Assembly (NCBI GenBank): GCA_017935905.1
Contig: JAGBGO010000009.1
Coordinates: 575 to 64,574, forward strand
Length of the DNA: 64,000 nucleotides
Direction of reading: 5' to 3'
Source: Clostridia bacterium
Lineage (GTDB): Bacteria; Bacillota; Clostridia; UBA1212; UBA1255
Made by a program: the position numbers and the translations under genes. Within the stretch, counting starts at the first letter, position 1, and every line of letters begins with the position of its first letter. The notes below the pieces were generated by a model. The model had not been told where the DNA came from and searched no databases. It saw nothing but the letters and a program-made list of their open reading frames with translations. Positions 1 to 64,000 of this stretch are shown here, in pieces.

Positions 1-389
1 AGCATCGCCGCAATTTCATCGCTGACACCTTTCTGTCTTTGGTGTACGTTCATCTCAATCATCGCACGGTCCGCCATACGGGTTGTGAGCCGTTCATCCC
101 AAAAAACAATCTCCACGGAGCGAACCCCTTTACAGGCCTCCTCCAATTCTCTTGCGAACTTCTCCGTCACTTTAACGCGAGGGCCCTTCGAGCCATCCAT
201 ATTCACAGGATAACCGATCACTACCGTACTGACGTCGTGTTTTGTGAGTAGTTCAACCATCCGTGCAACCACTTGCCGCCGGCCTGCTTTTGCATCCACA
301 ATTCCCAGAGAATTGGCAGTAATTAGCAAAGGATCACTGAGGGCAACGCCCACACGGCTGTCTCCGTAATCAATACCCAATACACGCAT
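1..389 (-). CDS. ruvX: RuvX/YqgF-family pre-16S rRNA nuclease / Holliday junction resolvase-like protein (3' end runs off the window)
   Basis: Not in the ORF track; hand translation from ATG at 389 gives [20 protein letters not shown]...VIGYPVNMDGS...FWDERLTT, the YqgF motifs. The ATG overlaps the ireB stop (TAATG). Confidence 0.92.
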   Translation of the reverse strand, partial: MRVLGIDYGDSRVGVALSDPLLITANSLGIVDAKAGRRQVVARMVELLTKHDVSTVVIGYPVNMDGSKGPRVKVTEKFARELEEACKGVRSVEIVFWDERLTTRMADRAMIEMNVHQRQKGVSDEIAAM

Positions 390-685
390 TATTGAGAATC
401 TCGATTCTTCCGGGTCATATCGGCGATATAACTGTTAAACAGTTCTTCCACAATCTCGTCCCGCTCGATCTTGGTAATCAAAGAACGGGCGTTCTTATGA
501 TTGGTTACGTACGTCGGATCGCCGGACATAACGTACCCCACCAATTGGCTGACCGGATTGTAGCCCTTCTCCCGAAGCGCATAGTAGACTTCATCCAAAA
601 TCCGACGAATCTCCGCTTGTCGCTCATTGGGAACAGAGAAGAAAATGGTATTTTGATGATTTTCCTGTGTCTTGCGATTCTCCAC
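389..685 (-). CDS. ireB: IreB/ReoM (UPF0297, DUF965) regulatory phosphoprotein
   Basis: [38 protein letters not shown] is the UPF0297 signature. Probable GTG start at 685 after AAAGGGTGA (track start 706). Usual ireB-ruvX linkage. Confidence 0.93.
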
Positions 686-698
686 AACACTCACCCTT

Positions 699-935
699 TC
701 AGGCACCGAATTTAGCTAATTTCTCCACAAAATCGGCACATTCATTACTATCTGCACAATGGATCTCCACCTTAATGGGATGGGACAAATCCAAAGAGAA
801 AATACCCATAATAGACTTAGCATCCACGACGTAACGACCGGAAGAAAGGTCTACGTCGTAAGACACCTTGCTTACTTCAGAAACAAAGCTCTTAACGTCA
901 TCAATGGATTTAAGGGATATCATAACTGTTTTCAT
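699..935 (-). CDS. HPr-family phosphocarrier-like protein lacking His15
   Basis: 78 aa; [12 protein letters not shown] is the Ser46 motif; no LHARP/His15 motif. Confidence 0.85.
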
Positions 936-975
936 AGAAATTCAGTCTCCTTTCAGTAAAAAACATTACGCCCTA

Positions 976-1004
976 ATAGTACCCAAAACTCCGCTTTCTG
1001 TCAA
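976..1004 (-). promoter_or_regulatory. sigma-A-type promoter for the HPr-like/ireB/ruvX genes
   Basis: TTGACA (1004-999), 17 bp, TACTAT (981-976) on the minus strand. Confidence 0.65.
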
Positions 1005-1007
1005 GGT

Positions 1008-1988
1008 TTACCGCATAAAAAACTCATTAAAGATAGACTCTTTGGGAATTTCAAAATCCGTTTTGGGTAAAAAGGGTTCCAATGCAGACACCGGAACAAA
1101 TTTTTCAAAAGCTTCCCGTTCTTTTTTTGAAAGCGTTTCGTACAACCGACCAATGCCTGCCTTCAAAAAAGCAATCTCGTATTCCAAAGAAGAATTGAAG
1201 AAAAAGTCTGCATATTTCTTCACCGGTTTAATATATTTTTCTTCTCCGTTTCGCACGCCGGGCCACATCCCCATGGTGTCCGGAAGCGCGGATCCCCGTT
1301 TCACGTTGTCACGAATGGCTCTGCGCATAAAGCGAACCTGTCTGGGAAGCAACAACACGTCACCGTCCGTCTGCTCTGTATAAGAATCAAAGGGACAAAT
1401 ATACACTTTGAACACGTGGCTGAAATCCACACCCCGAATCAGTTCCGGATTCAGTGCATGAATACCCTCCACAATGATCATATCCTTCTTGGTTGAAATC
1501 AGCTTCTGCGTTCCCTGCTCCCTTTTTCCGGTGGTAAAGTTGTAAGAAGGAAGGGTGATTTCTTCCCCGCGCAAATAGGCACGCATCTGTTTTTTAAAGA
1601 AAGGCACGTCGAAGGCATCCAACGTTTCATAGTCGAAATCATTTTCATGGGCCGGCACACGACCGCTATCCAATTGCCGTTTCATAATCGTTTCCCGATC
1701 TAAATAATAGTCGTCAATGGAAACCACCGTGCAGTTATAACCGTCCTCTGTCAGATACTTGGCTAAGCGATTGGAGAACGTAGTCTTGCCGGAGGAAGAT
1801 GGTCCCGTTACCATGACGACGTCCGTATGAAAATCGTTGGCACAATCCATATCCACCACGTGGATTTCATTAAACAACATTTCAAACTGCAGCTGGTGTC
1901 TGGCTTCCGAGAAGGCAATCAGTTCTTCGAAACGATTTTCTTGAATGTAGCGGTTTACCCGCTCTGCGGTGTACTTCACGTTTATCAC
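1008..1988 (-). CDS. Uridine kinase/phosphoribulokinase-family P-loop nucleoside kinase
   Basis: GPSSSGKTT Walker A, SIDDYY, DYETLDAFD, IIVEGIHALNP, FFNSSLEYE. Confidence 0.82.
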   Translation of the reverse strand: MINVKYTAERVNRYIQENRFEELIAFSEARHQLQFEMLFNEIHVVDMDCANDFHTDVVMVTGPSSSGKTTFSNRLAKYLTEDGYNCTVVSIDDYYLDRETIMKRQLDSGRVPAHENDFDYETLDAFDVPFFKKQMRAYLRGEEITLPSYNFTTGKREQGTQKLISTKKDMIIVEGIHALNPELIRGVDFSHVFKVYICPFDSYTEQTDGDVLLLPRQVRFMRRAIRDNVKRGSALPDTMGMWPGVRNGEEKYIKPVKKYADFFFNSSLEYEIAFLKAGIGRLYETLSKKEREAFEKFVPVSALEPFLPKTDFEIPKESIFNEFFMR

Positions 1989-1996
1989 TCCTCAAC

Positions 1997-3241
1997 TTAC
2001 GGTTTCGGTAACACACTGCCGCCATAAGGCATAGTAATTACCGTAGCATCCGGCCCGTATTTCTCCAAAGCCGCCGCATACGCTTTCTGCAAAGACGGAT
2101 AGGGCGTTAAGAAAATACTACGGACAAAATCCGGTTTCATTTCAGAAACCATGTAAATATCTGCATTTTGAAGAACCATAGCAATGGCAGCCGCTTTGTG
2201 ACCACCCAACTGGAAGTCTTTCCCGATTCGCTCCACCATACTTTGAGCCGTGGGCGCTTCCAGCATCCATTTTTCAAAAGTGGTTCCTCCAAGACCTTCC
2301 GGACAGGCACCTACCAAAATAATCGTACCACCTTTGCGCACAGCATATTTCGCATTATCTAACGCTTTTTGCGTCTGGTACAAATTCAAATCCTTCGGGG
2401 CTCCCCCTTGGGAAACAATCACAATATCGGCTCTTTCCGGAATAGTCTTTCCATAAAGGGTATCTAAAAATGCACAGCCAATGCGATGGGCTTTCACGCT
2501 GTCTCCGGCAACGGCTTTCACAATTTTCTTATGCTCATCCAGTACCACGTTTAAGATATAATCAATGCCAAGCATCCTGCCCGCTTCTTCAATATCTTCC
2601 CGAATGGGATTGCCCTCTAAATTACCGGCACATGCCGCATCCTGCACCATAAAACGGTGATTGGTTTGAATAGCATCGTGAGTGGAACAACCGGGCATAA
2701 TGGCTTTTGCCCCACCGCTATAGCCCGCAAAATAATGATATTCAATATTGCCCAAACATATAACACGATCGGCGTTTGCAACTACGCGGGTAATATCTAC
2801 CGGCGTACCTCTTGAAGTCGTACCCAAATGAACACAGTCAGAGGGATCGCTGTCTATCACTTTAATATTTTCAAAGGCGTAATCCCCGGCAAGCTTTCGC
2901 TGTTCCTCCGGCGTTTGTTTCCGGTGACTTCCCAGGGCAAATACCAACGTCATATCTTCTTTCCGCACACCGCCGGCTTCCAGTTCTGCAATGAGGGAAG
3001 GAATCACTTTTGCCGTCGGCATCGGTCTTGTAATATCACTGGTAACAATGGCGACTTTTTCGCCGGACTTGACAATTTCTCTAAGTCTCGGTGCACCGAT
3101 GGGTTCACGCAGTGCCCGTTCAACCTCTCCCACTTCCGATTCTACGCCGGGTACCGGGTTAGGCAACAATTCCGCCAATAGGTTTCGATCTGCTATTTCT
3201 ACACTTTGTGTGGTGTTTCCGTATCCAAATTCATATTTCAT
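1997..3241 (-). CDS. larA: LarA-family nickel-pincer-dependent 2-hydroxy-acid racemase/epimerase
   Basis: SDITRP, LGSHR, EYHYFAGYSGGAKAIMPG, QTNH and YQTQKAL motifs; start set at MKYEFGYG (3241). Confidence 0.88.
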   Translation of the reverse strand: MKYEFGYGNTTQSVEIADRNLLAELLPNPVPGVESEVGEVERALREPIGAPRLREIVKSGEKVAIVTSDITRPMPTAKVIPSLIAELEAGGVRKEDMTLVFALGSHRKQTPEEQRKLAGDYAFENIKVIDSDPSDCVHLGTTSRGTPVDITRVVANADRVICLGNIEYHYFAGYSGGAKAIMPGCSTHDAIQTNHRFMVQDAACAGNLEGNPIREDIEEAGRMLGIDYILNVVLDEHKKIVKAVAGDSVKAHRIGCAFLDTLYGKTIPERADIVIVSQGGAPKDLNLYQTQKALDNAKYAVRKGGTIILVGACPEGLGGTTFEKWMLEAPTAQSMVERIGKDFQLGGHKAAAIAMVLQNADIYMVSEMKPDFVRSIFLTPYPSLQKAYAAALEKYGPDATVITMPYGGSVLPKP

Positions 3242-3277
3242 TGCATAAAGCCTCTTTCTAAGTATTCTTATTTGAAT

Positions 3278-3307
3278 ATTATACCATAGCAAAAGAACAA
3301 AAGTAAA
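3278..3307 (-). promoter_or_regulatory. Probable extended -10 promoter for larA
   Basis: TG-G-TATAAT at 3286-3278; weak -35 TTTACT 18 bp upstream. Confidence 0.5.
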
Positions 3308-3323
3308 CCGGATCTGTAAACAC

Positions 3324-3353
3324 AAAAAAGGCTCCCTGTAAAAGGAGCCCCTT
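3324..3353 (-). terminator. Rho-independent terminator after the large MBL-domain gene
   Basis: GGCTCC/GGAGCC stem followed by a T6 tract on the minus strand. Confidence 0.7.
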
Positions 3354-3378
3354 TCAATCACTTCATTGGATGATACGA

Positions 3379-6300
3379 TCATTCGAAATGCATCGGGAAA
3401 ACCAATTTCTGAATACCGTCTTTTGCAACGTAATGGTGTTCAACACCACATTCATCTCTCAAATATTCATACAATTCAATCGTTTCCCACGAACCCGTAT
3501 CATAACCGGTACCCGGATTGTTGTCCCACAACCATTGAGGCGTAGGCCACAAGCACGCTTTCGGTGCAATCGTTTTGTAGAGATCAAAATAAGCCCCTTG
3601 AGAACCGTGATGAGCAACTTGTACAACGTCTGCGGTTAAATCATTTTTGTATGCGGCAGCCAAACGGCTACTGCTTACGTGGTAAATATCCGCCAAAAAC
3701 AGCACGCGCTGTCCGCCGATGGTCAGACGATATACCACACTGGACTCATTGACTGCAGTATCTCCGGCTGCAACGTTTGCCGTTTCATCTACCGTCAAAA
3801 GCGTTTCTACAAAGAGACCGTCCACCGTCACAACGTCGCCTTGGTGTACTACGACACCGGCACCCTCCGGAAGTTTGTCCAATGCAGCAATCAATGCATC
3901 GTACGTAGTTAAACTGTTATGGGTTACCATATATTTATATTCGCGAGAAGGCAAATTGTAGTATACTTTCTTCACGTTTAACGAAGGAACGGCTTCATTC
4001 ATCAATGCAATAAACGCACCCACATGATCGCTATGGGCATGAGTCAAGAACCAAGCTTCGATTTCCGGAACGTCGCTTCCCGTAATATCTTTTGCAAGGG
4101 CTACGATATCCGCTAAATTTCTTTCATATCCGCCGTCGAAAACCAACAGCTTGTTGTTCTCCGTATGTACAACGTAAGAATTCATTTGATTGCTGTCATC
4201 CAACTGGTAAAGGGTTCCACCCACAATTTGAGGCTGGGCAGCATGCTCATACGCAGCAGAAGTCATACCGTAATTGTAAATAGCTTGTGCAATGTCTTTG
4301 ATTTTGCTTCCCTGAAGTCCGTTTACGTAGCTTAAATATGTGTTTACACTGTAGGAGACTTGTTCTCCAATGGGATTTCCTTCTGCATCAACAAACTTCG
4401 CCGTAATGACTTTATCAAAATCAGTGGCATAGATCCCCTCTGTGTAAACGTAGTACTTGCCGCCTCCAAGAGAGACAAAATCTTCCGAATCGTAAATCGT
4501 CTCGCCAATTTGAATACGCGTATTTGAAACGTCAGCGGTCGTAAACTTAAACCGGACTTTGATCAGATCGTAAAGGCCCAACGTAGCCGCATTCCAGGTG
4601 TAACGCTCATCCCGTGTTCCGGTAACCGGATCTTCTACCACACCGGAAGCTTGTCCCATATCATAATTCGTTAAGTACGTTTTTTGTACGTCCGTCAAAC
4701 TCTCGGTTACAAGATTTTGAATATCGTTATTAAAATAGCCTTGAGCCGCAGCACCGTAATTCAGAATAGCAACCAACATAGCACGAAGTTCAGTATCTTG
4801 TGCAGCCGTACGCACCAGTTGATTCATACAATATTGTTTCACGCTGTATTGCGATACTGTATCTTGCAAGGATTCTCCCACGTACAATTCAGCGGAAATA
4901 TTTGTGCCCATATCTTGGGGTAAAATATTCGGCAAACTGAACGTATATTGGTTTCCGGACTGTACACCATCCACCCAAATATCTTCACCTTTAAAATTAA
5001 ACTTCATACGAACAGGTTCTGCCAAAGCAGTTTCAACCGTCGCTTGCAAATGAAGCGTAATCGATTCTTTTAATTCCGGAACCGCAGTTTGAATCTCCGC
5101 TTCAGTCCCTTTGACAATTGCAAAATTCTTTACGTCAAATCCTGCCGTGCTGCCTTCTGCAAAGAAGCCGAAGTATTGAATCGTATTATAATTGATTTCT
5201 TTTCCGGCAAGATAAGTACTGTAAATTTCCTTACTGTTCAAGAATATTTTGAAAGTATCTTTCGTCACCGTATAGCGTAAATTAAACCAAATCTTCTCCG
5301 AAAAATCCAAGCCGTCCAGAATATATCCGTTATCTTCTTTCTGTAGCAAACCATTGGAATTCAACTCGACGATCCTGAATTGTAATCTGCCATTGGTTTC
5401 GTCCGCATCGAATCGCAAACTGTAGAACAAACGGCTACCGGTTCCAATCAAGTTACCGGCACCACCTAATTCCGCAGAGCCGGTAGTCTTGGGCACCATA
5501 GCAAAATCATAGCTTACCGCATAATTCTCCTTAGGAAGTGTACGCGTAGAATAAATCCATGCGTTTCCGTTAGATACGATCGGTGCACGCATAACGTAAT
5601 CTTCTCCGTCTACCGTGTAATGCGCCGCGTCAGAAGAAGCGTTGGTAAACCAAGTTTTTGCATGTGCATAACTTTCAAACAAATCAGAGGGCACTTCGTT
5701 GTACCGCGCCGCTTGATTTTCGTCTTTATAGAAAATGGATACAGTAACCGGGAACGTTGCTGTGTCCCGCTCTGTTTCAAAGCGCACGTAAACGCCATCG
5801 GCACCCGTGGTACCATCAAGTCCAACAATCTCACTTAACGTTTTCGTAGAGGTATGCGATACGGTGTCAGAGTAACCATTGTACGTACTATCTGTACCTA
5901 CGCCGTTACCGCGAAGCAAGACATTCCCCGCATCGTTTGACGAGAATACGAAACGCTGTCCGGTACCCAAGAGATTGTCCACGTTCGTTGTATAATATTT
6001 GTAATCATTGGAACGATTGTCTGTACGGTACATACCGGCACCACCGCTGGTATCTGTGCGCAGATACCAAGAAATCGCTTTTGTATTCGTGGTATGAGCC
6101 GCCGTATTCAAAGCCTCCGTATTCGGATTTGCCAGTAACTGCATATTATTGTAACCGTGTGCGTTATAGCCGTTCACGCCTGCAGTTCCCTTCGTTCCAT
6201 CATCGACAATAAAGTTAACCCAGCCCTTTCCGTCCATACCTTCTTTACCAATCAATTCCGTATGTCGTACGTTATGTTGAACGTATCCGTACGGGCCGGT

Positions 6301-7137
6301 GTAAGATGCGGTAACCGTATCCAAGTACCACGTTTCCACAGAAGTACTCAAAATCGTAGCGTTGCTCAACGTCCAATGGGTTTCGTTGTAATCAAAGTTT
6401 GCAGGTTTCGGGTAGGCAACCGTCAACGTAATCGACGCCGCACCCGCGTTGCTTACCATACGCAAATAAACACCATCTTCACCGGTAGCATTTCCGACGC
6501 CCTTGATAGACGCCAGCGTTTGAGCAGAAGCAACGCTCTTAGCTTCGGCGGAATTGTAGTTGGTTGCGGTATTGTAAACACCATGACCGATTGCACGCAC
6601 GTACACTTTTCCGTCCGTCTGCTTTGTAAAAGCCATCTTATATCCTTCTTTGGAAAAATCACTGTACGCACCGTAACTCATGGCAATCTTACCATCGTGG
6701 TTGTCAATTCTGCCATTGGTCGTATCGTGACCGGCAATATACCAAGTGATACCCTGATCCGTTACGCCGTCGCGAGGAATCAAATCTGTAATTTGATCCG
6801 ATGCCAAGAATTGCATAAATAAATAGCTATATTGTTTCGTTTGTTCCGGCGATCCGTCCCCAACAACTACGTTAATAAAACCTTTACCGTCCTTGCCACC
6901 ATGGCCAATCAGTTCGGTTAGCTTCTCGGTAAGCTGGATATAGCCACCGGTAGCGCCGTACTTGACAGTAACCGTTTCAACAACAAACTCCTCCGATGTT
7001 TCACTGATAATCGATCCTTGATTTACCGTCCAATTGCTGGGCGTTGTCGTTGCAATCGTGCCCGTTGGCAGGCTGAAAGAGCACAGAACCAAAACAAGTG
7101 TCAGTGCGAATGCAGTTATCCTCTTCAATTTCTTCAT
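3379..7137 (-). CDS. Large secreted multidomain protein with C-terminal metallo-beta-lactamase-fold (ComEC/Pce-like) hydrolase
   Basis: Signal peptide MKKLKRITAFALTLVLVLCSFS with GGAGG RBS; C-terminal FDGG, THAHSDH, NESSVV, FLADI and VAHHGS motifs; two sets of internal repeats. Confidence 0.8.
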   Translation of the reverse strand: MKKLKRITAFALTLVLVLCSFSLPTGTIATTTPSNWTVNQGSIISETSEEFVVETVTVKYGATGGYIQLTEKLTELIGHGGKDGKGFINVVVGDGSPEQTKQYSYLFMQFLASDQITDLIPRDGVTDQGITWYIAGHDTTNGRIDNHDGKIAMSYGAYSDFSKEGYKMAFTKQTDGKVYVRAIGHGVYNTATNYNSAEAKSVASAQTLASIKGVGNATGEDGVYLRMVSNAGAASITLTVAYPKPANFDYNETHWTLSNATILSTSVETWYLDTVTASYTGPYGYVQHNVRHTELIGKEGMDGKGWVNFIVDDGTKGTAGVNGYNAHGYNNMQLLANPNTEALNTAAHTTNTKAISWYLRTDTSGGAGMYRTDNRSNDYKYYTTNVDNLLGTGQRFVFSSNDAGNVLLRGNGVGTDSTYNGYSDTVSHTSTKTLSEIVGLDGTTGADGVYVRFETERDTATFPVTVSIFYKDENQAARYNEVPSDLFESYAHAKTWFTNASSDAAHYTVDGEDYVMRAPIVSNGNAWIYSTRTLPKENYAVSYDFAMVPKTTGSAELGGAGNLIGTGSRLFYSLRFDADETNGRLQFRIVELNSNGLLQKEDNGYILDGLDFSEKIWFNLRYTVTKDTFKIFLNSKEIYSTYLAGKEINYNTIQYFGFFAEGSTAGFDVKNFAIVKGTEAEIQTAVPELKESITLHLQATVETALAEPVRMKFNFKGEDIWVDGVQSGNQYTFSLPNILPQDMGTNISAELYVGESLQDTVSQYSVKQYCMNQLVRTAAQDTELRAMLVAILNYGAAAQGYFNNDIQNLVTESLTDVQKTYLTNYDMGQASGVVEDPVTGTRDERYTWNAATLGLYDLIKVRFKFTTADVSNTRIQIGETIYDSEDFVSLGGGKYYVYTEGIYATDFDKVITAKFVDAEGNPIGEQVSYSVNTYLSYVNGLQGSKIKDIAQAIYNYGMTSAAYEHAAQPQIVGGTLYQLDDSNQMNSYVVHTENNKLLVFDGGYERNLADIVALAKDITGSDVPEIEAWFLTHAHSDHVGAFIALMNEAVPSLNVKKVYYNLPSREYKYMVTHNSLTTYDALIAALDKLPEGAGVVVHQGDVVTVDGLFVETLLTVDETANVAAGDTAVNESSVVYRLTIGGQRVLFLADIYHVSSSRLAAAYKNDLTADVVQVAHHGSQGAYFDLYKTIAPKACLWPTPQWLWDNNPGTGYDTGSWETIELYEYLRDECGVEHHYVAKDGIQKLVFPMHFE

Positions 7138-7182
7138 AGCATAATCCTCCAATTCTCTCTGTATGCTAATTCAATACATTTT

Positions 7183-7211
7183 AGTGTACAATTTTATTCA
7201 AAAAAAGTCAA
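7183..7211 (-). promoter_or_regulatory. sigma-A-type promoter for the MBL-domain gene
   Basis: TTGACT (7211-7206), 17 bp, TACACT (7188-7183). Confidence 0.6.
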
Positions 7212-7232
7212 CAATTTCTTCACATATCACAC

Positions 7233-7264
7233 AAAAAACGGGCAGAAGGAATGCTTCTGCCCGT
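7233..7264 (-). terminator. Rho-independent terminator closing the hflKC-copAZ-SGNH unit
   Basis: Perfect 11-bp stem ACGGGCAGAAG/CTTCTGCCCGT followed by T6 on the minus strand. Confidence 0.85.
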
Positions 7265-7286
7265 CTTACAAGAACACCGGACGGTG

Positions 7287-7931
7287 TTAAAAATTTCGAA
7301 AAAATGCATCGACTCTTTGATAAACCCGTTCATACCCGGCGTCGTTGGGATGAATGCCGTCCGGCATATAGGTAGCCTGTTGGTCACCCATATTGGGATT
7401 GATCCCGCCCATAGCAAATAAATCCAACACCGGAATCGAGAAAAGTTCCGCCGTTTCACGAATGGCTTTTACGTAATCTTTCAAGTAGGCGCCTTGACCA
7501 TTCAAGCAGTCCTCTCCAATACGGTGAAGGGGCGTTAAGATAAGCAACTCGCCCTGTGGATACCGTTCCACCAGGCGGCGGTAAAGGTAATAGGCGGCTC
7601 CGTAAAACGTGCTGTCGTCTGTATCCCCCATCTTCCCCAGCGGTGCATTTCCGTGGGCATGGTCGTTGGTTCCTCCGAACACCACTACTAAATCTGCATC
7701 CTCGGGAAGGGTTTCAACCCGCTTCGTAAAACGATATATATTAACACCATCATCCTCGGGTACACCGGTCTGATTCGCATAACGCGTAGCACTGATACCG
7801 CAATTCACAAATTCTGTGTCCGGATAGCGAGCCTTAAACAAACTAACGTAGCATTGCTCCGGGGAAGAAGCACCCACACCGTAGGTAATGCTGTCTCCAA
7901 GAAATACGACTTTCTTCCCTTTCAAATCCAT
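7287..7931 (-). CDS. SGNH/GDSL hydrolase (esterase/acetylesterase)
   Basis: FLGDSITYG (Ser), NCGISA (Gly), FGGTND (Asn), PDGIHPN (Asp-His); start at MDLKGKK after AAGGAG. Confidence 0.9.
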   Translation of the reverse strand: MDLKGKKVVFLGDSITYGVGASSPEQCYVSLFKARYPDTEFVNCGISATRYANQTGVPEDDGVNIYRFTKRVETLPEDADLVVVFGGTNDHAHGNAPLGKMGDTDDSTFYGAAYYLYRRLVERYPQGELLILTPLHRIGEDCLNGQGAYLKDYVKAIRETAELFSIPVLDLFAMGGINPNMGDQQATYMPDGIHPNDAGYERVYQRVDAFFRNF

Positions 7932-7944
7932 GTCAAACAGCTCC

Positions 7945-8136
7945 TTACAGCACGTCAAATCCTAAATCTTCAATAGCGTCTTTAGCTTTCAGCAAAACAG
8001 CCTCGTCGGTGCTGTCTACCCTAACCGTTCCGGCTTCTAAAGAAACTTCCGCTTGAATCCCCAAAGCCTTCATCGCTTCGTTCACGCGGCGCACGCATCC
8101 CTGGCAGTGCATACCCTCTACTTTGTAAGTTGTCAT
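7945..8136 (-). CDS. copZ: CopZ-like heavy-metal chaperone (HMA domain)
   Basis: 63 aa, [10 protein letters not shown] motif; ATG overlaps the copA stop (ATGA). Confidence 0.85.
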
Positions 8137-10346
8137 AATTTCATCCTCCTTAATCTTAACGCGTTGCTGACAACGCAAACTGAACTGAGTGACATAGCAA
8201 CCCCTGCGAACATCGGATCCAGCAAAGGACCGCCAAATACGTGGAGCAAACCGGCTGCAATGGGAATGCCGATTACGTTATAGATAAACGCCCAGAACAA
8301 ATTCTGGTGAATATTTCGAATGGTAAGTTGACTGAGCCGCAGCATTTTACCAATTTCCCGCAAATCCGGCTTCATCAGTACCACGTCCCCGGAAGCTACC
8401 GCAATATCGCTTCCGGAACCCATAGCAACCCCTAAATCCGCGCAGGTCAGCGCCGGTGCATCGTTGATACCATCACCGCACATCAGCACCCGCTCCCCTG
8501 CTTCCTGCAGTTCCCGGATCGCATCTGTCTTTCCGGAGGGTAATACGCCGGAAATCACTTGGTCGATGCCCGTTTGCGCTGCGATATACCGGCAGGCCGG
8601 TTCACGGTCTCCGGAAAGCAGTACGATTTTCAACCCTTTTTTGTGCAAATCAGCAATGGCTTCCTTGCTGGATGCTCTGATTTCATCCCGAATTACAAAG
8701 GCACCGACAACTTCCTTGCCAACCGCCAAATAAACGGAGGTAGCACCAGTCTCTTCATAGGCATTCAGCTGGTTTTGGTAAAATGCCGCGTCATACCCTT
8801 GTTCTTCCATTAAGCGAAGATTTCCCGCAAACACGGGGGTGCCGTCTTCCAAAACGGCAGAAATGCCTCGACCGGGCAGATTTTCAAAGGAACCCACCTT
8901 TATATCTTCGATTGCCTCCAACGCTTGGGCGTAATTCACAACGGCCATTGCAAGCGGGTGATCCGATAAATTCTCCACCGCCATAGCAACCGCCAAAAGA
9001 GATGCCGTTTCTTCCTCTTTGCACAAAAACGACACGACCCGCGGCTTTCCTTCCGTTACCGTGCCGGTCTTATCCAGCACTACACAGGTAACGTGATGAG
9101 CAACTTCCAAAGCCTCTCCGCTGCGAATGAGAATGCCTCGGGACGCACCCAGACCTGTACCAACCATAATGGCAGTAGGAGTCGCCAGTCCAAGAGCACA
9201 AGGGCACGCAATCATCAAAACCGAAGCAAAGATGCCTAACGTGAAATACCAATTCGCACCTGAAATTTTCCAAATCACAGCCGAAAAAAGCGCAATACCC
9301 ATGACCACAGGCACAAAAACCCCGGCAACTTTGTCCGCAATCTTCGCAATCGGGGCTTTCTTTCCTTGGGCTTCCTCCACCAGACGAATCATCTTTGACA
9401 GCGTAGAGTCACTTTGCACACCGGTGACTTGAATTTCCAATGCACCGCTTTGATTTAAACTGCCGGCATAAACGGAGGATCCTTTATCTTTCTCCACCGG
9501 CAGACTTTCTCCCGTAAGCATAGACTCATCCACGCCGCTGTTTCCGGACAATACGAAGCCATCCAAAGGAATCCGCATACCGGGACGTACCAAAATGCGA
9601 TCGCCCACTGCAATTTGCTCTGTAGGCACTTCAATGGTCTCGCCACTTTCCGAAAGTTTCAGCGCCGTATCCGGTGCTAAGGCAGTCAATGCGTGAATCG
9701 CACTTTTGGTCTTCTCCACGCTGCGACTTTCCAAATATTTGCCCAACATTACAACGGTAAGCACGACGGCAGCAGACTCATAATACAAGTGGTGGCAATC
9801 CCCTTGCAACGTCATCACCACACTGTAAATAAATGCGCATCCGGAACCTACCGCAACCAACGAGTCCATGGTAGGGGCTCGGTGAAACAGCGCCTTCGTA
9901 CCGGAAATAAAAAATCCGCGGCCAAAAAAAAGTACCGGAAGCGTCAAAAACAGTTGTACCAAAGCAAACACGTAAGGATGACGCTCCATTTCCATAAATC
10001 CGGGAAGCGGAAGATCAAAAGGCAACATGTGCCCCATCGATACGTAAAGCAACAACAAGGCCGGAATGGCAGCGCCAATTAAATTGATCCGTGCCGTTCT
10101 TTGGCGGTTTTGTTCCTTCGTCTTTCGTTCCGGCACTTCCTTTTGAATGCCGAAGCCGGCTTTCCGCACTTTCTCCATAATTTGTTCAGGTTGTACTTGG
10201 TTTTCATCGTAGACGATGGTCAGCCGTTTGGTGGTTAAATTCACCGTACTTTCCTGAACACCGGGAAGACGACGTGTGACCCGCTCCACCGAAGCAGAGC
10301 AGGCCGCACACGTCATACCTTCCACAAAATAAACCTCTTTAATCAT
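8133..10346 (-). CDS. copA: Copper-translocating P1B-type ATPase
   Basis: N-terminal [39 protein letters not shown]...P and MxxSS. Confidence 0.95.
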
Positions 10347-11227
10347 CCGTTCACACCCATCAAAATTTTGGCGAGTTCAGAGTCACTGCCCAAGATAACC
10401 GTCTTGTTCTCCCCTTGAAGAGATGCCTTCAAAGCGTCCAAAGACTTCATAAATACATAGAAATCTTGCTTATCCTTGGTATCGTACGCCTCTGCCAGCA
10501 TTTGCATATATTCTTTCTCGCCTTCCGCTACGATTTCTTCCGCTTTTGCTTCCGCGTCGGAAACAATAATATTGACTTCACGGTCTACGTCGTTCTTAAT
10601 CTTCTGGGCTTCCGCCTGGCCTTCTGCTACGTAAGTCTGCCGAATCTTCTCCCGCTCCGCAATCATACGCTCGTAAACGGCGGTTTCATTCTCAGAGGGC
10701 AGATCAAATCGTTTAATCTGTACGTCCGTAACTTCGATGCCGTAAGAACCGGTCAATTCTTTAACTTGTTCATAGACATTTTTATTTAGGTCGTTCTTGC
10801 CCGCGTTTTCAGAAAGTTGAATGATAGAATCCTGGGGCATGGTACCGATGATATTCTTAAGGGCGTTGTAGGTGGCCGCATCCAGACGGCTGCAAGCCTC
10901 TGAAGTGGTGCCAAGGGTCCGGTAAAATGTTAACGGATCCGAAATCTTCCACAGCACGTAACTGTCCACGCTCATGGCTTTGGAATCACTGGTCAGCACG
11001 TCAGAAGGTTGCAAATCGTACAGCTGGGTATTCTTCTTGTAAGTCTTAATTGTATCCACAAAAGGCAACTTAAAGTGAAGACCGGCATCTTCCGTAACGC
11101 CTACCACTTTCGAAAAACGAACCACCAATGCATATTCATCTTCATCTACGGTGTAACAGGACGCCCCCAGTGCGACAGCACCCAATAAAATTATAACTGC
11201 AATAATAATCGTAATGACTTTCTTCAT
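10343..11227 (-). CDS. hflC: HflC (SPFH/band-7 FtsH modulator)
   Basis: N-terminal [37 protein letters not shown]; start at MKKVIT. Confidence 0.9.
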
Positions 11228-11241
11228 TTCCGTTCCCCCTC

Positions 11242-12222
11242 TCACTTAAACGATTCCAACGGAAGTAAATTCTGCGTTCCGTTCTCATTGGTCATAATAA
11301 AAATCTTCACACCGGGCAGAATTTCTTCCACCATTTCATAGTACATCCGTTTCTTGGTGATTGTGGGATTTAACTGATACTCGCCGTACATCGCTTCAAA
11401 CATGGCGATCCGTTCTTTCGCTTCATTGATACGGTTTTGCTTTAAGAACTGGGCGTTTTGAAGCAGTTGGTCCGCCTGGGCTTCGGCTTTTGGAATTTCT
11501 GCATTCTTGTAGGCCTCCGCTTCGTTAATGGAAGTTTCTTTGCCCTGCTTGGCGGTTTCCACCGCTTTAAAGGCTTGAGCAACTGCATCCGTGGGCGCTT
11601 CAGCGTCCTGAATTTTGATACTTTCTAAGCTGATACCGATATCGTAAGCCGTAAGTTCATCCACCACTAAATCTTTGATTTCGCCTTGAATTTGACTCTT
11701 CTTGGTGGTCAATACGTCGTCTACTTGGTATGAACCCACTACGGTACGAATTTGGCTCTGCACCAGATTCTTCAAAATCTTCTCCGGTTGCAAAGACGAA
11801 TACAAATATTTCTCCGGATTGGCAATACGGTACTCCACAAAGAAATCTACGTTTACGATGTTGAAATCACCGGTAATCATCTTGCTTTCGTCATCGTGGG
11901 AAACCGTCGTACCGTCTTTCTGCGTGGTGAAACCGATTTCCACTTTTTGAATCACATTTACGTTCACTTTGCGCACTTGTTGAATGCCAAGGGGCGCCTT
12001 AAAATGCATACCGGCCTCCTCTACGACAGACGTTACTTTGCCGAAGGTGGTAACCACGGCACTTTCTTTCTCCTCTACGGTGTACCAACAAGTAGAGCCG
12101 ATCAAAATCGCAAGAACCACAAACAAAGCAATCCAAAGCACCAGTTTAAAGCGCTTGATCTGCTCCGGTGTAATCTTCTTGAAAGGATTCTCTACTACGG
12201 TGTAATGTGGTTTTTTCTCCAT
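11242..12222 (-). CDS. hflK: HflK (SPFH/band-7 FtsH modulator)
   Basis: TM, GMHFKAP, MITGDFNIVNV, IQDAEAP, AFKAVETA, YQLNPTITKKRMYYE. Confidence 0.9.
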   Translation of the reverse strand: MEKKPHYTVVENPFKKITPEQIKRFKLVLWIALFVVLAILIGSTCWYTVEEKESAVVTTFGKVTSVVEEAGMHFKAPLGIQQVRKVNVNVIQKVEIGFTTQKDGTTVSHDDESKMITGDFNIVNVDFFVEYRIANPEKYLYSSLQPEKILKNLVQSQIRTVVGSYQVDDVLTTKKSQIQGEIKDLVVDELTAYDIGISLESIKIQDAEAPTDAVAQAFKAVETAKQGKETSINEAEAYKNAEIPKAEAQADQLLQNAQFLKQNRINEAKERIAMFEAMYGEYQLNPTITKKRMYYEMVEEILPGVKIFIMTNENGTQNLLPLESFK

Positions 12223-12271
12223 AAAAAAGCCTCCTGTTTCCGTTCATATTGAGCGCTTTCGCGTTTCAAAT

Positions 12272-12300
12272 ATTATACAACAGAAACAAGAGAATTACAA
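12272..12300 (-). promoter_or_regulatory. sigma-A-type promoter for hflK
   Basis: TTGTAA, 17 bp, TATAAT. Confidence 0.6.
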
Positions 12301-12321
12301 CGAAAAACCGTTCATAAACTT

Positions 12322-13752
12322 TTATTTTTTATCCTCAATATCCTCAATCTTCACAGCGGAATTATGAGGGATGGGCTTCCACTCTACTTTGGTGAACATC
12401 GCAATAATATTCGTTAAGCGTCCGATGGCTTCGAACATAGGGAACGTGATACAATACCACACCTTTCGGTACCATTTAATCGGTTGAATTCGTCTGTGTT
12501 CAATAATGAATATATATACAGCCGTCCAGATGCTGTCTAAATACGAAGTAACCGTCCAACCAAAGGTAAAGAAGGACAACCACAAGCATTTTCCCAAAAT
12601 GCTCGTGGGAACAGGATTTAAGCCAATCCAATCGAAAATATCCTGAATCAATTCCGGTGCAAACCAGGATTTCACCGTCATACCGGCGCCCACGATCAAC
12701 GCGACCCGCAAACCGTACACGATCACTTTCTTAAAGAAAGAAACCAGCGACAGCGGGAATACGACAGTCAGCATATCAAAGCTCATAAAGCGCAAACGGA
12801 TATTGTTCACAAACTTCTTCCAAAGCGGAACAGTTTTGCCGTTTTTGTCAAACTTTTCCTTGTTTGCAGCACCGCCGGTATAGAAAATATGGGCAAACAA
12901 CTGAGGACCTGTTTCAACAAATGCCTGCAAATGACCTTTGGACCAACGAATACGCTGGCGCATGGCAATTTTCATATTCACCGGCTGTTCATCGTAGAAT
13001 TCCGCCGCATTATTATAAGAAATCTTATAGCCCTGGGCGACGGCATCGGCACAAAAAGCGCGATCTTCCGTCAGGCTGGTATAGTTCCATCCATTCGCTA
13101 TAATTTCATGGGTAAAAAGGAATCCGGTTCCTTGTATACGGGTTGCCAAACGGAACAGCGAGCGTGCCCGGTGCTCTTTACGAATGGTTCTCAGCCAGTG
13201 AATTCCGTAAGAAGCCGAAATCCAGTTGTCGTCAAAGTTTTTGGTATTTCGGTAAGAAGTGATAATCTTCTCTCCGGCGTCAAAGGACTCATTCATCCGG
13301 GTTATGTAATCACTTTTCAGCAAGTTATCCGCGTCAAATAAGAAATATCCTTCAAAACTGTCAATGCCGTAATCCTCCCGGATACGTTCTACCAAAAATT
13401 GGAGTGCAAAACCTTTCGTGCGATGTTCCTGATCGAACCGCTCGTAGCAAATCGCCCCCAGTTCTCGCGAAACCGCTGCGGTGCGGTCCGTACAGTTATC
13501 GGCCACAACGAAAATCGTCACCAATTCAGTGGGATAATCTTGTTTGCGGATACTTTCAATCAAGTTTCCGATAACGGCTTCTTCATTGCGTGCAGCCACC
13601 AAAACGGCATATTTATGTTGTTTCTTGGCAGGTTTAAAACGACGGGTGGCAAAAATACCCGTAATTTTATAAACGTCACGATAATCCCAAAATGAATAAA
13701 TCACTTCGGTAATCGCATTGATCATTTCAATAATTCGTTTGATGATCTGCAT
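12322..13752 (-). CDS. Membrane-bound processive family-2 glycosyltransferase (cellulose-synthase-like)
   Basis: AARNEE, VADNCTD, FDADN (DxD), TED and QRIRW motifs; several C-terminal TM segments. Confidence 0.88.
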   Translation of the reverse strand: MQIIKRIIEMINAITEVIYSFWDYRDVYKITGIFATRRFKPAKKQHKYAVLVAARNEEAVIGNLIESIRKQDYPTELVTIFVVADNCTDRTAAVSRELGAICYERFDQEHRTKGFALQFLVERIREDYGIDSFEGYFLFDADNLLKSDYITRMNESFDAGEKIITSYRNTKNFDDNWISASYGIHWLRTIRKEHRARSLFRLATRIQGTGFLFTHEIIANGWNYTSLTEDRAFCADAVAQGYKISYNNAAEFYDEQPVNMKIAMRQRIRWSKGHLQAFVETGPQLFAHIFYTGGAANKEKFDKNGKTVPLWKKFVNNIRLRFMSFDMLTVVFPLSLVSFFKKVIVYGLRVALIVGAGMTVKSWFAPELIQDIFDWIGLNPVPTSILGKCLWLSFFTFGWTVTSYLDSIWTAVYIFIIEHRRIQPIKWYRKVWYCITFPMFEAIGRLTNIIAMFTKVEWKPIPHNSAVKIEDIEDKK

Positions 13753-13796
13753 AAAAGTAGAGCCTTTCAATCAACATAAATCCTGCAATCCCGCAT

Positions 13797-13841
13797 ATTA
13801 TACTCTCATACTGGACAAAAATCAAATCCCGGTGCTATAAT
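13797..13841. promoter_or_regulatory. Overlapping divergent promoters for the GT2 (-) and DUF1624 (+) genes
   Basis: Minus: TTGATT (13825-13820), 17 bp, TATAAT (13802-13797). Plus: TGGACA (13812), 18 bp, TG-C-TATAAT (13836-13841). Confidence 0.55.
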
Positions 13842-13863
13842 ACCGCTGAAAGAAGGTGGATAC

Positions 13864-14565
13864 ATGGAAAAAGAGCGAATTTGGGAATTGGATTTTCTGC
13901 GGGGAATCTTTATTCTGTGTGTCATCATCATCCACGGCATCTTTGACGCGCAAGTTTTCTTAGATTGGGACTTCAATCCCCCTGCTGTTTATGATTTTAT
14001 TCAGTACAACGGCGGCATTCTTTTCATCTTACTTTCCGGCATTTGCATTACGTTGGGACGCCACTTTCTCAAACGGGGGGCCATTGTATTTGCGTGCGGT
14101 ATACTGGTGTCCGCCGTATTAAAAATCATGGTTCAACTGAATTTTATGGATGACTCCGCACTGATTTATTGGGGTATTCTGCATTTACTTGGTTTTTGCA
14201 TGCTGACTTACGTTTTTTTTAAACACTTCCCTACTTGGCTTTTGGGAATTTTTGGAGTCGCATTCATCGTTCTTGGTTTTTATATGGAAAGTCTGACACC
14301 GGATACGATGTGGCTTTGTCCCCTGGGTTTAATTCCCTATGGCTTTGCCACCGGCGACTTTTTCCCCATTTTCCCCTATTGGGGTTGGTTCATATTGGGC
14401 ATTGCGCTGGGACGGATTCTCTATAAAGAAAAGAAATCTTTACTGCCTAAATTCCCCTATCGAGCGTGGCCCATTCGTGCTATTTCCTTTTGCGGAAGGC
14501 ACTCGCTTTGGATTTACCTTGGACACCAGCCCATTTTGTACGGTATTATGATGTTATTTGCATAG
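13864..14565 (+). CDS. DUF1624 / heparan-alpha-glucosaminide N-acetyltransferase-like membrane protein
   Basis: RIWELDFLRG, FILLSG, WGILHLLG, DFFPIFPY, GRHSLWIYLGHQP. Confidence 0.82.
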   Translation: MEKERIWELDFLRGIFILCVIIIHGIFDAQVFLDWDFNPPAVYDFIQYNGGILFILLSGICITLGRHFLKRGAIVFACGILVSAVLKIMVQLNFMDDSALIYWGILHLLGFCMLTYVFFKHFPTWLLGIFGVAFIVLGFYMESLTPDTMWLCPLGLIPYGFATGDFFPIFPYWGWFILGIALGRILYKEKKSLLPKFPYRAWPIRAISFCGRHSLWIYLGHQPILYGIMMLFA

Positions 14566-17500
14566 TCTGGCAAAAATGCGCAAGTTCTTCTAAAACCTTT
14601 GTACTGTTTTGAATGCCTGCCCGGAGCAACAACGTTTCCGGGCTATTTTGGTCGTAAAATTCCACCAAAACGGGTCCTTGGAAGAACTTCACAAAAGCTT
14701 TTGCCTTAGGAAGCGCCACCCGCGGAATTTCAAAACGGGGATATTTGGTTTTTGCACCTTTGGTATCATTGTAGGCAAAGAACGCTTCAATGGGTTGAAT
14801 CTCATCCGGAAGAATTTTGGGACTGTCGTCTTCGCGCAAACTAAGCCGGCCCCGCACCACTACGATGCTTTCCGGCTGGAGCGCCTGAGAAACGCGGGTA
14901 AACACCTTCGGAAATACCAACAGTTCAAAGGATCCATATAAATCTTCCACGGTAACAAAGGCCATCATGGTGTTATTTTTCGTCGTTTTGCGCTTCACCT
15001 GGGTTACGACACCGGCGATCGTCACGTCCATATTATCCCGAATATCTTCTGAAAGATGGGCGCTGCCGCCTTCCGTTTCCGTCATCAGATCTGAAGAACG
15101 AAGGTTACATACACCTTGGAGTTTTTCCCGATACCCCTCTAAAGGATGTCCGGACAAATAAATCCCCAACACTTCCTTCTCCATAGAAAGGAGCGCAGCC
15201 TTCTCGTATTCCGGTTTTTCCGGAACTTCGGCTTCCGGCAAGGAATCCTCCGTATCCTCCAGCATTTCAAACAAAGACATCTGCCCCCGGGCCCGATTGC
15301 GGCTGGCATGAGACACACTGTCTAAAATTTCTTCATAGGATTCCATCAAGGCTCGGCGGGTATAGCCCATAGAAGCAAACGTGCCGGCTTTAATGAAGCT
15401 TTCCACACAGCGCTTATTGACTTCCGTTTCCTGAATACGCTCGCAGAAATCCCAGAAGGACTTGTACCGGCCCCCTGTCTTTCGCTGTGCAACAAGAGCT
15501 TCTACGGCCTTCACGCCTACGTTCTTAAGGGCGCCTAAGGCAAACACAATTTTGCCCTCCCGCACACAGAATTTGGCTTCACTTTCGTTAATATCCGGGG
15601 GCACGATTTCAATGCCCATCTGGTGACACTCCTGAATATACACGGCAATCTTCTCCGGGGTACCCATAAAGCTGTTCATGGTGGCCGCCATAAATTCAAC
15701 GGGATAATAGGTTTTGAGCCATGCGGTTTCATAGCCGACCACCGCGTAGCAAGCCGCATGGGCTTTATTAAAGGCGTAACTGGCAAAGTCGGTCATTTGG
15801 TCAAAAATGCCGTTGGCAACGTCTTCCGAAACGCCGTTCTTCTTGGCGCCTTCAATGAAATTCACCCGTTCTTTTGCCATGACGTCGTGCTTCTTCTTGG
15901 CCATCGCCCGGCGCACCAAATCAGACTGTCCCATGGTGTACCCTGCCAAGTCACGTACAATCTGCATAACTTGTTCCTGGTATACCATACAGCCATAGGT
16001 AACGTTCAAAATCGGCTCCAAAATCGGATGGGCGTAAGAAACAGAGGCCGGATTCTTTTTATTGGCAATATACTTCGGAATCTGGTCCATAGGTCCGGGT
16101 CGGTACAAAGCAATGCCTGCGATAATATCCTCCAGGTTATCCGGTCCCAATTCCATCATAAACCGGGTCATACCGGGACTTTCCAACTGGAAAATACCGG
16201 AAGTCTTACCGTCGCAAATGGTCTTAAAGACTTTAGGATCATTCATCACCATATTGTCAAAATCCACGTGAACACCGTGAATTTTTTCCACCATAGCCAC
16301 CGTATCTTGAATTACCGTCAGGGTGCGAAGACCCAGGAAATCCACCTTCAAAAGACCGATTTTCTCCAAAGTGGTCATGGGAAATTGGGTTGCCACGGAA
16401 TCCCCGTTCTTATGCACCGGCACGTAGTCTGTAACAGGATCGCGGGTGAGTACAACGCCGGCTGCGTGGGTAGAACAATTTCGGGGCATCCCCTCCAATT
16501 GCATAGCGGTATCCAATAAATCTTTCACCGTAGCGTCGCTTTCATAGCGTGTACGCAGTTCCGGATTCACTTCCAAAGCGCCTTGAATCGTGGAGGCTTT
16601 CCCCGGCGCCATGGGAATCATCTTCGCAAGTTCATCCACCTGTCCGTACGGAATATCCAGCACACGACCCACGTCTCGAACGGAACCGCGAGCGGCCATA
16701 GTACCAAAGGTTACAATTTGCGCCACCCGGTCTTCTCCGTATTTGCGAATCACGTAGTCGATAACTTCTTTCCGCCGTTCATCGCTGAAATCCACGTCAA
16801 AGTCCGGCATACTGATCCGTTCCGGATTGAGGAACCGCTCAAAGGCCAAATTATATTTCAAAGAATCGATATTGGTAATCTTCAGGCAATAAGCAACCAA
16901 AGACCCTGCACCGGAACCACGTCCCGGGCCTACCGTAATGCCGTTATCTTTAGCAAATTTAATAAAGTCCCAAACAATTAAATAGTACTTGGCATATCCC
17001 ATGCCGCTGATAACGGAAAGTTCGTACTCCAGCCGCTCTGTTACTTCCGGAGGAAGGGTTTCGCCGTAGCGCACAGTCGCTCCGTCAAAGCATAATTTTC
17101 GCAAATAACTTTCAGCGTCGTAGCCCTCCGGAATACCGAAGTCCGGCAACACCGCACGACCGAATTCCAGTTCTACGTTACAGGCATCTGCAATTTTCAC
17201 CGTGTTGGCAGTGGCTTCCGGGCAGGCGGCAAAGGTGCGGGCCATATCATCGGGATCCCGTAAAAAGACGGTGTCCGTATTGAATTTCAAACGATCGGTG
17301 TCCGCATACTTCTTGCCGGTTTGCACACACACCAAAATATCTTGAGACCGTGCGTCTTCCGGGCGTACAAAGTGTACGTCATTGGTGGCAACCAAGGGAA
17401 TGCCCGTTTCTTTAGACATACGAATCAAGGCTTGGTTCACCAGAATCTGTTCTTCCAGACCATTATCTTGAATTTCCAAATAAAAGTTATCCGGACCGAA

Positions 17501-17995
17501 GATCGCATTAAATTCGTTTGCAAGGGTCTTCGCGCCCTCATAATCCCCGTTTAGGATTTTTTGAGGAATATCTCCACCCAGACAAGCTGAACAGCAAATA
17601 AGACCCTTTGCGTAGTTTCTGAGCAATTCCATATCCACACGGGGTTTATAATAGTAGCCGTCGGTGAACGCCGCCGATACAATCTTGATCAAATTGTGAT
17701 AGCCTTGATTGTCTTTGGCTAAGAGCAATAAATGCCCGTAGTCGTTGTCCATCCCCGGCACTTTGTCAAAGCGGGAACGCTTTGCCGTGTAGACTTCACA
17801 GCCCAAAATCGGCTTAATGCCCTCTTTCTTGCAGGCTTCATAGAAATCAATAACGCCGTACATTACACCGTGGTCTGTTACCGCAAGTGCAGTCATTCCC
17901 AGCTCTTTTGCGCGGGAAACTAATGCCGGAATGCGACAAGCGCCGTCCAACAAACTGTATTCCGTATGCACGTGAAGGTGTACGAAGTCTGCCAC
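14546..17995 (-). CDS. dnaE: DNA polymerase III alpha subunit (DnaE type)
   Basis: PHP domain HLHVHTEYS/TDHG, GPGRGSGAGS, PDFDVDF, KVDFLGL, YAFNKAH, C-terminal OB fold. Confidence 0.98.
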   Translation of the reverse strand: MADFVHLHVHTEYSLLDGACRIPALVSRAKELGMTALAVTDHGVMYGVIDFYEACKKEGIKPILGCEVYTAKRSRFDKVPGMDNDYGHLLLLAKDNQGYHNLIKIVSAAFTDGYYYKPRVDMELLRNYAKGLICCSACLGGDIPQKILNGDYEGAKTLANEFNAIFGPDNFYLEIQDNGLEEQILVNQALIRMSKETGIPLVATNDVHFVRPEDARSQDILVCVQTGKKYADTDRLKFNTDTVFLRDPDDMARTFAACPEATANTVKIADACNVELEFGRAVLPDFGIPEGYDAESYLRKLCFDGATVRYGETLPPEVTERLEYELSVISGMGYAKYYLIVWDFIKFAKDNGITVGPGRGSGAGSLVAYCLKITNIDSLKYNLAFERFLNPERISMPDFDVDFSDERRKEVIDYVIRKYGEDRVAQIVTFGTMAARGSVRDVGRVLDIPYGQVDELAKMIPMAPGKASTIQGALEVNPELRTRYESDATVKDLLDTAMQLEGMPRNCSTHAAGVVLTRDPVTDYVPVHKNGDSVATQFPMTTLEKIGLLKVDFLGLRTLTVIQDTVAMVEKIHGVHVDFDNMVMNDPKVFKTICDGKTSGIFQLESPGMTRFMMELGPDNLEDIIAGIALYRPGPMDQIPKYIANKKNPASVSYAHPILEPILNVTYGCMVYQEQVMQIVRDLAGYTMGQSDLVRRAMAKKKHDVMAKERVNFIEGAKKNGVSEDVANGIFDQMTDFASYAFNKAHAACYAVVGYETAWLKTYYPVEFMAATMNSFMGTPEKIAVYIQECHQMGIEIVPPDINESEAKFCVREGKIVFALGALKNVGVKAVEALVAQRKTGGRYKSFWDFCERIQETEVNKRCVESFIKAGTFASMGYTRRALMESYEEILDSVSHASRNRARGQMSLFEMLEDTEDSLPEAEVPEKPEYEKAALLSMEKEVLGIYLSGHPLEGYREKLQGVCNLRSSDLMTETEGGSAHLSEDIRDNMDVTIAGVVTQVKRKTTKNNTMMAFVTVEDLYGSFELLVFPKVFTRVSQALQPESIVVVRGRLSLREDDSPKILPDEIQPIEAFFAYNDTKGAKTKYPRFEIPRVALPKAKAFVKFFQGPVLVEFYDQNSPETLLLRAGIQNSTKVLEELAHFCQTMQITS

Positions 17996-18013
17996 GAACC
18001 TATGCTCCCTATC

Positions 18014-19744
18014 TTAGTCCAAGAATGCGTTTAATTTCTCCATCACCATTTCCCGAACTTTTGCTACGTTCTGTTGTGCTTGCATGCGGTCCTCTCCGCC
18101 GGCGCCAAAGTATACTTTTACTTTCGGCTCCGTTCCGGAAGGTCTTAAACAGAACCAGAAATCCGGGTAAGTGTAATATAATACGTCAGATTTCGGCAAC
18201 TGAATCGTGCCTTCCTCCGTAACGTTACCGGCGGCATCAAAATGCAGCACGGAAGACGTCTTATAATCTTTGTAAACAGAAGGACAGGTATCCAGTACTT
18301 TTCCACTGCAAGCCCTTAAATCCGCCATCAACTTAGCCATTTTGGCAAGTCCTGCCTCTCCGGACAAGGTCAGGGAGATTTGGGTTTCTGCCTGGGCGCC
18401 AAATTGTGCGTAAATTTCATTCAGTGCTTGGAACAAAGTCTTTCCCTGCTTCTTGTAAAATGCCGCAGTCTCTGCCAAAAGCATACAAGATGCCACCGCG
18501 TCTTTATCTCTTGCATAGCTGCCTGCCAAATAGCCGTAGCTTTCTTCAAAACCGAATATAAAGTTCTGGTTTCCCTGTTCTTCCCGAAGCATAATCTGCT
18601 CTCCGATAAACTTAAAGCCGGTAAGTACGTCTACGTATTCAACACCGTAGGCTTTGCAGATTTTCTCCGACAAGCGCGTAGACACAATGGTGGAAACCGC
18701 GAAGGGATTCTCCGGCATTTTACCGGAAGCCCGCTTAGAAAGAAGCAGAATGCCCAGTTGATTTCCGTTGAGCATCTCATACTCCCCTTGCTCGTTTAAA
18801 GCATACGCACCGGTTCTGTCGGAATCCGGGTCTGTTGCCAAGATCAAATCTGCACCATTCTGTTTGGCCAGATCCAAAGCAATATGGTACGCACCGGGAT
18901 CTTCCGGATTGGGAACTTTCACCGTGGGGAAATCGCCGTTGGGCGCCATTTGTTCTTCTACTAAGGTTACGTTGGTTAACCCCAAGCGAGAAAGAGCCTC
19001 CGGCACAAACTTTGCGCCTGCACCGTGAAGGGGTGTATAAACAATCTTTAAATCGCTTTCCACAGGTGCTTCCCCGGCAAGATTCATAATGGTCTGCAAG
19101 TAAGCTTCCCGAACGGAGCGCTTAACAATGCTGATTTTCTTAATGTTCAGCAAGAAGTTGTAATTAAACTTAGGTACACTGCGGTAATCTTCAATGGAAG
19201 CGACAATTTTGGAAACACCGGCACTGTCTTCCAAAGACAGTTGGGCGCCGTCTGCACCGTATACCTTGTAACCGTTGTATTCTTTAGGATTATGGCTGGC
19301 GGTAATCATAACACCGGCTTCCGTCTTTAAGTGACGCACACTGAAAGAGAGCAAAGGCACGGGGCAAATTTCCCCGTGAATATAGGTACGAATCCCGAAT
19401 CCCGCGTAAACGGCAGCCGCTTCTTTGGCATAAAGTTCCGAGTTATTCCGGCTGTCATATCCAATGACAATACCCCGCTTCATAGCGTCTTCGCCTTTGG
19501 AGACGATGTGCTTGGCAATGGCATAAGAAAGGCGTCTTACCACGTACGCGTTCATCCGGTTGGTACCGGCGCCCATAACGCCCCGAATCCCGGCAGTGCC
19601 GAAATCCAATTCTTTGTAAAAACGATCCCGAATATCTCCCGGTGTATCCTTTACCGCCAGTAATTCCTCCCAAGTGTCCGCAAAATAAACGTCACTTGTC
19701 CAAGTTTGATACAAACCCTCAACGTTTCTTTCCGTATTCTCCAT
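18014..19744 (-). CDS. pgm: Phosphoglucomutase/phosphomannomutase
   Basis: FGTAGIRG, TASHNP, DPDSDR, GFEESYG, RPSGTEPKVK; start at MENTER. Confidence 0.93.
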   Translation of the reverse strand: MENTERNVEGLYQTWTSDVYFADTWEELLAVKDTPGDIRDRFYKELDFGTAGIRGVMGAGTNRMNAYVVRRLSYAIAKHIVSKGEDAMKRGIVIGYDSRNNSELYAKEAAAVYAGFGIRTYIHGEICPVPLLSFSVRHLKTEAGVMITASHNPKEYNGYKVYGADGAQLSLEDSAGVSKIVASIEDYRSVPKFNYNFLLNIKKISIVKRSVREAYLQTIMNLAGEAPVESDLKIVYTPLHGAGAKFVPEALSRLGLTNVTLVEEQMAPNGDFPTVKVPNPEDPGAYHIALDLAKQNGADLILATDPDSDRTGAYALNEQGEYEMLNGNQLGILLLSKRASGKMPENPFAVSTIVSTRLSEKICKAYGVEYVDVLTGFKFIGEQIMLREEQGNQNFIFGFEESYGYLAGSYARDKDAVASCMLLAETAAFYKKQGKTLFQALNEIYAQFGAQAETQISLTLSGEAGLAKMAKLMADLRACSGKVLDTCPSVYKDYKTSSVLHFDAAGNVTEEGTIQLPKSDVLYYTYPDFWFCLRPSGTEPKVKVYFGAGGEDRMQAQQNVAKVREMVMEKLNAFLD

Positions 19745-19793
19745 GTAGAATAACGCCTCCTTTATGCTTATTCTATGCAAACAAAAGTCTTCT

Positions 19794-21482
19794 TTATGCT
19801 TTGTGATCTTGTTTCCGAATTTCGCCCCGCTTGATCTTACCGCTGGTGGTCTTGGGCAGTTCCTCCACAAATTCCAGAATTCTGGGATATTTGTAAGGCG
19901 CCGTAACTCGCTTTACGTGATTTTGGAGTTCTTTGCGCAGTTCGTCGGTAGGTTCATAGCCTTTGTTCTTCACCAGTACTACCGTAGCCTTTACCACCTG
20001 TCCGCGAACGGGATCCGGTGCTGCCGTAATGGCACATTCCAGGACTGCCGGGTGGGTCATCAAGGCGGACTCCACTTCAAAAGGTCCGATTCTATAGCCG
20101 GAACACTTAATAACGTCATCCACACGACCGATAAACCAAATGTGGCCATCTTCATCTTTCCACGCATTGTCCCCGGTATGGAAGTCGCCGCCTGCCCACA
20201 ATTTCTCATTGGCAGCGTCATCTAAGTAGTAACCCACCGTAAGACCTACGGGATGGGTCTTGGCAGCGCCGCGGATGACAATCTCCCCTTCTTCGCCGAT
20301 TTCGCATTCTTTTCCTTCGTCGTTGATGAGCTGAATGTCAAAAATGGGAGAGGGTTTTCCCGTGGAACCGGGTTTCGGCTCAATCCATTCAAAGTTTGCA
20401 AGGAGTACCGGCGTCTCCGTCTGACCAAATCCTTCGTAAAGTTTATGGCCAGTAAGTTGTTCCCACTGCTCAAATACAACCGGATTCAAAGGCTCCCCTG
20501 CCATGCAGCAATGATGAATGGAAGACAGATCGTATTTTGTCAAATCTTCTTTAATCATAAAACGGTACATAGTAGCCGGGGCACAGAACGTGGTAATCTT
20601 GTATTTTTCGATGACACGAAGCAACTTGTCCGAGTCAAACTTGTCCATATCGTAGCCTAAAATACCGCTGCCGGAAATCCACTGCCCGTAAATCTTGCCC
20701 CAAGAGAATTTCGCCCAACCGGAATCGGACACCGTCAAATGAAGACCGTTGTCTTCCACTTGCTGCCAGTACTTCGCCGTCAAGATATGGCCAAGCGGAT
20801 AAGATTGGATATGCTGCACCATCTTGGGCATACCGGTGGTGCCGGAGGTAAAATACAAAATCATCGGATCCTTCGCCATCACGGAATCCGCTCCCGTAGG
20901 ACGGGTAAATGCATCACTGTGGGCAAGGAAAGCGCTTCTGTAATCAATCCAACCCTCTCTGCCTGCGCCCGGTTCGTGCACCATGGCTTTGTACTTGAGG
21001 GTAGGACACTGATCCAAAGAATTCTCCACGTGGCTGATAATATTGTCATCGGGGGCAATAATAATCATTTTAACCCCGGCTGCGTTGATCCGGTAAATCA
21101 AGTCTTTCTCCGTAAGCTGGAAAGAAGCGGGAATCATTACAATCCCCATTTTGTGAAGGGCCGTTGCGGTCATCCAGTACTCATAGCGACGCTTCATAAT
21201 CAGCATCACTTTGTCGCCTTTGCGAAGACCTAAAGACTTCAAATAATTGCAGATGCGGTTACTGTATGCCTTTACGTCATTAAAGGTAAAGATACGTTCT
21301 TCGCCGTGATCGTTACACCATACCAAGGCTTTCTTTCCCGGTTCGTGTTCCGCCCAACCGTCTACAATATCAAAACCGAAGTTAAAGTCATCGGGAACAT
21401 TGATGGTAAAATTCTTCTTGAAATCTTCATAGGAATCAAAATCTACGCGAGGCAGATATTTATTCAGCATATAATTCTTCAT
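19794..21482 (-). CDS. AMP-forming short/medium-chain acyl-CoA synthetase
   Basis: YFTSGTTGMPK, YEGFGQTE, TGD, GRVDDVIKCSGYRIGPFEVE, PKTTSGKIKR. Confidence 0.9.
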   Translation of the reverse strand: MKNYMLNKYLPRVDFDSYEDFKKNFTINVPDDFNFGFDIVDGWAEHEPGKKALVWCNDHGEERIFTFNDVKAYSNRICNYLKSLGLRKGDKVMLIMKRRYEYWMTATALHKMGIVMIPASFQLTEKDLIYRINAAGVKMIIIAPDDNIISHVENSLDQCPTLKYKAMVHEPGAGREGWIDYRSAFLAHSDAFTRPTGADSVMAKDPMILYFTSGTTGMPKMVQHIQSYPLGHILTAKYWQQVEDNGLHLTVSDSGWAKFSWGKIYGQWISGSGILGYDMDKFDSDKLLRVIEKYKITTFCAPATMYRFMIKEDLTKYDLSSIHHCCMAGEPLNPVVFEQWEQLTGHKLYEGFGQTETPVLLANFEWIEPKPGSTGKPSPIFDIQLINDEGKECEIGEEGEIVIRGAAKTHPVGLTVGYYLDDAANEKLWAGGDFHTGDNAWKDEDGHIWFIGRVDDVIKCSGYRIGPFEVESALMTHPAVLECAITAAPDPVRGQVVKATVVLVKNKGYEPTDELRKELQNHVKRVTAPYKYPRILEFVEELPKTTSGKIKRGEIRKQDHKA

Positions 21483-21500
21483 TGATCCAGGGTCCTCCGA

Positions 21501-22067
21501 TTACTGTAAAATTACGGTTAAAAACTTCGCCTGCTTGCCGCCTACGGCACATTGTGCGTGGGGCACGGTAGAATCAAAATAGAAACAGTCCCCTTCATTC
21601 AGCAGAAATTCTCTGGCACCAAATAAAATGCGCACTTGTCCTTCCAGCACAAAGTTAAATTCCTGTCCGGGGTGTTGCACCAATTCAGGGGGCGCAAATT
21701 CTGTTTCCGGACCTACGGTAACGACCATAGGCTCAATCTTACGGCCTACGAACTTGTACGCAATACTTTCAAAGTCATATCCCTTGAAACGGTCCACCAT
21801 AATCCCCTCGCCCTTTCTGACGATCGAGCAGTTGGTAAGACGAGGCGCCGTACCCGTAAGTAATTCCGTAAGGTCGACTTTCATAATCTGCGCAATGGCG
21901 TAGAGCACGCTTACGGGAAAATCCTCCTTGGCTTCTTCATAATCCGTATAGGCATCCAAAGAAATCTGCAAAGACTCCGCCATTTCTTCTCGGGTGATAT
22001 CACAAATCTCTCTTAATTCCCGAATGCGGGCTGCAATGCTTTTATTGACTTCATAACCGTTTTCCAT
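21501..22067 (-). CDS. XRE-family HTH regulator with C-terminal cupin domain
   Basis: IAARIRELREI...YTDYEE HTH; HPGQEFNFVLEG and FDSTVPH cupin motifs; start at MENGYE. Confidence 0.9.
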   Translation of the reverse strand: MENGYEVNKSIAARIRELREICDITREEMAESLQISLDAYTDYEEAKEDFPVSVLYAIAQIMKVDLTELLTGTAPRLTNCSIVRKGEGIMVDRFKGYDFESIAYKFVGRKIEPMVVTVGPETEFAPPELVQHPGQEFNFVLEGQVRILFGAREFLLNEGDCFYFDSTVPHAQCAVGGKQAKFLTVILQ

Positions 22068-22080
22068 ACGCTGTCGCTCC

Positions 22081-23334
22081 TTACTGTAAAATATCGCAAA
22101 AATCAAAGGTGGCAAAATAATCTTTCGGCGTTTCAGCCCTGCGGATCATCTGCACGCTGCCGTCTTCTTTCAAAAGCAGTTCTGCACTCTTTAATTTGCC
22201 GTTGTAGTTGTATCCCATGGCGTAGCCGTGGGCACCGGTATCGTGAATCGCCAAGATATCGCCGATTTCAATTTCCGGCAGATTTCGGTCAATGGCAAAT
22301 TTATCATTATTCTCGCAAAGACCGCCGGTAACGTCATACGTGTGATTGCAAGGGGCTTCTTCCTTCCCCAGCACCGTAATATGGTGATAAGCTCCATACA
22401 TAGCAGGACGCATTAAATCCACGGCGCAGGCATCTACACCGATATAATCTTTGCAGGTCTTCTTCTCATGAATCACTTTGGTCACCAAAATGCCGTGAGA
22501 ACCGGTCATATACCGTCCCAACTCCGTCTTAATGCCCAATTTCTTCACAGGAGAAGGCACGATAATGCGGTCGTACGCTTCCTTTACCTTGGCACCAATA
22601 TATTCCAAATCCTGAGGCTTGTCCTCCGGCTTGTAAGGAATGCCGATACCGCCGGAAAGATTCACAAATTCAAACGTTGCCCCGGTTTCTTGGTGGAGGG
22701 TTACAATCAATTCAAACAAAATCGCCGCTAAAGAGGGATAATAATCCGGATTCAACATATTGCTGGCAAGGAATGCGTGAATACCAAAACGCTTCGCCCC
22801 CATCTTAGAAAGCTTCTTCACCGCTTCCCGAATTTGGGCTCCGGTCATACCGTATTTCGCATCTCCGGGATTGCCCATAATGCTTCCGTTAATACGAAAA
22901 TCTCCACCGGGATTGTAACGCAGGCAAATCAGCTCCGGAATGCCGCCGTTTTGGGCAAGAAAATCAATATGGGAGAAATCATCCAGGTTAATAATACTCT
23001 CTAATTTACGGGCATATTGGAAATCTTGGGCAGGGGTTACGTTAGACGAGAACATAATGTCTTCTCCATGAAAGCCCAGCTTCTCCGCAATCATCAATTC
23101 AGTGTAGGAAGAACAGTCTACGCCGCAGCCTTCTGCCTGCATAATCTTGAGCAAAAACGGGTTGGGGCACGCTTTCACCGCAAAGTATTCCTGAAAATCC
23201 TCATTCCAAGAAAACGCTGCTTTCAAACGGCGCACGCCCTCCCGAATGCCTTTCTCATCGTACAAATGAAAAGGCGTAGGATACGTCTTACAAATTTCCT
23301 TTATCTTCTCCCCATCGGTAAATAAACGTTTCAT
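22081..23334 (-). CDS. lysA: Diaminopimelate decarboxylase
   Basis: FAVKACPN (PLP Lys), GDAKYG, NLSGGIG, ELGRY, GGLCENND, HDTGAHG. Confidence 0.93.
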   Translation of the reverse strand: MKRLFTDGEKIKEICKTYPTPFHLYDEKGIREGVRRLKAAFSWNEDFQEYFAVKACPNPFLLKIMQAEGCGVDCSSYTELMIAEKLGFHGEDIMFSSNVTPAQDFQYARKLESIINLDDFSHIDFLAQNGGIPELICLRYNPGGDFRINGSIMGNPGDAKYGMTGAQIREAVKKLSKMGAKRFGIHAFLASNMLNPDYYPSLAAILFELIVTLHQETGATFEFVNLSGGIGIPYKPEDKPQDLEYIGAKVKEAYDRIIVPSPVKKLGIKTELGRYMTGSHGILVTKVIHEKKTCKDYIGVDACAVDLMRPAMYGAYHHITVLGKEEAPCNHTYDVTGGLCENNDKFAIDRNLPEIEIGDILAIHDTGAHGYAMGYNYNGKLKSAELLLKEDGSVQMIRRAETPKDYFATFDFCDILQ

Positions 23335-23933
23335 GCTTCCGAGTCCTCCATAATTACCTCGTCTATGGCCGCCCAGAGACGGTCAATTCCGGTCTTCTTC
23401 TCCGAAGATACCGGATATATCATTGTATCACTGTTTGCTATATTTAGGCAAGCCCTGATCTCTTTCAAACGGCCGGCAACCTGCATCTTGGACAGCTTGT
23501 CCGCCTTGGTTGCCACGACGGCATATTGCAGCCCGGACGCCTGAATCCAGCGGTACATATTCTTGTCGTCTTCCGTAGGATTGTGGCGAATATCCAACAA
23601 CAAAATGACCATATATAACTGTGGACGAACGTTCAGATACTTATCAATAACCCCTGCCCACAAAGATTTTTGATCCTTCGACACGCTGGCATACCCGTAA
23701 CCGGGCAGATCCACAAAGTGAATTTCATCGTCCAAATTGTAGAAGTTAATCTGCCGCGTCATACCTTGCGTGCTTCCGCTGTAGGCAAGACGTTTTCGTC
23801 CCACCAGGGCATTAATCAAAGAAGATTTACCTACGTTGGACCGACCTGCAAAGGCAATTTCCAACAGTTCCGAGTCCGGATACTGAGCAGGGCAAACGGC
23901 AGAAATAACAAATTTAGGATTCTTAACAACCAT
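23331..23933 (-). CDS. engB: Ribosome-biogenesis GTPase YsxC/EngB/YihA
   Basis: GRSNVGKSS, DLPGYG, LLDIRH, TKADK. Confidence 0.95.
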   Translation of the reverse strand: MVVKNPKFVISAVCPAQYPDSELLEIAFAGRSNVGKSSLINALVGRKRLAYSGSTQGMTRQINFYNLDDEIHFVDLPGYGYASVSKDQKSLWAGVIDKYLNVRPQLYMVILLLDIRHNPTEDDKNMYRWIQASGLQYAVVATKADKLSKMQVAGRLKEIRACLNIANSDTMIYPVSSEKKTGIDRLWAAIDEVIMEDSEA

Positions 23934-23934
23934 T

Positions 23935-24570
23935 TTACCCCTCCTCCAAAATCTTCTTTAAGAACGAACGCCGATGAATGGGCGTTAATCCATAGGTACG
24001 AATGGCATCATAATGGGACTTGGTGCCATAGCCTTTGTGCTGATCGAAACCGTATTCCGGATACACCTTAGCATATTCCAACATCATTCTGTCTCGGGTG
24101 ACTTTTGCGAGAATGGACGCCGATGCAATGGTTACTGACAAAGCATCCCCATGGGTAATGGGCATTTGGGGATACGGAAAGTCCGGAAGCCGCACGTGGT
24201 CGATCAATACCATTTCCGGTTTGAGGGAAATTTTGCTGCAGGCTTCCTCCACCGCCCGCTTCATGGCGATATGGGTGGCCTGTAAAATGTTGACTTCATC
24301 AATCAACCGGCTGTCCGCAAGACCTACACCCCACGAAAGCGCTTTGCTGATGATAGCTTCATACAGCGCTTCTCTTTTCTTCTCAGAAATCTTCTTGGAG
24401 TCATCGGCTTCCGGAAAAGGTCCGTCACTTTTAAAAATAACGCATCCGGCTGCCACGGGTCCTGCCAAAGGGCCTCTTCCCGCTTCATCTACACCTGCGA
24501 TGATACAAATACCTTGTTCTTTCAATTGGCGCTCATACTGTTGTAATTCATAGAATCGTTCCGGTTTCAT
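23935..24570 (-). CDS. rnhB: Ribonuclease HII
   Basis: GVDEAGRGPLAGPV, DDSKK, ASASILAKVTRD, HKGYGT, HRRSF. Confidence 0.96.
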   Translation of the reverse strand: MKPERFYELQQYERQLKEQGICIIAGVDEAGRGPLAGPVAAGCVIFKSDGPFPEADDSKKISEKKREALYEAIISKALSWGVGLADSRLIDEVNILQATHIAMKRAVEEACSKISLKPEMVLIDHVRLPDFPYPQMPITHGDALSVTIASASILAKVTRDRMMLEYAKVYPEYGFDQHKGYGTKSHYDAIRTYGLTPIHRRSFLKKILEEG

Positions 24571-25556
24571 GGGGTACCTCCCATTTCTAACACAGAAGGG
24601 TCATCCAAGGAAATGCGGCCGATCTTACCGCCGCGAAAATCGTCTAAGATCATAGAACAAATACGGTCTTCGTCGATTATGCCGCCTTTTTGCAGGCACC
24701 CGCGTTTCTTGGCGCAAGCATAGAGCAATCGAATCCCCAACGTTCTTCTGCGGAAGGCACCTTCCGACTCATATTCTTGGCGCACGTAAGTTTCGTCCGT
24801 TTCTTGCAGCAAAGCCGGTTCGTCAATTTTGTATTTTTCCTGAAGCAGGCCCGGATAACGGTCCACCAAATACAGCAGTAAAAAGGCTGTAATATCCGTT
24901 CGATCCAACACGTCGTCTTTAATGGCGCCGGTAGCAGCCAAACAAAAAGCCGCACGTTGATCCTCAAATTTCGGCCACAGTAAGCCGGGAGTATCCAAAA
25001 GAGAAATTTGATCATTCATACGAATCCACTGTTTTCCCCGTGTTACACCGGGTTTGTCCCCTGTAACAGCCACGTTCTTCCCTGCTACTTTATTGATAAA
25101 AGAGGACTTGCCTACGTTAGGAATACCCACAACCATGGTCTTCACCGTGTACGTCCGCATACCTTTATCCAGCTTTCGCTGAATCTTCTCTGCCATGACA
25201 TTTAAAATTGCCTGCTGTACTTCCCGCACGCCGGCACCTTTCTGGCAATCGGTGTAAACCAGCGGAATGCCTTGATCGGCAAAATATTGCTTCCAGAATT
25301 TGCACTGCTTCTCATCGGCTAAATCACGCTTGTTGGCAACAACCACACGAGGCTTTTGGCTCAGCAATCGGTCGATTTCCGGATTGCGACTGGAAAAAGG
25401 AATCCGCGCATCAATCAACTCCACAACACAGTCCACCAAACCTAAATTTTCCGAAAGCAGGCGGCGTGCTTTGGCCATGTGGCCCGGAAACCATTGAATA
25501 TTACTTTCACGAACACATACGTCTTGCTCCGTCTGCGCACCTTGATCCCTATTCAC
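24567..25556 (-). CDS. rbgA: Ribosome-biogenesis GTPase RbgA/YlqF
   Basis: IQWFPGHM, DARIP, NKRD, GIPNVGKSS, PGVTRG, LLDTPG; GTG start after AGGAGG. Confidence 0.96.
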   Translation of the reverse strand: MNRDQGAQTEQDVCVRESNIQWFPGHMAKARRLLSENLGLVDCVVELIDARIPFSSRNPEIDRLLSQKPRVVVANKRDLADEKQCKFWKQYFADQGIPLVYTDCQKGAGVREVQQAILNVMAEKIQRKLDKGMRTYTVKTMVVGIPNVGKSSFINKVAGKNVAVTGDKPGVTRGKQWIRMNDQISLLDTPGLLWPKFEDQRAAFCLAATGAIKDDVLDRTDITAFLLLYLVDRYPGLLQEKYKIDEPALLQETDETYVRQEYESEGAFRRRTLGIRLLYACAKKRGCLQKGGIIDEDRICSMILDDFRGGKIGRISLDDPSVLEMGGTP

Positions 25557-26661
25557 GGTTTGCCACCTCCTGCTCAAAAATATCAATGGGTCTGTAATCC
25601 AAAATCTGATTACCTTCGTACAAAAACGTTTTCAACGCAGGCATCGTCAAAATCTCCGGCACGTAATGAAGCCGGTTTAGTTGAACGTTCAGCGTTTCAA
25701 GCGTCTTGTGATTCTCAAAAGCCTTTAAATCCAGCAAATTGTTGTGTTCTGCAATCAACGTGGTCAGCGCCGTACAACCGGCCAGGGGATCTAAAGTCAT
25801 TAAATAATTCTGTGTAACGTCTACGTACTCTAATTGGGTCAGCGTTTCAACGCCCTCTAAAGTAGTAATCACGTTGTTGGCAGCGATCAACGTATGTAAA
25901 TTAGGCATATTCGCCACACAGGAAACATCTGCAATGCCCTGCTCGTTCATGGTTTCGCTGTTAATGTGATAATTAGACGCCACGTTCAAAGACTCCAATC
26001 CAATGCACGTAGAAAGCGGAGAAATATCCTTTAAACGGTTATTCTGCACGTCCAAAACCTTCAAACAGGCAAGGCCTGTAAGCGGGGATAAATCCGTAAT
26101 CATATTGCCGGAGGCATTTAGTTCTTCTAACAGCACCAGGCTTTTAAGCGGCGTTAAATCCAAGCCCTTTTCCCGATCCCCACTCAAAAGCGTAAAATTT
26201 TTCGAAATATCCAATTTCTTTAATTTAGTCAGGCTGCCCAAAGGTGTCAAATCCGTAATACGATTCCCCTTCAGATCTAATTCTTCTAAATTGGTAAAAT
26301 ATATAATTTCACGAATGTCCGCAATTCCGCACACCCGGGCACTAAAGCTCTTTAGTTGCTGGACGTCTGCAACTAAAATGCTCTCAAAGTCCTTCTTTCC
26401 CAGTGCCTCCGTAACCGCGTTTCTGAAATTGATATCCTTAAAAAGAATTTCTTTGTTCTCCGAAACCGTAGGCGTAGGTGTGGAAGCGCCCACTGAATGA
26501 TCCGGCATAGCCGTGTTCACCGGAAACGTTTCATAGGGCACCACCGCCGGATTTTGAACGCTGCATGCAGTTGCAAACATGCTGAGCAACATGCACGCAG
26601 TAACGAGCAAAACGCGACATCTTACTTTTACACCTTTAGAAAGCCTTCTTGTCTTTCCCAT
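25549..26661 (-). CDS. Leucine-rich-repeat (internalin-like) lipoprotein
   Basis: Lipobox-like FATA-C; about ten ~22-aa LxxLxLxxNxIxDLxPL repeats; FKDINFRNAV cap. Confidence 0.85.
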   Translation of the reverse strand: MGKTRRLSKGVKVRCRVLLVTACMLLSMFATACSVQNPAVVPYETFPVNTAMPDHSVGASTPTPTVSENKEILFKDINFRNAVTEALGKKDFESILVADVQQLKSFSARVCGIADIREIIYFTNLEELDLKGNRITDLTPLGSLTKLKKLDISKNFTLLSGDREKGLDLTPLKSLVLLEELNASGNMITDLSPLTGLACLKVLDVQNNRLKDISPLSTCIGLESLNVASNYHINSETMNEQGIADVSCVANMPNLHTLIAANNVITTLEGVETLTQLEYVDVTQNYLMTLDPLAGCTALTTLIAEHNNLLDLKAFENHKTLETLNVQLNRLHYVPEILTMPALKTFLYEGNQILDYRPIDIFEQEVANRE

Positions 26662-26670
26662 AACGACTCC

Positions 26671-28212
26671 TTACAATACAACGGGAACTGCAGAAATTCT
26701 GCCAAAAGATCCAATTTCAGTGGTATTCACCTTATTCCACGCATATAACTGCTCACCGGAAGTATATAGCACCACACTCATTTTTTCATCAAAGAACACC
26801 TGCTGTCCTACGTCTCCGGAAATACGCGTCATCTCTGTTCCCTGAACGTAATCCAAAGAAATACGGTTATTGCCGTACGTACGTAGCAAGAAATACCGAT
26901 CATCCCGAAGTCCGTACAACTGGACTTCTTGCTTCCAATCGTATTGACGAATGGAATTATCGCTGTGTACCAAATACATTTGTTCTCCGTCTTTCGACTC
27001 AAATCCCACAAAAGGTTTGTTTGGATATTGGTAAATAAGACCGGTATTGGACGATACTTTCACCGACTTACGATTCACGTCGTAAATATTGTAACGGTGC
27101 AGCGTACCGTCAAACAACTGATAGTACAAATAATCCGATTGACTGTCAAAAAAGAATTTCGTATCCGGTCGGCAGGAGAGCTGCGCGTCTGCACGCCCAC
27201 CTTCCACGCTTTGGTATACTTTAACAGAACCATCATTTTGGGTCACAGTAAACAAAATCATATCCCGTTCTTCAGAATAGTACAAAATTTGCTTAATGTC
27301 TTTTGCAATCTCTCGTATCTTGCTTCCGTTAAAGTATACAAGTTTGCTTTGATTGTCCTGTCCGCCTATTACAATATAGCGGTCTGTCGTATGTTTACTA
27401 TACGTAACGTACTGTGTAGAACCGCTGACCAGGGACGCTTGAACCGTATTGGTAACAGCGGTTCCGCCATCGATTCGCGTCAGGATTTTCCCCTGCTCAC
27501 TCATAATACAAAACTCGTTTCCCTGGTAAAAACAAATTCGATTTCCGGATTGGTTAAAGGAGAAAAGTTTGTCTCCATTGATCCGCACATCGTAGCGTTT
27601 CACACTTCCGTCTGCATTCGCCAAACACAACCGTGCACTTCCGTCTTCTTTCTTGTAATCTTCCAAGAACAGAAGTCTGCTTCCGTTGCAAACGTAATAC
27701 TGCTCCGGCAGAATGTCTTGTTTTTCCGAAAGTACACCGGAGGCCGTTCCGTTGTAATACTTTAAGTTCCCATTCCGATCTGCATAATAGATCACTTTTC
27801 GCTGATCTGTCAAAATAAAGTCGCGAACTTCTTGCAAGATTTCCATACGGGTATTGGCCTTAACATCATAGCGGTACAAGATACCGTTTCTGGTATAATA
27901 CACGTGATTCTGTGCAGCATCACATACACTCTGTGATACAGAATCGTCAATTTCACGTACGTCTAAATCACTGTCAGGAATTACGTAAAGCATACCCTCT
28001 TCATTTTGGAAAACAAAGGGGAACATTTCATGCCGTCCTACGCCGCCATTTTTACGACCGCCAATGCGCACAAATCGTCCGGGCAGTAACGCCAAAATTG
28101 CAACTACAATCGCCGCCACAAGCACAACAGAAACGAAGAAAATAACGTTTCCCCGTCGGTCTCTGGCAACGTAGCCTTTGCGTCTTTCTATGGGTGTGTT
28201 CATCTTCTCCAT
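26671..28212 (-). CDS. Membrane-anchored extracellular protein, probably beta-propeller, function unknown
   Basis: Single N-terminal TM then short beta-strand-rich repeats; start at MEKMNTP after GGGGAG. Confidence 0.6.
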   Translation of the reverse strand: MEKMNTPIERRKGYVARDRRGNVIFFVSVVLVAAIVVAILALLPGRFVRIGGRKNGGVGRHEMFPFVFQNEEGMLYVIPDSDLDVREIDDSVSQSVCDAAQNHVYYTRNGILYRYDVKANTRMEILQEVRDFILTDQRKVIYYADRNGNLKYYNGTASGVLSEKQDILPEQYYVCNGSRLLFLEDYKKEDGSARLCLANADGSVKRYDVRINGDKLFSFNQSGNRICFYQGNEFCIMSEQGKILTRIDGGTAVTNTVQASLVSGSTQYVTYSKHTTDRYIVIGGQDNQSKLVYFNGSKIREIAKDIKQILYYSEERDMILFTVTQNDGSVKVYQSVEGGRADAQLSCRPDTKFFFDSQSDYLYYQLFDGTLHRYNIYDVNRKSVKVSSNTGLIYQYPNKPFVGFESKDGEQMYLVHSDNSIRQYDWKQEVQLYGLRDDRYFLLRTYGNNRISLDYVQGTEMTRISGDVGQQVFFDEKMSVVLYTSGEQLYAWNKVNTTEIGSFGRISAVPVVL

Positions 28213-28217
28213 ACCAT

Positions 28218-29174
28218 TCACTCCCCTTTTCTGTCCGGTTTGTAGTCTGCATCCAAGGCAGAAAGATCGTAAGGCGTTGCCTGGTATACATAGTAATTCA
28301 ACCAATTGGCGTACAGTAAGTATGCGTGACTGCGCCACTGATGATAGGGTTTCTCTTTTGGATTATCTCCGGGAAAATAATTCTCCGGAACCGCAATTTC
28401 CAGCCCCTTCTTTACGTCTCTTTCATACTCAGTTTTCAGCGTTTCACGATCGTATTCCAAATGTCCGGTAATAAAGATTTGTCTTCTGTCGTGAGACGCA
28501 CAAATGCAAAGACCGGCTTGATCGGAAGCAGCCAATACGTCTAATTCCGGCATCTTCATAACCCGCTTCAAATCATTTCCGGTATAACGGGAATGGGGTA
28601 CGTAGAAAATATCGTCAAAGCCCCGAAGCAAACGGGCTCTCTTATTGAGCACTCGGTGGGGATAGACACCGAACAATTTCTTGCCCAAATCCACTTTGGG
28701 CACACCGTAGTGATAATACATCCCCGCTTGCGCACCCCAACAAATATGGAGTGTGGTCGTTACGTTTTCTTTCGACCACTTCATCAGTCTGCAAAGTTCA
28801 TCCCAATATTTCACTTCTTCAAAAGGCATATTTTCAACAGGCGCCCCTGTGATAATCAAGCCGTCAAACTTTCGATCTTTAATATCATCAAAGGTCCGGT
28901 AAAACGTATTCAAATGACTGATCGGCGTATTCTTCGACGTATACGAAGCCGGGTGCAGAAGCGTCACCTCCACCTGCAAAGGTGTATTACTCAAAAGACG
29001 TAACAGTTGTGTTTCCGTTACAATCTTGGTAGGCATTAAATTCATAATCGCAATCTGCAGTGGACGAATATCCTGAGAAAACGCCATTTCTTCGTTCATC
29101 ACGAATACGTGCTCATTTCTGAGCACTTCCATAGCGGGCAAATGATCGGGAATCTTAATTGGCATGTTCATCAC
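28218..29174 (-). CDS. metA: Homoserine O-acyltransferase, MetA family, probably acetyl-CoA specific
   Basis: QDIRPL, NLMPTK, ITGAPVE (Glu at the specificity position, typical of acetyltransferases), [14 protein letters not shown]. Confidence 0.95.
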
Positions 29175-29250
29175 TCCTGTGTAATTGCATATACAGATTT
29201 ATTGTACACTTTTTGTCCTAAAAAAGCAATTGCACGCATAAATTTATTCT

Positions 29251-30204
29251 ATGCTTGTATGGATTTTTTCTTTTATCTTTGTAATCGGGTTTGTATTATG
29301 TGCTTCTTCTGCGATCCCCGAAACGGCAGAAGCACTAAAAACCTTTCTGTTTATCGTGCTCCCTTCCGTATTTCCGTTATGTGTACTTTCAGACTGGCTC
29401 GTGCGAACCGGTGCATTTCGTTTGACCGGTCGATTATTTGCCCCGCTAATGAAACCATTATTTGGTGTCTCCGGGACAGGCGCGTTGAGTATAATGACCG
29501 GACTCATCGGAAGCTATCCCACGGCAGCCAAGACAACGGCCCAATTATATAAAAACGGAGAAATAACGTACGAAGAAGCATTGAAGCTAAGTGCTTTTAC
29601 GAATAACGCCGGTCCATTGTTTATCATTGGTGTTTTGGGGACAAATATGCTGCGTTCTACCACGTTAGGCGTTATTTTATGGTGTATACACGTTACAGCG
29701 TCCCTCTTAACCGGTATTTTGATGGGCAAATTTTATAGAAATCGTCATACGTCGCTGAATCGAAAGCCAATTCCCTTAGTAGAAGTTAAAAAACAAAATC
29801 CTTTTCTATTGCTTTCTTCATCCATTGCGTCGGCTATGGAAACTATGATTCCTGTTTGCGGAACCGTTCTTTTTTTTGCTTCTCTTTGCGCAATGATTGA
29901 AGCCATTCAAATGAAAGAGCTTCAGTCAGTCGGTAATTTACTTTCAATGTTTTTGGAAATGACAACCGGCTGTCAAACGGTGGATAAACTTTCACTGACT
30001 TCCCTGTCTGAGGCTTCCGCTTTGCTCACACGCTGTTGTCTATTTTCCGGAGTCGTTTCATGGGGTGGTTGTTCCGTACATATGCAAACCATCTATATTT
30101 TCAGTCAAAACGGTCTCCCCTGTTCTCGGTATCTAATAGGAAAGATCTTCCACACAATAATAGCTGTGGGGCTGACCGGTCTTGTTATGTGGCTGTATAT
30201 ATAG
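29251..30204 (+). CDS. ylbJ: Sporulation integral membrane protein YlbJ-like (nucleoside recognition gate domain)
   Basis: VLPSVFP, LMKPLFGV, GSYPTAAK, NNAGPLFIIG, LEMTTG, WGGCSVHMQ. Confidence 0.85.
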   Translation: MLVWIFSFIFVIGFVLCASSAIPETAEALKTFLFIVLPSVFPLCVLSDWLVRTGAFRLTGRLFAPLMKPLFGVSGTGALSIMTGLIGSYPTAAKTTAQLYKNGEITYEEALKLSAFTNNAGPLFIIGVLGTNMLRSTTLGVILWCIHVTASLLTGILMGKFYRNRHTSLNRKPIPLVEVKKQNPFLLLSSSIASAMETMIPVCGTVLFFASLCAMIEAIQMKELQSVGNLLSMFLEMTTGCQTVDKLSLTSLSEASALLTRCCLFSGVVSWGGCSVHMQTIYIFSQNGLPCSRYLIGKIFHTIIAVGLTGLVMWLYI

Positions 30205-30238
30205 AAAAAGGGACCAACGCATTCGCGCGGTCCCTTTT
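30205..30238. terminator. Bidirectional terminator between convergent ylbJ and the ABC locus
   Basis: AAAAGGGACC...GGTCCCTTTT stem with A/T tracts on both sides. Confidence 0.8.
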
Positions 30239-30263
30239 GTACAACTTACTGATCTAACAGATA

Positions 30264-31607
30264 TTAGTCTTCAGCGAGAGAAGCCCATTTCTCATTTGCA
30301 GTCTTCTCAATAACACCCATCTTAACAGACAAGTCAGCACCTTCTGCAACAGCTACCAAAGAAGATTTCAGGTTCTTCTCGATGATTTCTGCAACTTCAG
30401 GAGGAAGAATGCACTTAAACTGACCAATTACAGCGTACTCGTCAGCCATGTAGATGTTTGCATCCCAGTACTTCTTGCTCCAGTCATCTTCAGCATGTCT
30501 CCAGAAATCAGCATCCTTCAAGGAAGCCAATACAGGAACGGAACCACCGTCTTGACCGTTGAATGCTGTCTGACCGTCTTGTGTGTAGAAGAACAGTGCA
30601 AAAGCAGCAGCAGCGTTCGCATTACGTGTACCATTGTATACGCCTACACCGGAGGAACCGCAACCAAACATAGGATTGTTTGCAAGAGGCAAGTGAATCA
30701 TATCCCACTTGATTTCTTTATCGTCATACTCTAAACCGTAAGTATCAACCTGAATATATACGTGTTGTCTGAATACAGGATCCTTCTCCTCAAACAAAGT
30801 ATTCGGACCAAGGTTCAAGTTAATCGTACCGTTGTTGTACTCATCAAAAAGTTGTTCGATTGCATCCAACATACCATCAGACGTAAAGTCTACCGTACGG
30901 TTAGCTGTGTTGTACCAGTTCTTTACACGACCATTCTCATCAGTCTTACCAACTGCGTTCAAAAGCGGAATAAATACCGGTCCGTATGCCAAATCAACGT
31001 AAGCACCATACTGCGTATCATTGGTAAGTTTCTGACATACTTCAATGAACGTATCCCAAGTCCAACCGGGAGCAACGTCCTCAGTCAATCCGGCTTCAAA
31101 AAGCGCGTCTTGGTTGTAAGTCATGATCATCTGGTTGAAGTCACGCGCTACGTAGTAGTACTTACCATCGATCATACCTGCAGCATAGATACCGGAGTAA
31201 ATATCATCCGTATCAATCTTAAATGCCTGCATGTAGTGATCCAAAGGCATCAATGCATCCTGTGTCTTTGCATAGTTGTAAGCTTCAGCTTCTGCAAAGT
31301 AGAATACGTCACCGATGCTGTTGGCGGAAATACGCTGATCTGCCTGCGTCGTCTTGTAGTCATAATCTCTTACAACTTTAGCATTGGGATACTTGGCAAT
31401 AAATGCATCAATATATGCATTTGCTGCCATCTTCTTGTTCTCTGTGTTTGCTTCGTAAGAGAACTTGATGGTACCGGAAACCTCGGGAGCTACTTCAAGA
31501 TTTTCGAGCTCACCGGATTGCTTCACACGACCACCGCAAGCAGCCAATCCACATACTGTCAAAATAGCAAGTAACAATGCTAATGACTTTGTGATTACTT
31601 TCTTCAT
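30264..31607 (-). CDS. Family-1 extracellular solute-binding lipoprotein (sugar ABC)
   Basis: Lipobox LAAC; IGDVF, LMPLD, YYVARDFNQMIMTYN, WTWD, WDMIHLP. Confidence 0.85.
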   Translation of the reverse strand: MKKVITKSLALLLAILTVCGLAACGGRVKQSGELENLEVAPEVSGTIKFSYEANTENKKMAANAYIDAFIAKYPNAKVVRDYDYKTTQADQRISANSIGDVFYFAEAEAYNYAKTQDALMPLDHYMQAFKIDTDDIYSGIYAAGMIDGKYYYVARDFNQMIMTYNQDALFEAGLTEDVAPGWTWDTFIEVCQKLTNDTQYGAYVDLAYGPVFIPLLNAVGKTDENGRVKNWYNTANRTVDFTSDGMLDAIEQLFDEYNNGTINLNLGPNTLFEEKDPVFRQHVYIQVDTYGLEYDDKEIKWDMIHLPLANNPMFGCGSSGVGVYNGTRNANAAAAFALFFYTQDGQTAFNGQDGGSVPVLASLKDADFWRHAEDDWSKKYWDANIYMADEYAVIGQFKCILPPEVAEIIEKNLKSSLVAVAEGADLSVKMGVIEKTANEKWASLAED

Positions 31608-31641
31608 TATAAAACCTCCATTAAAACAGATTTATAGATAT

Positions 31642-31669
31642 ATAATATCATATCAACCAAAATTGTCAA
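31642..31669 (-). promoter_or_regulatory. Internal promoter for the last binding protein gene
   Basis: TTGACA (31669-31664), 16 bp, TG-A-TATTAT (31647-31642). Confidence 0.55.
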
Positions 31670-31738
31670 CGGAATAAGAAGTGTTTTTGAACAATCGTTA
31701 CAATTTGTTCGCACCCTATTCACAAAATATCTCGCAAC

Positions 31739-33175
31739 TTACCATTTCGTATTTGCAAGGTCTTGAATGGTTTGCAAGTAAGCATCAACGTGCGTGCCGG
31801 CTCCGGCAGATGCACAATCCTTCAACGCTTTGCCCATAGCCGCATCAATTTCTTTAGCAGCATCCAAGGACATATATACGCTTAAATTTGCTGCGTAGTC
31901 ATATTCGCTAAATAAGGAGAACACAGAGGTATTCTTGCCGGACACCGGATAGTCTCTCCAGAAACGTGCATGATTTACAGAAATGAGGGCAGGGACACGA
32001 ACACCGGAAAGCCCCGATAAATGTGTTGCGGCTTCGTGAACCATAGCATAAAGTGCAAGTTGCGCACAAATTTCGTCTCGCATAGCTTGCGCATTTTCCT
32101 CTTCCTCTTGGGACAAATCCCGAACGCGGACAGCCAAGCCTAACGTCTTAACGCCGATTCTAACGTTCGTAGCACCGTCCTTTCCTTCAAAACGAGGCAG
32201 ATGTGCAAACTCCCATTCAAAGCCTTCCTCCGCTAATTTCTTCTCCCATTTGGAAAGATCTGCATGAGAAAGAACGACCATACCATATTCAGAAAGTTCT
32301 TCCGGCGTAATTTGATCCGGCGTCTTCTCTGCAACGTAACCGGTGCGGATAAAGGAATCTACTAAATATTCCAAACCCTGTGCAACCTTTGCATCCGTAA
32401 GATTTAAAACCTTATCTTCAGGGGTTGCACCCTCCATTAAAATATCCATACCCTGGCTCATAGCAAAAGATCCCCAAATCGAGAAATCTGCGTAATCCAT
32501 TGAAATCGGATTCTTGCAACCGATCTTCTTCAGCGCCTCTGCATAGGAAAGCAAATCATCCCAGGTCCATTTATCTTCCGGTACTGTAAGTCCCGCTTCC
32601 TGTAACAAGTCCAAATTGACCCAAACTGCTTTGTTTTCGTATTCCGTAGGAATCATATACATCTTATCTTGGTACAAAGCAGACTGGTATGCAGCGCCAA
32701 AGAAAAGTTCTTCGGGAACCAATTTTGAATAGCTTCCGGACGTATACTCAATCAATCCGTCTAAATAAGGCGTAATATCGAGAACGTATCCCTTCTCAAC
32801 GTAAGTAGCCAAACGATCTGAATCCACCAGGAAAACGTCACCAATCGTTCCATCCTCTACACGCTGATCCAAAGTAGCAAAATATTCTTCATAAGAAATT
32901 GCACTGTCTTCAGAAATTTCAACCCCCGGATATTGTTGATTAAAATCACCGATAAAGTTAAATGCAGAAGCATCGTAACCCTCTGTTGAATAGGTTGAAA
33001 ACTTAATGGAGCCGGCTAACTCATCCGGCTGCGGTACGGGCGTCCGTAAACCACCGTTCTCCGTGGAAGTAGCACTTTCACTGCTTCCCTGACAACCTAC
33101 AGCCGTAATAGAAATTAACAAAGCAACAATTACAAGTAGAATTCTATAACTTTTACTTTTCATTTTGATGCTCAC
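31739..33175 (-). CDS. Family-1 extracellular solute-binding lipoprotein (paralogue of 30264-31607)
   Basis: Lipobox AVGC; IGDVF, VWVNLDLLQEAGL, WTWDDL, WEFAHLP. Confidence 0.85.
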   Translation of the reverse strand: MSIKMKSKSYRILLVIVALLISITAVGCQGSSESATSTENGGLRTPVPQPDELAGSIKFSTYSTEGYDASAFNFIGDFNQQYPGVEISEDSAISYEEYFATLDQRVEDGTIGDVFLVDSDRLATYVEKGYVLDITPYLDGLIEYTSGSYSKLVPEELFFGAAYQSALYQDKMYMIPTEYENKAVWVNLDLLQEAGLTVPEDKWTWDDLLSYAEALKKIGCKNPISMDYADFSIWGSFAMSQGMDILMEGATPEDKVLNLTDAKVAQGLEYLVDSFIRTGYVAEKTPDQITPEELSEYGMVVLSHADLSKWEKKLAEEGFEWEFAHLPRFEGKDGATNVRIGVKTLGLAVRVRDLSQEEEENAQAMRDEICAQLALYAMVHEAATHLSGLSGVRVPALISVNHARFWRDYPVSGKNTSVFSLFSEYDYAANLSVYMSLDAAKEIDAAMGKALKDCASAGAGTHVDAYLQTIQDLANTKW

Positions 33176-33181
33176 CTTTCA

Positions 33182-34195
33182 TTATTCAATAACGCCCAGA
33201 CGCTCAATACCGGCCGCCAGCTTCTTCTGTCCCAAGATGTACACGATCAACACGGGGAGCATTACCAACAAACAACCTGCAAACAACGTAGGCTCCATCA
33301 TCGCCTTGGCAAAATCAGAAACTTCACCGGAGGAACCCATCATTTCAGCAAAGTAGTATTGAATATTCTCCAATTTCGGTTGAAGAGTCATCATAGTATT
33401 GGAATACATATACATGGGTGCTTCGCAATTGTCATTCCAGTGCCATACAAAGGAGAAGATAAATACGATGGCGGTAGCGGAACGAACCAACGGAAGCATA
33501 ATTTGCATAAATACACGCAAGGGACCTGCACCGTCAATACGTGCTGCTTCATCCATTGCATTTGGAATACGTTGGAAGAAGTACATATAGATCAATGCAA
33601 ACAAAGCACCACGCAGACCCAATCCAAACAAAGTAGGCAACATAACGGGAAGGAACGTATTAATCGAATTCATCGATGCCCACATTCCGTATGATGCAAT
33701 AATGGTAGTTTGGGGCGGAATTAACAAAGCAAGAAGAACCGTTACGAAGATAAAGATCTTGCCCTTGAAGTTAAAACGTCCTAACGCATAACCGATAATC
33801 GCACAAGATACACATTGAAGAAGTGCACTTCCAAGAGATACGATTAAAGTATTCATAAAGGAAGATACAAACTGTGTACCGCCATCATGGGCAGCTTCGA
33901 AACCAAAATACGAAAGACCCTTAAACGCATCTACGTAGTTCTGCCAGTGAATAGCAGAAGGAATCCACTCGATAGAGGGGTCCATATAGTCCTTGTAAGA
34001 CATCATGGACGTCGTAATAACGTAAATAAACGGAAGGATAAATAAGTAAGCCAACTCGATCAATACGTAGTACAAGAATATTCTTCCAATAACAAACGTA
34101 ATCTTCTTCTTGGCACGATATCCCAAATTACGGTACCGGTCAATAAGTTCATGAATCTTTCCGGATATCTTACTGAAAATCTTCATCGTAACCAC
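33182..34195 (-). CDS. Carbohydrate ABC permease (MalG-like)
   Basis: FFQRIPNAMDEAARIDGAG EAA loop; FVWHWND. Confidence 0.92.
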   Translation of the reverse strand: MVTMKIFSKISGKIHELIDRYRNLGYRAKKKITFVIGRIFLYYVLIELAYLFILPFIYVITTSMMSYKDYMDPSIEWIPSAIHWQNYVDAFKGLSYFGFEAAHDGGTQFVSSFMNTLIVSLGSALLQCVSCAIIGYALGRFNFKGKIFIFVTVLLALLIPPQTTIIASYGMWASMNSINTFLPVMLPTLFGLGLRGALFALIYMYFFQRIPNAMDEAARIDGAGPLRVFMQIMLPLVRSATAIVFIFSFVWHWNDNCEAPMYMYSNTMMTLQPKLENIQYYFAEMMGSSGEVSDFAKAMMEPTLFAGCLLVMLPVLIVYILGQKKLAAGIERLGVIE

Positions 34196-35076
34196 CTCCG
34201 TGTCAACAATACAAAGATCAGAATAACAAGTAAAGTGGCCAACATGTACATCCAGCTAAGTGCAGAAGCCATACCGTACTTGGTACCGGCACTGGTCATT
34301 TCCTCCAAAATACCCATTACAGGATTGGATACGTCTACAAAAGAGTCCACCAACGCATAAATCGCATTCAGAATTACAAAGGGAGAAATATACGGAAGGG
34401 TTACGTGCCAGAAACTTTCCCAAGCAGTTGCACCATCTAATTCCACTACTTCGTACAAAATAATCGGAACACTTTGAAGCGCTGCAAGGAAGATTAAAAT
34501 TTCAACACTACTGGACCACATAATCGTACCGATCTGTGAAATAATCGATACGTCCATAATCTCACTTAAGAAACCCATTCCTCCGGAAGAAAGCATACCG
34601 GAGAATACGCTAATGGATCCAATGCTGTCACTAAACAAGTACGCCATAATAACACCGGCCAAAATTACAGGGATAAAGAAAATAACACGGAAAACCGTTC
34701 TTCCCGGAAAATCCTGTTTTAATAACACTGCGACGAAAAGTGCAAATGCTACAACAATGGGTACTTTATACAAAGACTGTAAAAAGGAATTGAAAACAAC
34801 CTCGCCCACAGCAGGGTCTTTGATAACGTCAATATAGTTATCAAAACCTACAAAAGTACTTTCCCCGCCAAATCCGTACGGGTCCGTTAATTTTGTAATG
34901 AAGAAACTGGTTCTAACGGACAAGAAAAGAGGAATCAACATGAACCAGATAAAACCAACAATCCACGGAATGGAAAAAGTCCAGCCTTCAATTGTTCTCC
35001 GACGTTCAAAAGAACCGAATTTCAAAGTTGTCTTATGGGCTTGTTGCTTTTTGAGTTTAACTACTTGCTTTGCCAA
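34183..35076 (-). CDS. Carbohydrate ABC permease (MalF-like)
   Basis: FLAALQSVPIILYEVVELDGAT EAA loop; FVGFDNY; TTG start after AAGGAGG. Confidence 0.92.
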   Translation of the reverse strand: MAKQVVKLKKQQAHKTTLKFGSFERRRTIEGWTFSIPWIVGFIWFMLIPLFLSVRTSFFITKLTDPYGFGGESTFVGFDNYIDVIKDPAVGEVVFNSFLQSLYKVPIVVAFALFVAVLLKQDFPGRTVFRVIFFIPVILAGVIMAYLFSDSIGSISVFSGMLSSGGMGFLSEIMDVSIISQIGTIMWSSSVEILIFLAALQSVPIILYEVVELDGATAWESFWHVTLPYISPFVILNAIYALVDSFVDVSNPVMGILEEMTSAGTKYGMASALSWMYMLATLLVILIFVLLTRRWLR

Positions 35077-35090
35077 CTTCTACCCCTCCC

Positions 35091-37598
35091 TTAACCATTT
35101 ACAACCAAATAATTCATAGACGGAACAACGGTACCGTCAGTAAGTGTATAGTCCGTATCGGTGTAGTTTACGTATACGCGTGCGCCACCGGAATACGTAG
35201 TACAGAAAACATCCTTATAAGCATCAACTTGCTCGTGATTTGTAATACGCTCGCAAGCAAAAGGTTGAATCGCCTCAGCCGCCATACGGTAAGCATCGAT
35301 AATTTCATCCTTCAACAAGGAGTACTGTGCCTTAAACAGTTCCAAATAATTGGTATACTGCAATTCTTTCGTTTCTGCTTTTGTAACCTCATAAGAAAGG
35401 TTTGCACCGTATTCCACAGCCTTCAATAATGCGTATTGTGCGCTGTCTTGGTTGTTAATCGGCGCCGTATAATAGTTTACCAATCCATGATATACAATTT
35501 GCATAAAAGGAACGGACTCATCCAAAACAATATGAGAAGAACGATCCATCGGCATATCCATAACAGAGTCTGCGACAGCCGCTGCATAATCGTAACCGTA
35601 ATATACAGAAACGCGATTAAAGGCATTCTTATACTGCTTCAACCAGTCTACGTACTTGTGGGCTGTTTGAATACGAAGCATTGCATTTTCTTCGTTGTAG
35701 TCCGTGTAAAGCATATCGCCTAACTGCTGCAACGTAACACCCTGGGTTTTGTAAGATTCCAGTCTGGAAATACTTCCCTTGAGCAGCTCATTGTTAAAAT
35801 ACTTCGGACTCATCCAGTATCCGGCATAATTGTATCGACCGGAAATCGATACAGATTCGTAATTGAGATAGAAGGAGTTCGGTAACTTAACAACGGAGTT
35901 CCGCAGCGTCGCACCGCTCCATCCATTGGGAGAGCCGTAGATCGTCAACAAATTGTTGTCCAAAGAAATCTGAATTCCCTTGTCTGCCGCCCATTTATTC
36001 AACTTAATCAAACCGCTCTTACCACCAAAATCACTTTCAACTTTATTCTTCGTGGTGGAATTCCAATAATAACCATCCGACGTCCATCCGCGCAGCGTCA
36101 ACGCCAAATCTTTCAAACCGGCTTTCTCTAAATCCTCGTAAATTTCACGAACGTCCTCAAAAGTCGTCATCACTTTAAGCTCATCCAGCACACCACCGGA
36201 AACGGTCTCAGCACCCATCATGAAGCGAAGATCAATAACAGAAGCCGCTTCTTCTAAAGCTTTCTTGTCAACACCCCAAACGGACGACCACTTGTTCAGC
36301 AGCAAAGTACGCGTCTTCTCTGCGACGTCAACGTACGTGAACGCCGTTTCTTTTTTGCTCTCCGAAGCATCAAATTCCGGTTCAGCATCGAAATACATAC
36401 TTTGCTCAACATCACCAATTTGCATATCCGCAATAACCATATCATAGTTAGAACCGGACTTCGAAATTTGGAGTTTGTAGAAATAGCGATAATTGTACTG
36501 ATAATAAATCGAGTAGAACGGTAAATTACGAACGCCGGGGTTCGCAATCTTCAGCGATGCACCAACGTCACCTTGATCAATAAAGGAGGTGATCATATAT
36601 TCTTCATCAACCATACCGTAAGCACCTACAGAAAGGTTCTCGCCTGCAAAGTCAGGTTCAGTAACACGATCAAACGTCGGATCAATACCGTAAACACGCT
36701 TTGAATACTCGTTGTAGTTATTTACTCTGGCAACGTCAAAATAGGTTAATGCACCGGAACCGTCCGGGGATACGTAATAACCGGTATCACCATTTTTATG
36801 GGCACCCAAATACGGAAGTACTGCAAGAGATGTGAGCAAAGGTCTCTTATCATCTTCTTCCCACGCTTCCGTCTCACGCTCCACAATACCGTTTCGCGGA
36901 ACTTTGTATTTCAAGCAATTTCCGTCTAACGTAATCTCAACGGTAAAACGGAGCGCCAGCTCACCCACTTCATAAACCAACTGAACGCCGTCTTTAATGA
37001 AATTTACAGTCTTGGTAACATCATTCATTTGATTGATACCTTTTGTAAATCCACCATCCATACCGGATTTTGTATATCCAATAAAGACAGGAGAAGTGAT
37101 GATCATACCGGTGTCTTTCGCCGTATCATAAAGGGCAAGATTGGAAGCAATTGCCTCCCCTTTCTCATTCGTCAATCCTTCATGCGTAGGCTCCGGATAA
37201 CTGCGGAATACCCGTCCGGTACTTAAATCCACGATTAAGAACAGATCATCTTTGGGAGAGTACTCCAATCGAAGTTTGCCGTTGTCAGCGAATACCGTCA
37301 TACCGGTATCTGAAAGCAAGCTACCTTTCAATCCTTTAGACGTATCCACTTTCTGAGGATCACTGGATACAAGGTACTCATCCGAGAACTCTAAATCGTC
37401 CGGGTTACCAAAAGCAACGCTTAAAGCAACAACCAGCAAAACGACAACCAAAAGAAGGGCCACACCCACTTTAACCAATTTCTTCCAAGATGGTTTCTCG
37501 TGAATTCTCTTTTGTTTGTTCTTCTTTGTTGCCTTCTCTTCTGTAACAACAGTATCGGCAACTTCTTTTTTGTTGTTTTCTGTATTTACATTAGACAA
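35091..37598 (-). CDS. DUF5696-like membrane-anchored protein (predicted beta-sandwich plus TIM barrel)
   Basis: N-terminal TM; GALTYFD, LRGWTSDGY, FGGKSGL, VPFMQIVYHGLV, TTYSGGARVYVNY; the gene context recalled for DUF5696. Confidence 0.72.
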   Translation of the reverse strand: MSNVNTENNKKEVADTVVTEEKATKKNKQKRIHEKPSWKKLVKVGVALLLVVVLLVVALSVAFGNPDDLEFSDEYLVSSDPQKVDTSKGLKGSLLSDTGMTVFADNGKLRLEYSPKDDLFLIVDLSTGRVFRSYPEPTHEGLTNEKGEAIASNLALYDTAKDTGMIITSPVFIGYTKSGMDGGFTKGINQMNDVTKTVNFIKDGVQLVYEVGELALRFTVEITLDGNCLKYKVPRNGIVERETEAWEEDDKRPLLTSLAVLPYLGAHKNGDTGYYVSPDGSGALTYFDVARVNNYNEYSKRVYGIDPTFDRVTEPDFAGENLSVGAYGMVDEEYMITSFIDQGDVGASLKIANPGVRNLPFYSIYYQYNYRYFYKLQISKSGSNYDMVIADMQIGDVEQSMYFDAEPEFDASESKKETAFTYVDVAEKTRTLLLNKWSSVWGVDKKALEEAASVIDLRFMMGAETVSGGVLDELKVMTTFEDVREIYEDLEKAGLKDLALTLRGWTSDGYYWNSTTKNKVESDFGGKSGLIKLNKWAADKGIQISLDNNLLTIYGSPNGWSGATLRNSVVKLPNSFYLNYESVSISGRYNYAGYWMSPKYFNNELLKGSISRLESYKTQGVTLQQLGDMLYTDYNEENAMLRIQTAHKYVDWLKQYKNAFNRVSVYYGYDYAAAVADSVMDMPMDRSSHIVLDESVPFMQIVYHGLVNYYTAPINNQDSAQYALLKAVEYGANLSYEVTKAETKELQYTNYLELFKAQYSLLKDEIIDAYRMAAEAIQPFACERITNHEQVDAYKDVFCTTYSGGARVYVNYTDTDYTLTDGTVVPSMNYLVVNG

Positions 37599-39696
37599 GA
37601 TAACTCAACTCCTTACCAAATTGGAATATAAAGCTAAACATTTGATCAGCCAAACCATATACAATCATAAACAGCAGTACTACGGCAAGAACACCTACCG
37701 CCGTCATAAAGAACACGACAACAGCTTTAACCGGGTGGAAACCGTGTACGGATTTAATACACAGGAATACCAAAAGACCAACCCAAATATAAATGATTGT
37801 GAATACCAAATTATACAAAGACTGTTCATCCAGTGTCAAAGCGTGAGTCAAAATAGACATCGGCAGAATCAAAAACAGCAGCGGCGTATGGCAATAAGCA
37901 CCGCCAATCAAAACGTCTCTAAATCGGCCTTCGCCGTACATAATGGTCGTTACACCGTAGTTCACGATGGAAATCACAACCCAAGGTAATACAGCAATGC
38001 CAATGGTAACCCACGAATTGATAAACTCTAAAGGCTGACCGCCGCGGTAAATAAAGCTTACGCAGTATTCCGCCACAACAGAGAAAATGGTGTATACAAC
38101 CATAATAATAAATGCGTCTGCATAGGAACCTTTATTCTCATAACGAATTTCTTCGAAAGTATCCACAGGATGGCGAATAACACCGCCAAGTCGACCAAAG
38201 AATTGACGAATCGGTGTAAAGAAATTCTCTTTAGGCGGTAAATTGCCTCTCTTCTTTTTTCTCTTACGTGCAATCGTAAGCAGTACAATCCAAAGAATGA
38301 GTAGCAAAACAATCACAGATAAGATAATAGAGAAGTTCTCACGAAGAAACTCTGCACGAATTTCGATAAACGCTTCAGACGCGTTGGCCGCATCCATTGC
38401 ATCGTAGAAATAATTGATTGCAGTATCGTAATCTTCCTCGCGCATGTGGATCATACCCATATTTTGCAATGCAAGGGTATAATAACTGTCCTTATCCAAT
38501 ACGGTCTGCCAGATCGGGAACGCCCTATCATAATCACCGTCTGCGTAGTGCGCATTGGCTTCATGAATTAAATCGGCAAATTCCGTAGTCTTAAATACGG
38601 TAATAGTGCCGGAGCTCTTGTTCAAGACGTAAATTCGACCCATACTGTCCACTTCAATACTGCAAGGCAAGGAAAGCTGACCGTATCCGCTACCGGTGGA
38701 CGAAAAGGCGAACAAGTTCACACCGTTCTCGTCGTATTCATAAATACGACCGTAACGCTGATCCAAAATTAACATATTGTTGTAATTATCCACTGTAACG
38801 TCACAGAAAATCTGGCTTAAAGCGTTTCGGGTATTCAAAAGTGCCTGATCCGCAAAGTTGTAATCTGCATAAGTTACGTCCGTACCGCCGGCATTGATCT
38901 TACGAACCTGGGGCGGTGTAACCGTAGTCGTCGTTGCATAGATGTAAGTATCGTCCGCAAAAATGTTATTAAACGTGTAAGGAAGGGATACGATAGAGCC
39001 TTTTCGATCTTCACGGTTCCACAAAAGTCTTGCAATGGATTCCCACAAAGATAACGTGACTTTGTTCGTACCATAATACTGACGGAACGTACCATCACCG
39101 TCTAACATCAACACACCGTTGTAATCGGCTTCATTTACAACGTACAGATAACCGCGTTCATCTTTCGTTACTCTGTAAGGTGCATAACGGAATTCGGAAG
39201 ACAACAAGTCGCTGGACGGCGTAGGATAGGAATACTTAAAGTTACCATACTTGGTGTATTCAACCAAACGACCGTTACCCTGGTCAGCAACGATAATGGA
39301 GCCGTCATCGTCTACGTAGATACCGGAAGGATCCTTTAACGCAGCCATATCCCCTTCTGCATAAGTAGAAGTGCCTTGGATGATGCGATCAACAGTATAC
39401 AAACCATTCTCATCCGCAGGATTGATTACTACAACACGGTTATTGCCGGTATCCGTAATATAAATCTTATCGTCGGAACCAATAAACATATCCGTAGGCG
39501 TCTTCAAACGGCCTTCTTCCGTGGTTGGAAAGTCAATTACCGTCACAACTTCATAGGGTGCGGGAATTTTCATTGCAACGTTGCCGCTCAAATAATAGCT
39601 GGCGTAGGGTTCCTTTGCTTGAAAGGCAGTTCCTAACGAGAGCACAAAACTGAGCAACAATATTACCATAATCAGTTTACAGAATCTGGTCTTCAT
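37591..39696 (-). CDS. NHL-repeat beta-propeller + TPR-like + Yip1-domain fusion membrane protein
   Basis: Repeated P-x-D/G-x-x-x-D-x-x-G-x-I-Y-I-x-D-x-x-N-x-R units, a helical AIxxWxxVL/ALQNMG segment, then a five-TM Yip1-like C-terminus (VIRHPVDTFEEI, GEGRFRD). Confidence 0.75.
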   Translation of the reverse strand: MKTRFCKLIMVILLLSFVLSLGTAFQAKEPYASYYLSGNVAMKIPAPYEVVTVIDFPTTEEGRLKTPTDMFIGSDDKIYITDTGNNRVVVINPADENGLYTVDRIIQGTSTYAEGDMAALKDPSGIYVDDDGSIIVADQGNGRLVEYTKYGNFKYSYPTPSSDLLSSEFRYAPYRVTKDERGYLYVVNEADYNGVLMLDGDGTFRQYYGTNKVTLSLWESIARLLWNREDRKGSIVSLPYTFNNIFADDTYIYATTTTVTPPQVRKINAGGTDVTYADYNFADQALLNTRNALSQIFCDVTVDNYNNMLILDQRYGRIYEYDENGVNLFAFSSTGSGYGQLSLPCSIEVDSMGRIYVLNKSSGTITVFKTTEFADLIHEANAHYADGDYDRAFPIWQTVLDKDSYYTLALQNMGMIHMREEDYDTAINYFYDAMDAANASEAFIEIRAEFLRENFSIILSVIVLLLILWIVLLTIARKRKKKRGNLPPKENFFTPIRQFFGRLGGVIRHPVDTFEEIRYENKGSYADAFIIMVVYTIFSVVAEYCVSFIYRGGQPLEFINSWVTIGIAVLPWVVISIVNYGVTTIMYGEGRFRDVLIGGAYCHTPLLFLILPMSILTHALTLDEQSLYNLVFTIIYIWVGLLVFLCIKSVHGFHPVKAVVVFFMTAVGVLAVVLLFMIVYGLADQMFSFIFQFGKELSYLV

Positions 39697-39708
39697 GAAT
39701 GCGTCCTC

Positions 39709-40590
39709 CTATTTAATACCCGAGTGTGCCATGGTATCCATAACTCGGCTTTGCTGAATTACGAAAATGATAATACTCGGGAACGTCATAATCAATGCCG
39801 CTACACCGGCGACACCCTGACGGGCGACACCGCCACCAATGGTGGACATAAAGAAACCTAACGTACGAAGTTGTTCTTTGTAAATATAGGTTGTAGACGT
39901 TGCAGATTCATTCCAAATACCGCTAAATGTCAAGATAACGGCGGTTGCCTGCGCGTTCTTCAAAAGCGGAAGTGCAATTTCCGTATACAGCTTCCATTCG
40001 GAAGCACCGTCAATCTTGCCGGCTTCAAAAATTTCATTGGGTACCTGATCCATAAACTGTTTCATCAAGAACAGAACTGTAGGAGAAGCCAATCCCGGCA
40101 AAATATAAACTAAATACGTATTGTCAATATGTAAGGATGTAATAATCAAATAAAGCGGAATACCGGCTGCAGCAGACACAAACATCAAAGCCGTGGTAAC
40201 CAACTTAAACAAGCCATTCTTGCCGGGAAACTTGTGCTTTGAAAGCGGATAACAAGCCATCGTTGTAATCCATACCAAACAGAAAATGTAAGCAACCGTA
40301 ATCAATACCGTATTAAACAAGTAACGGGTAAAAGGTACTAAACTGTTGGCCGTTACCATAGTTAACTGTTTAAAGTTATCAAAGGTAGGGTTAGATACAA
40401 AGAACCGAGGCGGATACAAGAACAACTCCTCCGGTGGTTTAAATGCAGTACACACAAGGTACACCAACGGAAGAAGGAACACCAGTCCACCGATGGTCAA
40501 GAATACAAGGATCACTCGTCCGGCGTAGTCTTTTCTCTTCTTAGCTTTCTTTAAATAATCAACGTCAACTTGAAACATAACCGCACTCAC
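39709..40590 (-). CDS. Carbohydrate ABC permease (MalG-like)
   Basis: LMKQFMDQVPNEIFEAGKIDGAS EAA loop; ELFLYPPRF. Confidence 0.92.
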   Translation of the reverse strand: MSAVMFQVDVDYLKKAKKRKDYAGRVILVFLTIGGLVFLLPLVYLVCTAFKPPEELFLYPPRFFVSNPTFDNFKQLTMVTANSLVPFTRYLFNTVLITVAYIFCLVWITTMACYPLSKHKFPGKNGLFKLVTTALMFVSAAAGIPLYLIITSLHIDNTYLVYILPGLASPTVLFLMKQFMDQVPNEIFEAGKIDGASEWKLYTEIALPLLKNAQATAVILTFSGIWNESATSTTYIYKEQLRTLGFFMSTIGGGVARQGVAGVAALIMTFPSIIIFVIQQSRVMDTMAHSGIK

Positions 40591-41546
40591 TCCTTATCTG
40601 CCAAAATCTTGAAGGCAATACGTCCAAGACCGATAATCAGTAAAGAAAGTACTACTGCAATGGCAGAAGCATAACCTACCTCGAACCGCTGTCCGGAATA
40701 GTCACCTAAGTGCAACATAATCGTCAAACCGGCATCTTCCGGAGTAGGGTGACCTGCAAGGGTAGCACCTACAGAAAGTGCACTGGTAATCTGCAATACG
40801 GCAGCAAACAACATCTGCGGCATCGTTTGCGGGATGTCTACGTACAACAACCGTTGGAAACGAGAAGTAATACCATCTACCGCAGCAGCATCATAAAGCT
40901 CTCTGTCAACACCGCGGAACGCAGCAACGAAAGACAAGAAACCGGTACCTAAGCTGGACCACAAAGCTACGATAATACCTACCGGCATAATCCAATCAAC
41001 GTCTGTCGTCCAAAGAATCGGTTCGGAAATCAAACCTAAATTCATCAACAAAGAGTTCAAGTAACCTGCACTATCGTTGGAGAACATTACGCTCCATACA
41101 ACCGCCATAGCAACACTACTGGTAAGAGACGGTGCGTAGAACGCCAACGTATAAATCGGTCGAATCTTATCCGGAACCTGATTGATGAACCACGCAAGGA
41201 AATAAGACAGGATATAAGCAACCGGACCTACGATAATTGCGTAGTATAACGTGTTACTCAACGCTTTAAGGAACAAAGCATCGTCTACAAACAAGTAAAC
41301 GTAGTTCGTCCAACCGTTAAACACCGGAGCTTCCAATACGTTCCAATAGAAGAAACTAAGCGCAGCAGATGCAATCAGCGGAAGCAATGAGAACGTGATA
41401 AACAGGATATAGAACGGTGCAATCAAACCGTAGGATATCTTGTGATTCCACATTTCATGCATTGTGTAGCCAAATCGCTTCTCTACGTTAAAGAAACGTT
41501 TCTTTGGTTGCGCCGGGGAATTATTTTTGTTCTTATCTTTTGCCAT
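40587..41546 (-). CDS. Carbohydrate ABC permease (MalF-like)
   Basis: FRGVDRELYDAAAVDG EAA loop; FNGWTNY; GYASAIA. Confidence 0.92.
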   Translation of the reverse strand: MAKDKNKNNSPAQPKKRFFNVEKRFGYTMHEMWNHKISYGLIAPFYILFITFSLLPLIASAALSFFYWNVLEAPVFNGWTNYVYLFVDDALFLKALSNTLYYAIIVGPVAYILSYFLAWFINQVPDKIRPIYTLAFYAPSLTSSVAMAVVWSVMFSNDSAGYLNSLLMNLGLISEPILWTTDVDWIMPVGIIVALWSSLGTGFLSFVAAFRGVDRELYDAAAVDGITSRFQRLLYVDIPQTMPQMLFAAVLQITSALSVGATLAGHPTPEDAGLTIMLHLGDYSGQRFEVGYASAIAVVLSLLIIGLGRIAFKILADKE

Positions 41547-41571
41547 AACAAAATGTCTCCCTATCCTTTAA

Positions 41572-44500
41572 TCAGTTTCCAGATTTGCTTTCGCGAAGGA
41601 CGGATCCGCCCTTCTCAGCAATTCTGTACTCTTCTTGTTTACGAATCATTTCTTTGTTGATTTCTTTAATCGCATCTTCCAATGCAACACGTGCATTTAC
41701 ACCCTGCAACACGTGCTGGTTCAAAGCAGTGGTCAAATAACGGCTGGTATAGTAACCGCCCAATACGTTGGGAGATTCCTGAATCCAGGACCATTGCTCG
41801 TAAATTACGTCCAATTCCTCCAAGGTGTAAGGAAGGGTTGCAATTGCATTCTTGTTTGCGGGATTCCATCTGGAAGCCACGCCGAATGTTGCCTCAACTT
41901 CTCTGCCGTATTCTTCCTGTACAGCATCCGAAGCCCACCATTGCAAGAATGCCCAGGTCTCTTCGGGATATTTCGTGCTACTGATAATAATACTACAAGA
42001 AGCGACACCGTTCACAGAACGATCCACAACAGTCTCTCCATTCTCGTTGGTCACTTCGTGGCCGGGAATCGGAAGAATAGCCCATTTACCGTTCAATTCA
42101 GGTGCAGAATACTTTAACTTGCCGTAGAACGTAAGATCCGCAATACCTACAGGCATCTCACCGCTCTTAAATCGCATATAGAAGTCTGCCGCATAAATAA
42201 AGTTGTACTGGAGGAACAAGTCGGAATACTCAACAAACGCATTGTACGCTTCCTCCGAGTCTAAAGCGGATTTCAAACCGTCATAATCATAGAAATCTCC
42301 ACCGTGTTGGTACAAGAACTGGTTGTAGTTTCCCACACCGTAAGGATAGTAGAAACTGTATCCGTCCTTCGTAAGGGCGGGCAGAATGTTGTAAACATCC
42401 TCCCACGTATCCGGTGCTTCAATGTTCAATTCTTCAAAAATGTCGGTTCGGTAGAACAGAGCTTGCCAGTTCTGCGTTTCAGGGAAGCCGTAGTACTGTC
42501 CTTGATACAAGAACGGCATAACCGTACTTTCATAATAAGATTGCTCAAGCAAATCATTGAAACCTAATACTTCATTTCCATTCATTGTAGTGGTTTCAAA
42601 TTGGTTTAAAGGCAGAAGTGCACCACGAACTGCATATTCGAAAGGCGTACCCGTACCAATGGAAATTGCTGCATCCGGAGCCGTACCTGCAACGTAACGC
42701 TGCATGATCAAACCTTCGGAAGATCCTGCAACCATATTCAGATTTACCTTTACGCCGTAATCCGGTGTAAACTGCTCGGCAACTAAGTTACGCATAATAT
42801 CAACGTACTCACGGCCTCTGGATACGTAAACTTCAATTTCCACCATATCCTCGTCTGCCATTTCACGGGTACCTACAGAGGAATAGTCCTTAATGAAAGT
42901 ATCCTTAAAACGAATAACGCCAACGTAGAAATCTTCGAAGAAGGAGGTAAATGCTTCCTCGTATTTGTAATCCTTCACGGACATTACCATATAGTCTACG
43001 GTAATCGCCTGCTCTTTAACCGATACCATGGTGTTACTCAAACCGGTTAATGCATCCGTAATATCATTCAAAGAGGTAGGAACCTGCTCCATATCGTCTT
43101 CCAACTCGTCAAACAATTCCAGGGCAACTTTAACAGCAGATCCGTAGGAAGGAAGCTTGCCGCCGTTGGCCATCTTGATATCTGCATAACATTGTTTAAA
43201 GGTTTTGACGTAGTTCTCCAAATCGGTTTGAAGATTCGGTAAATATTTCTGTAAATCCCAGTCACGGTTCTTATCTACAACGTAACCGCCGGATTCACTT
43301 CTGGAAGAAGCCGTAATCTTAACAATTTGGTTGATCATATTGGAAATAGACTCGATGCTTTCGTCCAAAGATTGGTATGTATGACGCAACGGTCCCAATT
43401 TGTTGGTCAAGGTCATCGTATGCTGACCCTTCTCAAAATAAAACATATAGGGCTTGTTATCTGCATCTTTCAGGCTATCACCAATCCAGCCGTCTGCATA
43501 AGGGAAACAATATTCTTCTAAGTCTTCAAATAAGATTTCTCCGTCGAACAGAATTTCTTTGTAAGATGCAACGTTGGTGGTTAAAGACTGATAACGGAAG
43601 CCGATCTGATACCAGCCGGTTTCAGGAACGTCAAATACCCAATGCACAGCGTCACCGCCGGAACTCCAGCGAGCACCGCCGAATACGTTATATCGAATCA
43701 CTTTGTAAGATGCGGGAGAAGACGCATAGTCGTTGTCATACTCCATACGAAGGCTTACGGAGGAAGAATACTCCGGTACTTCCATTTCAAAGCGAATGGC
43801 ATCGCCGTTATATACTTTGTCACTGTTGCCGATAGAAGCAACGTAATCCTCGTAAGAAACACTCTTACGGGGAGCTGTTAACTGAATACCGCCAATTACA
43901 CCGGGTTGGTTGTAGAATTTCAGTGTAATGGTACGTTGACCTTCCTTTAAGTAGAATTTGTACGGATTGCGGTAAATACCCTCCGGGTTGGTCATGGTGG
44001 TATTCTGCCATCCGAAAATTTCTTGTTGTTTGGGACGAATCTGGTTTCCGGAAATATCTAAATTCTCAGAAAGCTCGGTATTGTAGAAATTGTACATCCG
44101 CTTCAATTCCATATTGGTGGCTTCTTTGAAGGGAAGTTTATTATCTACCATTAAGGAAACGTAAATTTCTGCATCCTTGGCATCCAAAATCAAATAATCC
44201 AAATTCAAGGAGTAAAGACCGCTTTCCTTAACATCTACAACGAAAGTTACAGTCGTTCCCATCTCCGTTGTATAGAACGCATCCGGGAAATCTTTACCGG
44301 TAATAGTCACCCATTCTTCCTTCAATTTATCATAGTACTTGACACCTTGTGCTTCAGCGTCATACACAGGAGCATCCGGGAACTTAACATAGGCATCCGT
44401 ACCCCACTCTGCTGCAGACTTTAAGTCAACCGCAATCGGGTCACCGGTATAATCCTTGTACCCTTTCTCCTGATATTTAGACAACACTTTGCCGTATTGC

Positions 44501-44691
44501 AACAAACTATTGTCCAGTCGGTTCTCCGTCGTCATAAAAGGGTTAAATGCCATGAGATCACTGTTCTCAACAGAGAACTGCTTCGCGCCGGCATCCTGAC
44601 CGCTAAAGAGAGACGCCACTACGATTACAACCAGCAACAGTGCAGCACCTGCGACGGACCAGCGAATAATTTTCTTCTTCTTCTTGTTCAT
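41572..44691 (-). CDS. Giant membrane-anchored solute-binding protein with two N-terminal jelly-roll/CBM-like modules
   Basis: TM anchor without lipobox; duplicated V(K/P)ExGxY beta-sandwich motif; helical region; C-terminal family-1 SBP (GTAPDAA, GALLPL, GFPETQ, APDTWED, PELNGKW); start at MNKKKK. Confidence 0.8.
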   Translation of the reverse strand: MNKKKKKIIRWSVAGAALLLVVIVVASLFSGQDAGAKQFSVENSDLMAFNPFMTTENRLDNSLLQYGKVLSKYQEKGYKDYTGDPIAVDLKSAAEWGTDAYVKFPDAPVYDAEAQGVKYYDKLKEEWVTITGKDFPDAFYTTEMGTTVTFVVDVKESGLYSLNLDYLILDAKDAEIYVSLMVDNKLPFKEATNMELKRMYNFYNTELSENLDISGNQIRPKQQEIFGWQNTTMTNPEGIYRNPYKFYLKEGQRTITLKFYNQPGVIGGIQLTAPRKSVSYEDYVASIGNSDKVYNGDAIRFEMEVPEYSSSVSLRMEYDNDYASSPASYKVIRYNVFGGARWSSGGDAVHWVFDVPETGWYQIGFRYQSLTTNVASYKEILFDGEILFEDLEEYCFPYADGWIGDSLKDADNKPYMFYFEKGQHTMTLTNKLGPLRHTYQSLDESIESISNMINQIVKITASSRSESGGYVVDKNRDWDLQKYLPNLQTDLENYVKTFKQCYADIKMANGGKLPSYGSAVKVALELFDELEDDMEQVPTSLNDITDALTGLSNTMVSVKEQAITVDYMVMSVKDYKYEEAFTSFFEDFYVGVIRFKDTFIKDYSSVGTREMADEDMVEIEVYVSRGREYVDIMRNLVAEQFTPDYGVKVNLNMVAGSSEGLIMQRYVAGTAPDAAISIGTGTPFEYAVRGALLPLNQFETTTMNGNEVLGFNDLLEQSYYESTVMPFLYQGQYYGFPETQNWQALFYRTDIFEELNIEAPDTWEDVYNILPALTKDGYSFYYPYGVGNYNQFLYQHGGDFYDYDGLKSALDSEEAYNAFVEYSDLFLQYNFIYAADFYMRFKSGEMPVGIADLTFYGKLKYSAPELNGKWAILPIPGHEVTNENGETVVDRSVNGVASCSIIISSTKYPEETWAFLQWWASDAVQEEYGREVEATFGVASRWNPANKNAIATLPYTLEELDVIYEQWSWIQESPNVLGGYYTSRYLTTALNQHVLQGVNARVALEDAIKEINKEMIRKQEEYRIAEKGGSVLRESKSGN

Positions 44692-44789
44692 ACGCCCAAC
44701 CTTCCGTAGAATGATAAACATTTATTTGAAGAGACCCTTTATCAACCTATAAAGAATCCCACACATACTTATGCAATCTTAACAAAAGT

Positions 44790-44818
44790 ATTATAGTATT
44801 TTTGTTCAAGAGTGTCAA
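44790..44818 (-). promoter_or_regulatory. Consensus sigma-A promoter of the carbohydrate ABC locus
   Basis: TTGACA (44818-44813), 17 bp, TATAAT (44795-44790). Confidence 0.85.
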
Positions 44819-44838
44819 TAACTCATTTTACGAATTTT

Positions 44839-46281
44839 TCATGAAGGAAGTTGTAAAACTAAGTCCTTGAACACGTTTCCCCGCTCCTCAAAATTCTTAA
44901 AACGATCGAAACTGGTGCTGGCGGGAGAAAGGAGCACCGTGTCCCCCGGAACGGCCGCTTCATAAGCACATTGTACCGCTTCCGGATAGGTTTCACAATG
45001 GATAACTTTTACAGTTCCTGATGGGTCACAAGCTCGCAGCGCATTTTCAATTTTTTCCGCCGTGGGACCGATTAAAATCAGCGTTTTAACCTTTTCTGCC
45101 AAGGCAGGACCGATGGCATCGTAAGGAATCCCCTTGTCTTTCCCCCCTGCAATCAGTACCACATTCCCCTTAAATACAGACAATGCGTTAATGGTACGAT
45201 TGGGGCTGCTGTCAATGGAACTGTTGTAATACGGAACACCGTGAATCTTTCGAACCAGTTCCAATCGGTGGGCAACGCCGCCAAAGGACGCAGCGACCTG
45301 CACCACGTCTTCTTCCGTAACTTCTTCACCGCAGGCAAGCACAGCCGCCATCAAGTTCTCCACGTTATGGATACCGGGAAGCAGCATGTGTTCACGGGCC
45401 AGAGAGAGGTTCTCCCCTTCTCCTTTTACGAAAATCCATTCATTCATATAATAGGCCATCCGTCCGAAACCTTCCGGGTAAGACATGGTGGGAAGTTTTG
45501 CAGAGAACCAATCCACCTTGCGGCCGGCGTCGATTAAATCCATACCGATTTCCAGGGTTTCCGGACATCCGGCGTTCAGCACCACACGACAGTCGGGGCG
45601 CATGGCGTAAATCCGACATTTGGCATCTATATACTCTTGGTAATCTTTATGTACATCCAAATGGTTCGGCGTAATATTGGTAATCACCGCCACGTGAGGC
45701 GACACAGACAGCGTCATCAGTTGGAAACTGGAAAGTTCCAGCACCACCCGGTCCGTTTCCCGAATGTTGCCGATTTGCGCAATCAGAGGCGTTCCAATGT
45801 TGCCGCCAAGCCAGATTTTGGTATCCGGGCTTCCGGTAAAATGCTTCTCCAATAGCTTACTCACAAGCGTTGTGGTGGTGGTCTTCCCGTCACTGCCGGT
45901 AATGGCATACATCTTACAAGGGCACATGGACATAAACGCTTCCATTTCGCTGGTCAACACGGCGCCTTTAGATACTGCGTCTTGAATTTGAGGCAAATCG
46001 GGACGAATCACCGGAGATTTAAAAATCCGATCAAACTCCCCTTCTGCCAACGTATCCAGATAGCCCGCTCCCAGCACGGCATTACAAATCAAACCTTGCG
46101 CCTGATATTCTTTCGCCGCCGCCCGAAGTGCGTCCGTATCATTCTTGTCAAAAGCCACCACTTCTTTGGTGCCGGCTTCTTTCAAAAAACGCAAAAGAGC
46201 GGCGTTGCTGATGCCAAGACCCAGCACCGCAACGCGCTCCTTCTTCAAATTCTCAATATAAGCATTTAACTTTTCATTCAT
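44839..46281 (-). CDS. murD: UDP-N-acetylmuramoyl-L-alanine--D-glutamate ligase
   Basis: GLGISN, SPVI, TGSDGKTTTT, GGNIG, ELSSFQ, NHLD, HRLE, GGKDKG, SPASTSFD. Confidence 0.96.
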   Translation of the reverse strand: MNEKLNAYIENLKKERVAVLGLGISNAALLRFLKEAGTKEVVAFDKNDTDALRAAAKEYQAQGLICNAVLGAGYLDTLAEGEFDRIFKSPVIRPDLPQIQDAVSKGAVLTSEMEAFMSMCPCKMYAITGSDGKTTTTTLVSKLLEKHFTGSPDTKIWLGGNIGTPLIAQIGNIRETDRVVLELSSFQLMTLSVSPHVAVITNITPNHLDVHKDYQEYIDAKCRIYAMRPDCRVVLNAGCPETLEIGMDLIDAGRKVDWFSAKLPTMSYPEGFGRMAYYMNEWIFVKGEGENLSLAREHMLLPGIHNVENLMAAVLACGEEVTEEDVVQVAASFGGVAHRLELVRKIHGVPYYNSSIDSSPNRTINALSVFKGNVVLIAGGKDKGIPYDAIGPALAEKVKTLILIGPTAEKIENALRACDPSGTVKVIHCETYPEAVQCAYEAAVPGDTVLLSPASTSFDRFKNFEERGNVFKDLVLQLPS

Positions 46282-47714
46282 TGATTCAGCGCCTCATCCA
46301 TTAATTTTTGTAAAATGACAGGATTTGCTTTTCCGCTTGTCTTGGCCATCGCCTGACCCATTAAGGATTTAGCGGCTGCCAGTTTGCCGTTCTTGTAGTC
46401 GTTTACAGACTTCTCGTTGGCAGCCAGTACAGCAGCAACCACATCGCGAAGTACGCTTTCATCATTGATCTGTGCCAAATTCTGCTCACGAACCACGTCC
46501 TCCGGAGCTTTGTCCGTTCCCCAGATTTCTTTCAGCACTTTCTTGGCTGTAGAACTGTTGATGACTTGATCCACCACCAAATTGGAAAGTGCCGCAAAAT
46601 GTTCAGGACTTACGCAAATCCTTTGATCTTCCGGTGTCATCATACGGAAAACGTCCGTAATCAGCATATTGGCTGCAATTTTCGGCGTTTTGGCGGTCTT
46701 GGCACAAGATTCAAAGTAATCGGAAAGTTCTTTGCTTTCCGTTAATTTGAGGGCATCATAAGAAGACAAACCGTAGTTTTGCTCGTACCGTGCCCGTCTT
46801 TCGTCGGGAAGTTCCGGAATGGCCGCTCTCAGGCGAGCAATTTCGTCTTCCGACAGTTCAATGGGCGGAAGGTCCGGATCCGGGAAGTAACGGTAATCGT
46901 CCGCATCTTCTTTCCGACGCATAGTATAGGTTTTGTTCTCCTCCTGGGCAAAGCGCCGTGTTTCCTGTACAATGGCCTCTCCTGCCTCAATAGCATCCAC
47001 CTGTCTTCTATATTCATATTCAATTGCCTTGGCAATAAATGTGAAAGAATTCAGATTTTTCATTTCCGTACGGGTGCCAAAGGGTTCACCCGGTTTATGC
47101 ACAGAAAGGTTTACGTCACAACGAAGACTGCCTTCGTTCATTTTACAGTCGGATACACCGGTGTAAAGGGCGATGGAGCGAAGTTTCTGTACGTAATTCA
47201 CCGCTTCCTGGCTACTACGAATATCCGGTTCGGAAACAACCTCGATCAAAGGCACACCGCATCGGTTACAGTCAATCAGCGTTCCCTTCTCGTCATCGTG
47301 AATCAATTTACCGGCATCTTCTTCAATATGGATACGGGTAATGCCGATTTTCTTTAAACCGGAAGGATCTGTATCACTTTCAATTTCCAACCAGCCGTGC
47401 TCGCAAAGGGGCAGGTCAAATTGGGAAATCTGGTAGGCCTTAGGAAGGTCCGGGTAAAAATAATTCTTTCTGTCCTGCTTGGAGTACCGAGCAATGGTAC
47501 AATTTGTGGCAAGACCTGCCTTCACTGCAAACTCCGCAACCTGACGGTTGAGTACCGGAAGTGTTCCCGGATAGCCCATACATACAGGGCAACACTGGGT
47601 ATTGGGTTCTGCGCCAAAATCCGTGGGACAAGAACAGAAAATTTTCGTTTTGGTTTTGAGCTCAATATGAACTTCAAGACCGATTACCATTTCATAACCT
47701 TTATATAATTCCAT
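46278..47714 (-). CDS. gatB: Asp/Glu-tRNA amidotransferase subunit B
   Basis: IGLEVH, RKNYFYPDLPK, HIEEDAGK, EGSLRCDVN, EMKNLNS, YRYFPDPDL; start at MELYKG. Confidence 0.98.
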   Translation of the reverse strand: MELYKGYEMVIGLEVHIELKTKTKIFCSCPTDFGAEPNTQCCPVCMGYPGTLPVLNRQVAEFAVKAGLATNCTIARYSKQDRKNYFYPDLPKAYQISQFDLPLCEHGWLEIESDTDPSGLKKIGITRIHIEEDAGKLIHDDEKGTLIDCNRCGVPLIEVVSEPDIRSSQEAVNYVQKLRSIALYTGVSDCKMNEGSLRCDVNLSVHKPGEPFGTRTEMKNLNSFTFIAKAIEYEYRRQVDAIEAGEAIVQETRRFAQEENKTYTMRRKEDADDYRYFPDPDLPPIELSEDEIARLRAAIPELPDERRARYEQNYGLSSYDALKLTESKELSDYFESCAKTAKTPKIAANMLITDVFRMMTPEDQRICVSPEHFAALSNLVVDQVINSSTAKKVLKEIWGTDKAPEDVVREQNLAQINDESVLRDVVAAVLAANEKSVNDYKNGKLAAAKSLMGQAMAKTSGKANPVILQKLMDEALNQ

Positions 47715-47727
47715 GGTGCGTTCCTCC

Positions 47728-49176
47728 TTAAATGCCCTTTTCAAAACTATTTGCTACGCGAAGAATGGTCTTCTCATCAAACGCTTTACCAATGAGCTGA
47801 ATACCGATGGGCAAGTTTTCAGCGCCTGTTGCGCAGGGAATGGAAATTGCGGGAAGTCCTGCAATGTTTACCGTTACAGTGTAAATATCGCCTAAATACA
47901 TTTCCAAAGGATCCGTGACTTTTGCACCGGACTTGTAAGCCGTGGTGGGCGAAACAGGTGCCATCACACAGTCGCAATCCTCGAAGATCTTATTAAAGTC
48001 CCGAACCACCAAAGTACGTACCTGCAATGCTTTCTTGTAGTACGCGTCATAGTATCCGGCAGACAGGGCAAACGTACCTAACATAATACGGCGTTTCACC
48101 TCGTCGCCAAAGCCCTCTGAGCGATTCTTCCGGTAAAAACTTTCCATATCTTCACATTGCTCACTGCCGGGTGCGCGGAATCCGTAGCGTACGCCGTCGA
48201 ATCTTGCCAGGTTAGAAGAGGCTTCTGCACTGGAAATAACGTAGTATGCCGGAAGGGCGTCTTTCAGGGTAGGCATAGAAACTTCTTTTACCTTCGCACC
48301 CAAAGATTCGTAGCGAATTGCCGCTTGCAGCGTAGCTTCCCGCACTTCTTTGGAAATACCGCCTTCTCCTGCAATAAATTCTTTAGGAAGGGCAATGGTC
48401 ATGCCTTTTACACCTTTATCCAAATCCACTAAACTGCTGGTCGTATCCGTCTTAACGGAAGTTGCGTCGTGGTGGTCATACCCCCGAATGGCATCAAATA
48501 CGATGGCCGCGTCCTCTACGGTTTTGGTTACAGGGCCAATTTGATCCAAAGAAGATGCAAAGGCAACCAAGCCGTAACGGGAAACACTGCCGTAGGTCGG
48601 TTTCAAACCAACTACGCCGCAGAAGGAAGCCGGCTGACGAATAGAGCCACCCGTATCGGATCCTAAAGAATAAGGTGCCAATTCAGCCGCTACACAAGCT
48701 GCACTGCCGCCGGAACTGCCGCCGGGAACATAGGCTGTGTTTGCGGGATTCTTGGTTTTCTTATAATAAGAGTTCTCCGTGGTAGAACCCATGGCAAATT
48801 CGTCCATATTGGTCTTGCCCAACATAACGACGTGCTGTGCATTTAATTTCTCCATCACCGTTGCGTCAAAAGGCGGCACGTAATTCTCCAACATTTTGGA
48901 AGCACAGGTGGTGCGCACGCCTTTGGTGCTGATGTTATCTTTAATTCCCGCGGGAATACCTGCCAAGGTTGGAAGTGCTTCGCCTTTTGCACGAAGTGCG
49001 TCTACTTCTTTTGCTTTTGCCAGGGCTTCCTCCCCTGTTACGGTGATATATGCACCGATTTCAGGTTCTTTGGCTTCAATATTCTTCAGATATGCCCGTG
49101 TAAGGTCCTCGGAAGAAACCTCTTTCCCGGAGAGCATCCGGCTTAATTCAGAAACGCTGTATTTTGTAAGTTCCAT
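47728..49176 (-). CDS. gatA: Asp/Glu-tRNA amidotransferase subunit A (amidase)
   Basis: GIKDNI, GKTNMDEFAMGS, PGGSSGGS, GSDTGGSIRQP, EVKRRIMLG. Confidence 0.98.
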   Translation of the reverse strand: MELTKYSVSELSRMLSGKEVSSEDLTRAYLKNIEAKEPEIGAYITVTGEEALAKAKEVDALRAKGEALPTLAGIPAGIKDNISTKGVRTTCASKMLENYVPPFDATVMEKLNAQHVVMLGKTNMDEFAMGSTTENSYYKKTKNPANTAYVPGGSSGGSAACVAAELAPYSLGSDTGGSIRQPASFCGVVGLKPTYGSVSRYGLVAFASSLDQIGPVTKTVEDAAIVFDAIRGYDHHDATSVKTDTTSSLVDLDKGVKGMTIALPKEFIAGEGGISKEVREATLQAAIRYESLGAKVKEVSMPTLKDALPAYYVISSAEASSNLARFDGVRYGFRAPGSEQCEDMESFYRKNRSEGFGDEVKRRIMLGTFALSAGYYDAYYKKALQVRTLVVRDFNKIFEDCDCVMAPVSPTTAYKSGAKVTDPLEMYLGDIYTVTVNIAGLPAISIPCATGAENLPIGIQLIGKAFDEKTILRVANSFEKGI

Positions 49177-49191
49177 AGTCCGTTTCCTCCT

Positions 49192-51306
49192 TTATACTTC
49201 GCCCTTCACCGCAACGGTTACGAAACCGTCTCCGGAGGTGGGTGCGTTCTTTAGCATTAAATCGCGGTCGAAAGGTGTGACCACGTTATCTTCCCGCATC
49301 ACGTTTCTTAAATCTGCAATGTGGGCAGTGGCCGCAACGCCCTCTGCATTTAATTCACTTAAACGGTCGGCAAAAGCGATCATACCGTCTAAGTCTTTCT
49401 CAATAGCTTTTTCTTGCTCTTTGGTAAATTCCAGCATGGCAAGTTTTGCAACGCGGGCCGCAGAAACTTTAGCAGGCGTCTTCTTACCCGCCGCACCGGA
49501 AGCGGCTCCCTGCCCTGCCTCTATGGTGCCGGTACAGAGTTTCAGTACTTCCAACTGCTCCTGGTCTACAATATTGGGGGCGTCGGTCATCAAACAAGAT
49601 GCGTCTTTCACCTTGGGGAATGCAATAACGTCACGCAAGGAATCGGCCCCTACCATCAGCATTACCAAACGGTCTAAACCGAAGGCAAAACCACCGTGAG
49701 GCGGTGTGCCGTAGCGGAAGGCGTTAATTAAGAAGCCAAAGCGAGACTGTGCTTCTTCATCGGAAAAACCAAGTGCCTTAAACATAAGTTCCTGTACGTC
49801 GGGGCGGTGAATACGAATACTGCCGCTTCCCAGCTCTACGCCGTTTAATACAAAGTCGTATGCCTGAGCACGTACGCGTCCGGGATCAGACAGCATATAT
49901 GGCAGATCTTCTTCGTAAGGCATAGTGAAAGGATGGTGCTGGGCTACAAAGCGATTCTCTTCTTCGGAATATTCGAACAAGGGGAAATCGGTAATAATAC
50001 AGTAAGCAAATTCATCTTTCTTTCGAAGGCCTAACAAATCTGCAATATCCTGACGAAGGCCGCCTAAGGTGCGGTACACCGTCTTGGGTTTATCGGCACA
50101 GAACAAAATGAAGTCGCCGGGTTTCGCACCCACACGCTCTACAATTGCGTCCATTTCAGACTCTTTGAAATATTTAGACAGAATGGAGTAACGCTCTCCG
50201 TCGTCACGAATGGCAATCCAAGCCATACCGCCGGCACCGTAGCTTTGGGCTTTGGTGGTTAAGTTTTCAATGGTGGTACGGGTAAAAGAGTTGCCGCCTT
50301 TAACGTTAATGGCTCTTACGATGCCACCCTTGTCCGTTACTTTTCTGAACACAGCGAAACTGCAGGTTCTGGCAATATCGGTTAAGTCAATGATTTCCAA
50401 TCCAAAACGGATGTCCGGCTTGTCAGAGCCGAACCGATCCATGGCTTCCTGCCAGGTAAATCTGGGGAAAGGCTTTTGAATCAATTCCTGAATGCTCTTG
50501 TTATCGGGAAGCATTTTACCGGAAACGTCCTTGAAAAGCCCTTCCAAATGACGCAGTACGTCTTCCTGCTCGATGAAAGACATTTCCATATCTACCTGGG
50601 TAAATTCCGGCTGACGGTCAGCACGAAGGTCCTCGTCACGGAAACAGCGGGCTACTTGGTAATATTTGTCTACGCCGCCTACCATTAAAAGCTGCTTAAA
50701 GAGCTGTGGGGACTGAGGAAGCGCATACCAGTTTCCCGGATGCACACGGCTGGGCACCAAATAGTCACGGGCACCCTCCGGCGTACTCTTGGTAAGCATA
50801 GGAGTTTCCACCTGAATAAATCCGGCACCGTCCAAGTAATCTTCCGATACTTTCTGGAGTTTATGGCGAAACTTTAAGTTATCTAACATTTCCGGACGGC
50901 GAATATCTAAATAACGGTATTTTAGACGCAAGTCCTCGCGCACGTTCACGCCCTCGCTTAAATCGTAAGGAAGCGTGGTTGCCTGGGAAAGCAATTCAAT
51001 ATGGGATGCGGCTAATTCCACCGTACCGGTTGCAATCTTGGGGTTGACGGTTTCTGCATCCCGCAAGCGAACGGTTCCTTCCACCAAAATAACCGATTCG
51101 TTTCGAAGGCCTTCTGCAATGGAAAACTCCTGGCTGTCTGCAAAGTCTGCTACGTTAAAGACAACCTGCAAAACGCCTTCTCTGTCACGAAGGTCAATAA
51201 ATACTACGCCACCCATATCTCGCTTGGTCTGTACCCAACCGCAAGCGGTGACGGTCTGTCCGATGTGCGTTTCCCGAACCAAACCACAATAACTTGTTCT
51301 TCTCAT
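49192..51306 (-). CDS. aspS: Aspartyl-tRNA synthetase fused in frame at its C-terminus to GatC
   Basis: AspRS motifs FIDLRD, RLKYRYLD, STPEGARD, ALPQSPQLFK, FRDED, HHPFT, PPHGG, IAFPK; then linker GQGAASGAAGKKTPAK and a GatC-like tail VAKLAMLEF...NVMRED...LMLKNAP. Confidence 0.93.
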   Translation of the reverse strand: MRRTSYCGLVRETHIGQTVTACGWVQTKRDMGGVVFIDLRDREGVLQVVFNVADFADSQEFSIAEGLRNESVILVEGTVRLRDAETVNPKIATGTVELAASHIELLSQATTLPYDLSEGVNVREDLRLKYRYLDIRRPEMLDNLKFRHKLQKVSEDYLDGAGFIQVETPMLTKSTPEGARDYLVPSRVHPGNWYALPQSPQLFKQLLMVGGVDKYYQVARCFRDEDLRADRQPEFTQVDMEMSFIEQEDVLRHLEGLFKDVSGKMLPDNKSIQELIQKPFPRFTWQEAMDRFGSDKPDIRFGLEIIDLTDIARTCSFAVFRKVTDKGGIVRAINVKGGNSFTRTTIENLTTKAQSYGAGGMAWIAIRDDGERYSILSKYFKESEMDAIVERVGAKPGDFILFCADKPKTVYRTLGGLRQDIADLLGLRKKDEFAYCIITDFPLFEYSEEENRFVAQHHPFTMPYEEDLPYMLSDPGRVRAQAYDFVLNGVELGSGSIRIHRPDVQELMFKALGFSDEEAQSRFGFLINAFRYGTPPHGGFAFGLDRLVMLMVGADSLRDVIAFPKVKDASCLMTDAPNIVDQEQLEVLKLCTGTIEAGQGAASGAAGKKTPAKVSAARVAKLAMLEFTKEQEKAIEKDLDGMIAFADRLSELNAEGVAATAHIADLRNVMREDNVVTPFDRDLMLKNAPTSGDGFVTVAVKGEV

Positions 51307-51334
51307 GAGATCCTCTCTTTCTTTCCTTACAAAC

Positions 51335-51575
51335 AAAAAATCTTCCGTCCCGGCCGATTCTTTGCTTTAGAGTCGATCCTTGGGACGAAAGATTGATTTA
51401 CTTCCGCGGTGCCACCCAAATTGACAGCCCCATGCGGGCCATCCTTCTTTGTTGTTCCAATTATGCTGTTTGAACTCCCAGGCGTTCTTCCTGCTTCCTA
51501 CTTTGCATCGCCCTCCCAGCCTGCGGGGCAACTCTCTTTGGTATTTCATGAAACAGTACTCTTCTGTTCAACATT
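51335..51575 (-). promoter_or_regulatory. T-box riboswitch, Asn specifier, upstream of aspS-gatC/gatA/gatB
   Basis: Minus strand: AGTA, AGAGAG and GCTGGGAG stem-I motifs; GAA-G-AAC specifier (AAC at 51486-51484); T-box AATTTGGGTGGCACCGCGG (51422-51404); terminator TCTTTCGTCCC/GGGACGGAAGA plus T6. Confidence 0.93.
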
Positions 51576-51586
51576 CAAACATAGGT

Positions 51587-51615
51587 AGTATAGGAGATTT
51601 CCGGGGAAAAGTCAA
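51587..51615 (-). promoter_or_regulatory. sigma-A promoter for the T-box leader
   Basis: TTGACT (51615-51610), 17 bp, TATACT (51592-51587). Confidence 0.8.
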
Positions 51616-51640
51616 GATTTTTTCTACCGAAAGATGCTCT

Positions 51641-51823
51641 GGGAGGTAGTATGCGCTTTTTTCGGAAAAACCTCACGTTTTTTTGAAGTTGCGGGAGGTT
51701 TTGAGCGTATTATATCTTTTTACCTCCCCATTCCGGTGCCATGCCCGGATATAGCGGGAGGTGAAGTTGTGATTTTCACCATTTTACCTCCCACCCAAAG
51801 TTCCGACACGTGCGGGTAAAATG
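51641..51823. repeat. Array of short inverted-repeat units GGGAGGT-N22/23-ACCTC(C/A)C
   Basis: GGGAGGT at 51641, 51693, 51756; ACCTC(C/A)C at 51670, 51722, 51786; extra IR CATTTTACC (51780) / GGTAAAATG (51815). Confidence 0.65.
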
Positions 51824-51831
51824 CCCTGCCA

Positions 51832-51860
51832 TTGATTTTCTTGCTTTTTTATGGTCTAAT
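51832..51860 (+). promoter_or_regulatory. Probable promoter for the cbrA-like gene
   Basis: TTGATT, 17 bp, TG-G-TCTAAT. Confidence 0.4.
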
Positions 51861-51912
51861 AGAAGTACAAAGAAGTTGGATAACTGGTTGATTTTGTCAG
51901 GAGGCTCAAAAC

Positions 51913-53013
51913 ATGGAGCAAGCAAACCAAAATACGTATGATATTGCCGTTATCGGTGCCGGTCCTGCGGGAGCCGTTTTTGTAAAGGAACTGGCGGAGG
52001 CGCGTCCCGAGCTGAAAATCATTTTAATCGACGGACAGTCTTCGGATTCCGCAAAACCCTGTGGCGGACTTTTAGCACCGGATGCACAAAAGTTGCTGGC
52101 CCGATTTAATTTAGTGCTTCCAAAGAGCGTGCTGGAAGATCCGCAAATCTTTGCGGTGGAAACCATTGATATCCAGCAAAAACTGGTTCGCTATTACCAA
52201 AGACATTATCTGAATATGGACCGCTTCGCATTCGATCAATGGTTGCTGTCTTTAGTGCCTTCCTGCGTTACCATCCAAAACGGGCGCTGCACGGAAATTT
52301 CCCAAGGAGAAAACGGCTATCTAATTGGGATTAAACACAATAACGCGGATACGGAAATCAAAGCGAAAGCGGTAGTAGGTGCCGACGGCGGCGGTTCTGT
52401 CGTACGGCGAACTTTCTTTAAGCCCATGCAGGTTCAGTACGTAGCCATTCAGCAATGGTTTGAAAACAAAGGGCAAAAAGCCCCCTACTATTCCTGTATT
52501 TTTGATGCTAAGACCAGTGACAGTTGTTCCTGGACCATTCACAAAGGCAATCACGTAATATTCGGCGGCGCCTTTGACAAGCACGAATGTCGGCGGGCAT
52601 TCGAGGCACAAAAAACAAGATTAGAAGATTTTCTTGGAAATTCTTTTGGAGAAGCAGTTAAAACGGAGGCTTGCTTGGTTTCAAGTCCCCGTTCTATGGG
52701 GGATTTTTGTACCGGATCCGGAAGTATTTTTCTGATGGGTGAAGCGGCCGGCTTTATCAGTGCCAGCTCCTTTGAAGGGCTCAGCAGTGCAATGTTCAGC
52801 GGTAAAATGCTGGCAGATGCTTTTACCAAAGGCACTTCCCATGGGGAGGTTCAAAAATTATATAAGCGAAGCACACGGTCTTTGAGGCGGAAACTGCGCA
52901 TGAAGTCGATTAAAAGAATGTTCTTGTGTACACCTTTTACCCGTCGTTTGATTATGAAGAGCGGACTGCAAAGCATCCAGCCTTACGAGAAGTCAAAATT
53001 CGGCCAATCTTGA
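51913..53013 (+). CDS. cbrA: FAD-dependent oxidoreductase, CbrA/YidS-like (geranylgeranyl-reductase superfamily)
   Basis: IGAGPAG, KPCGGLLAPDAQ, PQIFAV, YQRHY, GADG, YVAIQQWF, YSCIFD, GEAAGFISASSFEG resemble E. coli CbrA as I recall it. Confidence 0.8.
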   Translation: MEQANQNTYDIAVIGAGPAGAVFVKELAEARPELKIILIDGQSSDSAKPCGGLLAPDAQKLLARFNLVLPKSVLEDPQIFAVETIDIQQKLVRYYQRHYLNMDRFAFDQWLLSLVPSCVTIQNGRCTEISQGENGYLIGIKHNNADTEIKAKAVVGADGGGSVVRRTFFKPMQVQYVAIQQWFENKGQKAPYYSCIFDAKTSDSCSWTIHKGNHVIFGGAFDKHECRRAFEAQKTRLEDFLGNSFGEAVKTEACLVSSPRSMGDFCTGSGSIFLMGEAAGFISASSFEGLSSAMFSGKMLADAFTKGTSHGEVQKLYKRSTRSLRRKLRMKSIKRMFLCTPFTRRLIMKSGLQSIQPYEKSKFGQS

Positions 53014-53038
53014 CATTCTATAATCCAACCAGTATACT
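53010..53038 (+). promoter_or_regulatory. sigma-A promoter for the zinc-ribbon gene
   Basis: TTGACA (53010), 17 bp, TATACT (53033). Confidence 0.7.
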
Positions 53039-53069
53039 GTTTACAAAACAAATTAAAGGAGGTTTGATT

Positions 53070-53549
53070 ATGTCCTATTGTTCAAAATGCGGCAATCAAT
53101 TCAGTGACGGAGATTCTTTCTGTGCATTTTGCGGAAATTCCGTTGTCGAGAAAAAACAAGAATTACAGATTCAACCACAAACTCAAAGTCAACCATCTTT
53201 ATGCGAAGACACGCCCCCTAATATGCCCGGTCGCGGTTCAAGCATCGCCGGAATGATTTTAGGGATCATCGGTTCTCTTTACGGATTCGTTTTTTCCTTG
53301 GTTGCCATTCGCACTGTAATGAGATTAATTCAGTCTGACTGGTATAATTGGTATGAACAAGCAGAAGATTACAGCGGCAATATCTTTATGATTATGTTTT
53401 TTGCAGAGATACCCGTTTTAGCAGTTGTATTCTCCGTTTTGGGAAGAAGCAAAGGCTATCAAACAGGAATCAATAAATCCGGATTGATAACAGGTCTCCT
53501 CGGTTTGTTCTTCTTTATAATCGCATTGGTTATATATATATTTATCTAA
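53070..53549 (+). CDS. Zinc-ribbon (CxxC...CxxC) domain membrane protein, DUF4190-like
   Basis: MSYCSKCG...FCAFCGN, Gln/Pro linker, three hydrophobic segments (SIAGMILGIIG); AAAGGAGG RBS. Confidence 0.7.
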   Translation: MSYCSKCGNQFSDGDSFCAFCGNSVVEKKQELQIQPQTQSQPSLCEDTPPNMPGRGSSIAGMILGIIGSLYGFVFSLVAIRTVMRLIQSDWYNWYEQAEDYSGNIFMIMFFAEIPVLAVVFSVLGRSKGYQTGINKSGLITGLLGLFFFIIALVIYIFI

Positions 53550-53573
53550 TCCGAACAATAAATCATTCATAGC

Positions 53574-53618
53574 AAAAACAACTTTTCAAGCCTTATACGG
53601 TTCGAAAAGTTGTTTTTT
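53574..53618. terminator. Bidirectional terminator between the zinc-ribbon gene and coaE
   Basis: AAAAACAACTTTTC...GAAAAGTTGTTTTT, 14-bp perfect inverted repeat. Confidence 0.8.
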
Positions 53619-53642
53619 GTATGCGTTCTATTTTGATTCCCC

Positions 53643-54248
53643 TTAAAACTCCAAGAACCGTCTCAGTTCAAACAATACCAATTTCTTCAGTTCTTCAACA
53701 TCGCCCTCATTCTCAATCACACAGTCTGCAAGATCACTGTATTCCCGGTTGGACATTTGTGCGGCAATCCGTTTCACCGCCTCCGCTTCCGAAATCATCA
53801 TCCGCTTCATTAAGCGGGAAATTCGCAAATCATCGTTGGCGACCACGGCCCACACCGTATTACACGTATCAAAGAAGCCGTCTTCAATAGGAATAGGCAC
53901 GTCCAGTACCACGAAAGGAATATCCCCTTGTTCCCGGTAACCTTCCACACGGCGTTTCATTTCTGCGGACACGTATTTATGGACAATGGAATTTAACACC
54001 TGCATCTTACCCCGGTCGTTAAACACAATAGCACCTAGAGCCTTGCGATCCAATTCTCCGTCCGCACCTACGATGCCGGGACCGAAGTAAGCCACAATCT
54101 CATGATAAGCGGGGCCGTCTTTTTGCTGCATCTTCTTAGACACCACGTCTGCGTCAATAATCTTGCCGCCTTGCTCTTTCAAAATACGGCAAACCACCGT
54201 CTTGCCTGTACCGCTTCCCCCTGTAACACCTAATATTTTCATGGTCAA
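53643..54248 (-). CDS. coaE: Dephospho-CoA kinase
   Basis: GVTGGSGTGKT, IIDAD, LDRKALGAIVF, DVPIPIE, RIAAQM; follows polA. Confidence 0.94.
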   Translation of the reverse strand: MTMKILGVTGGSGTGKTVVCRILKEQGGKIIDADVVSKKMQQKDGPAYHEIVAYFGPGIVGADGELDRKALGAIVFNDRGKMQVLNSIVHKYVSAEMKRRVEGYREQGDIPFVVLDVPIPIEDGFFDTCNTVWAVVANDDLRISRLMKRMMISEAEAVKRIAAQMSNREYSDLADCVIENEGDVEELKKLVLFELRRFLEF

Positions 54249-54257
54249 ACCTCCAAA

Positions 54258-56873
54258 TCACTTACAATAATACCAACTGACTTCCGAATGAGACACTTCC
54301 GCTTTCAAAGGCACCGCCATTTGGAAAGCACCTTCCATGGCTTCTTTCAAAAGGGCCTGTACAGCCTCCGCTTCTTCCCGCACCGCATCAATGAGCAATT
54401 CGTCGTGAACTTGTAAAATAAGTTTCGACTTGAAACCGCCTGCTTTCAAGGCCTGCTCCGTGCGCACCATAGCCAGCTTAATAATATCCGCCGCCGTACC
54501 TTGGATGGGCATATTCATAGCCACACGCTCTCCGAATTGTCGGGTCATATATTTGGCGGCATGCAGTTCCGGAAGCAAGCGCCGGCGGCCCAGCAAAGTT
54601 TCCGCATAGCCGGTTTCTTTAGCGCGGTTCACCATTTCTTCCATAAAGGCGTGGATGCCCGGATATTGGGTAAAATAACTTTCAATATATCGCTTGGCTT
54701 CAAATCGGCTGATGCCTAAATCACGGCTTAAACCAAATTCACTGATTCCGTACACAATCCCGAAGTTCACCGCTTTCGCGCCGGCACGCATTTGAGGCGT
54801 AACCATTTCCACAGGAACACCGTTTACCTGTGCCGCCGTAATCGTGTGTATGTCTGCATCTTCTTTGAAGGCCTGAATCATAGCTTCGTCCCCTGCCATA
54901 GAGGCCAGTACCCGAAGTTCGATTTGGGAATAGTCTGCATCAATCAGCACGTGGTCCGGACTGCTGGGAACGAAAGCTTTGCGAATCTTTCTGCCAAGAC
55001 TGCTGCGAATAGGAATATTCTGTAAGTTTGGTTCCGAGGAGCTTAATCGACCCGTTGCCGTCACGGTTTGGTGGAAGGTGGAAAAAACCCTGCCGGAAGC
55101 CCCATCGATCACGTGGAGCAAACCGTCGATATACGTAGATTTCAGTTTCACGTTCTGTCGGTATTCCAAGATTGCCGGAATGATTTCGTGCGCATCCATG
55201 AGTTTCTCCAGCACGTCCGCGTCGGTGGAATAACCGGTCTTGGTTTTCTTGCTGCCTTGAAGGCCTAATTTTTCAAACAAGATCACACCCAACTGACGGG
55301 TTGAATTGATATTAAACGTCTCCCCTGCCAAAGCGTAAATCTGCTCTGTCAGTTCTTGAATACGGGCTTCCAACTGTCGACCTTCTTCTTCCAAAATAGC
55401 CCGGTCTACTTTGAAACCACGGCTTTCCATGTTGGCAAGTACGGAAATCAAAGGCAGTTCAATCTTGCTGTATAAATCCCATTGTCCTTCTTGTTCTAAG
55501 CGCATTTTACCGGAAGTCCAAGCCTCCCGAATACCAAATACGTTGGGCAGTAAACTCTTCCCCGTTAAGAAACGAAGCACTTGTCCCAAATCGTCGCTCT
55601 TTCTGGTGGAATCCAACAAATAAGAAGCCACGGACAAATCCCCCGCTACCCCTTGCACCGCAATGCCTAATGACACGCACCAACGAAGAAACGGTTTTGC
55701 TTGGAAGAACACTTTCTCCACGGCAGCGTCTTCCAAAATCGGCTTCAAACGCCGCGCTGTTTCATCGGCCTCATCTTCAGATATCCGCACTCTTGCGTCG
55801 GATTCACCCCGCACCAGATCAAAAGCCATAGGCGCGGTATTTTGCACCAGACAATAGATCGGTCCCTCTGCCGCCATAATGGTTTCCACGTCCATTTCCG
55901 GAATATCAGCAGAGGCAGCCGCTCCCTGCTCCATAAAAGAAAACAAAGACATAGGCTCGTCCTCTTCCGGGGGCATTTGTACGGCAGGCGAAATATCGCC
56001 GCACAATTTCTTCTTAAACGTCTTAAATTCCAAGCGATCTAAGAGCCGCGCCAAATCTAAAGTGCAAGCCTCTTTCAGCCGCACGATTTCCCAGTTTAGT
56101 TCAATAGGTGCAGTGGTACAAATCTCTCCTAACATACGGCTTAAATAAGCACTGTCTTTATGTTCGGTAAGTTTCGCCTTCAAAGCCGGTTTAGAAATCT
56201 CCTCTACGTGTTCATAAACCCCGTCTAGACTTCCGTATTGGGTAATCAAGGATAAAGCCGTCTTCTCTCCCACGCCGGGCACTCCGGGAATATTGTCGGA
56301 AGTGTCGCCCATTAAAGCCTTCACGTCAATCATGGCTTTCGGGGAAACGCCGTAGCGCTCCATTAAAGCCGGAATATCATATAAATTTCCCGTATTTTGT
56401 CCCGGTTTGCTGGTGAGCAGCATGACTTGGGTACGCTCCGAAATCAGTTGGAGAGAGTCTCGGTCCCCGGTTAAAATGATGGTTTGTACGTCCTCCCTTG
56501 TTTTCTCTGCCATACGGGCGCAAGTACCAAGAAGATCGTCTGCTTCATAGCCGGGAAGCTCCAAACGGGGAATGCCCATGGCATCCAGTAGCTCTTTCAA
56601 TACCGGCATCTGCATCGCCAGTTCCTCCGGCATAGACTTCCGGGTTCCTTTGTAGGCTGCATAGGCTTTGTGACGGAAGGTAGGGGCTTTCAGGTCGAAT
56701 GCCACCGCCACGTACATGGGGTTCAAAGCCTCTTTATGTTTCAGATAGATATTTAAGAAACCAAATAAAGCGCCGGTGTAAAGTCCCTCGGCGTTCTTCA
56801 TAAAACTGGCTTGCGTACCGTAAAATGCACGGTTGATTAAACTGTTTCCGTCAATTACAAGAAAGGTTTCCAT
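54258..56873 (-). CDS. polA: DNA polymerase I (3'-5' exonuclease domain degenerate)
   Basis: IDGNSLINRAFYG, GYEADD, GDTSDNIPGV, TGRLSSSEPNLQNIP, DYSQIELR, AKAVNFGIVYG, QVHDEL. Confidence 0.97.
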   Translation of the reverse strand: METFLVIDGNSLINRAFYGTQASFMKNAEGLYTGALFGFLNIYLKHKEALNPMYVAVAFDLKAPTFRHKAYAAYKGTRKSMPEELAMQMPVLKELLDAMGIPRLELPGYEADDLLGTCARMAEKTREDVQTIILTGDRDSLQLISERTQVMLLTSKPGQNTGNLYDIPALMERYGVSPKAMIDVKALMGDTSDNIPGVPGVGEKTALSLITQYGSLDGVYEHVEEISKPALKAKLTEHKDSAYLSRMLGEICTTAPIELNWEIVRLKEACTLDLARLLDRLEFKTFKKKLCGDISPAVQMPPEEDEPMSLFSFMEQGAAASADIPEMDVETIMAAEGPIYCLVQNTAPMAFDLVRGESDARVRISEDEADETARRLKPILEDAAVEKVFFQAKPFLRWCVSLGIAVQGVAGDLSVASYLLDSTRKSDDLGQVLRFLTGKSLLPNVFGIREAWTSGKMRLEQEGQWDLYSKIELPLISVLANMESRGFKVDRAILEEEGRQLEARIQELTEQIYALAGETFNINSTRQLGVILFEKLGLQGSKKTKTGYSTDADVLEKLMDAHEIIPAILEYRQNVKLKSTYIDGLLHVIDGASGRVFSTFHQTVTATGRLSSSEPNLQNIPIRSSLGRKIRKAFVPSSPDHVLIDADYSQIELRVLASMAGDEAMIQAFKEDADIHTITAAQVNGVPVEMVTPQMRAGAKAVNFGIVYGISEFGLSRDLGISRFEAKRYIESYFTQYPGIHAFMEEMVNRAKETGYAETLLGRRRLLPELHAAKYMTRQFGERVAMNMPIQGTAADIIKLAMVRTEQALKAGGFKSKLILQVHDELLIDAVREEAEAVQALLKEAMEGAFQMAVPLKAEVSHSEVSWYYCK

Positions 56874-56905
56874 AGCCCTGATCCCCTTACGAAATTCTTC
56901 TTTTT

Positions 56906-56934
56906 ATTATGCCATATCCACCGGGGAAAGTCAA
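56906..56934 (-). promoter_or_regulatory. sigma-A-type promoter for polA-coaE
   Basis: TTGACT (56934-56929), 17 bp, TG-G-CATAAT (56911-56906). Confidence 0.65.
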
Positions 56935-56936
56935 TT

Positions 56937-58556
56937 TCACACCGCCTCTTTCACAAACCGGCTGGCATTTTCCCACCGCCCGCCACGCTTTAAGGGATAG
57001 CACAAAAACAAGCGCTCCTTCGCCCGGGTCATTCCCACGTAGAAAAGCCTGCGTTCCTCTTCCAAATCATCTCCTATGGTAGCGCCGCTTCCGGGAAATT
57101 CTCCTTCCACTAAGTCCACCATATAGACCGTATCAAATTCAAGACCTTTGGCAGAATGCACCGTAGAAAGAATCACCTGGGCATTTTCACAGGGCGCCTT
57201 CTCCCCTTTTTCCATTTTTGAAAGTAGCGCCACACATTCCTTCCATGTTGCGCACAAGGATACCAGCAATTCTGCAAACTGGAATACGGCAGACAAATAA
57301 CGCTGTTGTACGCCTTTTCGCTCAAAATCCTGACGCAATGCCTGCAGCCGACCCCGGCGCATCATTTCCTTGTACGTTTTCTTCGGGCCGGGTACAAACA
57401 GGCCGGCGTGCCGCTCTCCTGCCAAAATGCCCTCCAGAATCATCCACAGCGGTTCGATTTCCCGGATAGATTCAATGCCGCCCCGCACAGTATAGGGAAT
57501 ATTTCGAGCCGTCAAAAGCAGCCGCATAGATAAGGCAGAAACCGTATTGCGGTAAAGAACGGCTTGGCTTCCCGGCCATTTTCCCAAGTGGTCGCAGATA
57601 TACGTAGTTTGCTCTCCGCCGCTTCCAAAGATACGCACCTGTACTTTCTCCCCTTTTGGACGTGTGGTGTATAGATCTTTGGTAAAACGCTTTTCATTAT
57701 GCCCCACTAATTTTGCCGCTGCGGACACCACGCTGCCTGTAGACCGATAATTTTGGGTTAAATCATAGCGGGCGCAATCTTCATACCGCTTAGCAAAGTC
57801 AAAGACGCACTCCGGCTCCGCCCCGCGAAATCGGTAAATACTTTGGTCATCATCTGCTACCACAAACAGGTTTCGGTGCGGTGCAATGAGACGAATAAGT
57901 TCGTATTGAGCGGCAGATAAATCCTGGGCTTCATCCACCTGAATATAGTCAAATCGGTTCGAAATTTCCTTGCAAAAGGCAGTATCTTCTTGAAGCAAAC
58001 GAAGGGCCATAGTAATCATATCGTCAAAATCAATCAAGTTGTGTTCCGCTTTGTACGCTTCGTACGCCGCCTGAATCCGGTCAAAATTCCGAACGTCGCA
58101 GGGACCTTGGTGATGGCGGGCCATTAAGCCTTGAATTTGGGCCAAGGTGCTCTCTTCCGGTTTGAGATGATTGATTTGGGTATAGAGGGTGGTCAAGAGC
58201 TGCATTTTACCCGCCCCATCCTCCATTCTGGTAAAATGCCGCCCGGACGCCCGCTCATAAATCCCGATGACCCCATTGCAAAATGCGTGGACCGTTTGAT
58301 ATACGGGAATTTCGACCGGCTTAGGCCGCGAAATTCCGGCTAAGGCACAGTACCGCCGTGCCATTTCTCTGCCTGCCGCTCGGGTAAAAGTTACAGACAG
58401 CAATCGTCCGGGGCTTTGAATTTCTTTTGCAATCGCCACACTTCTGTGGGTGATTACCGTAGTCTTGCCGCTCCCGGGTCCTGCTAAAACTAAAGCGGGG
58501 CCGCTTCTGTGTGAAACGGCCGCCATTTGTGCTTCATTTAAAATTGTCTCCCCCAA
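56937..58556 (-). CDS. Short UvrD/PcrA-like SF1A helicase
   Basis: AGPGSGKT, DEAQD, DDDQSIYRFRG, QNYRS, LYRN, STVHSAKGLEF, EERRLFYVGMTRA. Confidence 0.88.
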   Translation of the reverse strand: MGETILNEAQMAAVSHRSGPALVLAGPGSGKTTVITHRSVAIAKEIQSPGRLLSVTFTRAAGREMARRYCALAGISRPKPVEIPVYQTVHAFCNGVIGIYERASGRHFTRMEDGAGKMQLLTTLYTQINHLKPEESTLAQIQGLMARHHQGPCDVRNFDRIQAAYEAYKAEHNLIDFDDMITMALRLLQEDTAFCKEISNRFDYIQVDEAQDLSAAQYELIRLIAPHRNLFVVADDDQSIYRFRGAEPECVFDFAKRYEDCARYDLTQNYRSTGSVVSAAAKLVGHNEKRFTKDLYTTRPKGEKVQVRIFGSGGEQTTYICDHLGKWPGSQAVLYRNTVSALSMRLLLTARNIPYTVRGGIESIREIEPLWMILEGILAGERHAGLFVPGPKKTYKEMMRRGRLQALRQDFERKGVQQRYLSAVFQFAELLVSLCATWKECVALLSKMEKGEKAPCENAQVILSTVHSAKGLEFDTVYMVDLVEGEFPGSGATIGDDLEEERRLFYVGMTRAKERLFLCYPLKRGGRWENASRFVKEAV

Positions 58557-58574
58557 TGTTCCCTCCTATACTGT

Positions 58575-60296
58575 TTACATCTTCTCTACAACCTCCACGC
58601 CGATTAAGTGAAGCGCAGAACGAATACATACGCACGCCGCTTCGGTGAGTTTCAAGCGAGCATCCCGCACACCGTCCTCTGCCTTCATAATGGAACAGTT
58701 GTTATAGAATTTATTAAACTGCTGGGCAAGCTCCGTAACGTAACGGGTTACCACACAAGGCTCGTACTTCTCCGCAGCCTCCCGTACAACGCTTTGGAAA
58801 CGGTTTAAGAGCATCACCAATGCGTACTCCTCATCGGAGGTTGCCAGACTCAAATCCGCATTCGCAAAGTCGATGCCCATCTCCGCCGTCTTACGCAATA
58901 CGCTCTTGCCTCTTGCGTAGGCATACTGTACGTAAGGGCCGGATTCTCCTTCAAAGTCCAGCATATCTTTCCATGTAAAGATAATATCTCTTTCTCTGCC
59001 ATTCTTCAAGAAAGCATACAAAACGGCGCCTACGCCAATCTTCTCGGATACGTAATCCAAGTCTTCCACGTGTTTGCTGGTAGCGCTTTGGAGAATAATC
59101 TCCCGGGTCTTCTCTACAGCTTCCTTCAGCACGTCTTCTAAGAGCACTACGTCGCCGTGACGGGTGGAAAGTACCCGATCCGGGAAACGGACGTAGCCAA
59201 ATCCCACGTGCACGCATCCGTCTGCACAGTCCATACCCATTTTATCCAAGCAAGCGAATACTTGCTTGAAATGAAGGGCTTGGGGCGTCCCCACTACGTA
59301 AATATTCTTAAAGAAATCATAGTGACGCTTTCTATATACGGCTGCCGCAATATCACGGGTTGCATAAATGGTAGAACCGTCGGATTTCAGAATAATGCAA
59401 GGCGGCATATTGTCGTCTTCAAAACGAACGACCTGGGCGCCGTCGCTTTCTTCCAAAATGTTCTTGGCACGCATAATTTCTACAACTTCCGGCATCTTAT
59501 CGGAATAGAAACTCTCTCCTGCATAAGAGTCGAAAGAAATACCCAGCATATCGTACATCCGGTTAAATTCTGTCAAGCTGGCTTCTACGAAGAACTTCCA
59601 AAGACGGGTAACCTCTTCATCTCCATCTTCCAAAGCCTTGAAGTAAGCTCGTGCTTCATCTTCCAATTCCGGCTGTGTCTCTGCTTCCTTGTGGAACTGT
59701 ACGTAGATCTTGAGAAGTTCGTTAATGGGATCTTTCCGTACGGCTTCTTCATTTCCCCATCGCTTGTAAGCGCTGATAAGCTTACCGAACTGGGTTCCCC
59801 AGTCGCCTAAGTGGTTAATCTTCACCGTATCGTAGCCCAGGAAGCTGTAAATACGCTCTAAAGAACTACCTAAAGCGGTAGAAACCAAGTGGCCAATATG
59901 GAAAGGCTTTGCAATGTTGGGAGAGGAAAATTCCACCAACACTTTCTTGCCGGCTCCCTCTTGGGACTTTCCGTAGTCGTCCCCTTGTGTCAGCACGCTG
60001 TCTACAACTGCCTTGGTGACCGCTGCGCGGTTTAAGAAGAAGTTCAAATAGCCACCGGCAACTTGCACCTTCTCAACCAGTTCAGGAAGGGCGCCTGCAT
60101 TTTCGATCTTTTCGCTGATTTCTTTGGCAATCATCGGCGGCGCTTTTCGAAGCGTCTTTGCCAGTTGGAAGCACGGGAACGCCAGATCGCCCATTTTACG
60201 ATCCGGGGGCGTTTCTAAGAACTTCACGTAGTTGCTTCCCTCTGACTCCCCAAGGACTGTGGCAATCAGGGAAGCGACGGTCATTTTTTCATTCAT
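58575..60296 (-). CDS. argS: Arginyl-tRNA synthetase
   Basis: GDLAFPCF, EFSSPNIAKPFHIGH, HLGDWGTQFG, YATRD, GESGPYVQY. Confidence 0.97.
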   Translation of the reverse strand: MNEKMTVASLIATVLGESEGSNYVKFLETPPDRKMGDLAFPCFQLAKTLRKAPPMIAKEISEKIENAGALPELVEKVQVAGGYLNFFLNRAAVTKAVVDSVLTQGDDYGKSQEGAGKKVLVEFSSPNIAKPFHIGHLVSTALGSSLERIYSFLGYDTVKINHLGDWGTQFGKLISAYKRWGNEEAVRKDPINELLKIYVQFHKEAETQPELEDEARAYFKALEDGDEEVTRLWKFFVEASLTEFNRMYDMLGISFDSYAGESFYSDKMPEVVEIMRAKNILEESDGAQVVRFEDDNMPPCIILKSDGSTIYATRDIAAAVYRKRHYDFFKNIYVVGTPQALHFKQVFACLDKMGMDCADGCVHVGFGYVRFPDRVLSTRHGDVVLLEDVLKEAVEKTREIILQSATSKHVEDLDYVSEKIGVGAVLYAFLKNGRERDIIFTWKDMLDFEGESGPYVQYAYARGKSVLRKTAEMGIDFANADLSLATSDEEYALVMLLNRFQSVVREAAEKYEPCVVTRYVTELAQQFNKFYNNCSIMKAEDGVRDARLKLTEAACVCIRSALHLIGVEVVEKM

Positions 60297-60310
60297 GGAG
60301 GATCCTCCTC

Positions 60311-62746
60311 TTAACTTACAACAATGTTCACAATCTTGCCGGGTACAACGATTACTTTGCGCACCGTCTTACCATCAATATAGCCTTGAATCTTCTCGTC
60401 TGCCAAAGCATACGCTTCGATTTGGGCTTTATCATAAGACGTAGGAACCGTGATACGGCCTTTCAGTTTGCCGCAAATCTGTACAGCCAGTTCAATTTCG
60501 TCCTTCACCATAGCGGCTTCATCATATTCCGGCCAAGTCTCCTGATAAAGCATCTTGTCAGATAACTTGAGGGCTTCCCACATTTCTTCCGTAATGTGAG
60601 GAGCAACCGGGTTTAAGAGCAGCAACAATGCGCGAAGGTCGCCTCTTGAGAGAGAACCGTTTGCGTAAATATCGTTTACCAATGCCATCATAGCGGCAAT
60701 ACCCGTGTTAAACTTCATGCGCTCGTAGTCTTCGGAAACTTTCTTAATGGTCTGGTGTACGTTTGCCTTAAGTGCCTGAGAAATTTCTTCCTCATCTGTT
60801 ACGATTTCCTGGAGTTTCCATACACGGTCCAAGAAACGGTAACAACCGCGAGCGCCCTTGGTAGACCACGGAATCGCCTGGTCGAAAGCACCCATAAACA
60901 TTTCGTACAAACGGAATGCATCAGCACCCAACTCATTTACAATATCATCCGGATTGATCACGTTGCCGCGGGACTTGGACATCTTCTCCCCGTTCTCACC
61001 TAATATCATACCGTGAGAAGTACGCTTTACGTAAGGCTCCGGACAAGATACGGCACCAATATCATATAAGAATTTATGCCAGAATCTGGAATAAAGCAAG
61101 TGCAGCGTGGTATGCTCCATACCGCCGTTGTACCAGTCCACAGGAAGCCAGTAATCCATAGCCTCTTTGGAAATCATTTCGTCGTTATTGTGGGGATCAC
61201 AGTAACGAATGAAGTACCAGGAAGAACCTGCCCACTGAGGCATGGTATCCGTCTCACGCTTTGCAGGCGCACCGCACTTGGGACAAGTGGTATTGACCCA
61301 CTCCGGCACGTTGACCAAGGGAGACTCACCGCTGTCGGTTTGCACGTAGTTATCAATTTCAGGCAGCGTTAAAGGAAGCTCATGCTCCGGTACCGGCACC
61401 CATCCGCAGTGTTCACAGTATACCAAGGGAATCGGCTCGCCCCAATAACGTTGACGGCTGAATACCCAGTCACGAAGTTTAAAGTTGACTTTCCGCTCGC
61501 CAAGGCCTTTCTCGTTCAGCCAGTCAATAATGGTCTTCTTGGCTTCTTCAACGCTAAGACCGTTTAAGAAATCGGAGTTCACCATGGTTCCGGTTTGAAT
61601 ATCGGTAAAAGCGGCCTCTTGTACATTGCCACCGGCAACGACTTCAATAATGGGCAAACCAAACTTCTTAGCAAAGGCCCAGTCTCTGTCGTCGTGCGCC
61701 GGAACCGCCATAATGGCACCGGTTCCGTAAGAGTTTAATACGTAGTCAGACGTCCAAACAGGAATTTCTCTGCCGTTTACAGGGTTAATGGCAGTAATGC
61801 CTTCTAACGGAACACCGGTCTTGTCTTTCGCAAGCTCCGTACGCTCAAAGTCAGACTTTTTGGCAGCCTCTGCCTTGTATGCAAGTACGGCGTCGTAGTT
61901 GGTAATATGGGCCTTCATACGCTCAATTGCCGGATGCTCGGGAGATACAACCATGTACGTCGCACCGAACAAGGTATCCGGGCGAGTGGTATAAACGGTG
62001 AGCTTCTCACCGGTCTGGGGCACGGTAAAATGCACCTCAGCACCCTCACTTCTGCCAATCCAGTTCTTCTGCTGGGTCTTTACTTTCTCAATAAAAGCAA
62101 CGTCATCTAAGCCGTCCAACAACTTCTGTGCGTAGTCGGTAATGCGCAGCATCCACTGGGATTTCACTTTTCGTACAACTTCCCCACCGCAACGTTCGCA
62201 CACGCCGTTTACCACTTCTTCGTTGGCAAGACCTACTTTACAAGAGGTACACCAGTTAATGGGCATCTCCGTCTTGTAGGCAAGGCCTTTTTCAAATAAC
62301 TTTAAGAAAATCCACTGGGTCCACTTATAATAATTCGGATCGGTGGTATTGATTTCTTTGGACCAGTCGAAACCGAAGCCCAACATCTTCAATTGCGCCT
62401 TAAAACGAGCCACGTTGTTTGCCGTAACGGTTGCGGGATGCATCTTATTCTTAATGGCAAAGTTCTCCGTAGGCAGACCGAATGCGTCCCAACCAATGGG
62501 GAACAAAACGTTGTAGCCTTCCATACGGCGTTTACGGCCGATAATATCCATAGCAGTATTGGACCTGGGATGACCTACGTGAAGTCCGTTTCCGGAAGGA
62601 TACGGAAATTCAATCAAACCGTAGAATTTCTTCTTGGTATAGTCCGTAGAGGTTTCGAATGCTTTCTTCTCCTCCCAAATATCCTGCCACTTTTTCTCAA
62701 TGGCTGCGTGATCATACTCTTTAATCTTCTTCATTTGCTCACTCAT
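60311..62746 (-). CDS. leuS: Leucyl-tRNA synthetase
   Basis: [37 protein letters not shown]; start at MSEQ. Confidence 0.98.
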
Positions 62747-62770
62747 ACTGATCCACAATCCTTTCTATCC

Positions 62771-64000
62771 TTATCGACCGGAAATATCGAAATAATCTTG
62801 TTTCTTACCTACGTTCTTATATGCAGGACGAATAATTCTGTTCCCCACGGCCAGTTCCTCTAACCGGTGGGCACTCCAACCTGCAATTCTGGAAATGGCA
62901 AAGATCGGCGTGTAAAGCTCTACCGGAATTCCTAACATGGTGTATACGAAGCCGGAATAAAGGTCTACGTTGGCACAAATATCTTTGCTGTTGTGCTTCA
63001 CTTCTTCAAACACACCGGGGGTAAGTTTCTCAATTTTTTGATACAGTTCAAATTCTTTCAGGTAGTCACCGCCGTAGGCGTTCGCCAGTTCAGCTGCTTT
63101 CTGCTTCAGCAAATTCGCTCTAGGATCCGACTTGGTGTAAATGGCATGTCCCATACCGTAAACCAAACCGGAGCCGTCATAGGCTTGCTTATTCAGAATC
63201 TTCGCCAAATAAGACCGGACTTCCTGTTCATCTTCCCAGTTGTGTACGTTCTCTTTAATATCTTTCATCATTCCCATAACGCGCAGATTTGCACCGCCGT
63301 GCTTAGGTCCTTTCAAAGAACCTACTGCCGCCGCAATGGCAGAATACGTATCCGTACCGGTAGACGTTACTACGTGCACGGTAAAGGAAGAGTTGTTGCC
63401 GCCGCCATGTTCTGCGTGGATAATCAGGTTTAAGTCTAAAATTTCCGCCTCTAAACGGGTATACTTACTGTCCGGACGAATCATCTGGAGGAAGTTCTCC
63501 GAGGTGGACAGCCCCTTCTCCGGGTTGTGAATATACAGGCTCCGTCCCTCGTAGTAGTGGCATCGTGCCTGGTAAGCATAGGCCACCATCGTCGGGAACT
63601 GGGCAATCAACCGGGTGCATTGACGCAGCACGTTATCAAAGGACAGATCGTCCGGGTTGTCATCATAAGAATAGGATGCCAACACACACCGTGCCAACTT
63701 GTTCATAATGTCGTGGCTGGGTGCTTTCATAATCATATCTTCCGCAAAACCGTCCGGAAGACGTCTGCTGTCGTCTAAATACTGAGTAAATTCCTTTAAC
63801 TGGGCGTTGGAAGGAAGCTGTCCGGTTAAGAGCAAATAAGCGCATTCCTCAAAACCGAAGCGGCCGTTGGCAGCACATCCGTTTGCAAAGCGCTCCACGT
63901 CGATGCCTCGGTACAAAAGTCTGCCGTCTACCGGCACTTTTTCTTTCTCTTCCATAATATAGCCACGCACGTCACCAATACTGGTAAGACCTACCAATAC
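62771..64000 (-). CDS. gltA: Citrate synthase (5' end lies beyond the window)
   Basis: LLYRGID, HAEHGGGNNS, GPKHGGAN, GMGHAIY, DPRA, ANVDLYSG. Confidence 0.9.
   Translation of the reverse strand, partial: VLVGLTSIGDVRGYIMEEKEKVPVDGRLLYRGIDVERFANGCAANGRFGFEECAYLLLTGQLPSNAQLKEFTQYLDDSRRLPDGFAEDMIMKAPSHDIMNKLARCVLASYSYDDNPDDLSFDNVLRQCTRLIAQFPTMVAYAYQARCHYYEGRSLYIHNPEKGLSTSENFLQMIRPDSKYTRLEAEILDLNLIIHAEHGGGNNSSFTVHVVTSTGTDTYSAIAAAVGSLKGPKHGGANLRVMGMMKDIKENVHNWEDEQEVRSYLAKILNKQAYDGSGLVYGMGHAIYTKSDPRANLLKQKAAELANAYGGDYLKEFELYQKIEKLTPGVFEEVKHNSKDICANVDLYSGFVYTMLGIPVELYTPIFAISRIAGWSAHRLEELAVGNRIIRPAYKNVGKKQDYFDISGR

Follow-up and report, generated by a model that had tools for sequence, protein, structure and literature searches.

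A widely conserved and apparently undescribed seven-gene cassette of Gram-positive fiber degraders with two sugar permease pairs, a Yip1 protein and a probable GH129-related glycosidase

Seven genes in a fixed order, encoding a giant substrate-binding protein (SBP), a MalF and a MalG permease, an NHL-TPR-Yip1 protein, a DUF5696 protein and a second MalF/MalG pair, form a real cassette that is widely conserved in Gram-positive fiber degraders and apparently undescribed. All seven genes occur in the same order in 66 of 80 related loci; in the remaining 14, where the contig ends within the cassette, the genes present are colinear, and not a single locus violates the order. The arrangement, which is far beyond chance, persists where proteins share as little as about 25% identity (the medians across the 80 loci are 27-45%), and six extra loci found via distant or much longer DUF5696 proteins exhibit it as well. 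Cassettes are present in Clostridia, Paenibacillus, Chloroflexi and an actinomycete, and their hosts include rumen and gut Clostridia, Ruminococcus and Paenibacillus. An earlier note on this DNA had stated that the block occurs in other Bacillota and had named a lack of conserved gene order as a finding that would speak against its proposal; the block was present in every related locus that we examined, and the order is conserved. Its remark that no mechanistic description of the block is known likewise stands, since our literature search found no publication that mentions DUF5696, PF18952 or the gene block, and nothing relevant on Yip1 proteins in connection with ABC transporters, glycoside hydrolases or sugar permeases.

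We favor, with moderate confidence, the reading that the cassette is a self-contained monoderm system for the capture of glycans at the cell surface, their trimming and the import of the resulting pieces, which would depend on an MsmX-type ATPase provided in trans and on the Yip1 protein as a scaffold.

The conserved core and its variable additions

The locus comprises nine open reading frames, all on the minus strand (Table 1), with intergenic distances from g1 to g8 of 25, -4, 12, -8, 14, -13 and 6 bp and a gap of 131 bp between g8 and g9. This inventory, with its coordinates and gaps, agrees with that given in the earlier note, and we re-found each element of the operon structure described there: the promoter, the separate promoter of g9 and the terminator. 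The note's view of g8 and g9 as lipoprotein SBPs is borne out by a lipobox in both. Its nine-gene unit needs to be redrawn, as the conserved core consists of seven genes with a single SBP, to which g8 and g9 are variable additions: g8 is lineage-restricted (27 of the 66 complete loci), and the copy number of g9 varies between zero and three across relatives. A single SBP accompanies the two permease pairs in most lineages.

Table 1. Features of the cassette and its surroundings in the window, i.e., the whole 64-kb stretch of DNA that was analyzed.
Feature	Position	Strand	Basis or remark
Promoter region of g1	44745-44830	-	sigma-70 consensus and conserved operator-like flanks
g1, giant membrane-tethered substrate-binding protein	41572-44721	-	Pfam, AF2 model, Foldseek
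g2, MalF/UgpA-type permease, pair 1	40587-41546	-	BPD_transp_1; EAA-like loop DAAAVDG
g3, MalG/UgpE-type permease, pair 1	39709-40590	-	BPD_transp_1; EAA loop EAGKIDGA
g4, NHL-TPR-Yip1 protein	37591-39696	-	Pfam NHL, TPR and Yip1
g5, type-II-anchored extracellular DUF5696 protein, probable GH129-related glycosidase	35091-37598	-	Pfam, 432.8 bits
g6, MalF-type permease, pair 2	34183-35076	-	BPD_transp_1; EAA-like loop EVVELDGA
g7, MalG-type permease, pair 2	33182-34195	-	BPD_transp_1; EAA loop EAARIDGA
g8, lipoprotein CUT1 SBP	31739-33175	-	SBP_bac_1/8; lipobox AVGC
g9 promoter	31642-31669	-	TTGACA-16-TATTAT, extended TG, 11/12 match
g9, second lipoprotein CUT1 SBP	30264-31607	-	SBP_bac_1/8; lipobox
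Bidirectional intrinsic terminator	30205-30243	.	common to the cassette and a convergent ylbJ-like gene

From its N-terminus, the g1 protein has a TM helix (residues 13-39), a pair of CBM35-like beta-sandwiches at about 90-285 and 300-441, a helical bundle as a stalk (443-570) and a CUT1 SBP domain (573-1031), within which Pfam places SBP_bac_1 at residues 642-936. Its AF2 model has a pLDDT of 87, and the Foldseek matches are oligosaccharide SBPs; matches in PDB sequences include Lin1841, and CBM_35 matches are precomputed in g1 homologues. The protein is held by a TM or signal anchor and has no lipobox. Met11 (position 44691), with 90% conservation among the aligned sequences and GGAAGG in front of it, is probably the true start of g1. 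The extracellular SBP_bac_1/8-type binding protein by which CUT1 systems (TC 3.A.1.1) are recognized is found in g1 (573-1031), g8 and g9. The best solved relatives of these SBPs bind sophoro-oligosaccharides, cycloalternan and arabino-oligosaccharides; we rejected them as predictors of the substrate because these ligands are unrelated.

The four permeases encoded by g2, g3, g6 and g7 score above the Pfam gathering score for BPD_transp_1, and each has an EAA-type coupling loop. The two MalFG-type permease pairs are old and non-identical; g6 shares 27% identity with g2, and g7 shares 24% with g3. The earlier note had stated that the locus has neither an ATPase nor a regulator, and both statements hold for the whole window, in which a search for the ABC signature and the ABC Walker A motif found neither, and which has no sugar regulator and no classical CAZyme; a regulator is absent from the locus and its flanks as well. 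A Paenibacillus locus (L041) has an MsmX-like gene directly upstream of g1, and it is the only locus with an adjacent one.

The g4 protein combines a signal peptide, a six-bladed NHL beta-propeller, TPR repeats, one TM helix and a Yip1 domain with five TM segments. The Yip1 domain (PF04893) is recognized at residues 505-676 with 47.6 bits (cutoff 28.6), and the hydropathy profile displays about five segments at 523-691 in addition to one TM helix at 448-480. In other lineages g4 is split into two adjacent genes for proteins of about 500 and about 210 aa (e.g., in locus L082). That the NHL-TPR and Yip1 parts are fused here and encoded by adjacent separate genes elsewhere argues for a joint function. 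There is precedent for a Yip1 protein that partners an ABC transporter, namely YknW of the YknWXYZ system (PMC4887032).

The DUF5696 protein and its relation to GH129

The statement of the earlier note that the locus encodes no glycosidase can no longer be upheld, as the DUF5696 protein g5 is homologous to GH129 according to Foldseek, hhalign and a NagBb fragment that passes the Pfam threshold. On the evidence of profile comparisons and its predicted structure, g5 is a distant relative of GH129 with a three-domain, TIM-barrel architecture, and it is a probable glycosidase. A TM segment (38-63) is followed by a beta-sandwich, a TIM barrel (about 420-775) and a C-terminal beta domain; the protein is predicted to span the membrane once and to face outward. 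It matches PF18952 over model positions 2-612 of 612 with 432.8 bits (cutoff 25.6). A Foldseek search with its AF2 model (pLDDT 83, pTM 0.85) placed DagB (5opq, E 9e-33) and NagBb (5wzn, E 1e-25) on top, followed by GH101, GH36 and GH31 proteins; DagB and NagBb chains again came first in a profile search of PDB sequences. The three-domain fold of the AF2 model corresponds to the description of DagB (PMC5698469), and the target-normalized TM-scores are 0.69-0.75. Homology to the founding GH129 enzyme, NagBb, is indicated from the other direction too: a NagBb fragment reaches 34.4 bits on PF18952, again above the cutoff of 25.6, and hhalign aligned DUF5696 with NagBb over 480 columns with a probability of 95.6% (E 1e-8), for which full-length NagBb was taken from metagenome loci.

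The relationship is a remote one. Identity between g5 and GH129 enzymes is only about 16%, a single-sequence PDB search with g5 gave no match, and only profile and fold methods succeed; as single sequences show no significant similarity, g5 might be classed by CAZy as lying outside GH129 proper. A search for sequences bridging to GH129 returned 150 representatives among the matches listed, all of them close DUF5696 members, and a word-index search with the NagBb fragment yielded two fragments only. The cassette is widespread: the DUF5696 profile matches 5,907 clusters of proteins (50% identity), and a motif scan detected the protein in 377 GTDB species. The branch to which g5 belongs did not occur outside the cassette among the sampled loci.

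Across 226 diverse members of the g5 family, D306, D547, D633, R642, H704, N715, E729 and H788 are virtually invariant. The acid/base residue of NagBb, Glu478, aligns to Tyr666 of g5, which thus lacks the GH129 acid/base at this position. The nucleophile region (NagBb Asp435, DagB Asp486) is aligned with gaps, and the position aligned with the nucleophile is a few residues away from the invariant Asp633. One might consequently view the DUF5696 protein as a non-catalytic pseudoenzyme that binds glycans or serves as a receptor, or as a catalyst of other chemistry, e.g., transglycosylation. The tyrosine in place of the acid/base and the ambiguous nucleophile alignment would fit this explanation, and the literature holds no assay of any member of the g5 branch. 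We nevertheless deem it very improbable, given that the virtual invariance of the acidic residues listed above, of His704, Asn715 and Arg642 is as expected of an active site, and that DagB, which also lacks the acid/base of NagBb, is an active enzyme (PMC5698469).

Promoters, terminator and genomic setting

The promoter of g1, TTGACA-17-TATAAT at 44818-44790, matches the consensus at 12 of 12 positions (-35 at 44818-44813, -10 at 44795-44790). It is accompanied by operator-like sequences, TTGAACAAAA within the spacer and TTTTGTTAAGATTGCATAA at 44787-44769, and together with these flanks is the sole such site in the window. A perfect consensus promoter precedes g1 in 43 of the 80 related loci, and an alignment of 30 upstream sequences revealed that conservation reaches past the promoter hexamers. 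These conserved flanks suggest that the cassette is regulated. Inspection of the leader by eye disclosed no cre site, and an Rfam scan of the window gave no match. Another 12/12 promoter, inside the cassette at 37839-37810, reaches only 8-10 of 12 in relatives and is probably a chance occurrence. The terminator (-21.4 kcal/mol, z = -4.85), with T/A runs flanking both sides, was missed by the automatic scan because its stem is bulged.

In the window, the cassette is flanked by murD and gatCAB on one side and by ylbJ and metA on the other, and in R. flavefaciens-type loci it adjoins the S10 ribosomal operon. This location amid core genes, the lack of a regulator in the locus, and the high expression suggested by a perfect consensus promoter would all suit a housekeeping role, in which the cassette trims and salvages sugars of an envelope or matrix glycopolymer of the cell itself instead of serving external foraging. 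Such a role appears improbable to us: the conserved operator-like flanks suggest regulation, some loci are found in mannan or cellulosome-type contexts or beside GH95, CBM35-like modules typically belong to enzymes that act on plant polysaccharides, and the host lineages differ greatly in their envelopes. Specific neighbors are an epimerase, GH130 and CBM35-GH26 immediately upstream of the cassette in L082, dockerin proteins in L084, and GH95 in seven loci, apparently of one Oscillospiraceae clade; GH130/GH26 neighbors are confined to few loci. These neighbors and the hosts of the cassette form its link to plant fiber. Flanking genes across the loci are mostly of the housekeeping type and not conserved, and we therefore discarded the neighborhood, which holds no general signal, as a guide to the substrate.

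Proposed working and relation to known systems

In the capture, trimming and import system that we favor, the CBM modules of g1 would bind a plant-derived poly- or oligosaccharide and keep it at the cell surface, and the GH129-like g5 would remove an alpha-linked sugar from it or cut the chain. The fragments would then be imported via both permease pairs, of which pair 1 would be loaded by the SBP domain of g1, and pair 2 by g8/g9 in the present lineage; where a second SBP is absent, g1 or the enzyme itself would load pair 2. An MsmX/MalK-type ATPase encoded elsewhere would power both pairs, the Yip1 protein g4 may act as the scaffold or assembly factor that joins the enzyme to the permeases, and a trans-acting regulator would bind the conserved promoter flanks. 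The surface machine with coupled transporters that the earlier note proposed would fit the strict synteny and the fusion and fission of the NHL and Yip1 genes. Several observations speak against our reading. The synteny could reflect co-regulation only; the change from Glu478 to Tyr666 and the gapped nucleophile region make catalysis by g5 a prediction; and a strong promoter in a core-genome setting is equally compatible with a housekeeping role.

Co-regulation is the core of a more conventional explanation, according to which the locus is an ordinary co-transcribed sugar operon whose two CUT1 importers are independent and form no complex with each other or with the surface glycosidase; the NHL-Yip1 protein would have a separate role, e.g., that of a surface lectin or one in protein quality control. 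Every part is of a known type, the low identity between the pairs means that they could carry different substrates, extra SBPs have been gained and lost between lineages, and there is precedent for several transporters within Gram-positive polysaccharide utilization loci (gpPULs; PMC5320581). An order that is invariant across phyla in 80 + 6 loci is, however, unusual for mere co-regulation, and neither the restriction of the g5 branch to the cassette in the sampled loci nor the single SBP for two pairs in most lineages is readily accommodated; we thus judge this explanation possible but rather unlikely.

The simple form of the capture, trimming and import model has no explanation for the single SBP either. 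We tentatively entertain a bolder version, itself rather doubtful, in which the seven proteins would assemble into a "Gram-positive utilisome" that is stable: the enzyme and both permease dimers would be held by the Yip1-NHL protein, and the enzyme would pass its product straight to pair 2 without a dedicated SBP. Such a direct handover within a supercomplex would explain why one SBP suffices for two pairs.

CUT1 importers of Bacillota that use a common MsmX-type ATPase include AraNPQ and MdxEFG of B. subtilis. Like these, the cassette has MalF/MalG-type permeases with EAA loops, SBP_bac_1/8 proteins and an operon without an ATPase gene. It differs from them in its two permease pairs in fixed order, in an SBP, single in most lineages, that has CBM-like modules and is about 1000 aa long, and in the Yip1/NHL protein and the membrane-anchored GH129-like protein encoded between the pairs. 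In Bacteroidota, Sus-like outer-membrane "utilisomes" unite a binding protein, a glycosidase and a transporter as one surface unit. The concept is alike, but the cassette is without SusC/SusD homologues or an outer membrane, and a complex is hypothetical here; with no SusC/SusD pair in Pfam scans of the locus, it does not qualify as a PUL of the Bacteroidota type.

The predicted three-domain layout of g5 resembles that of the alpha-N-acetylgalactosaminidase NagBb (5WZN) and the GH129-like 3,6-anhydro-D-galactosidase DagB (5OPQ); unlike these enzymes, g5 is membrane-anchored, faces outward and is always encoded between ABC permease genes. What the cassette shares with gpPULs (Sheridan et al., 2016; PMC5320581) is that ABC sugar transport and a probable enzyme of glycan degradation are encoded together in a fiber-degrading Firmicute. 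It falls outside their definition, which requires a regulator gene (PMC5320581), and in contrast to these variable, substrate-specific loci it keeps one composition and one gene order in all phyla concerned and includes the Yip1/NHL protein. As in YknWXYZ of Bacillus (PMC4887032), a Yip1-family membrane protein is encoded with an ABC transporter. YknYZ, however, is an exporter with a membrane fusion protein, whereas the partners in the cassette are type I importers and its Yip1 domain bears a large NHL-TPR ectodomain.

Collectively, these findings identify a large GH129-related branch, predicted from profiles and models, in a cassette in which annotation pipelines currently see no enzyme. Glycan uptake by Gram-positive fiber degraders is much less understood than that by the Sus systems of Bacteroidota. 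As cultured Paenibacillus strains, such as P. eucommiae DSM 26048 and P. thermotolerans, carry the cassette, its proposed working is directly testable. If its parts work as a unit, they would represent a new way to couple surface hydrolysis with ABC import, and bacterial Yip1 proteins would gain a role in importers.

The seven-gene cassette and its conservation

Nine consecutive minus-strand ORFs, here called g1 to g9 in transcription order, extend from 30264 to 44721 of the window (see the table below). The description of this locus in an earlier note was borne out for its ORFs, domain types, gaps, promoters and terminator, and likewise for the absence of an ABC ATPase, as no such motif was found within the 64-kb window. 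Intergenic distances from g1 to g8 are 25 bp or less, or the genes overlap; g8 and g9 are spaced by 131 bp. Inspection of hydropathy and N-termini revealed a signal anchor on g1; a signal peptide in g4, together with one TM helix and roughly five helices of the Yip1 domain; and a basic cytoplasmic tail followed by a single TM helix in g5, so that the body of g5 faces outward. Met11 is the more probable translation start of g1. Lipoboxes are present on g8 and g9. The rest of the window consists of housekeeping genes (murD, gatB, gatA, a predicted aspS-gatC fusion, polA, dnaE, metA, ylbJ-like, argS and others).

Features of the window and of two related loci (domains of g1 to g9 by Pfam)
Feature	Position	Strand	Description
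g1		-	1049 aa; SBP_bac_1, C-terminal third only
g2/g3 and g6/g7		-	BPD_transp_1 permeases
g4		-	701 aa; NHL repeats, TPR, Yip1 domain
g5		-	835 aa; DUF5696, 432.8 bits
g8 and g9		-	SBP_bac_1/8
Main promoter	44818-44790	-	12/12 consensus, TTGACA-17-TATAAT
Conserved promoter region upstream of g1	44745-44830	-	Window counterpart of region in L003-L032 and L049-L080
Second 12/12 promoter match	37810-37839	-	Inside g4 at its 3' end, some 210 bp ahead of g5
ORF	49192-51336	-	714 aa; complete aspartyl-tRNA synthetase plus C-terminal GatC domain (residues 637-708), apparent AspRS-GatC fusion; directly upstream of gatA and gatB
Two adjoining ORFs	25549-28338	-	Internalin-like leucine-rich-repeat protein (370 aa); 555-aa ORF with no match, Pfam or NCBIfam
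ORF	3379-7152	-	1257 aa; metallo-beta-lactamase domain at C-terminus only, weak ComEC-like and Avs1a-like matches; about 990 N-terminal residues outside any assigned domain
Glycosyltransferase and adjoining divergent gene	12322-14565	-/+	Family-2 glycosyltransferase (-); HGSNAT catalytic domain, transmembrane acetyltransferase type (+)
ATPase gene in L041	1797-2945		382 aa, MsmX/MalK-like; directly upstream of giant SBP gene, Paenibacillus sp. 2RAB27
L082 (MAG)	1-16276		Cassette with mannan-type neighbours

A motif scan derived from a DUF5696 alignment, with one genome per GTDB species, yielded 377 encoding stretches; from these, 80 loci were fetched and queried by tblastn with the nine window proteins. 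The gene order on whose conservation the earlier note had staked its proposal held throughout: g1 to g7 lie on a single strand in the same order in 66 of the 80 loci, the other 14 are clipped by contig ends yet colinear, and no locus broke the order. This conservation spans median identities of 27% (g5), 30% (g4), 36% (g1) and 34-45% (permeases), and hosts comprising uncultured rumen and gut Clostridia, Oscillospiraceae, Ruminococcus including R. flavefaciens, Lachnospiraceae, a Peptococcaceae MAG, Paenibacillus isolates, a Chloroflexi genome and a Streptosporangiaceae MAG; the nearest relative (L022) shares 69-97% identity in g1 to g5. Six further loci carry the same cassette, to judge by the Pfam annotation in the source database; the starting points for these were DUF5696 proteins (713 to 2300 aa) that were either the most divergent or much longer. 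Many DUF5696 proteins (P0171-P0310, L087) span 1200-2500 aa, far above the length of g5; the one long protein checked (L087, 2300 aa) still lies within the same cassette.

Since g8-like and g9-like genes are patchy (27 and 18 of the 66 complete loci, the latter in 0 to 3 copies), and since g1 is the sole SBP within 10 kb in most Ruminococcus, Oscillospiraceae and Lachnospiraceae loci, the conserved unit comprises seven genes, which encode a single SBP and two pairs of permeases.

Architecture of the cassette proteins

The g1 model (pLDDT 87) comprises a TM helix, two similar beta-sandwiches sharing the motif VPExGxY...DGxxPF, a helical bundle and an SBP domain similar to CUT1 oligosaccharide-binding proteins. 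Its sandwiches match CBM_35 weakly in the window protein, and CBM_35 matches are recorded for several homologues. The ectodomain of g4 is similar to consensus TPRs and to six-bladed NHL propellers such as the PknD sensor domain. In the window's clade and some Paenibacillus, g4 is a single fused gene; Ruminococcus, Oscillospiraceae and Lachnospiraceae lineages (L036, L040-L080, L082) instead have adjacent NHL-TPR (about 500 aa) and Yip1 (about 210 aa) genes, a pattern which indicates that the two halves would function jointly. Set beside the fixed gene order, a cassette of mutually independent modules that are merely co-regulated strikes us as rather unlikely.

The permeases are nearest to UgpA/UgpE, MalF/MalG and GlcT/GlcU in NCBIfam, all under the equivalog cutoffs. 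With only 27% identity between g2 and g6 and 24% between g3 and g7, the pairs are not recent duplicates; all four retain an EAA-type loop, and both pairs should therefore couple to an ATPase. Only L041 among the 80 loci carries an MsmX/MalK-like ABC ATPase gene beside the cassette.

In the AlphaFold model of g5 (pLDDT 83, pTM 0.85), an anchor helix is accompanied by three domains: a beta-sandwich at the N-terminus, a TIM barrel, and a beta domain at the C-terminus. Its top PDB match in Foldseek is the GH129-like 3,6-anhydro-D-galactosidase DagB (E 9e-33), for which the identical three-domain arrangement has been reported (PMC5698469), and the leading Foldseek chains also come first (E ~1e-3) when the DUF5696 profile is run against PDB sequences. 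For NagBb, the founding GH129 alpha-N-acetylgalactosaminidase, a 65-residue fragment scores 34.4 bits on PF18952 (cutoff 25.6). The published residues Asp435, Glu478 and Trp398 are all in place in the full-length protein (634 aa), retrieved from gut metagenome contigs; together with seven homologues it aligned with DUF5696 over 480 columns (hhalign, probability 95.6%, E 1e-8). In this alignment, Glu478 pairs with Tyr666 of g5 and the Asp435 region is gapped; active DagB likewise lacks the NagBb acid/base (PMC5698469). Essentially invariant in 226 family members are Asp306, Asp547 (Asp or Glu), Gly627, Asp633, Arg642, Pro697, His704, Asn715, Glu729 and His788, with Asp633 as the best candidate for the nucleophile. 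Hence, g5 is probably a glycosidase of a divergent GH129-related branch, a family of 5,907 clusters at E <= 1e-3; in view of the conserved residues, a non-catalytic DUF5696 protein seems very improbable.

Promoter and transcriptional context

A perfect consensus promoter recurs ahead of g1: 43 of the 80 loci have it, among them members of clades at only 25-30% protein identity. The 30 window-clade sequences align as TTGACACnGTTGCACAAAAAnTnTATAATAnTTTTGTTTAnTTTGCAYAAA, with two copies of TTGCAYAAA and an ACAAAA/TTTTGT inverted repeat flanking the -10 box. These flanks look like an operator whose regulator would be encoded elsewhere and act in trans. The window holds this element at a single site, and an Rfam scan of the window gave no match. 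The second 12/12 promoter match is probably due to chance, as relatives score 8-10/12. A separate promoter (11/12, extended TG) serves g9, and a bulged hairpin (-21.4 kcal/mol, z = -4.85) flanked by A and T runs follows it as terminator, which an automatic terminator scan of the window overlooked.

Substrate and proposed function

Flanking genes vary: those of the window are housekeeping genes, and R. flavefaciens-type loci lie beside the S10 ribosomal operon; AraC or two-component regulators are occasional neighbors, and GH95 genes adjoin seven loci, apparently of one Oscillospiraceae clade. In L082, the cassette is immediately preceded on its own strand by a GlcNAc-2-epimerase-family gene, a GH130 and a CBM35-GH26 mannanase, and is followed by a CBM65 protein; one lineage thus has a mannan-type context. 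Dockerin and CBM4_9 proteins lie downstream in L084. The hosts, together with contexts such as those of L082, L084 and L041, suggest a substrate class rather than one substrate: plant hemicellulose-derived glycans that carry alpha-linked decorations. In view of the L082, L084 and GH95 contexts, salvage of glycan from the cell's own envelope appears improbable.

As the best reading, at moderate confidence, we propose a cassette in which a glycan would be captured, trimmed and then handed over for import, with energy supplied in trans and the Yip1-NHL protein serving as scaffold. YknW offers a precedent for a Yip1 protein partnering an ABC transporter (PMC4887032). The window locus resembles CUT1 importer operons and Gram-positive polysaccharide utilisation loci in its working, but falls outside the definition of the latter because it has no regulator gene. 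No counterpart of the cassette was found in the searchable literature, and three traits set it apart: the fixed seven-gene order, one giant CBM-bearing SBP per two permease pairs, and integral Yip1 and GH129-like proteins.

Follow-up and report, generated by a model that had tools for sequence, protein, structure and literature searches.

The locus described here raises the question of whether an aspartyl-tRNA synthetase (AspRS) and the amidotransferase subunit GatC can be made as a single, inherited protein, and whether such a protein serves the indirect synthesis of Asn-tRNA-Asn. An initial annotation of the window, by which we mean the whole analysed stretch of 64,000 nucleotides, had claimed a natural AspRS-GatC fusion directly upstream of gatA and gatB, with a linker from which GatC could not be separately initiated. 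We examined the continuity of the gene, its leader, its relatives and the junction between its two halves.

A single gene encodes AspRS and GatC

On the minus strand, positions 49192-51306 form one unbroken open reading frame of 704 residues, running from the ATG at 51306 to the TAA at 49192-49194. A mechanical ORF list begins this frame at TTG 51336, inside the U-tract of the T-box terminator described below. The frame comprises a bacterial-type AspRS (residues 1-588), a disordered linker of ~21 residues and a GatC module (residues 610-704), and is followed by two further genes.

49543..51306, minus strand: AspRS part of the fused coding sequence (residues 1-588), with OB anticodon-binding domain, class II core and GAD insertion
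49480..49542, minus strand: interdomain linker, residues 589-609, KLCTGTIEAGQGAASGAAGKK; no in-frame start, pLDDT <50, length kept but sequence not
49192..49479, minus strand: GatC module (residues 610-704) and stop codon; PF02686 and TIGR00135 exceed their cutoffs
47728..49176, minus strand: gatA (482 aa); Pfam Amidase, E 1.6e-153
46278..47714, minus strand: gatB (478 aa from ATG 47714); GatB_N and GatB_Yqey

Both halves of the protein were recognized above the profile cutoffs, including all three of the domains tRNA-synt_2, GAD and GatC. In Pfam, tRNA_anti-codon (residues 19-106), tRNA-synt_2 (124-566) and GAD (320-414) were matched, so that the bacterial-type AspRS domain set (PF01336, PF00152 and PF02938) is complete, and GatC was matched at 627-698 (E 1e-15, 58 bits, cutoff 23). 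The NCBIfam models aspS_bact TIGR00459 and NF001750 scored 754 bits (cutoff 374) and 811 bits (cutoff 443) on the fused protein, respectively. The GatC part gave 58-61.5 bits with PF02686 (cutoff 23), and the TIGR00135 gatC score was 68.6 bits for the whole fused chain and 72.6 bits for the tail alone (cutoff 47.1). PDB coverage was confined to residues 1-590, where T. thermophilus AspRS (1efw) matched with 596 bits, and no solved structure of an AspRS-GatC fusion was found in the PDB search. The synthetase ends in EQLEVLKL near 49537, as had been read initially, Leu590 occupying 49537-49539. The gatA gene starts at ATG 49176, 15 nt past the stop codon of the fused gene and behind AGGAGG. With an uninterrupted frame and both domains above cutoff, the claimed fusion is borne out, and coordinates and domain matches place it directly upstream of gatA and gatB. 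No other aspS or gatC, and no asnS, glnS or asnA/B, lies within the 64-kb window, and ARAGORN found no tRNA genes in it.

The architecture is shared by relatives. The best 120 homologue clusters, from Clostridia/Oscillospiraceae/Tissierellaceae, all contain AspRS and GatC domains in proteins of 685-738 aa with 63-99% identity, and the fused clade extends to 57% identity, comprising at least Oscillospiraceae and Tissierellaceae. The exact 90% cluster has 14 members from independent NCBI/ENA/Logan assemblies, nearly all of 704 aa, on contigs of up to 486 kb. An internal stop was absent from 10/10 fused loci read at the DNA level. In every fused locus compared, the fused gene is immediately followed by gatA, and the order fused gene-gatA-gatB is identical; L002-L004, L081-L087 and L092 all keep aspS::gatC-gatA-gatB despite differing flanking genes.

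A predicted asparagine T-box heads the operon

The region upstream of the fused gene contains the following elements.

51587..51615, minus strand: sigma-70-type promoter, TTGACT-17 nt-TATACT, 10/12 match
51378..51580, minus strand: T-box leader RNA; 3' side of the specifier loop GAAG-AAC-G (Asn codon), antiterminator bulge UGGC
51335..51394, minus strand: T-box terminator hairpin (CUUUCGUCCC...GGGACGGAAG) and U6 tract; RNA fold -30.3 kcal/mol, z = -2.5

No further promoter-like sites were found on either strand in a scan of 49100-51950. The promoter is homologous to that before gatC in L088 (14-nt exact match, window 51609-51622), a locus with a free gatC considered below, and likewise to that in the fused locus L092.

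A default (gathering) Rfam scan of the whole window gave no matches, and the T-box was found only at a permissive threshold on the intergenic region, where the full RF00230 model (1-219) was matched with 74.1 bits (E 3.8e-16). The default scan missed it because this score lies below the gathering score of 93. Weak Rfam matches in this region, to twister-P1 (22.9 bits) and glutamine-riboswitch (16.7 bits), were regarded as chance. The leader possesses the hallmarks of a T-box: a specifier followed by a purine, the UGGC bulge, and an alternative terminator followed by U6, the 5' arm of which overlaps the 3' strand of the antiterminator. Orthologous leaders in fused loci scored 90-128 bits with RF00230, five of them above gathering, and AAC was present at the equal position in 9 other fused loci. 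The specifier position thus carries AAC and a purine in 10/10 fused loci examined, reading GAAG-AAC-R in eight and AAAAAC in the other two. Read by the same rule, the specifier in unfused Oscillospiraceae hisS-aspS operons is GAC (Asp). By these motifs the aspS::gatC operon is headed by an Asn-specific T-box, which makes the link to asparagine stronger than was known to the initial annotation.

A sister lineage has lost the T-box and aspS

A search of representatives with the GatC tail returned nearly all short proteins and no full-length fusion among the best 150, presumably because 50% clustering represents the fused proteins by other sequences; it revealed the free 95-aa GatC P0122, to which the GatC module is 67% identical, and the sister lineage that carries it. 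This lineage (L088-L091) shares 81% nucleotide identity with the window and the same polA-coaE...gatA-gatB-murD synteny. At this locus it retains the promoter but has neither T-box nor aspS, and its 95-aa gatC stands free. Between the window and L088, the difference is a deletion of ~2.1 kb that removed the T-box and aspS. Three-taxon sites in coaE (117/46/35) identified the fused L092 as the outgroup to the window and the sister lineage, and the fusion is therefore ancestral. An insertion in the window, instead of a deletion in L088, was rejected on the position of L092 as outgroup and because L088 keeps the promoter and the first leader bases. T-box and aspS have thus, according to this comparison, been lost secondarily in the sister lineage. 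Since this lineage deleted the fused AspRS, that AspRS is dispensable, which implies another AspRS elsewhere; we infer that a second aspS exists outside the locus.

The fused AspRS forms a separate clade

Unfused aspS loci were gathered by a contig scan with universal AspRS motifs, and the resulting loci, at least 76, were used as an outgroup and are no measure of the spread of the fusion. Among the 76 unfused loci listed, none had gatCAB within 6 kb of aspS. In a neighbour-joining tree of 87 sequences, the fused AspRS cores were monophyletic, and among the homologues compared the AspRS part is 57-99% identical to fused and 50-56% identical to unfused AspRS. Met31 was present in 11/11 fused and 0/76 unfused AspRS of this 87-sequence set, the unfused proteins having Leu (43), Lys (23) or His (10) at this position and never Met. 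On this tree, the fusion is of single-clade origin.

Concerning tRNA specificity, the anticodon-domain residues His31 and Gly83 (P. aeruginosa numbering) are reported (Bernard et al. 2006) to be markers of non-discriminating AspRS (ND-AspRS). At the marker positions, the window protein has Met31 and Glu85, the P. aeruginosa ND-AspRS His and Gly, the discriminating AspRS (D-AspRS) of E. coli Leu and Lys, and the T. thermophilus D-AspRS Leu. Since the residues are Met and Glu, a pair that looks neither ND-like nor D-like, non-discrimination cannot be read from them. The AspRS is, on the other hand, genomically coupled to gatA and gatB through the shared operon and to a tRNA-Asn-type T-box specifier (AAC in 10/10 fused loci). 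Rather than the housekeeping AspRS, it is probably an accessory paralogue reserved for the Asn pathway.

That the fused enzyme is the housekeeping AspRS we consider unlikely. Its profile score is that of a full bacterial AspRS equivalog, no second aspS was found within the 64-kb window, and a single ND-AspRS is generally known to be used by many bacteria without AsnRS; yet its leader appears to sense Asn, while the unfused aspS of the same family lies with hisS under an Asp T-box, and fused and hisS-linked cores fall into separate clades. Moreover, the sister lineage deleted the fused aspS and so must have another. A more far-reaching, and in our view doubtful, proposal is that the fused enzyme would be a tRNA-Asn-specialised AspRS marked by Met31, induced only by uncharged tRNA-Asn and releasing its product only through GatCAB, that is, a modular, self-contained 'two-step AsnRS' gained or lost as a cassette. 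Gain or loss as a cassette is suggested by the fission that the sister lineage underwent recently. H. pylori GluRS2 serves only tRNA-Gln, and would be the glutamate counterpart of the proposed tRNA-Asn-only AspRS.

The linker conserves length and not sequence

An AlphaFold single-chain prediction gave pLDDT <50 at residues 588-609, indicating a disordered linker. Across 121 proteins the length of the linker is conserved at 26-33 aa, whereas its sequence identity is only 34%, compared with 74% for AspRS and 57% for GatC. The view that the linker is an evolved spacer and not read-through junk accords with this conserved length, variable sequence and predicted disorder. The GatC module itself, with a dN/dS of 0.19, is by this measure under purifying selection. 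After fission, the freed GatC underwent ~5 times the non-synonymous change of its tethered counterpart (41 vs 15 sites in a relative-rate test, p = 0.0005; the contrast with coaE reaches p = 0.07 only), a hint that GatC is under constraints shaped by the tether.

These observations bear on the possibility of a neutral 'Rosetta-stone' fusion, in which adjacent aspS and gatC lost the stop codon between them and the tether is tolerated with no kinetic or fidelity benefit. C. acetobutylicum reportedly has the same operon with separate genes, and bacterial-type transamidosomes are normally dynamic complexes. The sister lineage, in addition, reverted to a free GatC and functions with it, so that the tether is not essential. 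A neutral fusion is nevertheless rather improbable, taking into account that it was kept across Oscillospiraceae and Tissierellaceae at least, within a narrow range of linker lengths, and that GatC changed ~5 times faster at non-synonymous sites once freed.

GatC lacks a start of its own in the fused gene

We read the codons around the junction. No in-frame ATG, GTG or TTG occurs between Leu585 (TTG 49552-49554) and Met624 (ATG 49435-49437), the latter already within GatC helix 1, and the initial statement that the linker has no in-frame start is therefore correct. In an in-frame alignment, the last four linker codons of the window, GCG GGT AAG AAG (A606-K609), and the ACG that opens the GatC module (T610) pair with ATG GGT AAT AAG GTG in the free gatC of L088. 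The ATG and GTG starts of the free sister gene are thus GCG and ACG at the window positions. For a free-standing GatC of ~95 aa, the window offered no separate promoter in the scan and no conserved in-frame start with a Shine-Dalgarno sequence. A start codon, Shine-Dalgarno sequence or promoter belonging to GatC alone is absent from this locus, which supports the claim that GatC is made only within the fusion.

It is nonetheless conceivable that the fusion exists at the gene level only, with free GatC arising by internal initiation (TTG585, M624) or by proteolysis of the linker, and untethered GatCAB as the working enzyme. GatC does work untethered in the sister lineage, and in the window the in-frame TTG585 has an AGGAG 3 nt ahead of it. 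However, the Leu585 codon is never ATG, GTG or TTG in the other nine loci, and initiation at TTG585 as a family feature was rejected, the TTG585/AGGAG pair not being conserved. Three loci (L003, L004 and L085) have no Shine-Dalgarno-like start anywhere from the AspRS C-terminus to GatC helix 1. A start at M624 would leave out the greater part of helix 1 and lacks a Shine-Dalgarno sequence, and both starts of the free gene are mutated in the window, to GCG and ACG. As for proteolysis, the linker, disordered and with many Lys residues towards its end, would be accessible to proteases, yet a cleavage site should conserve sequence and the linker conserves length. We regard free GatC from this locus as very unlikely. 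A sequencing or assembly artefact, with aspS and gatC being separate genes wrongly united by a lost stop or an indel, has a negligible probability. The window sequence is MAG-like, and L088, a close relative, shares the downstream flank but has its gatC free; yet L088 carries no aspS at this locus and differs by the 2.1-kb deletion and not by a stop codon, the exact cluster recurs in 14 independent assemblies, the best 120 homologue clusters are all fused, and 10/10 loci have no internal stop.

A proposed tethered Asn-transamidosome

The locus carries a genuine, inherited fusion, the first cistron of a promoter-T-box(Asn)-aspS::gatC-gatA-gatB operon, and we consider it probable that the products form a tRNA-Asn-induced, pre-assembled (AspRS~GatC)2·GatA2·GatB2 transamidosome. 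Uncharged tRNA-Asn would pair with the leader at its AAC specifier and its UGGC bulge, stabilizing the antiterminator and allowing RNA polymerase to enter the operon. The product would be a class II AspRS dimer, each chain bearing its GatC module after a flexible tether of ~21 residues, and each GatC could nucleate one GatA-GatB pair to give the (AspRS~GatC)2-GatA2-GatB2 particle. AspRS would then load Asp onto tRNA-Asn, the acceptor end would shift to GatB, and Asp would be amidated to Asn. Because they are tethered, the two enzymes would be co-regulated, equimolar and permanently close, and capture of Asp-tRNA-Asn before EF-Tu would therefore be more likely. Complex formation, charging of tRNA-Asn and a benefit from channelling are what we infer. 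Should the organism lack GlnRS, all GatCAB would be bound to AspRS and under tRNA-Asn control, which looks awkward for the synthesis of Gln-tRNA-Gln.

Public sources label the proteins of the fused clade only 'aspartate--tRNA ligase'. The gatC of the gatCAB locus, the only gatC in the DNA examined, is hidden under this label. As a consequence, automated reconstructions will call GatCAB incomplete, and the indirect Asn/Gln pathways absent, in many MAGs from gut and rumen. Asn-transamidosomes of the bacterial type are dynamic and difficult to trap, and a natural, length-constrained tether would be a ready-made construct for cryo-EM. The tethered version would also let the share of proximity in keeping Asp-tRNA-Asn from translation be measured. 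The window and the sister lineage (81% nucleotide identity, same promoter) provide a natural fused/unfused pair that shows directly what fission entails, so far the loss of T-box control, the loss of the AspRS paralogue and a faster evolution of GatC.

Comparison with known systems

The initial annotation knew of no characterised natural example, and in the literature searched we found no description of one; its novelty was overstated, as NF009460 (PRK12820, 'bifunctional aspartyl-tRNA synthetase/aspartyl/glutamyl-tRNA amidotransferase subunit C') already models the same architecture and more than 100 public protein clusters have it. Residues 4-695 of the window protein align to positions 23-715 of this 723-position model, at 603.8 bits against a cutoff of 1379 bits; L003, L002, P0104 and P0033 score 637-664 bits. 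By sequence, the window fusion is in a clade other than that of NF009460, and a more populous one. No paper on the NF009460 architecture was found in the literature searched. The novelty is thus modest: the architecture is catalogued, and what is new is the Asn T-box in 10/10 loci, the Met31 clade, the constraint on linker length and the loss in the sister lineage.

In C. acetobutylicum, a T-box reportedly controls an aspS-gatCAB operon (Saad 2012), in which aspS and gatC are reported to be separate genes, unlike the fused gene of the window. This 'NT-box' operon resembles the window in having a tRNA-Asn-sensing T-box at the head of the genes for AspRS and GatCAB. The NT-box has an 8-nt specifier loop with overlapping GAA and AAC (PMC4206432, PMC4574755, PMC11404447) and responds to tRNA-Asn and tRNA-Glu (PMC11404447). 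The overlapping GAA/AAC specifier is also found in 8/10 fused loci, and with the conserved AAC (often GAAGAAC) the NT-box arrangement reaches far beyond C. acetobutylicum, into a much larger group.

The P. aeruginosa (PDB 4WJ3) and H. pylori transamidosomes have the same components as the window, namely a GAD-containing AspRS, GatCAB and tRNA-Asn, and the AspRS part of the window matched chain 4wj3_M with 570 bits; the ND-marker residues differ (M31/E85 in the window, H/G in P. aeruginosa). The P. aeruginosa complex is non-covalent, with 2:2:2 stoichiometry with tRNA-Asn (bioRxiv 10.1101/733030). A fused dimer would hard-wire this stoichiometry. The H. pylori complex is dynamic, and its ND-AspRS leaves after charging (PMC3367201). 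Both are non-covalent and scaffolded by tRNA, whereas in the fused protein AspRS cannot leave. The T. thermophilus Asn-transamidosome (PDB 3KFU) is a stable particle that remains assembled through the catalytic cycle (PMC3367201), a stability of the kind that the tether would enforce. It results, however, from protein-tRNA contacts and not from a covalent link, and T. thermophilus uses an archaeal-type AspRS2 without GAD, to which the window protein has only 126 bits (1n9w/3kfu).

Joining of GatC to a pathway partner by loss of a stop codon has a laboratory parallel in M. smegmatis, where a forward-genetic screen yielded GatC-GatA fusion mutants that survive with raised mistranslation (PMC7541841). 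There, GatC is joined to GatA through its C-terminus, whereas in the window it is tethered by its N-terminus and has a normal C-terminus and a normal gatC-gatA junction; the former fusion was selected in the laboratory and the latter is naturally conserved. D. radiodurans GlnRS carries a C-terminal YqeY/GatB-like domain (PMC1865053). It is, like the window protein, a natural aminoacyl-tRNA synthetase with a C-terminal module derived from an amidotransferase; the synthetase is a different one, and the module is a paralogue of the tRNA-binding tail of GatB, while that of the window protein is the subunit that would recruit the amidotransferase.

Structure of the aspS::gatC gene

A single open frame on the reverse strand encodes a 704-residue protein in which AspRS (residues 1-588) is joined by a linker (589-609) to a GatC module (610-704). 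A mechanical ORF list begins this frame at TTG 51336. The likely start is ATG 51306: it has a Shine-Dalgarno sequence (GAGAGGA) 5' of it, and TTG 51336 belongs to the U-tract of a terminator hairpin. The features of the gene and its leader are as follows.

Features of the aspS::gatC locus
51615-51587, minus strand: promoter-like site TTGACT-17-TATACT, the only one in the region, 5' of the T-box
51378-51580, minus strand: complete T-box leader, predicted specifier AAC (Asn); Rfam, 74 bits, E 4e-16
to about 51335, minus strand: terminator hairpin (-30 kcal/mol, then U6), 3' of the T-box leader
51306 to 49192-49194, minus strand: aspS::gatC, ATG to TAA
51214-51216, minus strand: codon of Met31 in the anticodon-binding domain
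Residues 19-106: OB anticodon-binding domain (Pfam)
Residues 124-566: class II core (Pfam)
Residues 320-414: GAD insertion in the class II core (Pfam)
Residues 627-698: GatC domain (Pfam)

AspRS and GatC domains were thus both matched in one chain by Pfam and NCBIfam, the protein exceeding the cutoffs of the bacterial AspRS equivalogs and of the GatC equivalog TIGR00135. The initial annotation, made from the sequence alone, had placed the AspRS end at EQLEVLKL, a linker without in-frame start codons behind it, and gatA and gatB directly downstream. All three points held: the last position of the motif is 49537, no ATG, GTG or TTG occurs in frame between L585 and M624, and gatA begins 15 nt past the stop, followed by gatB.

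Conservation of the fusion

Independent NCBI, ENA and Logan assemblies contributed 14 proteins to the 90%-identity cluster; almost every one has 704 aa, and their contigs reach 486 kb. Each of the 120 best-matching homologue clusters (63-99% identity, 685-738 aa) had the same architecture, for which the initial annotation had proposed a search in related genomes. The named ones are Oscillospiraceae, Clostridiales, Clostridia or Firmicutes MAGs, labelled just 'aspartate--tRNA ligase'. Read at the DNA level, none of ten fused loci had an internal stop; gatA and then gatB followed the fused gene in all ten, and the remaining neighbours varied. An assembly artefact is for practical purposes ruled out by the independent assemblies, the homologue clusters and the stop-free loci, and the AspRS-GatC fusion is real and conserved. 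No gatCAB was found within 6 kb of aspS at the 76 unfused loci (GTDB genomes, among the matches listed).

The linker was measured from the conserved anchor L588 to A620 in 121 proteins. The spacer was 26-33 residues long (median 29), rich in A, K, G and E and virtually devoid of aromatic residues and Cys; mean pairwise identity was 34%, versus 74% for AspRS and 57% for GatC. As length is kept while sequence varies, the linker bears the signature of a tether, which agrees with the initial reading of its Gly/Ala composition as an evolved spacer. In an AlphaFold2 model of the fused chain (46-sequence alignment; mean pLDDT 73, pTM 0.66), pLDDT fell below 50 at residues 588-609, and just two N-terminal helices of the GatC tail were modelled (616-622 and 629-650), as would be expected of a subunit folding around GatA/GatB.

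The 11 fused AspRS cores (including that of the Tissierellaceae genome L003) grouped as one clade in a neighbour-joining tree of 87 cores, with no member from the 76 unfused cores among the matches listed. Met31 was present at all 11 fused loci and in all 46 sequences of the alignment of fused homologues. Among the unfused matches listed, this position was never Met (L 43, K 23, H 10 of 76). Position 31 has been implicated in tRNA-Asn recognition; the Asp/Asn enzyme of P. aeruginosa has His there, and the discriminating E. coli and T. thermophilus enzymes have Leu. A second marker position, Gly in P. aeruginosa and Lys in E. coli, is Glu in the fused protein. The fused clade has an anticodon-domain signature of its own. 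Since its marker residues match neither P. aeruginosa nor E. coli, the sequence neither proves nor excludes non-discrimination.

An Asn-specific T-box leader

A default Rfam scan of the window returned no match, because the 74 bits of the T-box fall below the gathering score of 93; the element was found by a permissive scan of the 570-bp region upstream of the fused gene. GAAG-AAC-G forms the 3' side of the specifier loop. T-box specifier codons precede a purine at the loop end, and by this rule the specifier is AAC (Asn). Nine other fused loci carried a T-box (90-128 bits) 50-110 nt ahead of the gene. AAC occupied the specifier position in 10/10 loci, within GAAGAAC in eight and GAAAAAC in two. 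As a control, the identical rule gave GAC (Asp) for the T-boxes of two unfused Oscillospiraceae loci (L077 4321-4520; L054 3262-3480), in which aspS is second in T-box-hisS-aspS operons.

The antiterminator bulge, which pairs with the tRNA 3' end (about 51408-51411), is UGGC in the window, L092 and L002 and UGGU at seven other fused loci (L003, L004, L081, L082 and L085-L087), implying either differing tRNA-Asn discriminator bases or G-U pairing. In the intergenic stretch 5' of the promoter (51640-51860), a CCTCCC / GGGAGG(T)AAAA motif recurs several times, in either orientation. A weak match to the twister-P1 ribozyme also falls there (51716-51766, plus strand; 22.9 bits, gathering score 67). 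Chance or a small repeat element is the probable source.

A sister lineage with a free gatC

An exhaustive search with the GatC tail as query recovered P0122, a free 95-residue GatC with 68% identity to the fused tail by phmmer (67% over a 91-residue domain alignment). Its contigs, L088-L091 from ENA metagenomes, share synteny with the window, in the order polA-coaE-[236 bp]-gatC-gatA-gatB-murD-SBP. The locus concerned is L088 5755-6288; 4,152 bp of the window (49490-53641) stand against 236 bp in L088, with 81% DNA identity on both sides of the difference. L088 keeps the promoter (14-nt exact match) and the leader's opening bases, followed by AAGGAG and gatC, and has neither T-box nor aspS at the locus. 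Its ATG-GGT-AAT-AAG-GTG is in frame with GCG-GGT-AAG-AAG-ACG (A606-T610) of the window.

A third lineage, L092, is fused (85% aa) in the order coaE-382 bp (promoter and T-box)-aspS::gatC. In coaE, the window and L088 are sisters with L092 outside (identities 81/69/67%, three-taxon sites 117/46/35). Parsimony therefore suggests an ancestral fusion and a loss of T-box and aspS in L088 through a deletion of about 2.1 kb, secondary because the outgroup L092 is fused. As GatC functions unfused in this lineage, the tether is not essential. The lost aspS is likewise dispensable, so that another AspRS must exist, and this fits a fused AspRS that is an accessory, Asn-dedicated paralogue. After the two lineages separated, gatC accumulated 41 lineage-specific substitutions in L088 versus 15 in the window (p = 0.0005), and coaE 46 versus 35 (gatC-coaE contrast, p = 0.07). 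At non-synonymous sites, the freed gatC changed at about five times the rate of the fused one; gatC is still under purifying selection in both lineages (dN/dS 0.19).

Between coaE and the operon promoter, the window carries two ORFs (51913-53549, plus strand) absent from L092 and L088, which look like an insertion of about 2 kb in its lineage. The first encodes a geranylgeranyl-reductase-like FAD-binding protein (NF008519, 409 bits); the second, of 207 aa, matched no family and combines an N-terminus that is rich in Cys and zinc-ribbon-like with a hydrophobic C-terminus.

Other genes of the window

The initial annotation had proposed a check for asnS, glnS or a free gatC; within the 64-kb window, the scope of this check, we found no asnS, glnS, asnA/B, second aspS or second gatC elsewhere. 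The sole other aaRS genes there, argS (573 aa) and leuS (815 aa), adjoin at 58575-62758 (minus strand), some 7 kb from the operon on its upstream side; polA and a UvrD-type helicase lie in between. Two minus-strand ORFs, 26671-28338 (555 aa, no Pfam match at E <= 1e-3) and 34183-35076 (297 aa, none at E <= 1e-8), have sugar-ABC-transporter-like genes and a gene for a DUF5696 protein around them.

Comparison with known systems

Saad et al. (2012) reportedly found the 'NT-box' of C. acetobutylicum in control of an AspRS and GatCAB operon. This T-box has overlapping GAA and AAC in an 8-nt loop and responds to tRNA-Asn and tRNA-Glu (PMC4574755, PMC11404447); eight of the ten fused-locus T-boxes have this layout in common with it. 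A dimeric AspRS carrying one GatC per chain would enforce a 2:2:2 stoichiometry like that of the P. aeruginosa transamidosome (bioRxiv 10.1101/733030). In H. pylori, the non-discriminating AspRS departs after charging and GatCAB is common to the Gln pathway (PMC3367201), whereas the fused AspRS could not leave. Channelling, non-discriminating activity and complex formation are what we infer for the fused enzyme.

We found no PDB chain with both AspRS and GatC parts. The initial annotation knew of no characterised natural example; our literature search likewise retrieved no account of an AspRS-GatC fusion occurring naturally, but the architecture is already modelled as NF009460/PRK12820 ('bifunctional AspRS/GatC', 723 positions). 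Together with four other fused proteins, the window protein aligns to the full length of this model, yet the scores (600-665 bits) stay below its cutoff of 1379; these proteins thus represent the same architecture in a different clade. The nearest published fusion, mycobacterial GatC-GatA, was laboratory-selected and raises mistranslation (PMC7541841). The fusion is real, conserved and reasonably interesting, but its architecture is catalogued, and both the pathway and the type of regulation are already known.
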